This document shows, piece after piece, positions 1-32,000 of a stretch of DNA of 32,000 nucleotides. The notes below the pieces were generated by a model, which saw only the letters and a list, made by a program, of their open reading frames with translations, was not told the origin of the DNA and ran no database searches. The translations under genes were made by a program, and so were the position numbers. The DNA is taken from assembly GCF_000196355.1 (NCBI RefSeq), contig NC_007614.1:30001-62000 (forward strand), written 5' to 3'. How positions within the stretch are numbered: the stretch's first letter is position 1; each line of letters starts with the position of its first letter. This stretch comes from Nitrosospira multiformis ATCC 25196. GTDB lineage: Bacteria; Pseudomonadota; Gammaproteobacteria; Burkholderiales; Nitrosomonadaceae.

Positions 1-336
1 GCTGTCGGGATTGGTGAAAGTCTGGGTCTGATTGGTTTCATACGCCCGCTGGGAAGTCTGAGCCATGCGGCGCTGATCTTCCTGGCCGAGACGTCCTCCG
101 ATTTCCGCACCCAGATAATATCCGCCCACACCGCCAGCCACAGCACCCAATATACGGCCCGCGGTTCCCCCACCCAGGTAGCTGCCAAGATAGCCGCCAC
201 CAATGGAACCGGCAACGCTGCCGATCAAGCCGCCGGCACGCCTCGTTTCGGTGGACTGGCATGCTGACAGGAGCGCAACCAGGGCCAGGAGCAGCAAGCG
301 CTTTGCCCATGCAGCTGAAATCGACGTTTGATTCAT
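1..336 (-). CDS. glycine-zipper lipoprotein (17-kDa surface-antigen-like); C-terminal part runs off the left window edge
   Basis: Absent from the ORF track because it stays open to position 1. My translation from ATG 336..334: MNQTSISAAWAKRLLLLALVALLSAC/QSTETRRAGGLIGSVAGSIGGGYLGSYLGGGTAGRILGAVAGGVGGYYLGAEIGGRLGQEDQRRMAQTSQRAYETNQTQTFTNPDS. Lipobox LLSAC, then a long GxxxG glycine zipper. GGAGG SD (complement of 344..348) with a 7-nt spacer. Confidence 0.65.
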   Translation of the reverse strand, partial: MNQTSISAAWAKRLLLLALVALLSACQSTETRRAGGLIGSVAGSIGGGYLGSYLGGGTAGRILGAVAGGVGGYYLGAEIGGRLGQEDQRRMAQTSQRAYETNQTQTFTNPDS

Positions 337-541
337 GACCTTACCTCCAAATTTTGCTTCAGGCTGGATTCGACATTGTACAAGTAACATGGGGCCGCAA
401 TGCAGTTATACTTGCCGGGATCCTTTTGCATCTCATTGTGTTATTAACGAAAAAGAAGACGCGAGGATGGCGCGCCTGTTCTGTTTTCTGTGGGGCGACT
501 TTCTGCGACAATTATTATTTTCCTCTTATTCCCAGACTGCA

Positions 542-721
542 ATGAAATTCAGGAAAATAATAAACCTCGTTACTCTGCTGGCCATTCTTCCCGCACTCTC
601 GGGTTGCTGGTATCTCTTGGCGGGAGGTGCCGGTGCTTACGGCGGCTACAAGATGAAAGAGAAGGGTTATACGCTGCAGAATCCCATCACAAAAGAGAAA
701 AGCAGTCAGACATCGAAATAA
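542..721 (+). CDS. small lipoprotein with glycine-zipper segment (59 aa)
   Basis: Internal ATG of track ORF 335..721: MKFRKIINLVTLLAILPALSGC/WYLLAGGAGAYGGYKMKEKG... Classic signal peptide plus lipobox LSGC. The upstream 69 codons of the ORF look non-coding (Cys/Trp-rich, no features). The SD is weak. Confidence 0.5.
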   Translation: MKFRKIINLVTLLAILPALSGCWYLLAGGAGAYGGYKMKEKGYTLQNPITKEKSSQTSK

Positions 722-846
722 GAGTGTAGAAATATTGCGCCCGTATTGCTTACGCTCGCGCACCTTTGAAGATCTCCATATTCTCCCGTGAGGTCATCTC
801 TCTCACGGGAATGAGCCGGAGGAAGGATGTTTGTAGCGGCTGGAGA

Positions 847-2124
847 TCAAGCGAACAGGTGGGCGATGGTGTAGATCGCCAGGCCTGCCAGTCCGCCTAT
901 CAGCGTGCCATTGATGCGGATGTACTGCAGGTCCTCGCCCACCTGCCGCTCGATGCGGTGCGTCACTGTCTGCGTGTCCCACTCCCGCACGGTGTCGGCA
1001 ATCAGCCTGCCCACATCGCGCTGGTGAGACTGCACCGCTTCCACCAGCACCTCCCGCATCCAGTTATTGAGCCGCTCCCGCAAACCACGGTCCTCAAGTA
1101 CAGTATCGGTGCCCGACTGTATGAGGCCCCGCATCCACCCCCTGATTGCCGAGTCCTCGCTGTCGATGTCCTCGCGCATCCCGTTGCGGAGGTCGCGCCA
1201 GACTCCGTCCGCGTAGTCCCGCAAGGCCGGATGCTCCAGCAGCTTGCGGGTGTGGGCGGCAACCTGCTCGCGATACTCGGGTGAAGTAGCCAGGTCGGAG
1301 GCAAGCTTGCCGATGGCAGCATCCAGTCGCAAGCGCAGGGGGTGGGCAGGGTCGCGCGCGATCTCCGCCACCACCTCGCGCAGGGCTGCCACCACGCTTT
1401 CCCCCACCTTCTCATCCATCGAAAGCCGCTGCCAGAACCAGGCTGTGTTTTCGCGCACCCGCTGACGGATACGGGATTCGTTCGCGGTCACATATTCATC
1501 AGCCTCGCGCAACAGCTTGTCCAGCAGCCGCTGGTGCCGCTTTTCCGCAGTGAGCATCCTCACCGCCTCCCCGAGCAAAGGGCCAAGATCGATGCGCCCC
1601 GCTTTTTCCAGCACCCCGGCCGAAACGAAATGCTGCACATGGCGCTCGTCCACCGAATCCAGCAATTCCGGAATCAGGTGCGTCACATAATCCGCCAGCA
1701 GGTCGGTACGCGCCTCCCCGCACAGCCACGTTGCCAGTTTCCCGGACAAATCCACAGGCGCAAGCTTGGCGGCAACCACTTCGGGAGAAGCAAAGTTGCT
1801 CTCCACGAAGCGTCCCAGCGATTCCCCGATGCGATCCTTGTTACGCGGAATGATTGCAGTGTGGGGAATGGGCAGGCCGAGGGGCTGGCGGAATAACGCC
1901 GTTATGGCAAACCAGTCCGCCAGCGCGCCCACTACCGCAGCTTCGGCAAAAGCGCGAACGTAGCCCATCGCGGGATGAACCGGAAGAAATATGTTGGTCA
2001 GAACGAGAACCGCAAGCATCACCATCAGCAGCGCCGTCGCCAGACGCCCCATCCGGTTATCGGCAAGTGATCGCTTCAGAGAGCTCGTGTGGCGACTCGA
2101 GGCTGACGATTCGATAGGCTGCAT
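847..2124 (-). CDS. DUF445 family membrane protein (YjiN-like)
   Basis: 425-aa ORF. N-terminal TM, then AVVGALADWFAITALFRQPLGLPIPHTAIIPRNKDRIGESLGRFVESNF, which matches the DUF445 signature as I recall it. C-terminal TM GTLIGGLAGLAIYTIAHLF. Confidence 0.8.
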   Translation of the reverse strand: MQPIESSASSRHTSSLKRSLADNRMGRLATALLMVMLAVLVLTNIFLPVHPAMGYVRAFAEAAVVGALADWFAITALFRQPLGLPIPHTAIIPRNKDRIGESLGRFVESNFASPEVVAAKLAPVDLSGKLATWLCGEARTDLLADYVTHLIPELLDSVDERHVQHFVSAGVLEKAGRIDLGPLLGEAVRMLTAEKRHQRLLDKLLREADEYVTANESRIRQRVRENTAWFWQRLSMDEKVGESVVAALREVVAEIARDPAHPLRLRLDAAIGKLASDLATSPEYREQVAAHTRKLLEHPALRDYADGVWRDLRNGMREDIDSEDSAIRGWMRGLIQSGTDTVLEDRGLRERLNNWMREVLVEAVQSHQRDVGRLIADTVREWDTQTVTHRIERQVGEDLQYIRINGTLIGGLAGLAIYTIAHLFA

Positions 2125-2464
2125 TCGTTGAAACTGAATGTTCAGGAATAAAAGCTACTCATTTCTCAAGGCTTTTTTGAGCGAGGTGAATTGAAAGTAC
2201 ATGCTGCAAAACCGTGTAGTCAAGATATTTTTTCGTTTTCCGGATTTCCTGATCGACGTGCCTACCCGAAAGCCATACCCGGAAATGCCGCTTGAAGAAA
2301 GAAAAGGAAGGGCAGCCGTACGAAATTTCCCCCGATTGGAGGATTGTGCCCCGTTTGTATCCCCGTAAGTCCCATGCTATTTCAGCGCTGGAATGCACGC
2401 TTCTCTAATAGTTCTCATCCGGGAATGGAATGGCTTCAAGAATATTAAATTTTTGTGGCAGCGC

Positions 2465-2492
2465 TTGAAAAAAAACAAAAATTATCTATAAA
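2465..2492 (+). promoter_or_regulatory. candidate sigma70 promoter for the 2528.. operon
   Basis: TTGAAA (2465..2470), 16-nt spacer, TATAAA (2487..2492) in an AT-rich tract about 35 nt upstream of ATG 2528. Consensus match only, no experimental support. Confidence 0.35.
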
Positions 2493-2527
2493 TTTATTTT
2501 GGCCTCCCGGAAGCAAGGTGAAAAATC

Positions 2528-3013
2528 ATGGCATCCGAAAACTTCAAGAGCAACCTGATCACGGGCTTGGCGGCAGGCGTAGGGGCGACACTGCTCGCGC
2601 CAGTGCTGCTTCCATTTCTTGCCCGCCTCGTCAGGCCCGCTACCAAGGCTGCTATCAAGGGTAGCGTCCTTCTGTATGAGAAAGGACGTGAATCATTTGC
2701 CGAATTGAGCGAAACGGTGGATGACCTCATGGCAGAGGTCAAGTCGGAGATGGAAGCGGGTGCGGTGGAAGATGTGGCGGCGGGTGCCTCGGCAGTTCAG
2801 GCCGGTAGTGCGCAAGGGAGGACTGCCTCACCACCCCCCCAGCCCAGACCGGACTCTGTCGCCGGCCAAAGTTCGGCCACCCCGGCCGCAAGTCCGCCAG
2901 GCGAAGCCGATAAGGCACCGGAAAGTCTCCTCACGCAACCCGCTATGCAGGCGAATCGGGGTAGTCAGCGCCATGAAGAAGCGCAGGATCGACCGCCAAC
3001 CAAGGGGGAATGA
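2528..3013 (+). CDS. small membrane protein: N-terminal TM/amphipathic region (possibly DUF5132-like) plus Pro/Ala/Ser-rich tail
   Basis: 161-aa ORF. SD AAGGTG 7 nt before the ATG. N-terminus NLITGLAAGVGATLLAPVLLPFLARLV is hydrophobic, followed by an acidic helix and a low-complexity tail (ASPPPQPRPDSVAGQSSATPAASPPGEADKAPE). The stop TGA overlaps the next gene's ATG (ATGA, 3010..3013). The DUF5132 assignment is from memory and unverified. Confidence 0.7.
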   Translation: MASENFKSNLITGLAAGVGATLLAPVLLPFLARLVRPATKAAIKGSVLLYEKGRESFAELSETVDDLMAEVKSEMEAGAVEDVAAGASAVQAGSAQGRTASPPPQPRPDSVAGQSSATPAASPPGEADKAPESLLTQPAMQANRGSQRHEEAQDRPPTKGE

Positions 3014-3522
3014 TGGCGCCACTTGCGCGGGTGGTCCACTCTCTGCCGGGCAGGAAGCGGATAAAGATCGACGAAAGGCGCGGCGATACTGCGTACTTTG
3101 AGACGCTGCAAAAAGAACTGGCGGAGTGCCCAGGGGTTGGAGCGGTAGTGACGAATTCGCGGACGGGCACAGCGCTCGTCATCCATAAGGTGGAGGATCC
3201 GGTTCTGTGGCGCTATATCGCGGAACATGGGTTACTTCAGCTCGGAAAGAATGAAACCTCAGCCCCTGCAGTTGGTCCTTCAATCGTCGATGACATCAGG
3301 AACGTCGAACGTAAACCATATCCAAAATCTGGAAAGAAACCAGATATCCGGCGATTGATATTCCTGGGAATGATGGGTATGGGCATCGTGCAGGTAATCA
3401 GGGGCAATATAGCGATCCCGGCGATAGCGGCATTCTGGTACGCGTACTTCATTCTTCCTGCGACGAACGACGATAACCAAGAACATTCCTTCCTTGAAAC
3501 CAAGTTGTCCGAAGAATCCTAG
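3010..3522 (+). CDS. HMA-like (HMA_2-type, CxxC-less) domain protein with C-terminal two-helix membrane anchor
   Basis: 170 aa. N-terminal RVVHSLPGRKRIKIDERRGDTAYFETLQKELAECPGVGAVVTNSRTGTALVIH aligns with 4825..5184 and with the N-terminus of the ATPase. The C-terminus is hydrophobic: RRLIFLGMMGMGIVQVIRGNIAIPAIAAFWYAYFILPA. ATGA overlap with the upstream gene. Confidence 0.75.
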   Translation: MMAPLARVVHSLPGRKRIKIDERRGDTAYFETLQKELAECPGVGAVVTNSRTGTALVIHKVEDPVLWRYIAEHGLLQLGKNETSAPAVGPSIVDDIRNVERKPYPKSGKKPDIRRLIFLGMMGMGIVQVIRGNIAIPAIAAFWYAYFILPATNDDNQEHSFLETKLSEES

Positions 3523-3714
3523 ATTTTGGAAATGATTGAATGATGATTTCCGAAAATCTCGCAAGACTAAAAATCTGTTGCAAAAATTCTGAGCGAGCCA
3601 AGGGGTTGCAAGAGTCCACCACGGGATTCTGTGTCGAAGCGGTAATAAACGGCAGAAGTGAAAGCATTTATATCGCATGGCAAGGAAATCGTAACTATAC
3701 GAGGAGGAATCGAA

Positions 3715-4551
3715 ATGAAGACCCCTAGATCAGGCAGGCACGGAGGGGGAAAGCCGCACCCCGAGGAAAAAAAGTGGACCGATAATAATATAGAGACTCC
3801 CGAGGAAGCAAGGTATGCCCGTGGTGAAACACCCCCGGGAGATGAGGGATATGTGGGAACGACACATCCCTATCGCTCGGATGCTGAGCGCGCGATGGGA
3901 GAGGCTGGCCGCACCGTAAAAACAGGCATTGCCAGCAGCTTGAGAGGCATCGATGAAATTGAATCTGATATCGTAAGCCTGGTGCGCAATACCGTATCCA
4001 ATACGTTGAGAGCAACAGGGGCAGTCGGTGCGGAAGCAGTCGATATAACAAGGGATGTCGTCAAGGGTGCTCTTGCCGCCACCGAAGACGTAGGGACCGG
4101 CCTGGCGCTTTCCACAAAAAGCGTTGCCAAGGGGGTGGTAATGGGCGTGTCCGATGTGGGGGGCGACGTTATCACGGCCGCAACAGAAACCGTAAAGGCC
4201 GCAGTCCGCGGTGCTGCTGACGCGGGGGGTGACACGTTGCTGGTTGCCAAGCGAACGGTGGACGGCGTGGCAGAGGGAACGAGGGAGACGGGAGGCAATG
4301 TCGTAGAGATGGTCAGGGCGACCGTAAACGCGGCAGCTGGAGGGATAGGCGATATTGGCACCACCGCTGTCGCGAGCGTGCGCGACATTCTCATGAGTGT
4401 TGTGGAGGGTGTAAAGGACGTGGCAGGCGCCGCAATGCTAAAGTCATATCACCCGGAGGACCGCGTTTCTCCTGGAGAATATACTGCTCCCACGGAGCGT
4501 ACCAATCCGCCAGAATATGTCTCTCCTCCGGAGAGCAAAAAGCCCACGTAA
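3715..4551 (+). CDS. tandem 22-residue-repeat protein (7 repeats), unknown function
   Basis: I chose the internal ATG 3715 of track ORF 3658..4551 because GAGGAGG (3701..3707) lies 7 nt upstream. 278 aa: a charged, probably disordered N-terminus, seven 22-aa repeats (nt 3973..4434), and a C-terminal tail with PGEYTAP/PPEYVSP. No signal peptide or TM seen. Confidence 0.75.
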   Translation: MKTPRSGRHGGGKPHPEEKKWTDNNIETPEEARYARGETPPGDEGYVGTTHPYRSDAERAMGEAGRTVKTGIASSLRGIDEIESDIVSLVRNTVSNTLRATGAVGAEAVDITRDVVKGALAATEDVGTGLALSTKSVAKGVVMGVSDVGGDVITAATETVKAAVRGAADAGGDTLLVAKRTVDGVAEGTRETGGNVVEMVRATVNAAAGGIGDIGTTAVASVRDILMSVVEGVKDVAGAAMLKSYHPEDRVSPGEYTAPTERTNPPEYVSPPESKKPT

Positions 4552-4787
4552 TCGTTATCAGGGCAATACCACTCGGGCGCCTCAGCCCTGTTCTATTCCA
4601 TCATCCTGCAGGCTCAACTCTTGCACAATCCTTCCGCTACATCCGACACCTCGACACCGCAACATTCCGTGTAAACAAGTGCACCGTGGCTTCGGCAACC
4701 AGTTCATTCAATCGGTGGTCGTGAATTTCCATTTCATGACTCAGTACTCGCTCCGTTTCATCACCTTGTAACAAAGTCCCGCTTAAA

Positions 4788-4820
4788 TACCTCCATGAGA
4801 AAGATACCTTAATGGAGGTA
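4788..4820 (+). promoter_or_regulatory. hairpin sequestering the Shine-Dalgarno of the 4825 gene
   Basis: Perfect 9-bp inverted repeat TACCTCCAT (4788..4796) / ATGGAGGTA (4812..4820) with a 15-nt loop. The 3' arm contains the GGAGG SD 4 nt before ATG 4825. Confidence 0.4.
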
Positions 4821-4824
4821 AATC

Positions 4825-5184
4825 ATGGCTCACTATATCCACCATGTCCCGGGCAGATTGCGTGTCAATACGCCGCTCCTCAAAAAAAACGAGCCCGGTG
4901 CCCGGCAGTTGAAATCGTACTTGGAAGGGGTAAATGGTATTCTTCAGATTGAAGCCAGCATTGTCACAGGCAGTGTCGTGATCAGGTATGACAAATGTCT
5001 CGTAAGCTCCACGTCGATTTTAAATTCCCTGCAGGACCTCGGATATATCCAGCATATCGGCACTCTATCCGAATCCGCGAACGGAACTCGGGGAACGCCG
5101 AAGGTCGTGGATATTTTCGTGCAGAAACTCGTGGAAACTGCATTGGAACGGTCGGCTGTGGCTCTGGTCGCAGCACTGATCTGA
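4825..5184 (+). CDS. small stand-alone HMA-like (HMA_2-type, CxxC-less) domain protein
   Basis: 119 aa. MAHYIHHVPGRLRVNTPLLKKNEPGARQLKSYLEGVNGILQIEASIVTGSVVIRYD... has the same HxxPGRxR ... TG..(V/L)I pattern as 3010..3522 and the ATPase N-terminus. GGAGG SD. No CxxC. Confidence 0.75.
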   Translation: MAHYIHHVPGRLRVNTPLLKKNEPGARQLKSYLEGVNGILQIEASIVTGSVVIRYDKCLVSSTSILNSLQDLGYIQHIGTLSESANGTRGTPKVVDIFVQKLVETALERSAVALVAALI

Positions 5185-5229
5185 GCTGGGCATATCGCTC
5201 GAGATGCGTTGACCCACCCAATATCCAGC

Positions 5230-6420
5230 CTAGCGCAGCAATGCAGCCTTGTCCGTGTTCTCCCACGGCAATCCGATATCCATCCGTCCCACCTGCCCGT
5301 AAACCGCAAGCTTGCGGTAAAACAAACCGCGAAATAGTTGAGGCTGATAGCGCAAATTAAAGGCGCGGATGATCCCGGCAGGGCGGAAATCAAACTGGTC
5401 GAGAATACGCGCCGTTATTTCGGTATCAGGAACGCTCCCTGTACCAAAAGTATCCGCCTGCACGCTTACCGGCCTCGATATTCCTATCGAATACGCCAGA
5501 TGTACCTCGCATGCCTGGGCGAGGCCGGCGGCGACTACATTCTTGGCCGCGTAGCGCGCTGCATACGCTCCCACGCGATCGATACGAGAAGGGTCCTTGC
5601 CGGAAAGCGCGGATTCCGAATGCCGGGAATATTCACCGTATGTATCCACTGCGTTCTTGCGGCCAGTCAAGCCGGAATGTAGCGACGGTCCTCCGTCGGC
5701 GACCAGCCCTTCCGGATTGATGAAAATATGGGTGCGGGAGTCGGGCCGCAGCGTCTCCGTTGCGAAAACCGGCTCAATCACATGCGCGTTGAGATCATCG
5801 CGCAGCGGTGCGAGGCCGCGCATGGCGGTCTTCTGCTGAGCGGCAATGATGGTGATGGAATGAATGCGATACGGTCTGCCTTCGCGATATTCCACCCCTA
5901 CCTGCGTTTTTCCATCGGGCGCAAGATAGGGGATCTGCTTCTGAAAACGTGCGGCCGTAAGCCGACGCGCCAGTTTATGCGAAAGCGAGATGGGCAGCGG
6001 CATAAAGGCCGAGCTCTGATTACAGGCAAAGCCGAATACATTGGCCTGGTTCTTGGCAGTAACGGATTCCAGCTCTTCCTCATTCATTTCCCTCTCATCT
6101 ATGAACGGATAAGACGGTGCCGGCAGTTCGCTCAGGCTCGTCATGATCGTGCAATCTCTTGCATTGAAATCCGCTTGCTCGTAGCCAAGCTGGTGTATAA
6201 CCCGGCGCGCAACCTCGGGGATGTCGACAGAAGCCGACGAAGCGAAGCGGGCTGCGATAAAAAGTATTCCCGTGGATACTGCGCACTCCGCTATCACCTT
6301 CGAAAAGGGGTCTTGCTGCAGAAAGCGGTCGACCAACGCATCGCTCACTTGATCGCAAAGCTTATCCGGATGCCCTTCGGTTACAGATTCGGAGGTGAAC
6401 ATGAAATTCTGTTTCATCAT
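5230..6420 (-). CDS. divergent S-adenosylmethionine synthetase (MAT/MetK)-fold protein, probably not the housekeeping enzyme
   Basis: 396 aa. MAT hallmarks are present: TSESVTEGHPDKLCDQVSDA, APDGKTQV, GLTGRKNAVDTYG, SGKDPSRIDRVGAYAARYAAKNVVAAGLA, PWENTDKAALL. Several catalytic motifs are substituted (see findings). Its ATG overlaps the ATPase stop (ATGA, 6417..6420), and an AGGAG SD lies inside the ATPase 3' end. Confidence 0.85.
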   Translation of the reverse strand: MMKQNFMFTSESVTEGHPDKLCDQVSDALVDRFLQQDPFSKVIAECAVSTGILFIAARFASSASVDIPEVARRVIHQLGYEQADFNARDCTIMTSLSELPAPSYPFIDEREMNEEELESVTAKNQANVFGFACNQSSAFMPLPISLSHKLARRLTAARFQKQIPYLAPDGKTQVGVEYREGRPYRIHSITIIAAQQKTAMRGLAPLRDDLNAHVIEPVFATETLRPDSRTHIFINPEGLVADGGPSLHSGLTGRKNAVDTYGEYSRHSESALSGKDPSRIDRVGAYAARYAAKNVVAAGLAQACEVHLAYSIGISRPVSVQADTFGTGSVPDTEITARILDQFDFRPAGIIRAFNLRYQPQLFRGLFYRKLAVYGQVGRMDIGLPWENTDKAALLR

Positions 6421-9400
6421 CCATACTCCTGCGGCGCTGGTGGTAGAGATAGCGGCTCTTTACGTCGCTTGCCTTTGAAGGCAGTCTCTTTGGTTGCTTC
6501 ATTCAGGAAAAAAGGCAGTACAGAACCTGCGCCTATCGCCGCCACATCGAGTGGGCCTATCGGGGTATTACCCAGCAGACTGCGGACGCCTGGCACCAGC
6601 ACCGTAGCCCATTGGAGCAAGGCCGTTCCACCGATCGCCAGATCGAGATAGCGATTGGAGCGGAGCGTCTCGTGGCTGAATATGCCGATATGATCCGAAC
6701 GGCAACTATATGCGTGAAGCAACTGCCCCATCGTCAGGGTCATGAAGGCAATCGTGCTGGCCTTCTGCCCTCCGCCATAACGTGTCATGGCATAGCCATA
6801 ACCGCCCATTGACCCCGCAGCCATTGCCAGCGACTCCAGCCCGTAGCGCTTGAAGTCGGCGGGACCTACAATGGGTTCCGCCGGGTCTCGCGGGGGCTGC
6901 CGCAGCACATCCGGCTCGGGCGGCTCCACAGCAAGCGCCAGCCCGGGGAAGACATCGGTTACCAGGTTGATCCACAGCAAGTGACTGGTGGTGAGCGGAG
7001 TACCCAGTCCTGTCCCTATAGAGCCGAGCATCAGCATGATCTCGGACAGATTGGTGGCGGTAAGGAAATGAATCGATTTGCGAATATTATTGTAAATCGT
7101 CCTGCCTTCCGAGACGGCCACAATCATGGTGCTGAGATTATCGTCTTCCAGTATAACGTCGGCCACGCTGCGCGCCACCTCCGTGCCGGTGCCGCCCATG
7201 GCGACGCCAATGTCCGCGGCCTTGAGGGCGGGCCCGTCATTGATGCCGTCGCCCGTCATCGCGGCGATTTTGCCCCCGCGCTGCAGTGCCTGCACGATTT
7301 GCAGCTTGTTGGCCGGGCTGACGCGGGAGAAGATATTGACCTTTTGGGCAAGCCCAGCCAGGACCTCTGCATCAAGTTGATCAAGCCGGGTGGAATCGAG
7401 AATGTCGAGTTCGCTGCCGCCGGATAACCCAAGTTCCTTCCCTATCGCATATGCAGTGCCGCTCTGATCACCGGTTATCATCACCGTGTCTATCCCGGCC
7501 TGATGAAACAAGGCGATGAGTTCCTTCATCCCCTGCCGCAGGGGATCTGCCATTCCCGTCATTCCCAGCCAGATGAGTTCATCCGCTGAAGATTGATCGG
7601 CTTGTCTCGGTTCGACGTAGGCAAATCCCAGCACACGCAGCGCTTCTGCCGCCATGCGGTCATTTTCCATGAGTATGACCGTTCGCTCCGCCTGCGTGAG
7701 GGGTAAACGCGCGCCGTCCTTCAACCACCACCGACACATTTCCAGCACCTCGACCGGATTACCCTTGACAGCCACGAGCTTTCCCTCCCCTTGCGCGCTA
7801 TGGGTCGTGCTCATGTAGTTCCGGGTTTCGGTACGGTATTCGACTTGCTCTCTGGGATAGCGCCGACGAAGCGCCTCAACTGAAACGCCTGCCGCCAGCG
7901 CAAGGTGCATCAATGCGCTTTCTGTTGGGGATCCCTTGAGCAGATAGTTGCCTTTCTCCCCGTTCAGTTCCACTTCGTTGCAAAGAACAGCCACATGGAG
8001 GAGCCGCAACAATTCATCGCTCTGATAGGGATTGATTCTTATACCCGCATCGTAAAACACATCACTATCCACTGTAATGCGGCGTCCTCCGCTGTACAGG
8101 GCCAGGACAGACATACGGTTGAGAGTGAGCGTTCCGGTTTTGTCCAGGCAGATTACCTGTACTGCGCCCAAGGTTTCCACTGCATCGAGGCGTCGCACCA
8201 GCACCTTGTGACGGTTCATTGTCCGGATACCCAAGGCGAGAGTGGTCGTTGCCACGGTGGGCAGGCCTTCCGGGACAGCGGCCACGGCAAGGGAAATGGA
8301 GGTTTTCAACATTTGCAGCCAAGCGTGACCACGGACCAGCCCGATCAGAAACATGGCTCCGCAAATGCCCAGGGACAGCAACACCATCTGATTCCCCAGG
8401 ATCGCAAGCTGGCGCTGCATAGGTGTTTCCGGAGGGCGCGTTTCACCTACAAGCGATTGAATCATGCCGATCTCGGTATACCGGCCGGTCGAAACCACTA
8501 CTGAGAGGCCGCTGCCCCCCGTTACCACCGTACCCATGTATACCATGTTAAGCCGGTCTGCGAGAGAGACCTCCGGCTTGTCCAACGGGCTCACTCTCTT
8601 CGCCACCGGAAGGCTTTCTCCGGTAAGCATGGATTCATCCATCATCAGATTGCGCGACTCGAGCACCCTGCCATCAGCAGCTACCCGAGCCCCGGGTGTC
8701 AGCACCAGGATGTCGCCCGGCACCAGGGACTTGGCCGGCACCTCCAGAAGCCGTGCATCGCGGATGACCATTGCGTTCTGCTCGGCCACATGTCCGAGCG
8801 CATTAATCGTTCGCTCCGATTGAGACTCGGCAACATAGCCCGTACCCGCGTTGATCAAAACGACTCCGAGGATCACGGCCGCATCGAGCAGTCCTCCAGT
8901 GGCTGCGGAAAGGACAGCGGATACACCGAGTAAAGCCACAGGCAGGCTTTTAAACTGCCCCAGAAAAATGCTCAGCCCGGAACGGGGCGGCGTCTCCGGT
9001 AGGCTATTGACCCCGAAATAGCCAAGCTTCCGCTCCACGGAAGCTTGGCTAAGACCGAATTCCATGGAAGTTTCAAGCGCAGCCACCACGGTATCGCCAG
9101 GCAAGGCATGCCAATTTTTACGATCCTGTAGAAGAACTGAATCGGGATCAGAAGAAATGACGGGAGAAGCAGGACGTCCGGAGGCACGCAAAAAACGGCC
9201 ATCGTCTACCGGGTTCCCGGGAATGATTTCATGCCCGGCCTCCAACAGCAGTTGCTCCAACCAGGTCTTGATTTCTTCAAGGTCGCGTGCCGGATCAAAA
9301 ACGATCAATACCCGGCCCGTGAGAATGTTCGCGGAAGCATGTCTGATCGCATCATGCCTCGGCAGGGCAGACTCGAGCTTACGCCTGACGGACTCCGATC

Positions 9401-9539
9401 GATACAAACCCCGTACCTTAAGCCTTGCGCGGCCCCCCACAGCTGCATGAACGATGCGCACCGGTTCGGGAGGCTCGGCTTCAGTCGCACCTGTCCCGAA
9501 GAAAGAAGGGCGTTGCATCTGGTCGAAAAGTAGAGACAT
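6417..9539 (-). CDS. P2-type (SERCA/PMCA-like) cation-translocating P-type ATPase with N-terminal CxxC-less HMA-like domain
   Basis: 1040 aa with the motifs TGESLPV, ICLDKTGTLT, MITGDQ and TGDGINDGPALKAADIGVAMG. TM4 is AVPEGLP (not the CPx of heavy-metal pumps). TM6 is LLWINLVTDVFPGLALAVEPPEPDVLRQPPRDP. A Cation_ATPase_N-like segment WHALPGDTVVAALETSMEFGLSQASVERKLGYFGVNSL is present. N-terminal residues ~27-98 (nt 9246..9461), RIVHAAVGGRARLKVRG...NILTGRVLIVF, form the HMA-like domain. The start codon is uncertain (alternative Met8). Confidence 0.9.
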   Translation of the reverse strand: MSLLFDQMQRPSFFGTGATEAEPPEPVRIVHAAVGGRARLKVRGLYRSESVRRKLESALPRHDAIRHASANILTGRVLIVFDPARDLEEIKTWLEQLLLEAGHEIIPGNPVDDGRFLRASGRPASPVISSDPDSVLLQDRKNWHALPGDTVVAALETSMEFGLSQASVERKLGYFGVNSLPETPPRSGLSIFLGQFKSLPVALLGVSAVLSAATGGLLDAAVILGVVLINAGTGYVAESQSERTINALGHVAEQNAMVIRDARLLEVPAKSLVPGDILVLTPGARVAADGRVLESRNLMMDESMLTGESLPVAKRVSPLDKPEVSLADRLNMVYMGTVVTGGSGLSVVVSTGRYTEIGMIQSLVGETRPPETPMQRQLAILGNQMVLLSLGICGAMFLIGLVRGHAWLQMLKTSISLAVAAVPEGLPTVATTTLALGIRTMNRHKVLVRRLDAVETLGAVQVICLDKTGTLTLNRMSVLALYSGGRRITVDSDVFYDAGIRINPYQSDELLRLLHVAVLCNEVELNGEKGNYLLKGSPTESALMHLALAAGVSVEALRRRYPREQVEYRTETRNYMSTTHSAQGEGKLVAVKGNPVEVLEMCRWWLKDGARLPLTQAERTVILMENDRMAAEALRVLGFAYVEPRQADQSSADELIWLGMTGMADPLRQGMKELIALFHQAGIDTVMITGDQSGTAYAIGKELGLSGGSELDILDSTRLDQLDAEVLAGLAQKVNIFSRVSPANKLQIVQALQRGGKIAAMTGDGINDGPALKAADIGVAMGGTGTEVARSVADVILEDDNLSTMIVAVSEGRTIYNNIRKSIHFLTATNLSEIMLMLGSIGTGLGTPLTTSHLLWINLVTDVFPGLALAVEPPEPDVLRQPPRDPAEPIVGPADFKRYGLESLAMAAGSMGGYGYAMTRYGGGQKASTIAFMTLTMGQLLHAYSCRSDHIGIFSHETLRSNRYLDLAIGGTALLQWATVLVPGVRSLLGNTPIGPLDVAAIGAGSVLPFFLNEATKETAFKGKRRKEPLSLPPAPQEYG

Positions 9540-9838
9540 CCTCGTAGGAGTTATGTGGTTACATGACGTTTCGCTGCTACGGAATATGCTACGCGATGCT
9601 CAGGACAAACATATAATCACCGACCTTGCCGCCAAGGCGATCAGTAGTATTTCCAAAAGACTACAACTTCCTCGCCTCGATATCTCGAACGATTGGAGAC
9701 TTCTTCTTTTTAGGTTAAAACGACATTCTCAGCAAGCTGTGCCGGCTCTTTGATGCACTTCGCCGCCAATCAGCGCACCTTGTATTCTGAAGCAGCGGGA
9801 TTACTGATTTCTGTTTCCATTCCGCGATCTTCTATCCT

Positions 9839-9883
9839 TATAATTCAAGCTCAGGCACTGTGCCTGATGCCTCAAGGCATCAG
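9839..9883 (+). promoter_or_regulatory. perfect -10 box followed by two overlapping palindromes (candidate operator or 5'-leader structure) upstream of the flavoprotein gene
   Basis: TATAAT at 9839..9844. TCAGGCA (9851..9857) ctg TGCCTGA (9861..9867), and CTGATGCCT (9864..9872) ca AGGCATCAG (9875..9883). The two palindromes share CTGA. They lie 67-99 nt upstream of ATG 9950. Confidence 0.35.
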
Positions 9884-9949
9884 ATTCGGGTTCCACCAGG
9901 TTTCGCAAGCTCCTTGAAGCACGAGGTCACCGGGGTAACGGGAGAAAAA

Positions 9950-11914
9950 ATGCCGGGCAATACATCCCATACACAGAAATCGGAAATAAATGATCTGGTA
10001 ATTGTCGGCGGCGGTATTGCCGGACTCTATTGCTGCCACGAGCTTATCAAGAAAGTCCGGAGCGGCTCGCTCGATATCAGGAGCATTCTCCTTCTGGAAG
10101 CTTCCGACCGGTTTGGCGGGCGCATCGAAACGTGGTCCCTGCTGAGAAGCAGTGAGGAAAATGGAAAGAAGATCGGTTTTGAAGATACATGGGACCCGTG
10201 TAACTGGAACATCGATAACGGTTGCCTTGCTCCCCCTGACCCGCAAACGGGTAAACAGTCTCCATTCAAAGGTCCGACAGAAAAATCATTCAGGAATGTG
10301 GATGGCAAGGATGTCGAAAAGCTGACCGATATCGAATACTTCCGCGCGGAATTCGGGCCCATGAGAATCGAACCGCGGGACCAGATTTTATTGCAGGGAT
10401 TGCTCGACGATCTTGGAATCAGGGAGCCTGACCCGGGGGAGGAAGAAAGCCTGGATGACCTCGTGCCGTTCTCTTCGTACACCTCCGAAGATCCGATGGC
10501 GCCTCGCTTCACCCTTCAGGAGGAGGAAGCACAGCAGAAAACTCCTTTTGACCTGATGATACTCGCTCTCAGGCGCATCTTCGAGCTCGTCCAAGGTCCG
10601 AAATTCGACGGCCCGGCTTCGAATCCCTGGTGTACGGAAGCCGCCAATGAACAATGGAGAAAATTGCACAGCGCGCAGTTCTTTTATCGCCATTACTGGA
10701 AGGGAGAGCTGCTCGAATGGATACAGTACCTTACCGATCCTGACTTCGTAACGATTCGGGAGCATGCGCGGTTCAGGGACCAGCCGTTATGGGACCTGGG
10801 ATTCTGGAACGTCCTCAGCGACGTCTTGAGCCATTATGCGGTGGTCAAGATCAGGGATTGGGGAAGTTACTATCACTTTGTCCACGAAAATCTGAATGCC
10901 GCCGAGTGGATCATCTTCTGGCTCAGGGCAATTCGAAGCACAGGTTCGCTTCGAGGCATACGCGGAGGGATGAGCAGGATAATCTGGAACCTGCTGGAAG
11001 TCTTGCGGAAGCACCAGAACAGTCACCAATCTCCTCGTCTGAAAATCGCGAAAGGCTCGAGGGTGGTGAGCGTAGAAAGACGGGATGATGCGCTGGTTGC
11101 CCTTACCGTGCAGAATGAGGATGAGGTCGAGCTTGTGTGCGCACGAAGAGTCATTTTTGCCCTGCCGAAGCGTCCGCTCGAGGAAATGTCATGGAATGGG
11201 GAACATCCAAAAGGCAAGCTTCACGAAGCATTCAATGCGGTCGTTTGCCTTCCGCTACTGAAATGTTTTTTCGTCATCGAGAAACCCTGGTGGGAAGACA
11301 ACCGGTCTCTCAACCGCCATGCGTCCGACATACCAACCCGCGAGTTGCTGTATGTGAAAAGCAGGGACCGGACAAAAGGGTTGATCATGATTTATACCGA
11401 TCGCCCGGCAATCACATTCTGGTCCGATTATCTCAGAAGCGAATCCGGCAATAATTCCAAAGGTCCCGAGCAACCGGAGGGGCCGCAGGTCGACTATCAG
11501 GATGCCGCCAGGATCTGGTTCCTGGAGAAAAAACCTTCCCCGACGTGCGGTTCGATCATCGAAATCAAGCCCGGATCGGCTCGCCTATGGCAGCGTTTCG
11601 TGCAGTTTGCCAGGGATTATGAGCACCATGACTTTACCACGGGCCGCCTTCTCGCCTGCGGGATGCGCGACTGGGGAAAGGAGCCTTTCGGCGCCGCAGC
11701 GCACGGGTGGCGTCCGGGTGTAAAGTCCCGGGAGCATATCGAGTTTCTCGAGGCATTTTCTCTCGAACAAGAGGAGCAGGAAACCGGGCAAAACAACCTG
11801 CATGTTTGCGGAGAAGCATTTTCTGACTACCAGGGATTTATTGAAGGCGCGCTGCGATCAGCGCAGCGCGTGCTGGTTGTGATAGAGGAACAGCAGGAGC
11901 CGGGAAAAAGCTGA
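9950..11914 (+). CDS. FAD-dependent amine / L-amino-acid oxidase (monooxygenase) family flavoprotein
   Basis: I chose ATG 9950 (GGAG at 9941..9944) rather than GTG 9860. Dinucleotide fold DLVIVGGGIAGLYCCHEL ... LLLEASDRFGGRIETW. AEFGPMRIEP and IRGGMSRI resemble LAAO/tryptophan-2-monooxygenase motifs. C-terminal LHVCGEAFSDYQGFIEGALRSAQRVL is the typical flavin amine oxidase tail. Confidence 0.8.
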   Translation: MPGNTSHTQKSEINDLVIVGGGIAGLYCCHELIKKVRSGSLDIRSILLLEASDRFGGRIETWSLLRSSEENGKKIGFEDTWDPCNWNIDNGCLAPPDPQTGKQSPFKGPTEKSFRNVDGKDVEKLTDIEYFRAEFGPMRIEPRDQILLQGLLDDLGIREPDPGEEESLDDLVPFSSYTSEDPMAPRFTLQEEEAQQKTPFDLMILALRRIFELVQGPKFDGPASNPWCTEAANEQWRKLHSAQFFYRHYWKGELLEWIQYLTDPDFVTIREHARFRDQPLWDLGFWNVLSDVLSHYAVVKIRDWGSYYHFVHENLNAAEWIIFWLRAIRSTGSLRGIRGGMSRIIWNLLEVLRKHQNSHQSPRLKIAKGSRVVSVERRDDALVALTVQNEDEVELVCARRVIFALPKRPLEEMSWNGEHPKGKLHEAFNAVVCLPLLKCFFVIEKPWWEDNRSLNRHASDIPTRELLYVKSRDRTKGLIMIYTDRPAITFWSDYLRSESGNNSKGPEQPEGPQVDYQDAARIWFLEKKPSPTCGSIIEIKPGSARLWQRFVQFARDYEHHDFTTGRLLACGMRDWGKEPFGAAAHGWRPGVKSREHIEFLEAFSLEQEEQETGQNNLHVCGEAFSDYQGFIEGALRSAQRVLVVIEEQQEPGKS

Positions 11915-11918
11915 GTTT

Positions 11919-13004
11919 TTATCCAGTCTTTTGTTTCCGCAGAAAAGACAGCACGGCAGACTCGAGCGGGTCATGGGCGGCATGCGCCGCTTCTTCCATT
12001 TCCTGCACGCAGCGATGAAGATCGCCTTTCTGCCAGGCAGAAAACACCGCCGGATTGATGTAGGATTTCCGGCAGACGGCAGGGGTATTGCGCAGATCTT
12101 CCGCGACTTGCCGTATCGCCGCAACGATGCCGGCCTTGAGAGCGCGCTTGGTCGGGAATTCAGGCAACGGCGTATTGAGCATGATTTCGAACGCCCGCAA
12201 GGTTCCGCTCCATGTTCGGAAATCCTTCGCGGTAAATTCGGCTTCCATGACTTCGTGGAGGTAGGCGTTTACCTGCTCCGCTCCGACCGGCCGTCGCTTG
12301 CCGCTCTCATCCAGGTACTGGAAAAGATGCTGGCCCCTCAGCTCTTGGCAAGCCCGGATAATGGTGATGATGCGCCTGTCACCGATCGTGACTTCGTGCT
12401 CGACCCGGCTCTTGCCCCGGAATTTCAATAATGCGCGCCTGGGGTTGATGAAGGCAAGATGCCGCTTGCGCAGGGTTGTAAGTCCGAAACTGTGGTTATC
12501 GCGGGCGTAAGACAGGTTACCGATGCGCACTTGCGTCGTATCAAGCAGTCTCACTATTGCAGCAACAACCTTTTTTTGCGGCAAACCTCGTTTTTTCAGA
12601 TCAAGGTGTACACGCTCACGCAGTTGAGGTAAAGCTTCGCCGAATTCCACCATGCGGTCAAATTTGATGCTGTCCCGCACCGCGCGCCAATCGGAATGGT
12701 AGCGGTACTGCTTGCGGCTGCGCGCATCCAGTCCGGTGGCCTGCAAGTGGCCCAGAGGATGAGGGCAAATCCAGACGTCGGTATAAGCGGGAGGAATGGC
12801 GAGCCGGGCAATGCGCTCAAGCTCGCCCTTATCACTCAAGGGCTTTTCATCCGGACCGACATAACGAAATCCCTCGCCGGAGGCCAACCTTCTGATCCCA
12901 GGCTCATCGCCGGAGACATAGATCAACCCCGCGGCCGCCGCTTGCGCCGCCAGAATTTCCACCGCCTGGGGCCGCAACTCCTCCTTATTCGGAGAGAATG
13001 ACAT
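11919..13004 (-). CDS. DNA topoisomerase IB (bacterial, poxvirus-like)
   Basis: I chose start ATG 13004 (MSFSPNKEE) with an AGGAG SD 7 nt upstream. GFRYVGPDEKPLSD..ERIARLAIPPAYTDVWICPHPLGHLQATGLDARSRKQYRYH is typical of bacterial TopIB. The C-terminal CRKSYINPAVF carries the SYIxP catalytic-Tyr motif. Confidence 0.85.
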   Translation of the reverse strand: MSFSPNKEELRPQAVEILAAQAAAAGLIYVSGDEPGIRRLASGEGFRYVGPDEKPLSDKGELERIARLAIPPAYTDVWICPHPLGHLQATGLDARSRKQYRYHSDWRAVRDSIKFDRMVEFGEALPQLRERVHLDLKKRGLPQKKVVAAIVRLLDTTQVRIGNLSYARDNHSFGLTTLRKRHLAFINPRRALLKFRGKSRVEHEVTIGDRRIITIIRACQELRGQHLFQYLDESGKRRPVGAEQVNAYLHEVMEAEFTAKDFRTWSGTLRAFEIMLNTPLPEFPTKRALKAGIVAAIRQVAEDLRNTPAVCRKSYINPAVFSAWQKGDLHRCVQEMEEAAHAAHDPLESAVLSFLRKQKTG

Positions 13005-13319
13005 ATGGTTACTCCTGTCGCAGGCTGGTTGTAACAAAGTCAGTATGTCAAGCAGTTTGGAAAACGAAAAACAGGGGATTCGAAGGTCAGGCGCCAGGGT
13101 ACTGCCAAGCAGCAGACTGGATACGCTTCTATCGACAGCAATGATAGCCTTCCGGTTCCATCCTTTTGGAAGGGTAAAAACCAGGAAGAAAACTTTATCT
13201 GTCCTGACTGGTTTTCTTCATTTATGGAGATATTTAAGCGAGGCATCACCTCGGTGATTGCTCAAAGCGTTCGCATATTCCTTATCTGGTAGGTTGGAAT
13301 TTCCAAGGGGGCGATGGGG

Positions 13320-13700
13320 TCAGTGCGTTACGAATCTCAAACGGTTACCGTCCGGATCTGTTACCACCATTTCTCGGGTCCCCCATGGAGTGTCTTGGGG
13401 CGCTTCAATAGTGGTAATGCCTCGACCAGTAAATTCACCATAGCAGTTGTCAACATTGGGAACTATGAAGTAGATCGCGCCACCCCCCTGACAGTCTCCA
13501 GTATGTTCCGTCAGAAAAATAACCTGATCTTTCCTGGTCAATTGTATAAATAGAGGAAAGCCTGGCTCGAACTGATGCTTCCAATCAACGCTGAAGCCCA
13601 AGCCCTCCACATAAAACGGCAGGCTAACAGTGGCGCTGATTATCCGCAGTTGCGGTATAACTGTCTGGTTCAATATAAATTCCTTTGCTGTTTCTGACAT
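13320..13700 (-). CDS. VOC (glyoxalase / bleomycin-resistance) family protein
   Basis: 126 aa. LPFYVEGLGFSV...FLTEH...APQDTPWGTREMVVTDPDGNRLRF is typical of the bleomycin-resistance/glyoxalase fold. Confidence 0.75.
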   Translation of the reverse strand: MSETAKEFILNQTVIPQLRIISATVSLPFYVEGLGFSVDWKHQFEPGFPLFIQLTRKDQVIFLTEHTGDCQGGGAIYFIVPNVDNCYGEFTGRGITTIEAPQDTPWGTREMVVTDPDGNRLRFVTH

Positions 13701-13841
13701 ACACTTGAACGCTATCGCTTCTCACTCTCCCATGTGGCGTCAGAGATTCCGTAACAGGCGAGAAAGAAGGGGCGGATAGCGAACGGTTCCTAAGATAACC
13801 TGAGAGTATTCTTGAAATCCCTGCTGGATGTTTATTTAAAA

Positions 13842-13861
13842 GATACCGTCCAGATGGTATC
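13842..13861. promoter_or_regulatory. candidate TetR operator palindrome
   Basis: GATACC (13842..13847) N8 GGTATC (13856..13861), flanked by A/T runs (aaaaGATACC...GGTATCatttt). It ends 10 nt before the tetR-family ATG 13871, in the divergent VOC/TetR intergenic region. Confidence 0.35.
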
Positions 13862-13870
13862 ATTTTAAAG

Positions 13871-14449
13871 ATGACCAATGCTAATCAACGCAATCAACGC
13901 AAGAAGCAGCCCGCTCTCGTTCGTCGCAGGTTACTGGATAACGGTGCCCGTCTCTGTGTGGAGCAAGGTGTGGCGGGTTTGACACTACAAGCGGTGGCGG
14001 ATGCGGCAGACGTAACCAAGGGAGGGTTGCTGCATCACTTTTCAACCAAGCAGGCGCTTATCGAGGAAATCTTCAGCGAGCGCCTGCAAGCCTTCGATAC
14101 GAGCATCAAGCAGGCAATGAAGCTCGACCCTGAACCATCCGGCTGCTTTACCCGCGCTTACATCACCGCGACGCTGGAGCTGATCGAGAAGGATGATTTC
14201 ATTCAGTGGGCGGCCCTCATGATGGCGATGCTGACCGAGCCCGGCTTGAAGAAACGGTGGACGCAGTGGCTGGAACAGAGCCTGGAACAACACCGGGATA
14301 CTGATTCCGCCCCCGAAATGCGGCTGGCCCGTTATGCCGTTGACGGACTTTGGCTGGCAGGCCTGCTCGATGAGGAGGAACGGGTGGCGACCAAACGCGA
14401 AGCACTGCATCTGCATTCCCAATTGATCGAGATGACAAGAAAACCATAA
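13871..14449 (+). CDS. TetR/AcrR family transcriptional regulator
   Basis: 192 aa. N-terminal HTH RRRLLDNGARLCVEQGVAGLTLQAVADAADVTKGGLLHHFSTKQALIEEIF. Sits directly upstream of the RND efflux genes. Confidence 0.85.
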   Translation: MTNANQRNQRKKQPALVRRRLLDNGARLCVEQGVAGLTLQAVADAADVTKGGLLHHFSTKQALIEEIFSERLQAFDTSIKQAMKLDPEPSGCFTRAYITATLELIEKDDFIQWAALMMAMLTEPGLKKRWTQWLEQSLEQHRDTDSAPEMRLARYAVDGLWLAGLLDEEERVATKREALHLHSQLIEMTRKP

Positions 14450-14616
14450 CTCAGTCATTGCAACGTCAGGCCTCGGATCCGCCATTATTCCGGGCCCCGC
14501 TAAAGCCGTTTCTTCATTATGCTGGCCTCCCGTCAAGTCGTTTGAAGCAGGTACTGTCAGGCGTACGTGCTAAAAGCCGCCGAAGAAGGCCGGATCAACT
14601 TCCTTTCCCCGGAGAC

Positions 14617-15792
14617 ATGCGTTTCATAAACCTTATTACGACCATTTTCATTGCTCTCTCGACAATCTTCCTTGCCGCATGCAGCAATACGGAATCCAGC
14701 ACTTCGGTCGAGCCGCCCCCACCCGATGTTGCGGTTGCGGACGTCCTGTCGCGCTCCGTGCGAGCATGGGACGAATTCAATGGACGTGTCCGTGCGGTCC
14801 CGACTGTAGAGTTGCGTCCTCGGGTCAGTGGCTACATCGATCGGGTTGCCTATAAGGAGGGTAGCGAGGTCAAACCTGGCGATCTTCTCTTTGTCATCGA
14901 TCCCCGTCCGTACCGCAACGCACTCCAGAGTGCGCAGGCGCAGCTCGAACATGCGCGGGCGGCTGCAAATCTCGCCCAAAGCAGGACTGAGCACGCGCAG
15001 GCACTGTTCGCAGCACAGGCCATGTCGCGCGAAGAATTCAACGGCAGGCAAACGGAGTTGAACCAGACGATTGCCGAGGTGCGCGCAGCGGAAGCCGCTG
15101 TAGCCACAGCCAAGCTCAACCTCAATTTTACCGAGGTTCGAGCACCGATCGCAGGCCGCGTGGGGCGAGCATACCTGACTGCCGGCAATCTTGCGCAGGC
15201 TGACCAGTCGATCCTGACAACCCTGGTCTCGCAGGATCCGATGTACGTGTACTTCGACTGCGATGAACATAACTTCCTGCGCTACAAGGAATTCGCGCGC
15301 AAGAACGATCGCGAGAGCAATGTTTATCCGGTCCGCATCCGTCTGGCCAATGAGGAAGGTTTTTCGCATCACGGGACTGTAGATTTCTTCGACAATCAAC
15401 TCAATCCCGCAACGGGAACAATTCGTGTCCGCGCTGTCGTTGCGAACGCCGACCGGGCGCTGACACCTGGTCTTCACGCTCGAGTGCAGCTGCAAGGCGG
15501 CGATGTGTTGCATGCACTCCTGATCGACGATAAAGCCATCCTGACCGACCAGGACCGCAAATATGTCTATGTATTGGGGGAGGGCAACAAGGCGCTCCGC
15601 AAGAACATCACATTGGGTCGGCAGGTGGATGGCCTCCGTATCGTACAGTCCGGCCTCGACACGACGGACAAGATCATCGTCATCGGCGCGCAGAAGATCT
15701 TTCACGACGGGATGACCGTAAAGCCCCAGCACGTCGCCATGGAAACGAGAGCGGCTATTCCCCCCTCTACGCTCCTGAAAGCAACGGAATAA
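14617..15792 (+). CDS. efflux RND transporter periplasmic adaptor (MFP) lipoprotein
   Basis: I chose the internal ATG 14617 of track ORF 14458..15792: MRFINLITTIFIALSTIFLAAC/SN has a signal peptide and lipobox. RVSGYIDRVAYKEGSEVKPGDLLFVIDPRPY and a coiled-coil hairpin are typical of AcrA/MexA-type adaptors. Confidence 0.85.
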   Translation: MRFINLITTIFIALSTIFLAACSNTESSTSVEPPPPDVAVADVLSRSVRAWDEFNGRVRAVPTVELRPRVSGYIDRVAYKEGSEVKPGDLLFVIDPRPYRNALQSAQAQLEHARAAANLAQSRTEHAQALFAAQAMSREEFNGRQTELNQTIAEVRAAEAAVATAKLNLNFTEVRAPIAGRVGRAYLTAGNLAQADQSILTTLVSQDPMYVYFDCDEHNFLRYKEFARKNDRESNVYPVRIRLANEEGFSHHGTVDFFDNQLNPATGTIRVRAVVANADRALTPGLHARVQLQGGDVLHALLIDDKAILTDQDRKYVYVLGEGNKALRKNITLGRQVDGLRIVQSGLDTTDKIIVIGAQKIFHDGMTVKPQHVAMETRAAIPPSTLLKATE

Positions 15793-15801
15793 GGGAACGG
15801 T

Positions 15802-18800
15802 ATGGACTTTTCCAGGTTCTTCATCGACCGTCCCATATTTGCCATCGTTCTTTCGATCGTTATTTTCGCGGCGGGACTCATCGCCATCCCGCTCCTGCCT
15901 GCGGGCGAGTATCCGGAAGTGGTGCCTCCAAGCGTGGTTGTGCGTGCAATGTATCACGGCGCCAATCCCAAAGAGATCGCGGATTCAATCGCCGTTCCCC
16001 TGGAAGAAGCGATCAACAGCGTCGAAGGCATCATGTATATGAAGTCCGTTGCGGGCTCCGATGGAAGCCTGCAAGTGACGATCACCTTCACGCCCGGCAT
16101 CGATCCCGATACCGCGGCCGTCCGCGTACAGAATCGCGTCGCCCAAGCCCTGTCCCGTCTGCCCAACGACGTACGCCAGTATGGCGTAACCACGCAGAAG
16201 CAATCCCCGACTCCGCTCATGTACGTGAATCTTTCTTCACCCGACGGTCGCTACGACGCGGTCTATCTGCGCAACTATATGACGCTGAATATCAAGGACC
16301 AGCTTTCGCGCCTGAAGGGGGTTGGCAACGTCGGATTGTACGGGGAAGGCGATTATGCGATGCGCCTGTGGCTCGACCCGAACAAGCTCGCCGCACGTGG
16401 CTTGACAGCCAGCGATGTGGTGGATGCCGTTCGCGAGCAGAACGTTCAGGTATCCGCAGGTCAACTGGGCGCCCAGCCATCACCCAGGAGCGCGGATTTC
16501 CTCGTTCCGATCAATGTTCGTGGACGGCTTCGCAGCGAGCAGGAATTCGGCGACATTGTCCTGAAAAGTGCCGATGATGGCCAATTGGTCCGCCTGGCGG
16601 ATGTTGGGCGCGTCGAGCTCGGCTCCAGCGATTACACGCTCCATGCCATGATCGATAACAGGGGCAGCACTAGCGCCGGAATTTTTCTGACTCCCGGCGC
16701 GAACTCCCTGGAGGTGGCCAGGACGGTCTATGCCAAGTTTGAAGAACTTGCAGCAAGCTTTCCTCCGGGTATCGAGTATCGGGTGGTGTGGGACCCCAAT
16801 GTTTTTGTCCGGGATTCCATCCGGGCCGTGGGTCAAACACTGATCGAAGCGGTCTTCCTGGTCGTGCTGGTGGTCATTCTCTTTCTGCAGACTTGGCGCG
16901 CATCGATCATCCCCCTGATTGCGGTGCCGGTCTCGATTATCGGCACGTTTGCCTGGCTCTACCTTCTCGGATATTCCATCAATACGCTGACATTGTTCGG
17001 ACTGGTCCTGGCAGTGGGGATTGTCGTCGACGATGCGATCGTCGTCGTGGAGAACGTTGAGCGCAATATCGAGGAAGGTCTGAGTCCTCTCGCGGCAGCA
17101 CACCAGGCCATGAAGGAAGTCTCCGGTCCGATCATCGCCATTGCGCTGGTGCTATGCGCCGTGTTCGTGCCCATGGCCTTCCTGAGCGGTGTCACGGGGG
17201 AGTTCTACAAGCAGTTTGCCGTCACCATCGCCATATCCACCGTCATTTCCGCGATCAATTCGCTCACACTGTCCCCGGCACTGGCGGCAAAACTGCTCAG
17301 AGGACATGATGCTCCGAAGGATGCGCCTACCCGAGTGCTCGAGCGCAGCCTGGGATGGTTGTTCCATCCGTTCAATCGGCTGTTTCTTCGCAGCTCCGGC
17401 AAATACCAGAGCACGGTAGCCCGAACACTGGGCCAGCGCGGCAGGGTGTTTACCGTCTATGCAGGACTATTGCTCGCAACAGTCATGCTATTCCATATCG
17501 TGCCGACCGGCTTTATTCCAAATCAGGACAAGCTCTACCTCTTTGCAGGCGCCAAATTGCCGGAGGGCGCTTCGCTTGCCCGTACTGACGCCGTCACACG
17601 TCAATTAAACGACCTTGCCAGCAGTATCGAAGGCGTGGAAATGACCGAAAGCTATGTTGGCATGAATGCGTTGCAGTCAGTCAACACGCCCAATCAGGCG
17701 GCCTCCTACGTTATCCTCAAGCCTTTTGATCAACGCCGGCGTTCCGCAGAATCCATCACCGCTGAACTGAATGCCAGGCTTGCCGACATCAAGGACGGGC
17801 AAGCCTATGCATTACTGCCTCCGCCTATTCAAGGACTGGGCAATGGGTCGGGCTATTCGCTCTATTTGGTCGATCGCGGCGGTCTGGGATATGGGGCGTT
17901 GCAAAGCGCAACCACAAAATTCCAGAACGCGATTGCGCAGACGCCAGGCATGACTTTTCCTGTCAGCTCATACCAGGCCAACGTCCCGCAACTTGAGGTC
18001 AAGGTGGATCGGGTCAAAGCCAAGGCCCAGGGAGTAAATTTGACGGACCTCTTCAATACGTTGCAGGTCTACCTTGGATCCTTCTACATCAACGATTTCA
18101 ATCTATACGGTCGCGTCTATCGGGTGATGGCACAGGCGGATGCAGCTTTCCGCCAGAATGCTGAAGACATCAACAATCTGTATACACGCAATAGTCGAGG
18201 AGAAATGGTTCCGCTAGGGTCGATGGTGACGATTCAACATACTTTTGGTCCGGATCCCGTCATCCGCTACAACGGTTATCCCGCTGCCGACCTTATCGGG
18301 GATGCGGATCCCCGCGTACTTTCCTCGGGACAAGTCATCGCCAAGCTATCGGAAATTGCTACGGAGGTACTGCCCCCCGGCATTACCCTGGAATGGACCG
18401 ACTTGAGCTATCAGCAGGTCACCCAGGGCAACGCGGCAGTCATCGTCTTCCCATTATCGATCATGCTGGCCTTTCTGGTGCTGGCCGCCCTCTATGAGAG
18501 CTGGACATTACCCTTGGCAGTCATCCTGATCGTGCCGGTATGCATGTGCGCCGCGCTTTTCGGGATCTGGCTCACAGGCGGGGACAACAATATATTCGTA
18601 CAGGTGGGACTGGTCGTACTGATGGGTCTGGCATGCAAGAATGCCATCCTGATCGTTGAGTTTGCACGAGAACTGGAGATTCAGGGCAAGGATACCATCG
18701 AAGCCGCACTGGAAGCCTGCCGCCTTCGACTTCGGCCGATTGTGATGACTTCGATCGCCTTCATCGCTGGATCTGTTCCCCTAGTGCTCAGTCAGGGTGC

Positions 18801-18930
18801 AGGTAGCGAGGTGCGCTACGCAACGGGTATAACTGTCTTTGCCGGGATGCTCGGTGTGACTCTATTCGGATTGTTCCTTACCCCGGTTTTCTACGTGGCT
18901 TTGCGCAAGTTGGCCCGCCCCAAGCTGTAG
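15802..18930 (+). CDS. RND multidrug efflux permease (AcrB/MexB-like, HAE1)
   Basis: 1042 aa. N-terminal MDFSRFFIDRPIFAIVLSIVIFAAGLIAIPLLPAGEYPEVVPPSV. VDDAIVVVENVER motif. 12-TM architecture with two large periplasmic loops. Confidence 0.95.
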   Translation: MDFSRFFIDRPIFAIVLSIVIFAAGLIAIPLLPAGEYPEVVPPSVVVRAMYHGANPKEIADSIAVPLEEAINSVEGIMYMKSVAGSDGSLQVTITFTPGIDPDTAAVRVQNRVAQALSRLPNDVRQYGVTTQKQSPTPLMYVNLSSPDGRYDAVYLRNYMTLNIKDQLSRLKGVGNVGLYGEGDYAMRLWLDPNKLAARGLTASDVVDAVREQNVQVSAGQLGAQPSPRSADFLVPINVRGRLRSEQEFGDIVLKSADDGQLVRLADVGRVELGSSDYTLHAMIDNRGSTSAGIFLTPGANSLEVARTVYAKFEELAASFPPGIEYRVVWDPNVFVRDSIRAVGQTLIEAVFLVVLVVILFLQTWRASIIPLIAVPVSIIGTFAWLYLLGYSINTLTLFGLVLAVGIVVDDAIVVVENVERNIEEGLSPLAAAHQAMKEVSGPIIAIALVLCAVFVPMAFLSGVTGEFYKQFAVTIAISTVISAINSLTLSPALAAKLLRGHDAPKDAPTRVLERSLGWLFHPFNRLFLRSSGKYQSTVARTLGQRGRVFTVYAGLLLATVMLFHIVPTGFIPNQDKLYLFAGAKLPEGASLARTDAVTRQLNDLASSIEGVEMTESYVGMNALQSVNTPNQAASYVILKPFDQRRRSAESITAELNARLADIKDGQAYALLPPPIQGLGNGSGYSLYLVDRGGLGYGALQSATTKFQNAIAQTPGMTFPVSSYQANVPQLEVKVDRVKAKAQGVNLTDLFNTLQVYLGSFYINDFNLYGRVYRVMAQADAAFRQNAEDINNLYTRNSRGEMVPLGSMVTIQHTFGPDPVIRYNGYPAADLIGDADPRVLSSGQVIAKLSEIATEVLPPGITLEWTDLSYQQVTQGNAAVIVFPLSIMLAFLVLAALYESWTLPLAVILIVPVCMCAALFGIWLTGGDNNIFVQVGLVVLMGLACKNAILIVEFARELEIQGKDTIEAALEACRLRLRPIVMTSIAFIAGSVPLVLSQGAGSEVRYATGITVFAGMLGVTLFGLFLTPVFYVALRKLARPKL

Positions 18931-19142
18931 GATAAATTTGGCCTCGAATCAACATCCGGTCTTTTGCTGGTCGAGAAACGAAAGATATGGGTATAGGACG
19001 GGATTTGACCGTGCTTCCCCCTGACCGTGTCCCCTCACACTGTTACCGCTGCAGAGTTCATCGGTAAAGATAATGAGGTTGATCAGGGGGTCGCCACTAA
19101 CCGTTATATGAACGTCGATAAGTAAGCTGGAAACTGCCTTGG

Positions 19143-19829
19143 TTACGCAGCTGCGTACGTCTGTTTATGCCGGCGAGTCATAAAAATACCTAACATGCCG
19201 ACCATGACAAGCGCAAGAACTGTGGGCTCCGGAATTCTGTTATTCGGCAGCTCCGTAGCTGGCAGTGAGGGGTCAAAATATGCCTGGCTCGTCAGCCCCT
19301 GATTACCCACGTTCAGGTACCCTGCGGCAACAAGCTGCGAAGAGGAATTGCTTTTTAACCAATTCATGGTCCAGTTCGCACCCTGCATGCTGAGTTCGTA
19401 GGTTTTTCCATCGGCCACAAAATCTTTCACGAAGAAAAACCCGTTGAACACGCCATTATTGAATTGTATGGATGGGCCACCCAGCACATCCCCATTTCCG
19501 AACTCGAAACCCAACGGTCGACTTCCAAAGTCTATGTCGAAAATGGTGCTGTTCGAGGCGCCGGTAACTGCTGCGAGCGCAATGTTCACAGTACCGGTAC
19601 CACTCCCGGGGATGAGGCTTTGATCGAATAATACTTTTCCGCTAACGCTGCCAGCAGCGCAACCGCTGCATGTACTGGTCTGCTGCAAGCCCAGGCTGTT
19701 AGCCAACCCGTTAGTGGTGAGAATTCCACCGGAGAAATCGGCGGTCATATAAATAGGTGTTGCCTGAGCAGCCGATATTGCAGAGAGCAATACTCCAGAT
19801 GCAATTGCGTCGCGAAAAAATCTGTTCAC
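19143..19829 (-). CDS. PEP-CTERM sorting-domain secreted protein
   Basis: 228 aa with a GTG start. Signal peptide ...LLSAISAAQA/TP. C-terminal IPEPTVLALVMVGMLGIFMTRRHK has the PEP motif, a TM and a basic cluster. Confidence 0.8.
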   Translation of the reverse strand: MNRFFRDAIASGVLLSAISAAQATPIYMTADFSGGILTTNGLANSLGLQQTSTCSGCAAGSVSGKVLFDQSLIPGSGTGTVNIALAAVTGASNSTIFDIDFGSRPLGFEFGNGDVLGGPSIQFNNGVFNGFFFVKDFVADGKTYELSMQGANWTMNWLKSNSSSQLVAAGYLNVGNQGLTSQAYFDPSLPATELPNNRIPEPTVLALVMVGMLGIFMTRRHKQTYAAA

Positions 19830-20135
19830 CTTACCCCCATGGATAGTGAAAAAATAGAACCTGGTGCCATCTTATCTACATCACATCGGATTCCTATTGG
19901 ACTTAAGTACACCCTGTACTTTGGTACAAGGCGATGGGAGCGGGGAGACAGCCTTGCTCTAATACTCGTCTAATGACGTTCCGCTCCCATCGAATTCCCG
20001 CCTTATCCGGACAGAAGTCGTCATTGCCGCTATCAAGATACTCATCTCAGCCGGTTGGTTGTCATGAGCCTGCCGGAGGGAATGGTGGAGAAGGGCATGA
20101 TAGAATCCAGGCTCCACCCGAATTTTGGTATTGCC

Positions 20136-23100
20136 ATGAACGAACACCCTCGCATCAAATTACTGGAAGATCTGCTGGCTCGCCGCATCCTGCTGCTCGA
20201 TGGTGCCATGGGCACCATGATTCAGAGCCATAAGCTTGGCGAAAAGGACTATCGCGGGGAGCGCTTTGCCGATTTTCCGCATGACCTCCGGGGCAACAAC
20301 GATCTCCTGACGCTCACCCAGCCGCAGGTGATCCGTTCCATTCATGAAGCCTATCTGGAGGCAGGCGCAGACATTGTCGAAACCAACACTTTCAATTCCA
20401 CCGCGGCCTCGATGGGCGACTACCACATGCAGGACCTGGTGTATGAGCTGAACTTTGCCGGGGCCCGGCTGGCAAAGGAAGCAGCCCAAGCGATGGAAGC
20501 AAAGACGCCAGAGAAGCCGCGCTTTGTCGCGGGCGTGCTGGGACCGACCACCAAAACCGCTTCGATTTCTCCCGACGTGAACGACCCCGGCTTCCGCGGC
20601 ATCACATTCGACCAGCTGGTGGAGGATTATTCCGAATCCATTCGCGGCCTGCTGGACGGCGGAGCTGATATTCTGCTGGTGGAAACCATATTCGATACCC
20701 TCAATGCGAAAGCGGCACTGTTTGCCATAGACCGGTATTTCGAAACCCATCAGGTACGTGTTCCCATCATGATTTCGGCCACGATAACGGATGCTTCGGG
20801 ACGCACGCTTTCCGGCCAGACGCCGGAAGCATTCTGGAACTCCGTATCTCATGCCCGTCCGTTGTCCGTAGGCCTCAACTGCGCCTTGGGGGCGGAGCTG
20901 ATGCGCCCCTACGTCGAGGAGCTTTCCAGGGTTGCAGGCGTGTATGTGAGTGCTCACCCCAACGCGGGCTTGCCCAATCCGCTGGCGGAGACGGGCTATG
21001 ACGAATCCCCGGAATATACTGCCGGATTGATCAAAGGGTATGCGCAAGCCGGTTTTGTGAATATCGTCGGCGGTTGCTGCGGCACCACGCCTGCGCATAT
21101 CAAAGCCATTGCAGACGCCGTAGGGAGTATCCCACCTCGGGTCGTGCCGGATGTTCCAAAGAAGCTTCGTCTTTCCGGTCTTGAACCGCTCAACATCGGT
21201 GATGACTCCCTGTTTGTAAACGTCGGGGAGCGGACCAACGTCACCGGTTCGAAAGCCTTTGCCCGCCTGATACTCGGCAACAACTATGCGGAAGCACTGA
21301 GCGTCGGACGCAGCCAGGTCGAGAATGGGGCGCAGATCATCGACATCAACATGGACGAGGCGATGCTCGATTCGCAGAAGGCGATGGTTACTTTCCTGAA
21401 CCTCGTCGCTGCGGAGCCGGATATCAGCCGTGTGCCGATCATGATCGACTCCAGCAAGTGGTCGGTCATTGAAGCCGGGCTGAAGTGCGTGCAGGGCAAG
21501 CCTATCATCAACTCCATCAGCCTCAAGGAAGGTGAAGCCGAATTCATCGAACATGCGAAACTCGCCCGGCGTTATGGCGCTGCGGTCATCGTGATGGCGT
21601 TCGACGAGACCGGGCAGGCGGACACCTTGGCGCGCAAGGTGGAGATTTGCGCGCGCTGCTACCGTATTCTTGTTGATCAGGTTGGTTTCCCCCCTGAGGA
21701 CATCATCTTTGATCCGAATATCTTTGCAATCGCTACCGGGATAGAAGAACACAATAATTACGGCGTGGATTTCATCGAAGCGACCCGCGCCATCAAGGAA
21801 AAGCTGCCGTATGCGAAGGTGAGCGGCGGCGTTTCAAATGTTTCCTTCTCCTTCCGCGGCAATGAGCCCGTGCGGGAAGCGATCCATACTGCCTTTCTCT
21901 ACCATGCCGTTCGCGCCGGGATGACGATGGGCATCGTGAACGCTGGTCAGCTCGGCGTTTATTCCGATATCCCCAAGGACCTGCTGGAGCGAGTCGAGGA
22001 TGTATTGCTCAACCGCCCCGTTCCGGGAGACGGAGAGACTACCGCCACCGAGCGCCTCGTGGAGTTTGCCGAGAGCTTCAAGGGACAAAGCAAGGAAAGC
22101 ACCGAAGACCTTGCGTGGCGAAACGGTTCGCTGCAGGAGCGGCTGACGCATGCCCTGGTCAAGGGAATTACCACCTATATCGTGGAAGATACCGAGGCAG
22201 CCCGGCAGGAAATAGCCGCACAGGGTGGACGGCCGATTCAGGTGATCGAAGGCCCGCTGATGAACGGGATGAATGTCGTCGGCGATCTGTTCGGCTCGGG
22301 CAAGATGTTCCTGCCCCAGGTGGTGAAATCGGCGCGCGTGATGAAACAGGCGGTGGCGCACCTCCTGCCCTTCATCGAGGCGGAAAAGAAGTTGTCGGGG
22401 GATTCCAAACCCAAGGGCAAGATCGTCATTGCCACCGTCAAGGGCGATGTGCATGACATAGGCAAAAATATCGTCACCGTGGTGCTTCAGTGCAACAATT
22501 ATGAAGTAGTGAACATGGGGGTGATGGTCCCCAGTGCCCAAATTCTGGAGACTGCCAGACGCGAAAATGCCGACATGATCGGCTTGTCCGGCTTGATTAC
22601 GCCCTCCCTGGAAGAAATGGCGCATGTGGCAAAGGAGATGGAGCGCGAAGGTTTTACCATTCCGCTATTGATTGGCGGAGCCACCACCTCGCGCGTGCAC
22701 ACGGCGGTGAAGGTGGCGCCCAAATACAGTGGTGTTACCGTATGGGTGCCGGATGCCAGCCGCGCGGTCGGCGTATGCAGCAATCTGCTGTCGGAGGATT
22801 TACGGGCGGACTATATTCAGCAAATCCAGACCGAGTATGAGAGGGTACGGGCGCAGCATAAAAACAAGAAAGGGCCGGCGCCGATGCTATCCATTGCAGA
22901 CGCCCGCAAGAACGCATTCAAAACGGATTGGGAGACCTACTCCCCTCCTTCCCCCGGCTTTACCGGTTTGAGGTCCTTGCGAAACTATCCGCTGGAAAAA
23001 CTGGTGCCCTTCATAGACTGGACGCCGTTCTTTCAGGCATGGGAGCTGTCGGGACGTTTCCCAGCCATTCTGGAGGATGAGGTGGTCGGCGAGGCCGCCA

Positions 23101-23867
23101 GCAATCTCTACCGCGATGCGCAAGTGATGCTGAAAAAGATCGTGGAGCAGAAATGGCTTACAGCAAATGCCGTATTCGGCCTGTTTCCAGCCAATACAGT
23201 CAACAGTGACGATATCGAAATCTATACGGACAAAGCCCGCGAGCGGGTAGCGATGACCTTTCATAACCTGCGCCAGCAGACCATGAAACCGGACGGCAAG
23301 CCCAATCTGTGCCTGGCGGATTTCATTGCCCCCAGGGAAAGCGGCATTACCGATACCATCGGCGCGTTCGCGGTGACTGCGGGAATGGGCATCGAGGCAA
23401 AGTTAAAGGTGTTCGAGGAGGCGCATGATGATTACAGCGCAATTATCCTGAAAGCGCTGGCGGATCGTCTGGCAGAAGCCTTTGCGGAACACATGCACTG
23501 GCGGATACGGCGTGAATTCTGGGGCTTTGTCAAAGATGAAAACCTGAGCAACGAGCAGCTGGTTGCGGAAGAATATCAGGGCATTCGCCCGGCGCCCGGC
23601 TACCCGGCCTGCCCGGATCACACCGAGAAGGGCCCTTTGTTTGAAATGCTGAAAGCGCCTGAAAATGCTGGCATCATCGTGACTGAATCCTTTGCCATGG
23701 TACCCACAGCCGCGGTATCAGGCTTTTACTTTTCCCACCCGGAAGCCAGATATTTCGCAGTTGGCAAGATCGGCAAGGATCAGGTGGAGGATTACGCAAG
23801 GCGCAAGGGCTGGACGATGGAAGAAACGGAGACGTGGCTGGCACCTGTTCTGGCGTATGAAAGATAG
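20136..23867 (+). CDS. metH: cobalamin-dependent methionine synthase
   Basis: I chose ATG 20136 ([30 protein letters not shown]) by N-terminal alignment to E. coli MetH from memory; the alternative ATG 20097 has a better SD. All modules are present: Hcy-binding, pterin-binding, B12 cap plus the [11 protein letters not shown] (DxHxxG) motif, and the AdoMet activation domain. Confidence 0.95.
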
Positions 23868-23880
23868 CCGTATGAAAGAT
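23854..23880 (+). repeat. 15-bp tandem duplication spanning the metH stop codon
   Basis: gCGTATGAAAGATag / cCGTATGAAAGATgg: the 12-nt core is identical at 23854..23865 and 23869..23880. The metH TAG stop is 23865..23867. Confidence 0.6.
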
Positions 23881-23936
23881 GGAGAATGCGATGTTCGGCA
23901 ATGCTAAACAAAGCAAAAAAAATGAAGTCATGCTTA

Positions 23937-24753
23937 GGGCCTGTTCACAGTAGTTGATTTGTGTTTACATCCGGAATTTGGATGTGGGTCATGGATCGGG
24001 ACATGTTGAGCGATGCGCAGTGGGCTCGTATTTCGGGACTATTGCCGGGCAAGCCAACCGACAAGGGAGGGCGAGCGGCGGATAACCGGTTGTTCGTTGA
24101 GGCGGTGCTATACACGGCGCGGGTTGGAAACCCCTGGCGCGACCTGCCGCCGAAGTTTGGGAACTGGCATTCGGTGTATGTGCGCTTCGCGCGCTGGGAA
24201 GCCAACGGCGTGTGGTCGCGTGTTGCCGAAGCGCTCCAGGGCGAGGCCGATCTGGAAGAGCTATTCATCGACTCAACCGTCGTGCGTGCGCACCAGCACT
24301 CGGCTGGCGCGTCAAAAAAAACGGTAGCGATCAGGCGATCGGCCGCTCGCGTGGTGGGCTGACTACCAAGATCCATGCATGCGTGGATGCCTTGGGCAAT
24401 CCATTGCGCCTGATCCTCACCGGTGGCCAAGTAGCCGACATTACACAAGGGCCCGCACTGATCAATTCCATCAAGACTGATGCAGTTGTCGCCGACAAGG
24501 GATACGACAGCCACGTGTTCGTCGCAGTGATCACCGAGACGGGGGCTGAGGCCGTCATCCCGTCTCGGAGCAACCGATGCGCCTCGCGCGAGTTCGATCG
24601 GGAGCGGTACAAAGCGCGTAACCTGGTGGAGCGATTCTTCAATCGGCTCAAACAATTTCGTCGCCTCGCGACCCGCTACGACAAACTCGCCAACCGCTTC
24701 AATGCTTTCTTGCATCTGGCTTGCGCCTACATCTGGCTACTGTGAACACGCTC
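23937..24753 (+). mobile_element. complete IS5-family (IS427/IS1031-type) insertion sequence, 817 bp
   Basis: Terminal inverted repeats GGGCCTGTTCACAGTAG (23937..23953) vs the complement of 24737..24753 (GAGCGTGTTCACAGTAG), 15/17 identical. Flanked by TA (23935..23936) and TA (24754..24755). Two overlapping transposase frames lie inside. Confidence 0.85.
23982..24745 (+). CDS. IS5-family DDE transposase, orfA-orfB joined by programmed -1 frameshift
   Basis: orfA (to 24362): DMLSDAQWARISGLLPGKPTDKGGRAADNRLFVEAVLYTARVGNPWRDLP. orfB frame (-1): GRSRGGLTTKIHACVD...ADKGYDS...YKARNLVERFFNRLKQFRRLATRYDKLA. The A8 slippery run is at 24314..24321 (GTCAAAAAAAACGG). The start could instead be 23991 or 24003. 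Confidence 0.85.
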
Positions 24754-24841
24754 TAGTAACGCCACATCGAATACCGATAAGACCGGCTGCTTTGATTCGG
24801 CTGAAAGCGAGAGGTTCGAGCACGAACGCTGGAAGGTTGCG

Positions 24842-25651
24842 ATGGATGCAAACTCGGTGTTGGGCGCGATTACGAAAAGCACTCTTGAACAACTGGGCCA
24901 ACTGATTCGGAACCTCGAAAGATTGGTCGGGTTATTGGATGAATGCCCAATCTCAGCAGGCTTGGAGTCTGAGTGGAATGATGAGTACTGTGAAAAAGTA
25001 TCCAAGCTGGCGCAAGAAGTAGAAGCGCTTGCATACAGTACTCGAATTCCGCAACCCCTTATTCCATTTACCGGATTCTACGATACGTTCGGGATTAAAA
25101 CACATGCTTACGTATCGTTTCTTCATAGTCTTCGTGCAGAGCGCTCGACTTGGCTCCCCCGTCCTGAAGGTTATTTCGGAAACATCGAAGCACTGAAGTT
25201 TCCGGATCAGCTCATTACTTTCCATCAAAGAGTGTACGAAATTTATGATCGCTGGACGAGGGTTGGGGATTTACGCCAGGCAGCGGGCAAGCCGAGTGGA
25301 TATACGCTATCAAGACGATTTGATGAGCATCAGGTTGAAGAACTCAGTAAGACTTCCCGGTTCCGCAGAATGCTTGAAAGCGCTCTTAAAGACGCGTTTA
25401 CCGATGCTGACCAAAAGGAACTTCTAGGGGAAATAACTCATGCGGCGGTTGTGTACGCAAAGGATTTTCGCTTGGAACTCCATGGCATCGCCTCGGTTCT
25501 GGTATGGATCGAGGCTGCCAAGCGTTATGCCCATCATATTAGCGATAATGCGCACAGAATGCAGCATTCTGCTTTGGAGCGTGAGCTCGCGAAGGTGTGG
25601 GATGCAGGAAGAGTTCAGGAAATCCATTCTCTATCATGTAAGAGCCGATAA
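24842..25651 (+). CDS. hypothetical protein (269 aa), no recognisable family
   Basis: GGAAGG SD 5 nt before the ATG. Predicted helical and soluble, with no motif I recognise. GC is lower than the neighbours: two 60-nt lines I counted gave 50% and 45%, vs 62% for a metH line. Confidence 0.55.
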   Translation: MDANSVLGAITKSTLEQLGQLIRNLERLVGLLDECPISAGLESEWNDEYCEKVSKLAQEVEALAYSTRIPQPLIPFTGFYDTFGIKTHAYVSFLHSLRAERSTWLPRPEGYFGNIEALKFPDQLITFHQRVYEIYDRWTRVGDLRQAAGKPSGYTLSRRFDEHQVEELSKTSRFRRMLESALKDAFTDADQKELLGEITHAAVVYAKDFRLELHGIASVLVWIEAAKRYAHHISDNAHRMQHSALERELAKVWDAGRVQEIHSLSCKSR

Positions 25652-25668
25652 TCTGATTATTTTTAATT

Positions 25669-26367
25669 TTAATTTGCGCCAAAAAAGTCTCCCTCTTGTT
25701 CTGAAATCAACGGACGAAACAATTCTTCCCCCTGATTCACTACCTTGCCCACTGCCTGGGTTACAGGCCATGCCTGCATCCTGTTCTCATCACAGGGCTT
25801 GAGCAGGGATAGCAGGATCTCATTCCTCCTCAGGTCCGGGTCAAGCCATGTATCCCAGGCATCCTCGGGAAGTATGACCGGCATCCGATCATGGATCGGC
25901 TGCATCAGCGCATTGCACCCGGTCGTGATGATGGCGCAACTTTCTTTTGCTTCTCCCGTATCGGTGACCCAGGTTTCGTATATGCCGGCGAATGAAAATG
26001 GTGCGCCGTCGCGGCTGGATATAAAGTACGGCTGCTTGCGCCGGCTCTCCGTTTTCCATTCGAAGAACCCGGAAGCGGGGATCAGGCAGCGCCGCTGGCG
26101 GAAGGGCTGTCTGAACGCAGGTTTTTCGGCTACCGTTTCTGCCCTGGCATTATTCAATACCGGCAGCTTCTTCACATCCTTGATCCAGTAAGGAATGAGG
26201 CCCCAGCGCATCATGGAGCCCATGCGGCCGCTGTCAGTATCGCGTATGGCGAGTATTTCCATGGTGGGCGCAATGTTGTAGCGGGGTTTCAGTTCCGGCA
26301 TGAATGAAGCGCGGTACCACTCCGCCAATACAGGATCAGGATGGTTCAAGCCGTAGCGGCCACACAT
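25669..26367 (-). CDS. SOS-response-associated peptidase (SRAP/YedK family, abasic-site DNA-protein crosslinking)
   Basis: 232 aa starting MCGRYGL (catalytic Cys2). YNIAPT, NARAETVAEKPAFR, GFFEWK and PVILPEDAWDTWLDP are all family-typical. Confidence 0.9.
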   Translation of the reverse strand: MCGRYGLNHPDPVLAEWYRASFMPELKPRYNIAPTMEILAIRDTDSGRMGSMMRWGLIPYWIKDVKKLPVLNNARAETVAEKPAFRQPFRQRRCLIPASGFFEWKTESRRKQPYFISSRDGAPFSFAGIYETWVTDTGEAKESCAIITTGCNALMQPIHDRMPVILPEDAWDTWLDPDLRRNEILLSLLKPCDENRMQAWPVTQAVGKVVNQGEELFRPLISEQEGDFFGAN

Positions 26368-26538
26368 TTTCAGCTATCCTTTCGAGACAGGTCATACTTT
26401 TTTCATATTGCATCCGGCCGCTTGGCAAACATTCTGCCCCTTGGGTTCATGACTTCCCCTGCCTCGCCTTCATAGGGGCTTCAATCCTCGCCCCGTTATG
26501 GGTGTCCGGGGGAGAAACAAGCTTGCTCGCCGTTCCTG

Positions 26539-28701
26539 TCACTCCTTCACGCGGCTGATCTTCGCCACTTCAGGAATCCGCCTCAAACTGCGAATCACTT
26601 GTGCCAGATGATGACGATTGCGTACCTGCAAGACGAAATTCATATTGGTATATGCGCCATCGCCCTCCATGGCGACATTATCGATATTGGAATCCGCATC
26701 AGCGATGGCTGCCGCCACCCTGGCGAGTACTCCTCGCTGGTTGGCCACCATCAGCTTGATACCCACTTCGAACTGCCGGTCGATGTCCTTGCCCCAGGCC
26801 ACATCCAGCCAATTGTCCGAACTGCCCTTGTTTTTGGTTACTGCCGGACAGTCATCGGTATGGATTACGAGCCCCTGATCTTTCTTGATAAACGCTATAA
26901 CCGGGTCACCGGGAATAGGCCGGCAGCACCTGGCAAATTGTACGGCCATGCCCTCGGTACCGAGTATCGTGATGACATCCGTAGCTCCGCTCGCCCCGAG
27001 AGTGGATTCGCCGGGTGAAGCCGCAAGCCGCCGTGCAATCACTGCCGGTAAATGCTTACCCAGGCCCATATCCGCCAGCAAATCGGTTCTGGATTTGGCG
27101 CCGCTTTCACGCGTCAGTTTTTCCCACTGCGCCTCGCTGATTGTCTGCGGATCGACCTTGAGCGTGGCGAATGCCTGATTCAACAGACGCTCCCCGAGCT
27201 TCGCCGATTCCTCGTATTGCATGGTCTTGAGAAAACGCCGGATATGCGAGCGCGCCTTGCCGGTAACGACGTAATTCAGCCACGCCGGATTAGGCTTGGC
27301 ATGGGAGGCGGTTACAATTTCCACACGGTCTCCGCTTCTGAGCACTGTGCGCAGCGGCGCATTCTCCCCGTTTATTTTTGCCGCAACACAACAATCGCCG
27401 ATGTCCGTATGCACCGCATAGGCGAAATCCACCGCAGTCGACCCCTTGGGCAGTGCCAGTATCTCGCCCTGGGGCGTAAAGACGTAGACCTCGCCGGGAA
27501 ACAGGTCAACCTTGATGTGTTCCAGAAATTCCAGCGAATCGGTGGAATCACTCATGGTTTCGAGCAGGCTCTGCAACCACTGATGGGTTTTCATGTTCAA
27601 ATCGTTCAGATCCGCGTCGGAGCTCTTGTAGAGCCAGTGCGAGGCAACGCCGGCCTCTGCAATCCGGTGCATTTCCGGTGTCCGGATCTGGATTTCGATC
27701 GGCGTGCCGTAAGGCCCCCATAAGGTGCTGTGCAGGGACTGGTAGCCGTTGGCCTTGGGGATGGCGATGTAATCCTTGAATTTCCCGGGAATGGGATTGT
27801 AGAGGCTGTGCAGTGCGCCCAGCGCGATGTAGCACGAGGCCACATCCTTTACGATGACGCGAAAACCATAGATATCCAGAATCTCGGAAAACGAAAGATG
27901 CTTCTCCACCATCTTCTTGTAGATGCTGTAGAGCTGTTTCTCGCGGCCGGTTACTTCCGCATCCAACCCTGCGGTCTTCAGGCGCTGCTTCATAGTCTCG
28001 AGGATTTTCGTCACCATTTCGCGGCGGTTTCCGCGCGCCGCCCTGGTGGCGTTGGTCAGAACCCGATAGCGCCTCGGATACAGATAACGGAAGCTTAAGT
28101 CCTGTAATTCATGGTAAATATTGTTGAGCCCAAGCCGATTGGCAATAGGCGCGTAGATCTCCATGGTTTCACGGGCGATGCGCCGCTTTTTCTCCGGCCG
28201 CATGGCCTCCAGGGTGCGCATATTGTGCAACCGATCCGCCAGCTTGATGAGAATGACGCGCACATCCCGCGCCATTGCCAGCAGCATTTTGCGGAAATTC
28301 TCCGCCTGCGCATCCGCGTGGCTCTGGAATTCGATCTTGTCCAGCTTGGAAACACCGTCCACCAGTTCGGCGACCGACTTGCCAAAGCGATCCCCGATCT
28401 CAGCTTTGGAAACGTGCGTATCTTCCATCACGTCGTGCAGCAGCGCTGCCGCCAGCGTCTGGCTGTCGAGGCGCAGTTTGCCCAGGATGCTGGCTACTGC
28501 CAGGGGATGAGAGATATAAGGTTCGCCGGATTGGCGGAATTGGCCCGAGTGGGCGCTCTGACTGAAGAGATAGGCGTTCTGAAGCTCGGATACGTCTTCC
28601 CGCGTGAGATAGCTGGAGAGTTCGTGAAAAAGGAAACTCGCCTCGGGCAAAGTAGCAGAAGAACTGGACAGACCTCGCGCCTGCATCGTCATTTCCTTCA
28701 T
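26539..28701 (-). CDS. spoT: bifunctional (p)ppGpp synthetase / hydrolase
   Basis: 720 aa. HD hydrolase motifs (ISHPLAVA, LLHDVMEDT), synthetase motif KFKDYIAIPKANGYQSLHS, and TGS and ACT regions. Directly downstream of rpoZ, the classic gmk-rpoZ-spoT order. The start may instead be the third ATG (28686). Confidence 0.9.
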   Translation of the reverse strand: MKEMTMQARGLSSSSATLPEASFLFHELSSYLTREDVSELQNAYLFSQSAHSGQFRQSGEPYISHPLAVASILGKLRLDSQTLAAALLHDVMEDTHVSKAEIGDRFGKSVAELVDGVSKLDKIEFQSHADAQAENFRKMLLAMARDVRVILIKLADRLHNMRTLEAMRPEKKRRIARETMEIYAPIANRLGLNNIYHELQDLSFRYLYPRRYRVLTNATRAARGNRREMVTKILETMKQRLKTAGLDAEVTGREKQLYSIYKKMVEKHLSFSEILDIYGFRVIVKDVASCYIALGALHSLYNPIPGKFKDYIAIPKANGYQSLHSTLWGPYGTPIEIQIRTPEMHRIAEAGVASHWLYKSSDADLNDLNMKTHQWLQSLLETMSDSTDSLEFLEHIKVDLFPGEVYVFTPQGEILALPKGSTAVDFAYAVHTDIGDCCVAAKINGENAPLRTVLRSGDRVEIVTASHAKPNPAWLNYVVTGKARSHIRRFLKTMQYEESAKLGERLLNQAFATLKVDPQTISEAQWEKLTRESGAKSRTDLLADMGLGKHLPAVIARRLAASPGESTLGASGATDVITILGTEGMAVQFARCCRPIPGDPVIAFIKKDQGLVIHTDDCPAVTKNKGSSDNWLDVAWGKDIDRQFEVGIKLMVANQRGVLARVAAAIADADSNIDNVAMEGDGAYTNMNFVLQVRNRHHLAQVIRSLRRIPEVAKISRVKE

Positions 28702-28819
28702 TTCATTCCATTAACATACGTTCCGGAATGGCAGCGGTATCCTCACTTGATGATTGATCGTCAGTCTACTTGTTACGCGATGAAACCGGTTTTTTTCCTT
28801 ACCGGTAGCACTTGAACAC

Positions 28820-29026
28820 CTAAATTGGGCCAGTCGTGAGGATATCCGTTCCAACCAGGCCTTGTGAAATTTCCCGCAGCGCAATCACGGTCGGTTTATC
28901 CCGCGCCGGTTCCACCATCGGGCTTCCGCCCACTGAAAGTTGGCGCGCCCGAATGGTTGCAACGAGGGTCATATCGAAGCGATTGGGAATTTTTTTCAGA
29001 CAGTCGTCAACAGTGATGCGTGCCAT
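28820..29026 (-). CDS. rpoZ: DNA-directed RNA polymerase subunit omega
   Basis: 68 aa. [30 protein letters not shown] is canonical omega. Confidence 0.95.
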
Positions 29027-29208
29027 GATTTCCTTTACCAGGATATAAGGAAATTACAGTATAGAGTGTCTGGTTGTGGAAAGGCAACCCGGAGGGCATT
29101 TCAAGCACTTCATTTTACACGACAAAGGTATAGGCTGTTGCTACCGCTGATGGTTCTATGAAACTTTCGGGGGAGGCAGAGGTGGGTATGTCCGCGTGCT
29201 TGTGCGGT

Positions 29209-29841
29209 TTATAAAACGGACGTGCGGGTAAGCTGCGCCAGCAGACCATGGTGGCGGACAAGCTGCTTTGCCGTTTTCAGGCGCTCCGCCTGTATGATAC
29301 ATTTCAGGTCCTGCAACGCCCTGTCCAGCTTGTCGTTGATGATGATGTAGTTATACTCTCCCGCATGACTCAACTCCTCACGCGCCGCCGCCAGCCGGCG
29401 GCTGATCGCTTCGAGGCTGTCCTGGGCTCGCTGGCGCAAGCGCATTTCCAGTACTTCGAGTGATGGCGGCAAAACAAAAATGCCCACCGCCACGGGGAAA
29501 ACCGCCCGCACTTGACGCGCCCCCTGACTGTCTATTTCCAGCAGAATGTCGCGCCCCGACGTCATGGTTTCATTGATCCATTTTTTCGAAGTGCCGTAGA
29601 AATTCCCGTAGAGTTCCGCGCTTTCCAGGAACTCGTCCTCTTGCAGTTTCTGCTCGAATACTTGGCGCGTTACGAAATGATAATCGCGTCCGTCCATTTC
29701 TTCGGGGCGAGGCTGCCGTGAGGTGTATGAAATAGACAGGCTGAGGTCGATACCCGTTTGCAGCAGGGCCTTGACCAGACTGGTCTTGCCAGCTCCCGAC
29801 GGCGCGCTGATGATATAGAGAGTACCCGGCGTTGTAGTCAT
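29209..29841 (-). CDS. gmk: guanylate kinase
   Basis: 210 aa. P-loop LYIISAPSGAGKTSLVKALL, YTSRQPRPEEMDGRDYHFV, and a conserved operon position. Confidence 0.95.
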   Translation of the reverse strand: MTTTPGTLYIISAPSGAGKTSLVKALLQTGIDLSLSISYTSRQPRPEEMDGRDYHFVTRQVFEQKLQEDEFLESAELYGNFYGTSKKWINETMTSGRDILLEIDSQGARQVRAVFPVAVGIFVLPPSLEVLEMRLRQRAQDSLEAISRRLAAAREELSHAGEYNYIIINDKLDRALQDLKCIIQAERLKTAKQLVRHHGLLAQLTRTSVL

Positions 29842-30013
29842 TGGTCAGGCCTGTTGAAATCCCTCTTCAGCAATACGTGAGTGTTACGGTTTTTGTTTCT
29901 GATTGCCTCGCGCTCTTTCCGAAGGCTTCCGCCCGGTCAAGGGTCGAAAGCAGAGTGTAACAGCTTCCACAACTCAACGAGTTTCAGGATTTTACCCGCC
30001 TCTATCCCTTCGC

Positions 30014-30454
30014 CTAGCCCAAAGCCTGGGATCGCGTCCAGCGCACGATATCCTGTGTTGTCATTGCGCCCGCCTGGCGCGCAAGTTCCCGGCCGTCCTT
30101 GAACAGGATGAGTGTCGGAATACTGCGAATGCGATACTGCGCGCCGACTGTTTGTTCCACATCGGTATTCACCTTCGCGAGGCGAACATGGGGCTCAAGC
30201 AGAGCCGCCGCTTCTTTGAAGGCTGGCGCCATCATTTTGCAGGGTCCGCACCACGGTGCCCAGAAATCGACCAGCACTGGAACATCGTTTTTATTAATGT
30301 AGCGTGCGAAGGTTGAACCGGTTAATTCCAATGGCTGGCCGGCGAATATCGGCTGATGGCATTGTCCGCAGTTGGGCTGCTCGCCGAGGCGCGCAGTGGG
30401 GACACGGTTAATCGAGTGACAATGAGGGCAGACGAGATGCAGGGAATCACTCAT
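30014..30454 (-). CDS. trxC: thioredoxin 2 (zinc-finger N-terminal extension)
   Basis: 146 aa. N-terminal CPHC...CGQC zinc finger plus active site WAPWCGPCK. Resembles E. coli TrxC from memory. Confidence 0.9.
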   Translation of the reverse strand: MSDSLHLVCPHCHSINRVPTARLGEQPNCGQCHQPIFAGQPLELTGSTFARYINKNDVPVLVDFWAPWCGPCKMMAPAFKEAAALLEPHVRLAKVNTDVEQTVGAQYRIRSIPTLILFKDGRELARQAGAMTTQDIVRWTRSQALG

Positions 30455-30898
30455 AAGAATTTACACATATCATCCAATAATTCCAATAATAGCCGGTAAA
30501 CCGGGTACTTCCGTTTTCAATCCAGGACGATGACTATTTGCGGCGGGGAGTCACGCGGTAGCGGCAAAAAACATGACCAATGTTATTTATACATTCAACT
30601 ACCGATTTTCCTGCGGCTATTCGATATTGCACCTGAACTAGAACTATACAGCCCAGGTGCTCATGGATACTAGCTTTAAGATACTCAATCTTTGCTATGG
30701 GTACACACGGGGGTACACACCTTATCCAGTTCACTACGAATTAGCCACCAGATTTGCCCTTTTCAATATAAAGCAAATAACGTCGAAAGACGAGTTTCCG
30801 GAGGAACAAATAGGGCACACCTACACCCATCAAGAATATGAGTGTAGTAGCCCCCAATTGAACCGGACACAGATGCACTGATGATAGGAGATAGGCAT

Positions 30899-31306
30899 AT
30901 GCCTGGTGCTATGCATAGTGCTTCAGGTTTGGATCGTATTGAAATCGTCACCGGGATCGAGCGCCGCAGGCGCTGGAGCCTGGGTGAGAAATTAAAAGCT
31001 GTTGAGGAATCCCGCTTGCCGGGCATGAGTGTCTCGTATGTGGCGCGAAAATATGGTATTGCTCCGAGCTTGTTATTTCGCTGGAGGAAGCTCATGACTG
31101 AAGGAGGCAAGGAAGCTGTTCGTAGCGATGATGCGGTAGTGTCTGCGGCCGAGGTGAAAGAGTTGAAGAAGCGGATCCGGGAGTTGGAGCGGGTTCTGGG
31201 CAAGAAAACCCTGGAGAACGAGATTCTCACGGAAGCGGTGAAGCTTGCGCATGAAAAAAAACTGATCTCGCGCATGCCCTTGCTGCCACCGGACGATTTG
31301 CCATGA
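30899..31306 (+). CDS. IS3-family transposase OrfA (HTH), IS2 InsC-like
   Basis: MPGAMHSASGLDRIEIVTGIERRRRWSLGEKLKAVEESRLPGMSVSYVARKYGIAPSLLFRWRK... plus a leucine-zipper region VKELKKRIRELERVLGKKTLENEIL. AGGAG lies 9 nt before ATG 30899; ATG 30881 or 30911 is also possible. Confidence 0.85.
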   Translation: MPGAMHSASGLDRIEIVTGIERRRRWSLGEKLKAVEESRLPGMSVSYVARKYGIAPSLLFRWRKLMTEGGKEAVRSDDAVVSAAEVKELKKRIRELERVLGKKTLENEILTEAVKLAHEKKLISRMPLLPPDDLP

Positions 31307-32000
31307 AGGCCATTGCAGACACCATGGGTGTGGCGCGCTCCCGTCTTGTGGAACGGATGAAGCCGCAGGAAAAGTCTTTTCGTTGCCGCTACAACAAGGC
31401 TGATGATGCCTGGCTGTTGCCCTTGATCCGCGAAATTGTGGATTGCCGCGCGACCTACGGATACAGAAGGATTTGCGCTCTCCTTAACCGCAAACTGGAG
31501 AGAATGGGCAAGCCTGCTGTCAATCACAAGCGGGTCTATCGCATCATGCGCCAGAATGGCCTGCTGCTGGCCCGATATACGGGCAAACAGCGCGTGCTGT
31601 CTCATGAAGGCAAGGTCATTACCTTGCGTTCCAATTTGCGCTGGTGTTCGGATGGTTTTGAGATTCCCTGCTGGAATGGGCAAGTAGTGCGTGTTGCCTT
31701 CGCCCTGGATTGCTGTGATCGTGAAGTCATCAGCCATGTTGCCACCACTGGCGGCATTACTGGGGAAATGGTGCGCGATCTGATGACTGAATCCGTTGAG
31801 CGGCGCTTCGGCACCGTTGACCTGCTCCCACACAGGGTGGAGTGGCTCAGCGACAATGGCAGCTGTTACACCGCCAGCGAGACAACTGCTTTTGCAAAGG
31901 ATATGGGCTTCATCAGCTGTTTTACTCCCGTCAGAAGTCCCGAATCCAACGGTATGGCCGAGGCCTTCGTCAAAACCTTCAAGCGGGATTACGTCTATGT
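31303..32000 (+). CDS. IS3-family transposase OrfB (rve/DDE integrase core), 3' end off window
   Basis: Not in the ORF track because it stays open to the window edge. In the -1 frame relative to orfA. My translation: MKAIADTMGVARS...ATYGYRRICALLNRKL...NHKRVYRIMRQNGLLL...RWCSDGFEI...RVAFALDCCDREVISH...VEWLSDNGSCYTA...RSPESNGMAEAFVKTFKRDYVY. Closely parallels IS2 InsD from memory. Confidence 0.85.
   Translation, partial: MKAIADTMGVARSRLVERMKPQEKSFRCRYNKADDAWLLPLIREIVDCRATYGYRRICALLNRKLERMGKPAVNHKRVYRIMRQNGLLLARYTGKQRVLSHEGKVITLRSNLRWCSDGFEIPCWNGQVVRVAFALDCCDREVISHVATTGGITGEMVRDLMTESVERRFGTVDLLPHRVEWLSDNGSCYTASETTAFAKDMGFISCFTPVRSPESNGMAEAFVKTFKRDYVY

Follow-up and report, generated by a model that had tools for sequence, protein, structure and literature searches.

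Results

Nitrosospira multiformis is an ammonia oxidiser of soil. Within the 32,000-nucleotide stretch of its genome that was analysed (the window), direct reading of the sequence found six open reading frames exactly where an earlier note had placed them, four on the + strand and two on the - strand (Table 1). Both of the ATGA overlaps that it had described are present, one linking the DUF5132 gene to the CoBaHMA-TM gene (ggggaATGAtgg at 3010-3013, + strand), the other linking the pump gene to the MetK-like gene (tatggATGAtga at 6420-6417, - strand). Shine-Dalgarno sequences are strong before 3715 (GAGGAGG) and 4825 (GGAGG), as had been stated, but only moderate before 2528 (AAGGTGA). The convergent gap, also read as described, shows no significant hairpin (z=-0.44), and no terminator-like site was found in it. 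The count of promoter-like sites in the region is not above that of shuffled sequences, and the site listed in Table 1 is a candidate by position only.

Table 1. Genes and other features of the pump module in the window.
Feature	Position	Strand	Basis
Promoter-like site (weak), 5' of first small gene	2465..2494	+	TTGAAA-18-TAAATT, 9/12 matches
DUF5132 protein, 161 aa	2528..3013	+	PF17195 E=1.7e-8, 34.9 bits vs cutoff 25
CoBaHMA-TM protein, 170 aa	3010..3522	+	HMA_2 E=9e-11, profile positions 9-152 of 154
Repeat protein (REP), 278 aa	3715..4551	+	7 x 22-aa repeats; no Pfam family
Small stand-alone CoBaHMA protein, 119 aa	4825..5184	+	HMA_2 E=1.8e-12
Convergent gap, small CoBaHMA / MetK-like genes	5185..5229		45 bp, sequence reading
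MetK-like MAT-fold paralog, 396 aa	5230..6420	-	Three MAT Pfam domains; ATGA coupling to pump
P2A-type cation pump (SPCA/SERCA/LMCA1-like), 1040 aa, N-terminal CoBaHMA	6417..9539	-	Pfam, PDB matches
Pump CoBaHMA domain (aa 30-83)	9291..9452	-	HMA_2 E=5e-6, 26.9 bits, below cutoff 30

The pump carries the Pfam domains Cation_ATPase_N, E1-E2_ATPase, Hydrolase and Cation_ATPase_C, and its best PDB match is SPCA1 (1.5e-142), with LMCA1 and SERCA next. It shares with SERCA, SPCA1 and Listeria LMCA1 the P2A architecture, the catalytic motifs (TGES, DKTGT and TGDGIND, all invariant) and the Ca-site residues; indeed, the equivalents of SERCA E309, N768, E771, N796 and D800 (E424, N830, E833, N858 and D862) are invariant among 23 diverse homologs. 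It differs from these pumps in its extra N-terminal CoBaHMA domain, in having Q939 at the position of SERCA E908, and in failing to reach the equivalog cutoffs that NCBIfam sets for SERCA and PMR1. Moreover, Na_Ca_ex exchanger genes adjoin the module in five loci, which together with the ion-site residues backs the cation theme proposed earlier. From the sequence, we infer that the pump carries Ca2+ (possibly Mn2+) across a membrane.

A domain of ~70 aa had been recognised in three of the proteins but given no family name. The homology is well founded: besides the Pfam matches, pairwise BLASTP between the three domains gives E values of 5e-7 to 1e-3, HMMs built from related loci match all three (E ~1e-18 to 1e-43), and their alignment has invariant H6, G10, R11, R13, T48 and G49. 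The pump domain, under the Pfam cutoff, reaches E=3e-18 with the family HMM built in this analysis; in pump homologs R39 never varies and H31, G36 and R37 hardly do, and most of these homologs carry a precomputed PF19991 annotation. The absence of CxxC was likewise correct, each stand-alone protein having a single Cys and the aligned pump domain none. Judged by these profiles, the domain is CoBaHMA (Pfam HMA_2, PF19991), already defined by Benzerara et al. 2022 (PMC8890360), and so has a published name. All three copies show the features of that family, namely an HMA ferredoxin fold lacking CxxC, an added N-terminal b0 strand on which the conserved His lies, and a patch of conserved Arg/Lys residues, and both stand-alone and membrane-protein-fused architectures are described for the family.

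Three of the four small proteins appear membrane-associated. Pfam, hydropathy and the family consensus bear out the transmembrane (TM) segment and low-complexity tail noted in the DUF5132 protein: the former lies at the N-terminus (~aa 9-30, hydropathy peak aa 9-18), followed by a K/E-rich helix at aa 35-77 (nt 2630-2758) that is conserved in the family consensus of 57 sequences, and the A/P/S/Q tail at the C-terminus is specific to the lineage. The CoBaHMA-TM protein joins a CoBaHMA domain (~aa 4-75) to a C-terminal hydrophobic hairpin (~aa 113-150, nt 3346-3459; hydropathy peaks aa 116-134), with the family consensus '...tgg..d...l.fl.l.g.g..Q..rG....p.wytafwyA'. In the small stand-alone protein the domain (aa 1-75) precedes a C-terminal helix that is both hydrophobic and conserved (aa 95-118, nt 5107-5178; family consensus ending '...l..l.ali'); its AF2 model has the order b0-b1-a1-b2-b3-a2 at pLDDT 85-90, and all its top Foldseek PDB matches are HMA domains. 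DUF5132 and CoBaHMA-TM (HMA_2) are naturally fused in one locus (L013), and in cyanobacteria DUF5132 is fused to the TM hairpin of CoBaHMA-TM only. These fusions, and the pairing of DUF5132 and REP-like genes at sites without a pump, may be taken as hints of physical interaction.

For REP, the described 7x22-aa repeat holds at the protein level, the BLOSUM autocorrelation at lag 22 reaching 1.21 where 500 shuffles gave no more than 0.36; no tandem repeat was found at the DNA level. The N-terminus is disordered, the helical repeats span aa 78-231 (nt 3946-4407) and the tail is P/E-rich. The AF2 model, a core of stacked helices of 17-21 residues with pLDDT 87-94 whose best Foldseek matches are designed helical repeat proteins, indicates that REP is a conserved alpha-solenoid. 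Its homologs keep ~60% identity across phyla; many end in basic GRGRR/GRGKK tails, and some carry a C-terminal MucR zinc-finger DNA-binding domain (P0248 aa 230-316, E=4e-26). REP is absent from about half of the loci.

The MetK-like protein has the complete three-domain MAT fold of MetK (E. coli 1RG9/1P7L) and passes the NCBIfam metK equivalog TIGR01034 (358 bits vs cutoff 309). It is ~45% identical to solved MATs and 66-69% identical to cluster-linked copies in other phyla; canonical MetKs stay below 60% identity to this clade (42-48% among the matches listed), in contrast to at least 66% within it. The earlier remark that its catalytic motifs are altered was borne out and can be refined from 58 clade copies and 75 canonical MATs. 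None of the 58 copies departs from MetK at D16, K17, E42, R244, K245, K265 or D271, and 54 of them retain H14. By contrast, D238H and K269R are found in all 58 and E55R/H in 56, and Q98 becomes L/M or a similar hydrophobic residue; in canonical MATs E55, D238 and K269 are kept and Q98 (0.97) and D118 (1.0) are near-invariant. The clade also differs from MetK in D118N/H/E, G258S, G260S/A and F262L (F261 in one numbering), and the adenine-stacking F230 is variable (F in 22, L in 15 and V in 9 of 58). On this residue pattern, the triphosphate/Mg2+/K+ ligands are kept and the methionine (and adenosine) pocket is replaced, which fits the triphosphate-processing MAT fold imagined earlier. With its separation by identity and fixed synteny with the pump, the protein belongs to a paralog clade with a sharp boundary, and should not be named a SAM synthetase.

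The gene-neighbourhood census showed that these families do co-occur across genomes. The MetK-like gene follows the pump immediately in 50 of the 54 CoBaHMA-pump loci whose sequence extends far enough past the pump, usually in translational coupling and often through an ATGA overlap; it was missing at four distant ones. In 46 of the 50 adjacent pairs the distance stays within +-150 nt. An ATGA overlap corresponds to a start offset of -3, which is the estimate in 14 cases. Reciprocal look-ups starting from the MetK-like protein recovered the pump every time. A pump-MetK fusion was looked for and none was found. Pump and MetK-like distances are strongly correlated, as in co-evolution (Mantel r=0.89; 0/999 permutations as high), the MetK-like protein being the more conserved. 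Among the 38 loci with wide flanks, DUF5132 is present in 37, a small CoBaHMA protein in 36 and the repeat protein in 18. Pump loci cover at least 10 phyla or classes, among them Nitrospirota, Desulfobacterota, Cyanobacteria, Alpha-, Beta- and Gammaproteobacteria, Binatia and Myxococcota. A first clustering of loci gave no further family in more than five loci. Fourteen loci encode a conserved zinc-ribbon protein, its gene lying, where coordinates were compared, immediately upstream of and co-oriented with a 123-aa CoBaHMA gene, and some related loci hold additional short P-type ATPases (~700-840 aa) that also have CoBaHMA.

In most phyla the DUF5132, CoBaHMA-TM, repeat protein, pump and MetK-like genes form a single co-directional operon; their split into two operons that converge is a rearrangement of the proteobacteria. 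The small CoBaHMA gene is in every case convergent on the MetK-like gene, a junction also seen in other phyla (e.g. L013, L038, L090). Of the earlier interpretation, the conserved functional module, the cation theme and the MAT idea are supported; to be corrected are the domain, which has a name, and the convergent layout, which is confined to one lineage.

Discussion

The six genes seem to make up a pump system that has not been described before. The earlier note knew of no characterised system of this composition; this seems to hold for the operon and not for its parts, which are not unknown families because the domain is CoBaHMA and the TM protein is DUF5132. The main paper on CoBaHMA is Gaschignard et al. 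2024 (Proteins 92:776). In the literature covered, outside which the full text of that paper falls, no publication describing this operon was found; the domain is treated there in calcyanins and ccyA neighbours, and the six-gene operon, the MetK-like partner and the repeat protein are absent.

With roughly even confidence, we propose that the window holds the N. multiformis copy of a widespread, uncharacterised operon centred on a P2A-type pump, whose accessory proteins would work as follows. The small CoBaHMA and DUF5132 proteins would share the membrane over which the pump moves Ca2+ (possibly Mn2+), and would regulate, localise or assemble it. They might act through CoBaHMA-CoBaHMA contacts resembling the docking of CopZ-type HMA chaperones onto P1B-pump HMA domains, through an anionic ligand bound on the CoBaHMA basic patch, or through both. 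The solenoid protein might be a scaffold that DUF5132 recruits. The MAT-fold protein would associate stoichiometrically with the pump; it would make no SAM and would bind or cleave ATP or (tri)phosphate at the conserved triphosphate site, its remodelled pocket holding a non-methionine, probably anionic, partner. Since the metK cutoff is passed and H14 is kept, residual or altered adenosyl-transfer chemistry is possible, and given the variable F230 even ATP binding is uncertain. Like SERCA with phospholamban or sarcolipin, the pump has small membrane proteins encoded alongside as candidate regulators, although the accessory proteins of the window are unrelated to those.

The likeness to CopZ/CopA and Atox1/ATP7, in which a stand-alone copy of the fold at the pump N-terminus also exists and to whose domains the fold matches, might suggest heavy-metal (Cu/Zn/Cd/Hg) resistance, with HMA chaperones passing a soft metal to the pump. 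The HMA fold matches, weak classical HMA and CopZ matches (E ~0.002-0.02) and the short CoBaHMA P-type ATPases are in its favour. The stand-alone copies here differ from those of CopZ/CopA and Atox1/ATP7 in being membrane-tethered, and the ligand proposed for them is anionic. Against heavy-metal resistance, the three domains have neither CxxC nor another Cys pair, the pump, to judge by its domains and Ca-type ion-site residues, belongs to P2A and not P1B, and the classical HMA and CopZ scores are all far under cutoffs; we consider this reading the least probable of all. Scarcely more credible is an ordinary Ca2+ efflux pump lying by chance beside a true S-adenosylmethionine synthetase, among unrelated hypothetical genes. 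The metK cutoff, the intact MAT domains and the annotation as methionine adenosyltransferase in all sources agree with it, but adjacency to the pump across phyla, the loss of E55, Q98, D238 and K269, the low identity to canonical MATs and the presence of the small genes at no fewer than 95% of wide-flank loci argue against it. Rather improbable, but less so, is a membrane-tethered sensing and gene-regulatory device, in which CoBaHMA, DUF5132 and solenoid proteins would sequester or release zinc-finger DNA-binding proteins when Ca2+ or an anionic ligand is sensed; the outputs under such control would be the pump and the MAT-like enzyme. The MucR fusions of REP homologs, the zinc-ribbon protein, the basic REP tails and the pump-free DUF5132/REP-like pairs fit such a device; yet the zinc-ribbon gene and the MucR fusion are both absent from the Nitrosospira window, where the REP tail is acidic and proline-rich, and the zinc-ribbon matches are generic transposase/topoisomerase-type ribbons near or under Pfam cutoffs.

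The strongest of the alternatives, though still unlikely, assigns to the module the formation or upkeep of a Ca-rich deposit or compartment inside the cell, of amorphous Ca-carbonate-like material or Ca-(poly)phosphate. In this reading the pump would load Ca2+, the MAT-fold enzyme would supply PPi/Pi or handle triphosphate, the CoBaHMA and DUF5132 proteins would mark the membrane, and the solenoid would be a coat or scaffold. The intact triphosphate site and the conserved solenoid agree with this. The module is also found in Chlorogloeopsis fritschii PCC 6912 (L011), which presumably forms iACC, and in Methylococcus (L042) and Magnetospirillum (L082) MAGs, related groups being reported to form iACC. 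Benzerara et al. 2022 mention C. fritschii PCC 6912 only for a Ca2+/H+ antiporter, and the most widespread calcyanin type has CoBaHMA as its N-terminal domain (PMC8890360). In Microcystis, ccyA, the iACC marker, adjoins and is co-expressed with genes for DUF5132, a CoBaHMA-TM-hairpin protein and the Ca2+/H+ exchanger cax (bioRxiv 10.1101/2024.07.07.602159), which also lends weight to the Ca theme of the pump model. This neighbourhood in Microcystis aeruginosa PCC 7806 (Bruley et al.) resembles the present module in clustering DUF5132 and stand-alone CoBaHMA with a Ca2+ transporter, and in its DUF454-C-terminal-like hairpin protein. It differs in having a CAX exchanger as transporter and calcyanin as centrepiece. 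In the window the transporter is a P2A ATPase that carries a CoBaHMA domain itself, and its partners include a MAT-fold paralog and a solenoid repeat protein but not calcyanin. Against a deposit, neither calcyanin nor cax lies within +-10 kb of the C. fritschii locus or anywhere in the window, and most host taxa (Nitrosospira, Syntrophobacteraceae, Binatia, Manganitrophus) are not known for such inclusions. The parts of the module overlap candidate genes for bacterial calcium-carbonate formation.

Outside the pump model, the zinc-ribbon and MucR zinc-finger links suggest a gene-regulatory side to these families.

Gene set and its conservation

The six open reading frames of the module, between which no additional gene lies, are part of a gene set that is conserved and inherited together, with a CoBaHMA-bearing P2A pump and a MAT-fold paralog at its core. 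They sit exactly where the earlier note had placed them, and the co-occurrence count that it had proposed was run on 80 loci taken from species-representative genomes, in which all six-frame ORFs were searched with iterated HMMs seeded by the six window proteins. Among the CoBaHMA-pump loci with at least 1.3 kb of downstream sequence, the MetK-like gene lies directly 3' of the pump in 50/54 and within ±150 nt of the pump stop in 46/54; its estimated start offset is -3 in 14 loci, as an ATGA overlap would give. At 38 loci the flanks were wide on either side of the pump; of these, 37 have DUF5132, 36 a small CoBaHMA protein, 34 the MetK-like protein and 18 the repeat protein. Moreover, pairwise distances of the pump and of the MetK-like protein, which is the more conserved of the two, are strongly correlated (Mantel r=0.89, with 0/999 permutations as high). 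Look-ups anchored on the MetK-like protein in Ca. Manganitrophus, a Limnocylindrales-labelled MAG and a Thiobacillaceae MAG found the pump immediately upstream in each, and the complete small-gene set as well in the first two. Host genomes belong to Nitrospirota, Desulfobacterota, Cyanobacteria, Alpha-, Beta- and Gammaproteobacteria, Binatia, Myxococcota, Acidobacteriota, Rokubacteria and Methylomirabilota.

A first clustering found no other family broadly conserved at these loci, and the genes flanking the module in the window (DUF445, an amine-oxidase-like flavoprotein, TopIB, TetR/RND, MetH and SpoT), none of which is conserved with it, are therefore placed outside the module. The flavoprotein has weak VioA/PigB-type matches, is divergent from the pump and adjoins a bacterial type IB topoisomerase. 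MetH lies about 10 kb from the MetK-like gene; since it is not conserved with the module elsewhere, this proximity is probably coincidental.

The commonest layout is a single co-directional operon (DUF5132, CoBaHMA-TM, repeat protein, pump, MetK-like) with a CoBaHMA gene of about 123 aa convergent on the MetK-like gene. The convergent two-operon arrangement described in the earlier note is real in the window, where the plus-strand block and the minus-strand pair face each other over a 45-bp gap (5185-5229); elsewhere it recurs in a few proteobacterial loci (L003, L012, L051). ATGA overlaps are visible at 3010-3013 (+) and 6420-6417 (-). Of the strong Shine-Dalgarno sequences claimed for the plus-strand genes, those before 3715 (GAGGAGG) and 4825 (GGAGG) stand, and that before 2528 is moderate. 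Neither an intrinsic terminator nor a stable hairpin was found in the 45-bp gap, the number of sites in a promoter scan did not exceed shuffle expectation, and an Rfam scan of the whole window, SAM riboswitches included, matched no family. In GenBank the 192-bp spacer that separates the CoBaHMA-TM and repeat-protein genes is annotated with a gene of 62 aa; the call overlaps the Shine-Dalgarno sequence and start of the repeat gene, has no counterpart in L002, the Logan assembly of this sequence, and is probably not a real gene.

Coordinates of the module genes and of the other features discussed (L-numbers denote homologous loci from other genomes)
Feature	Locus	Position	Strand	Remarks
DUF5132 protein	window	2528-3013	+	PF17195 34.9 bits (cutoff 25) at aa 35-77; TM at about aa 9-30
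CoBaHMA-TM protein, 170 aa	window	3010-3522	+	nearly whole HMA_2 profile covered; CoBaHMA domain and C-terminal hydrophobic hairpin
62-aa GenBank call	window	3540-3728	+	
Repeat protein	window	3715-4551	+	no Pfam match
Stand-alone CoBaHMA protein, 119 aa	window	4825-5184	+	conserved hydrophobic helix at C-terminus
MetK-like protein	window	6420-5230	-	
CoBaHMA pump	window	9539-6417	-	
Flavoprotein (684 aa) and topoisomerase	window	9860-13037		
MetH	window	20055-23867	+	B12-dependent methionine synthase, 1270 aa
Short P-type ATPase	L020	6397-8589		
Short P-type ATPase	L052	6059-8437		
Short P-type ATPase	L065	6097-8187		
Short P-type ATPase	L066	7594-9714		
Short P-type ATPase	L067	2606-5131		
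DUF5132-hairpin fusion	L011	9264-9836		
DUF5132-hairpin fusion	L016	9434-10018		
DUF5132-hairpin fusion	L039	9447-9971		
DUF5132-hairpin fusion	L043	7249-7884		
DUF5132-hairpin fusion	L047	9340-9963		
Pump-less DUF5132/repeat pair	L083	7505-8993		N. multiformis GCA_900111585.1, another strain
MucR-fused repeat protein	L085	7079-11746		Syntrophobacteraceae-like/Desulfobacterota-like
Truncated pump/MetK-like ORF	L077	9974-12628		Richelia sp. SL_2_1
Zinc ribbon and CoBaHMA	L005	16613-17283		
Zinc ribbon and CoBaHMA	L008	15047-15747		
Zinc ribbon and CoBaHMA	L089	13173-13843		
Zinc ribbon and CoBaHMA	L090	10350-11037		
DUF3562	L006	12694-13008		
DUF3562	L010	8629-8877		
DUF3562	L012	14309-14524		
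DUF3562	L089	10224-10445		
Na_Ca_ex	L024	7143-8087		
Na_Ca_ex	L024	13076-14152		
Na_Ca_ex	L032	1689-2759		
Na_Ca_ex	L051	16964-17965		
Na_Ca_ex	L053	5063-5560		
Na_Ca_ex	L064	8407-9477		
ArsA/Get3-like ATPase region	L089	11006-13544		Ca. Manganitrophus
Pump and MetK-like without small genes	L091	2558-12474		Thiobacillaceae MAG

The pump and the CoBaHMA domains

The pump is a P2A ATPase with a complete Pfam set (Cation_ATPase_N, E1-E2_ATPase, Cation_ATPase, Cation_ATPase_C), and its best solved relatives are SPCA1, LMCA1 and SERCA. Its catalytic motifs TGES (306-309), DKTGT (466-470) and TGDGIND (762-768) are invariant among pump homologs. In SERCA, Ca2+ is coordinated by E309, N768, E771, N796, T799, D800 and E908 of TM4, 5, 6 and 8. 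In an alignment of 23 diverse pump homologs E424, N830, E833, N858 and D862, which by motif comparison we take to correspond to SERCA E309, N768, E771, N796 and D800, are invariant, and T/S861 is conserved; by the same mapping the E908 position is Q939. The transported ion is likely Ca2+, or possibly Mn2+. The pump scores under the NCBIfam equivalog cutoffs for both the PMR1-type (TIGR01522, 606.5 vs 798.3) and the SERCA-type family (TIGR01116, 531.6 vs 703.4) and, by its sequence, is a distinct P2A subfamily and not a SERCA or PMR1 equivalog.

A second, shorter class of P-type ATPase (about 700-840 aa) that carries CoBaHMA occurs in some neighbourhoods. Its N-terminal HMA_2 segment scores above the Pfam cutoff in L020 and L052, below it in L065 and L067, and is matched in L066 by our own HMM only. 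Since these proteins otherwise have only E1-E2_ATPase and Hydrolase Pfam domains, they are possibly P1B-like. At some distant loci such an ATPase replaces the MetK-like protein, which is missing from L065-L067.

The earlier note had proposed that one domain of about 70 aa is used three times, at the pump N-terminus, in the CoBaHMA-TM protein and in the 119-aa protein. The domain is real and already has a name: it is the published CoBaHMA, Pfam HMA_2 (PF19991). The three segments match one another by BLASTP and match HMA_2 with E=9e-11 (42.4 bits, CoBaHMA-TM protein), 1.8e-12 (47.9 bits, 119-aa protein) and 5e-6 (26.9 bits, pump), the last being under the Pfam gathering score of 30 bits. The pump domain gives E=3e-18 against a family HMM built here, the window domains reach E of about 1e-18 or better against family HMMs built from related loci, and PF19991 is precomputed on most pump homologs. 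CoBaHMA (‘Conserved Basic residues HMA’) was defined at the calcyanin N-terminus as an HMA-superfamily fold without CxxC (Benzerara et al. 2022, PMC8890360), and no Cys pair is present in any of the three window domains, for which the earlier note had stated that CxxC is absent. According to the same paper, and to Gaschignard 2024 (Proteins 92:776) as cited by others, the definition also includes an extra N-terminal strand b0 with a strictly conserved His, and conserved basic residues in b1/b2.

The window domains carry these signatures: H6, R11 and R13 are invariant in their three-way alignment, the family consensus is ‘Y.H.vPGRlR.k.p.lK’, and R37 and R39 are conserved among pump homologs. 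An AF2 model of the 119-aa protein, built on a shallow alignment of 3 sequences (pLDDT 85-90), has strands at 4-8 (b0, which holds H6), 11-15, 39-45 and 50-55 and helices at 23-34 and 62-71, giving the topology b0-b1-a1-b2-b3-a2. Its best Foldseek matches in the PDB are all HMA domains (RAN1 MBD3, the CzcP N-terminal extension, ATP7B, MerP and CopZ).

The MetK-like protein

The MetK-like protein has all three MAT domains (PF00438, PF02772, PF02773), passes the NCBIfam metK model TIGR01034 (358 bits vs a cutoff of 309.4), and every source name in the homolog search annotates its clade as methionine adenosyltransferase. It is about 45% identical to solved MATs and 66-69% identical to cluster-linked copies in other phyla. 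The clade is absent from PLSDB plasmids, where canonical MetKs fall below 60% identity to it (42-48% among the matches listed); one CoBaHMA-type pump lies on a Microvirga megaplasmid, in a record unannotated at that place.

Residues were counted in 58 cluster-linked copies in E. coli numbering. Their roles follow published E. coli and human MAT structures, in which E55, Q98, D238 and K269 bind methionine and further positions form the adenosine pocket and the triphosphate/Mg2+/K+ ligands. Of these ligands, every one of the 58 copies keeps D16, K17, E42, R244, K245, K265 and D271; H14 is present in 54/58 and K165 in 42/58, and the window protein retains all nine. In the methionine pocket D238 is H and K269 is R in every copy, E55 is R in 49 and H in 7 (56/58), and Q98 is L, M or another hydrophobic residue. 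In the adenosine pocket D118 is N, D, H or Q and F230 is variable (F22, L15, V9 of 58). The window protein has R55, L98, H238, R269, V230 and N118, and its GAGDQG motif reads TAKNQA, with G115, D118 and G120 replaced. In an exhaustive search against 1.8 billion cluster representatives, the top-scoring matches (about 17 clusters at 50% identity) carry H238 and R269. The 75 canonical MATs among the matches listed have E55, D238 and K269, by which they were selected, together with Q98 (0.97) and a near-invariant D118. The discriminating positions (54/55, 98/99/102, 115/118/120, 230, 238, 260 and 269) line the methionine and adenosine pocket, two acid-to-base swaps are located where the methionine amino group would bind, and the triphosphate/metal framework is made up of positions that both groups conserve. 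Since the methionine-binding residues are replaced across the clade and kept in canonical MATs, the protein should not be filed as MetK; judged from these residues, it is a MAT-fold paralog that has been neofunctionalised while its triphosphate site stayed intact.

Candidate fusions of the pump and the MetK-like protein were rejected. The long ORFs of L046, L075 and L076 arise from alternate frames in GC-rich DNA and are artefacts. The 884-aa ORF of L077 joins a truncated pump, which keeps PEGL, DKTGT and TGDGIND, to the C-terminal two-thirds of the MetK-like protein, and is probably a pseudogene or the product of a deletion, not a functional fusion, in a symbiont with a reduced genome.

Small partner proteins

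In the DUF5132 protein an N-terminal TM segment precedes a conserved helix rich in K and E, and the low-complexity tail is specific to Nitrosospira. In Microcystis, a protein with CoBaHMA and a DUF454-C-terminal-like hairpin is encoded three genes upstream of ccyA, and DUF5132 genes and a cax exchanger are also present in this neighbourhood and co-expressed (Bruley et al., 10.1101/2024.07.07.602159). The CoBaHMA-TM protein shares the architecture of this hairpin protein, and the window DUF5132 protein that of the Microcystis DUF5132 proteins, an N-terminal TM followed by a long helix. Natural fusions also link these families. L013 encodes DUF5132 with a full HMA_2 protein, and in cyanobacteria the gene upstream of the pump appears to encode DUF5132 fused to the C-terminal TM hairpin of HMA_2, without the CoBaHMA domain proper (Pfam-verified for L011, from our own HMM matches for the other four).

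The 22-aa period reported for the repeat protein is highly significant (1.21 at lag 22 vs a shuffle maximum of 0.36), and no tandem repeat was found in its gene at the DNA level. Across Nitrosospira, Nitrospirota and Desulfobacterota its core of about 190 aa keeps roughly 60% identity, and its AlphaFold model consists of stacked helices of 17-21 residues (core pLDDT 87-94) whose sole Foldseek neighbours are designed helical-repeat proteins. Many homologs in L005, L007, L008, L010 and L014 end in basic, AT-hook-like C-termini (GRGRRGE, GRGKK, KRTRKR); the Nitrosospira protein, by contrast, has an acidic P/E/Y-rich tail. The repeat protein was not detected in cyanobacterial loci. Its gene is also paired with DUF5132 at loci without a pump, and the two seem to make a pair by themselves. 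In L083 a 101-aa DUF5132 protein is followed by a 217-aa repeat-protein paralog, with a convergent DUF3562 gene. In Syntrophobacteraceae-like contigs such as L085 (proteins P0247-P0251, P0254, P0257, P0273, P0281) the core of the repeat protein carries a MucR/Ros zinc-finger DNA-binding domain at its C-terminus (PF05443, E=4e-26) and lies beside DUF5132 and other, unannotated proteins of 183-242 aa.

Proposed function and significance

The pump would probably move Ca2+ or Mn2+, and the membrane-tethered CoBaHMA and DUF5132 proteins would probably regulate, localise or assemble it. This may occur by direct contact between domains, on the CopZ/CopA pattern, or by way of an anionic ligand bound to the basic patch; Gaschignard 2024, as quoted by others, puts forward as a hypothesis that the CoBaHMA basic patch binds an anionic partner (lipid). 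DUF5132 would probably recruit the solenoid repeat protein, and the MAT-fold protein would probably handle ATP or a triphosphate and not synthesise SAM. A bolder and rather unlikely extension makes the MAT-fold paralog a new enzyme or ligand-binding subunit and an obligate partner of the pump: its triphosphate site and basic pocket (R55, H238, R269) would make, cleave or present a phosphate-rich anionic ligand read by the CoBaHMA basic patch, which would link Ca2+ transport to ATP/(poly)phosphate chemistry, possibly with a Ca-rich intracellular deposit on the solenoid scaffold. If true, this would be a type of pump-enzyme-scaffold system without characterised precedent, and it would offer a mechanism for the CoBaHMA and DUF5132 proteins of carbonate-forming bacteria.

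Alternatively, the module as a whole might serve a Ca-rich deposit or compartment, a reading that we keep alive given that its genes overlap with those of ccyA neighbourhoods. However, the locus of Chlorogloeopsis fritschii PCC 6912 has neither ccyA, the gene of calcyanin (whose C-terminal domain is a triple GlyZip), nor cax within ±10 kb. In the window, too, neither cax nor Na_Ca_ex was found, and no calcyanin was recognised among the ORFs by Pfam; most other large ORFs have ordinary Pfam assignments and three have none. Moreover, most host taxa are not known as formers of inclusions.

In literature searched for PF19991, DUF5132, CoBaHMA, MetK paralogs and P-type ATPases with SAM synthetase, the operon, the MetK-like clade and the repeat family were undescribed, and DUF5132 came up in a single paper; Gaschignard 2024 may already mention the pump architecture. 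The MAT annotation of the paralog clade is a systematic misannotation, behind which probably lies a new activity on the MAT fold, and the repeat protein represents a conserved family without a Pfam entry. CoBaHMA and DUF5132 proteins are current candidates for a part in bacterial intracellular CaCO3 formation. In this operon both stand beside a Ca-type P-type pump, and many of the bacteria that carry it can be cultured, among them Nitrosospira multiformis, Chlorogloeopsis fritschii PCC 6912 and a Methylocystis strain. Their role is therefore testable outside the hard-to-manipulate formers of intracellular amorphous Ca-carbonate. What is known of bacterial Ca2+ pump regulation would also be widened by a P2A pump that has its own dedicated enzyme and a scaffold of the solenoid type.

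Less constant accessory genes

Three further families accompany the module at some loci, and an HMM search found none of them in the window. Na_Ca_ex genes (CaCA-family Ca2+/cation exchangers) adjoin it in 5 loci, echoing cax beside ccyA in Microcystis; in L051 the exchanger gene is directly upstream of the small-gene block on the same strand. DUF3562 (PF12085, about 75 aa) is present in 10 loci, often 3' of the MetK-like gene, and also flanks the pump-less L083 pair. A zinc-ribbon family occurs in 14 loci, directly upstream of the 123-aa CoBaHMA gene where coordinates were compared and often overlapping it; the protein is about 100 aa long and Cys-rich, with weak InsA/IS1595/Top1 ribbon matches. 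The zinc-finger links suggest an additional regulatory side of the module.

In L091 the pump and the MetK-like protein occur without the small genes. Their neighbours there are a NUDIX hydrolase, a PPDK/PEP-synthase-like enzyme and a 5'-nucleotidase, which all belong to nucleotide or pyrophosphate metabolism; this context is a single case and may be coincidence. In L089 the MetK-like gene is separated from two 123-aa CoBaHMA genes in tandem by the gene of an ArsA/Get3-like ATPase that has an HSP20-like domain; both CoBaHMA proteins terminate with a hydrophobic helix, and this hints at membrane targeting of the tail-anchor type.

Follow-up and report, generated by a model that had tools for sequence, protein, structure and literature searches.

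A MetK-like paralog with a rebuilt methionine site is paired with a CoBaHMA-bearing P2-type ATPase in Nitrosospira multiformis

The window, that is the whole stretch of 32,000 nucleotides from Nitrosospira multiformis ATCC 25196 that was analysed, contains a gene for a paralog of S-adenosylmethionine (SAM) synthetase (methionine adenosyltransferase, MAT; MetK) directly downstream of a P-type ATPase gene. Both genes lie next to a group of genes encoded on the opposite strand. The following features were located:

847..2124, minus strand: DUF445 membrane protein, a possible lineage-specific member of the cluster whose membership is uncertain
2528..3013, plus strand: DUF5132 protein (161 aa; PF17195), encoded by the first gene of the divergent half and kept in the cluster
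3010..3522, plus strand: CoBaHMA protein with a hydrophobic C-terminal segment (170 aa; HMA_2 E 9e-11), kept in the cluster
3715..4551, plus strand: helical-repeat protein with nine helices, Gly-rich turns and disordered ends, matching no Pfam family
4825..5184, plus strand: small single-domain CoBaHMA protein (119 aa; HMA_2 E 1.8e-12), convergent with the MetK-like gene
5230..6420, minus strand: MetK-like paralog with the H238/R269 signature (396 aa), triphosphate/Mg/K site kept and methionine site rebuilt
6415..6432, minus strand: coupling junction with an AGGAG Shine-Dalgarno sequence in the last codons of the pump gene and an ATGA that joins the pump stop to the MetK-like start
6417..9539, minus strand: P2-type (Ca2+-ATPase-like) P-type ATPase (1040 aa) with an N-terminal CoBaHMA domain (HMA_2, PF19991)

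An earlier note on this DNA had assigned a complete MAT/MetK fold to the open reading frame at 5230-6420; coordinates and fold proved correct, the gene being on the minus strand, and all the motifs quoted there (GHPDK, APDGKTQV, GLTGRK..VDTYG, SGKDPSRIDR, AYAARYAAKNVVAAGLA and PWENTDKA) were found in the translation. The three Pfam S-AdoMet_synt domains (N, M and C) match the protein with E values of 1.7e-33, 7.3e-34 and 2.4e-51, MetK proteins in the PDB are matched at E 1e-90 or better, and an AlphaFold model superposes on the E. coli and L. plantarum enzymes with TM scores of 0.83-0.88 (Foldseek superposition). The three-domain fold is thus common to the MetK-like protein and bacterial MetK (EC 2.5.1.6; TIGR01034; PF00438/PF02772/PF02773), with 42% identity to E. 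coli MetK, whereas a 7-residue insertion near the C-terminus sets the MetK-like protein apart. No canonical metK was found within the window by Pfam and a survey of the window genes, and a search of a plasmid collection returned canonical MetK copies alone, at less than 50% identity; a genome scan with query-specific patterns yielded members of the family and, apart from these, unrelated canonical MetKs.

With the NCBIfam metK equivalog model TIGR01034 the protein scores 358 bits, above the cutoff of 309.4. Members of the family range from 248 to 390 bits and straddle this cutoff, whereas canonical MetKs reach 584-667 bits. Because the clade clears the equivalog cutoff, its proteins are automatically named methionine adenosyltransferase, the name that they carry in RefSeq and JGI. 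Judged from the sequences, this label is probably wrong for the MetK-like family, and metabolic reconstructions may count a SAM synthetase that probably is not one.

Active site residues (E. coli numbering) were tabulated for 121 close relatives, for 16 family representatives against 75 canonical proteins, and for 46 members found independently via the pump. In MAT, H14 is the acid catalyst at O5' (C5'-O cleavage) and D163 binds the ribose. The window protein retains H14, D16, K17, E42, D163, K165, R244, K245, K265 and D271; the ligands of Mg2+, K+ and triphosphate as well as H14 and D163 are identical to those of bacterial MetK. H14, D16, K17, E42, R244, K245, K265 and D271 are almost invariant across the family and D163 is usually kept, while K165 is retained in the core clade but replaced in several distant clusters. 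The members found via the pump gave the same picture for this half of the site (D16, R244, K245 and K265 in 46/46, H14 in 45/46, D271 in 44/46).

The other half of the active site is rebuilt. Alignment to E. coli MetK bore out the three motif changes described in the earlier note, GAGDQG to TAKNQA (D118N), GGPMGDCG to GGPSLHSG (D238H) and HGGGAFSGKD to HSESALSGKD, and added further changes absent from it: E55R, Q98L/S99P, T227E, F230V, K269R, F262L and T43C. Family-wide, E55 is replaced by R or H, the Q98/S99 gating motif is gone, D118 has become N, H or E, D238 has become H, and K269, F262 and T43 have become R, L and C, respectively; the Gly-rich loop beside the triphosphate site reads SES or SGS in place of GGG. 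The ligands of the methionine alpha-amino group are absent from all 121 close relatives, which carry R at position 55 and H at position 238, and the signature was recovered in nearly all of the pump-found members (H238 and R269 in 45/46 each, L262 and C43 in 44/46 each). Two contacts of the adenine are altered as well: T227 is E in the window protein and D or E in 121/121 relatives, and F230 is V in the window protein, with F kept in 70/121 and G, R, S, P or Q found in distant members. These substitutions do not represent decay, being fixed alike in 121 relatives that span several phyla.

The gating loop had been described as replaced by an acidic insert. Its motif QSxDIxQGV (Q98-S99) is indeed lost, and ELPAPSYPFID stands there instead, with L at position 98 and P at 99; the insert, however, is just 5 residues longer than the E. 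coli segment, and acidity does not distinguish it, the same variable segment being long and acidic in many canonical MetKs. Within the family the segment is acidic in the core clade and short and basic in distant members. Docking of an acidic loop on the basic patch of the CoBaHMA domain was considered and rejected as a family trait on account of these short, basic distant loops and the long, acidic loops of canonical MetKs.

Mutants of canonical enzymes indicate what such changes may mean. In human MAT the methionine nitrogen contacts Glu70 and Asp258 (E. coli E55 and D238) and a methionine oxygen contacts Gln113 (Q98); the Ser114Ala mutant (S99) has 2.5% of the activity left, and the D258G (D238) and K289N (K269) mutations lower SAM synthesis while leaving the phosphatase activity intact (PMC6850014). 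Gating-loop mutants of the E. coli enzyme show a kcat reduced more than 200-fold with PPPi hydrolysis unaffected (PMC6850014). The replacement of E55, D238, Q98, S99 and K269, fixed in the family, supports the proposal of the earlier note that this protein is not the housekeeping SAM synthetase, a conclusion that we draw from conserved residues. A second suggestion made there, a role in binding methionine or SAM, is unlikely because precisely the methionine ligands have been replaced.

The signature marks a family of at least 15 clusters at 50% identity, with hosts that include nitrifiers, methanotrophs, Manganitrophus and Thermodesulfovibrionales, among others. Identity within the family is 67-70% across Nitrospirota, Proteobacteria, Chloroflexota and Binatia. 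When all 15 signature-bearing representatives were used, neither midpoint rooting nor subsequent rooting on E. coli recovered a family clade; without the outlier P0269 the family forms a clade separate from bacterial MetK in 34/40 neighbour-joining bootstrap replicates, with the signature columns removed. One member, P0176, consists of a HIT nucleotide-hydrolase domain fused to the MetK-like protein; it comes from one 1-kb contig and is anecdotal.

The linkage of the MetK-like gene to the pump gene was analysed in both directions. A homologous pump is encoded directly upstream in 23/23 loci in which a relative reaches at least 39% identity, a count that takes the near-identical pairs L002/L003 and L004/L005 as separate loci, whereas canonical metK stands in a housekeeping context and has such a pump upstream in 0/65 loci. 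Conversely, the MetK-like gene lies downstream of 34/35 close pump homologues that possess the CoBaHMA N-terminus and of all nine pumps truncated by a contig end, but of only one of the ten pumps that lack CoBaHMA. The identities of both proteins co-vary (r = 0.93), the MetK-like proteins being more conserved than the pump (mean identity 60% against 52%). At the junction in the window, which reads ...GCAGGAGTATGGATGATGAAA, the MetK-like ATG overlaps the TGA of the pump by 4 nt and an AGGAG Shine-Dalgarno sequence lies 5 nt upstream of this first ATG inside the last codons of the pump gene, the overlap and this placement inside the pump gene both being in the earlier note; a second ATG follows directly after the first. 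In 19/23 loci, including distant lineages, the pump stop and the MetK-like start overlap by at most 11 nt or are separated by at most 8 nt. Adjacency in both directions across phyla together with these tight junctions supports the coupling to the pump proposed before, and both genes are usually translationally coupled, as far as can be predicted from the junctions. An obligate partner with the MAT fold is not known to us for any P-type ATPase, and in a literature search no MetK paralog linked to a P-type ATPase was found described.

The pump carries all catalytic motifs of its class (DKTGT, TGES, TGD and GDGxND, here GDGIND) and matches the Pfam families E1-E2_ATPase, Hydrolase and Cation_ATPase_N/C. 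Its best PDB matches by sequence are SPCA1, Listeria LMCA1 and SERCA (E 1e-142 to 1e-118). It stays under every NCBIfam equivalog cutoff, the best being the PMR1-type model with 606 against the required 798 bits. Residues E424, N830, E833, N858 and D862, which we take to be the equivalents of SERCA E309, N768, E771, N796 and D800, do not vary among 8 homologues, and the window protein also has T861, at the place of T799. Catalytic motifs and, by these presumed equivalences, the Ca2+-site residues of M4, M5 and M6 are common to the pump and the P2A/P2 Ca2+-ATPases (SERCA, SPCA1/PMR1, LMCA1); the pump differs in its extra N-terminal CoBaHMA domain, in which H31, G36, R37, R39 and R47 are invariant among the pump N-termini, and in the position equivalent to SERCA E908, which is G or Q. 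From the sequence we infer a Ca2+-like ion specificity.

Three HMA_2 matches are present in the window, and H-x2-x-G-R-x-R is visible in all of them. The gene for the 119-aa CoBaHMA protein adjoins the MetK-like/pump pair in L001, L002, L004 and many metagenome loci, and the start of the 170-aa CoBaHMA gene overlaps the stop of the DUF5132 gene by 4 nt. The helical-repeat protein shows 50-59% identity across phyla within the cluster; it is soluble and amphipathic, is not a glycine zipper, and its fold matches de novo designed helical repeats alone in the PDB. Homologues of it are encoded next to phasin and WS/DGAT genes (L172) or are fused to MucR next to DUF5132 (L173). The DUF445 gene shows synteny in Nitrosospira and Nitrosovibrio; in L145, a distant locus, it immediately follows the MetK-like gene. 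The window also contains metH, the methionine synthase gene, at a distance of 14 kb; other loci do not share this synteny, and we treat it as coincidence.

To our knowledge, DUF5132/CoBaHMA clusters have hitherto been linked only to cyanobacterial intracellular carbonate formation, and the MetK-like/pump pairing makes the function of these clusters and of the CoBaHMA domain accessible to experiment. CoBaHMA (PF19991) and DUF5132 are shared with the calcyanin (ccyA) neighbourhoods of cyanobacteria with intracellular amorphous CaCO3, and a Ca2+ transporter is adjacent in both, the exchanger cax in Microcystis and a pump, the P2 ATPase, here. In Microcystis forming such carbonates (iACC), DUF5132 and CoBaHMA proteins neighbour ccyA and cax (bioRxiv 10.1101/2024.07.07.602159). 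The hosts differ, being nitrifiers, methanotrophs, Nitrospirota and others here and not cyanobacteria. Neither the window nor the loci yielded a recognisable calcyanin, and by Pfam no open reading frame of the cluster resembles the (GlyZip)3 calcyanin. The CoBaHMA literature that was searched does not mention the MetK-like gene (no 'adenosyl').

The reading that we favour, with middling confidence, is that the MetK-like protein is the dedicated cytoplasmic partner of the pump, a MAT paralog of single origin that would have kept triphosphate cleavage or binding and would make no SAM. It would be a cytoplasmic, Mg-dependent enzyme acting through its triphosphate site, located at the pump or working together with it. 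Its most probable activity would be the tripolyphosphatase half-reaction of MAT, PPPi to PPi and Pi, an extrapolation from canonical MAT mutants; conversion of ATP to adenosine and PPPi without methionine is a possible alternative. The built-in Arg55 and His238 may stand in for the ammonium group of the substrate, and the cluster probably handles a divalent (Ca2+-like) cation and phosphate, perhaps within the cell at an inclusion or compartment. The MAT fold is regarded as serving a single reaction, and this deep and conserved branch, its acceptor pocket rebuilt but its triphosphate site intact, provides a natural test of how the two half-reactions come apart; the family may reveal a new adenosyl-transfer or triphosphate reaction. 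Canonical MAT that has lost SAM synthesis still hydrolyses PPPi (PMC6850014). Cleavage of PPPi at a site with two Mg2+ is the activity that the protein is proposed to share with this half-reaction and with inorganic triphosphatases; its fold is unrelated to that of the triphosphate tunnel metalloenzymes (TTM), and canonical MAT makes its PPPi in situ from ATP. Points against the favoured reading include the replacement of K165 in some distant members and the change from GGG to SES or SGS beside the triphosphate site, which could also impair triphosphate chemistry. No rationale joins a cytoplasmic PPPase to a pump that exports cations from the cytoplasm; the Pho box and pst results given below speak against the phosphate link, and the G or Q at the E908 position and the missed NCBIfam cutoffs against the Ca2+ assignment.

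Conservation of H14 and D163 makes a retained adenosyl-transfer reaction possible. An adenosyltransferase with a new acceptor would cleave ATP at C5'-O, release PPPi and move the adenosyl group to another nucleophile, anionic and devoid of an alpha-amino group, that would fit the pocket of R55, H238, R269 and N118; its product would be a 5'-adenosyl compound used by the pump system or regulating it. Invariant H14, nearly invariant D163, retention of K165 in the core clade and a hydrophobic residue, F or another, at position 230 in most members are consistent with such an enzyme, as is the fact that acidic ligands of the amino group became basic residues, not arbitrary ones, and were fixed. A nucleoside phosphorylase gene (Ppnp) directly downstream in Methylobacter and the HIT fusion, known from its single short contig, point the same way. 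We nevertheless consider a new acceptor unlikely: the cluster contains no candidate acceptor or conserved product-using enzyme, the residues in contact with adenine have not been conserved (D or E at position 227 throughout, various residues at 230 in distant members), the loop that closes over the acceptor is lost, and K165 is replaced in several distant clusters. A second SAM synthetase isozyme, divergent but active and supplying SAM locally or under particular conditions, would account for the complete fold, the score above the equivalog cutoff and the database name, and the nearby metH could be cited in its favour. It is very improbable, given that both amino-group ligands (E55 and D238), Q98 as contact of the carboxylate, S99, which is essential, D118 and the conserved K269, counted among the catalytic residues, are all replaced, that the score lies about 230-310 bits below canonical MetKs, that metH is not syntenic elsewhere and that the genes conserved in the cluster include none for a methyltransferase or another SAM-using protein; equivalent single mutations of human MAT lower or nearly abolish SAM synthesis (PMC6850014).

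Subunits of complexes typically show what is seen here, strict pairing with the pump together with translational coupling and co-variation. This would suit a pseudoenzyme as well, a non-catalytic regulatory or scaffold subunit that docks on the pump or the CoBaHMA proteins and gates transport, its MAT fold serving to sense ATP, PPPi or polyphosphate or to provide an oligomeric platform. The disrupted Gly-rich loop, the conserved basic patch of the CoBaHMA domains, which has been proposed to bind anionic partners, and the acidic loop of the core clade fit this picture. The acidic loop is not family-wide, however, and near-invariance of the Mg2+/triphosphate ligands among clusters about 40% identical is unusual for a structural role, but compatible with sensing, so that a pseudoenzyme appears doubtful. 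In a bolder version of the favoured reading, which we regard as decidedly unlikely, the MAT fold would be a methionine-independent ATP-to-triphosphate enzyme bound to a CoBaHMA Ca2+ pump, and would provide the cytoplasmic side of a so far unrecognised bacterial system that sequesters Ca with phosphate or carbonate. Its reaction would be ATP to adenosine and PPPi, or turnover of PPPi or polyphosphate; the site would be an acidocalcisome-like or biomineral inclusion with membrane-bound CoBaHMA/DUF5132 proteins and a phasin-like coat, and the tri- or pyrophosphate formed would serve to chelate Ca2+ or to keep an amorphous mineral phase stable.

In the mgtCBR operon the transcript for a P-type cation ATPase also encodes a factor by which ATP is lowered or phosphate uptake limited. 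The likeness to the present locus is one of analogy alone, a cation pump co-expressed with a protein that could act on the ATP or phosphate pool: MgtB is a P3B ATPase, MgtC does not have the MAT fold, and neither protein is homologous to its counterpart here. CorA and MgtE Mg2+ channels and Pho genes occur near some of the loci. Scans of the window revealed no promoter or terminator above chance, and the E. coli Pho box consensus gave 3 weak matches against 2.5 expected, none of them intergenic. The cluster is not adjacent to pst in Nitrosospira, and the association with pst may be confined to one sub-lineage. Genes that recur nearby are pstS/pstCAB/phoU, PhoH, PsiE, PhoU_div and OmpR-type regulators, and the cluster of Methylomonas rivi contains a Na_Ca_ex gene.

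On the reverse strand, the MetK-like gene directly follows a gene for a P2-type P-type ATPase (the pump):

5230-6420, reverse strand: MetK-like open reading frame, 396 aa
6417-9539, reverse strand: pump

The MetK-like protein matches all three MAT domains of Pfam, hits PDB MetKs with E values of 1e-90 or better and is 42% identical to E. coli MetK. Its AlphaFold model (input alignment of 35 relatives, pLDDT 76, low confidence in segments 248-274 and 357-385) superimposes on E. coli and L. plantarum MetK with TM scores of 0.83-0.88. The motifs quoted in an earlier note were all found in the translation, and the alterations reported there were confirmed by residue alignment to E. coli MetK (D118N, D238H and GGG259-261 to SES; E. 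coli numbering), which revealed T43C, E55R, Q98L, S99P, T227E, F230V, F262L and K269R in addition. The E. coli reference sequence agrees with the PDB-search alignment and scores 667 bits on TIGR01034. An acidic insert had been regarded as distinctive, but many canonical MetKs likewise have a long, acidic segment at this place in the alignment; what the protein has lost in this region is the conserved gating-loop motif QSxDIxQGV.

Relatives were searched among 5.8 billion proteins. N. multiformis proteins are 96% identical to the one encoded here, and relatives of 67-70% identity, all named methionine adenosyltransferase, were found in Ca. Manganitrophus, Thermodesulfovibrionales, Nitrospiraceae, Thiobacillaceae, Binatia and a Limnocylindrales MAG. 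The MetK-like open reading frame is a member of a family and not a decaying metK copy.

Active-site positions in 121 family sequences
E55: R, invariant
D238: H, invariant
K269: R, invariant
F262: L, invariant
D118: N in 115
T43: C in 120
H14, D16, K17, E42, D163, K245, K265, D271: retained, invariant
R244: retained in 120

A second search, of 1.84 billion cluster representatives (clusters at 50% identity), yielded at least 15 clusters sharing the signature C43, R/H at 55, H238, L262 and R269 without Q98 and D118; every one of about 75 canonical representatives has T/V43, E55, Q98, D118, F230, D238, GGG, F262 and K269. In a neighbor-joining tree built without the signature columns, 14 of the 15 representatives that carry the signature fall into a single clade (bootstrap 34/40), which also holds three near-variants (P0124, P0136 and the frameshifted P0150). 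On the NCBIfam metK equivalog model (cutoff 309.4) canonical proteins reach 584-667 bits and family members 248-390, scores around the cutoff that explain the database names. Despite its MAT fold and a score above the HMM cutoff, the MetK-like protein lacks several defining active-site features and was therefore not filed as MetK.

In human MAT the methionine amino group is bound by Glu70 and Asp258 (E. coli E55 and D238) and the carboxylate by Gln113 (Q98), and Ser114 (S99) is an essential residue, 2.5% activity remaining after its exchange for Ala (PMC6850014). Asp258Gly and Lys289Asn (K269) lower SAM formation with phosphatase activity unaffected, and mutations in the E. coli gating loop reduce kcat more than 200-fold with PPPi hydrolysis unchanged (PMC6850014). 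Judged by the alignment, the triphosphate/Mg/K half of the MAT site is strongly constrained in the family and the methionine half is replaced by another fixed residue set. Since the substitutions fall on exactly these methionine and catalytic residues, we infer that the family has very probably lost SAM synthesis and would retain triphosphate binding or hydrolysis. The conservation of H14 and D163 makes cleavage of ATP to adenosine and PPPi possible as well, and our best guess is that the protein would act as a hydrolase. Alternatively, it may be an adenosyltransferase with an anionic acceptor lacking an amino group, or it may serve as a ligand-sensing subunit.

In several distant family clusters the rebuilt pocket has E42-C43, H55, H118 and H238, so that the canonical K+/amino-group site appears as a Cys/His-rich cluster resembling a transition-metal site. 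One core-clade protein (P0176, L091 80-1018) carries an in-frame N-terminal HIT (histidine triad nucleotide hydrolase) domain; as the Logan contig is only 1 kb long, this fusion is possibly a chimeric assembly. In Methylobacter (L020), a Ppnp (pyrimidine/purine nucleoside phosphorylase) gene (11266-11577) and an NYN-domain gene (11582-12055) directly follow the MetK-like gene, a single observation that possibly links the family to adenosine as product.

Translational coupling to the pump had been proposed from the gene junction, GCAGGAGTATGGATGATGAAA. The first ATG indeed shares 4 nt with the pump TGA, is immediately followed by a second ATG and has an AGGAG 5 nt upstream. In 19 of 23 loci, pump stop and MetK-like start are separated by an 11-nt overlap to an 8-nt gap. 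Long open reading frames (up to 307 aa; 5728-6651, forward strand, and others) run antisense to both genes; they lack homology support and are most likely base-composition artefacts.

When the window proteins were compared with all fetched loci by tblastn, a homologous ATPase was found directly upstream in every locus with a MetK-like protein of at least 53% identity, including Nitrosospira, Nitrosovibrio, Geobacteraceae, Methylomonas rivi, Methylobacter, Manganitrophus, the Limnocylindrales MAG and Thermodesulfovibrionales, and upstream of canonical metK in none of 65 loci. Four distant family clusters (39-48% identity) share the arrangement. The locus counts are not fully independent, since near-identical pairs (L002/L003 and L004/L005) and related Nitrosospira loci are among them. 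For the reverse test, metagenomes were scanned by ATPase motifs only and the downstream gene was then scored.

Pumps followed by a MetK-like gene
At least 47% identical, CoBaHMA N-terminus, sufficient downstream sequence: 34/35
Same clade, N-terminus cut by contig end: 9/9
Below 47% identical, CoBaHMA N-terminus: 4/9
Without CoBaHMA N-terminus: 1/10

The signature is present in the 46 full-length partners recovered in this way. Pump and MetK-like identities co-vary (r = 0.93, 64 loci), the MetK-like protein being the more conserved. Our literature search found no description of a MAT paralog associated with a P-type ATPase; a prior mention is possible in the CoBaHMA paper (Gaschignard 2024).

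The pump contains the TGES, DKTGT, TGD and GDGIND motifs, and SPCA1, Listeria LMCA1 and SERCA are its nearest relatives of known structure. The positions that we take to be SERCA E309, N768, E771, N796 and D800 do not vary among eight pump homologues. Since the position of E908 is G/Q and the pump reaches no cutoff among the NCBIfam equivalog models, we infer calcium as its ion rather than report it as a result. The N-terminus is an HMA_2 domain (PF19991), known in the literature as CoBaHMA. This HMA variant, which has a conserved basic patch, was first seen in calcyanin, the protein that marks intracellular amorphous CaCO3 in cyanobacteria.

Across phyla, the pump and MetK-like genes cluster with genes for DUF5132, a hydrophobic-tail CoBaHMA protein, a helical-repeat protein and a small CoBaHMA protein.

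847-2124, reverse strand: DUF445 membrane protein, present at the cluster border in every Nitrosospira and Nitrosovibrio locus
2528-3013, forward strand: DUF5132 gene
3010-3522, forward strand: CoBaHMA membrane-protein gene
3715-4551, forward strand: helical-repeat protein without Pfam family, with Gly-rich turns and disordered Pro-rich ends

The DUF5132 and CoBaHMA genes share the 4 nt ATGA, which makes the divergent half of the cluster translationally coupled as well. These two gene types are common to the cluster and the ccyA neighbourhood of Microcystis, where they flank and are co-expressed with ccyA and a Ca2+/H+ exchanger gene (bioRxiv 10.1101/2024.07.07.602159). The Methylomonas rivi cluster contains Na_Ca_ex and PhoU_div genes. 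Despite short flanks, pstS lies near the cluster in 7 of 59 loci, an OmpR-type regulator in eight and DUF3562 in five; MgtE or CorA occurs in at least four loci, and pstCAB/phoU, PhoH, PsiE and an ArsA-HSP20 ATPase are further neighbours. No Pho box recognisable by the E. coli consensus was found in the window to support a Pho link. From its gene neighbourhood, the system possibly handles divalent cations and phosphate, perhaps at an inclusion.

The helical-repeat protein (50-59% identity across phyla) is modelled with nine helices (pLDDT 73), and only designed helical repeats in the PDB are similar. A homologue in Noviherbaspirillum autotrophicum (L172 9001-9708) lies between phasin and WS/DGAT/acyl-reductase genes, and other homologues carry a fused MucR/ROS DNA-binding domain and adjoin a DUF5132 gene (L173 8001-9077); a resemblance to phasin-like inclusion-surface proteins is only hinted at. 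In one unrelated metagenome locus (L145, about 8257) the gene immediately downstream of the MetK-like one encodes a DUF445 homologue (34% identity), so the DUF445 protein may be an occasional cluster member.

Other genes of the window include the following:

9860-11914, forward strand: large flavin amine-oxidase-family protein (684 aa, long insertions), divergent from the pump
11919-13037, reverse strand: bacterial type IB DNA topoisomerase (Topoisom_I and Top1B_N_bact), patchy in bacteria
13871-18930 (forward), 26539-28701 (reverse) and 19143-19829 (reverse), jointly: TetR regulator with RND efflux pair (HlyD-like, AcrB-like), SpoT/RelA, guanylate kinase, SRAP peptidase and PEP-CTERM protein, all ordinary neighbours
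20055-23867, forward strand: MetH, B12-dependent methionine synthase, 1270 aa

MetH is encoded 14 kb away from the MetK-like gene; other lineages show no synteny between metH and the cluster, and the proximity is probably a coincidence. Synteny of the flavin amine-oxidase-family gene is confined to Nitrosospira and Nitrosovibrio loci.
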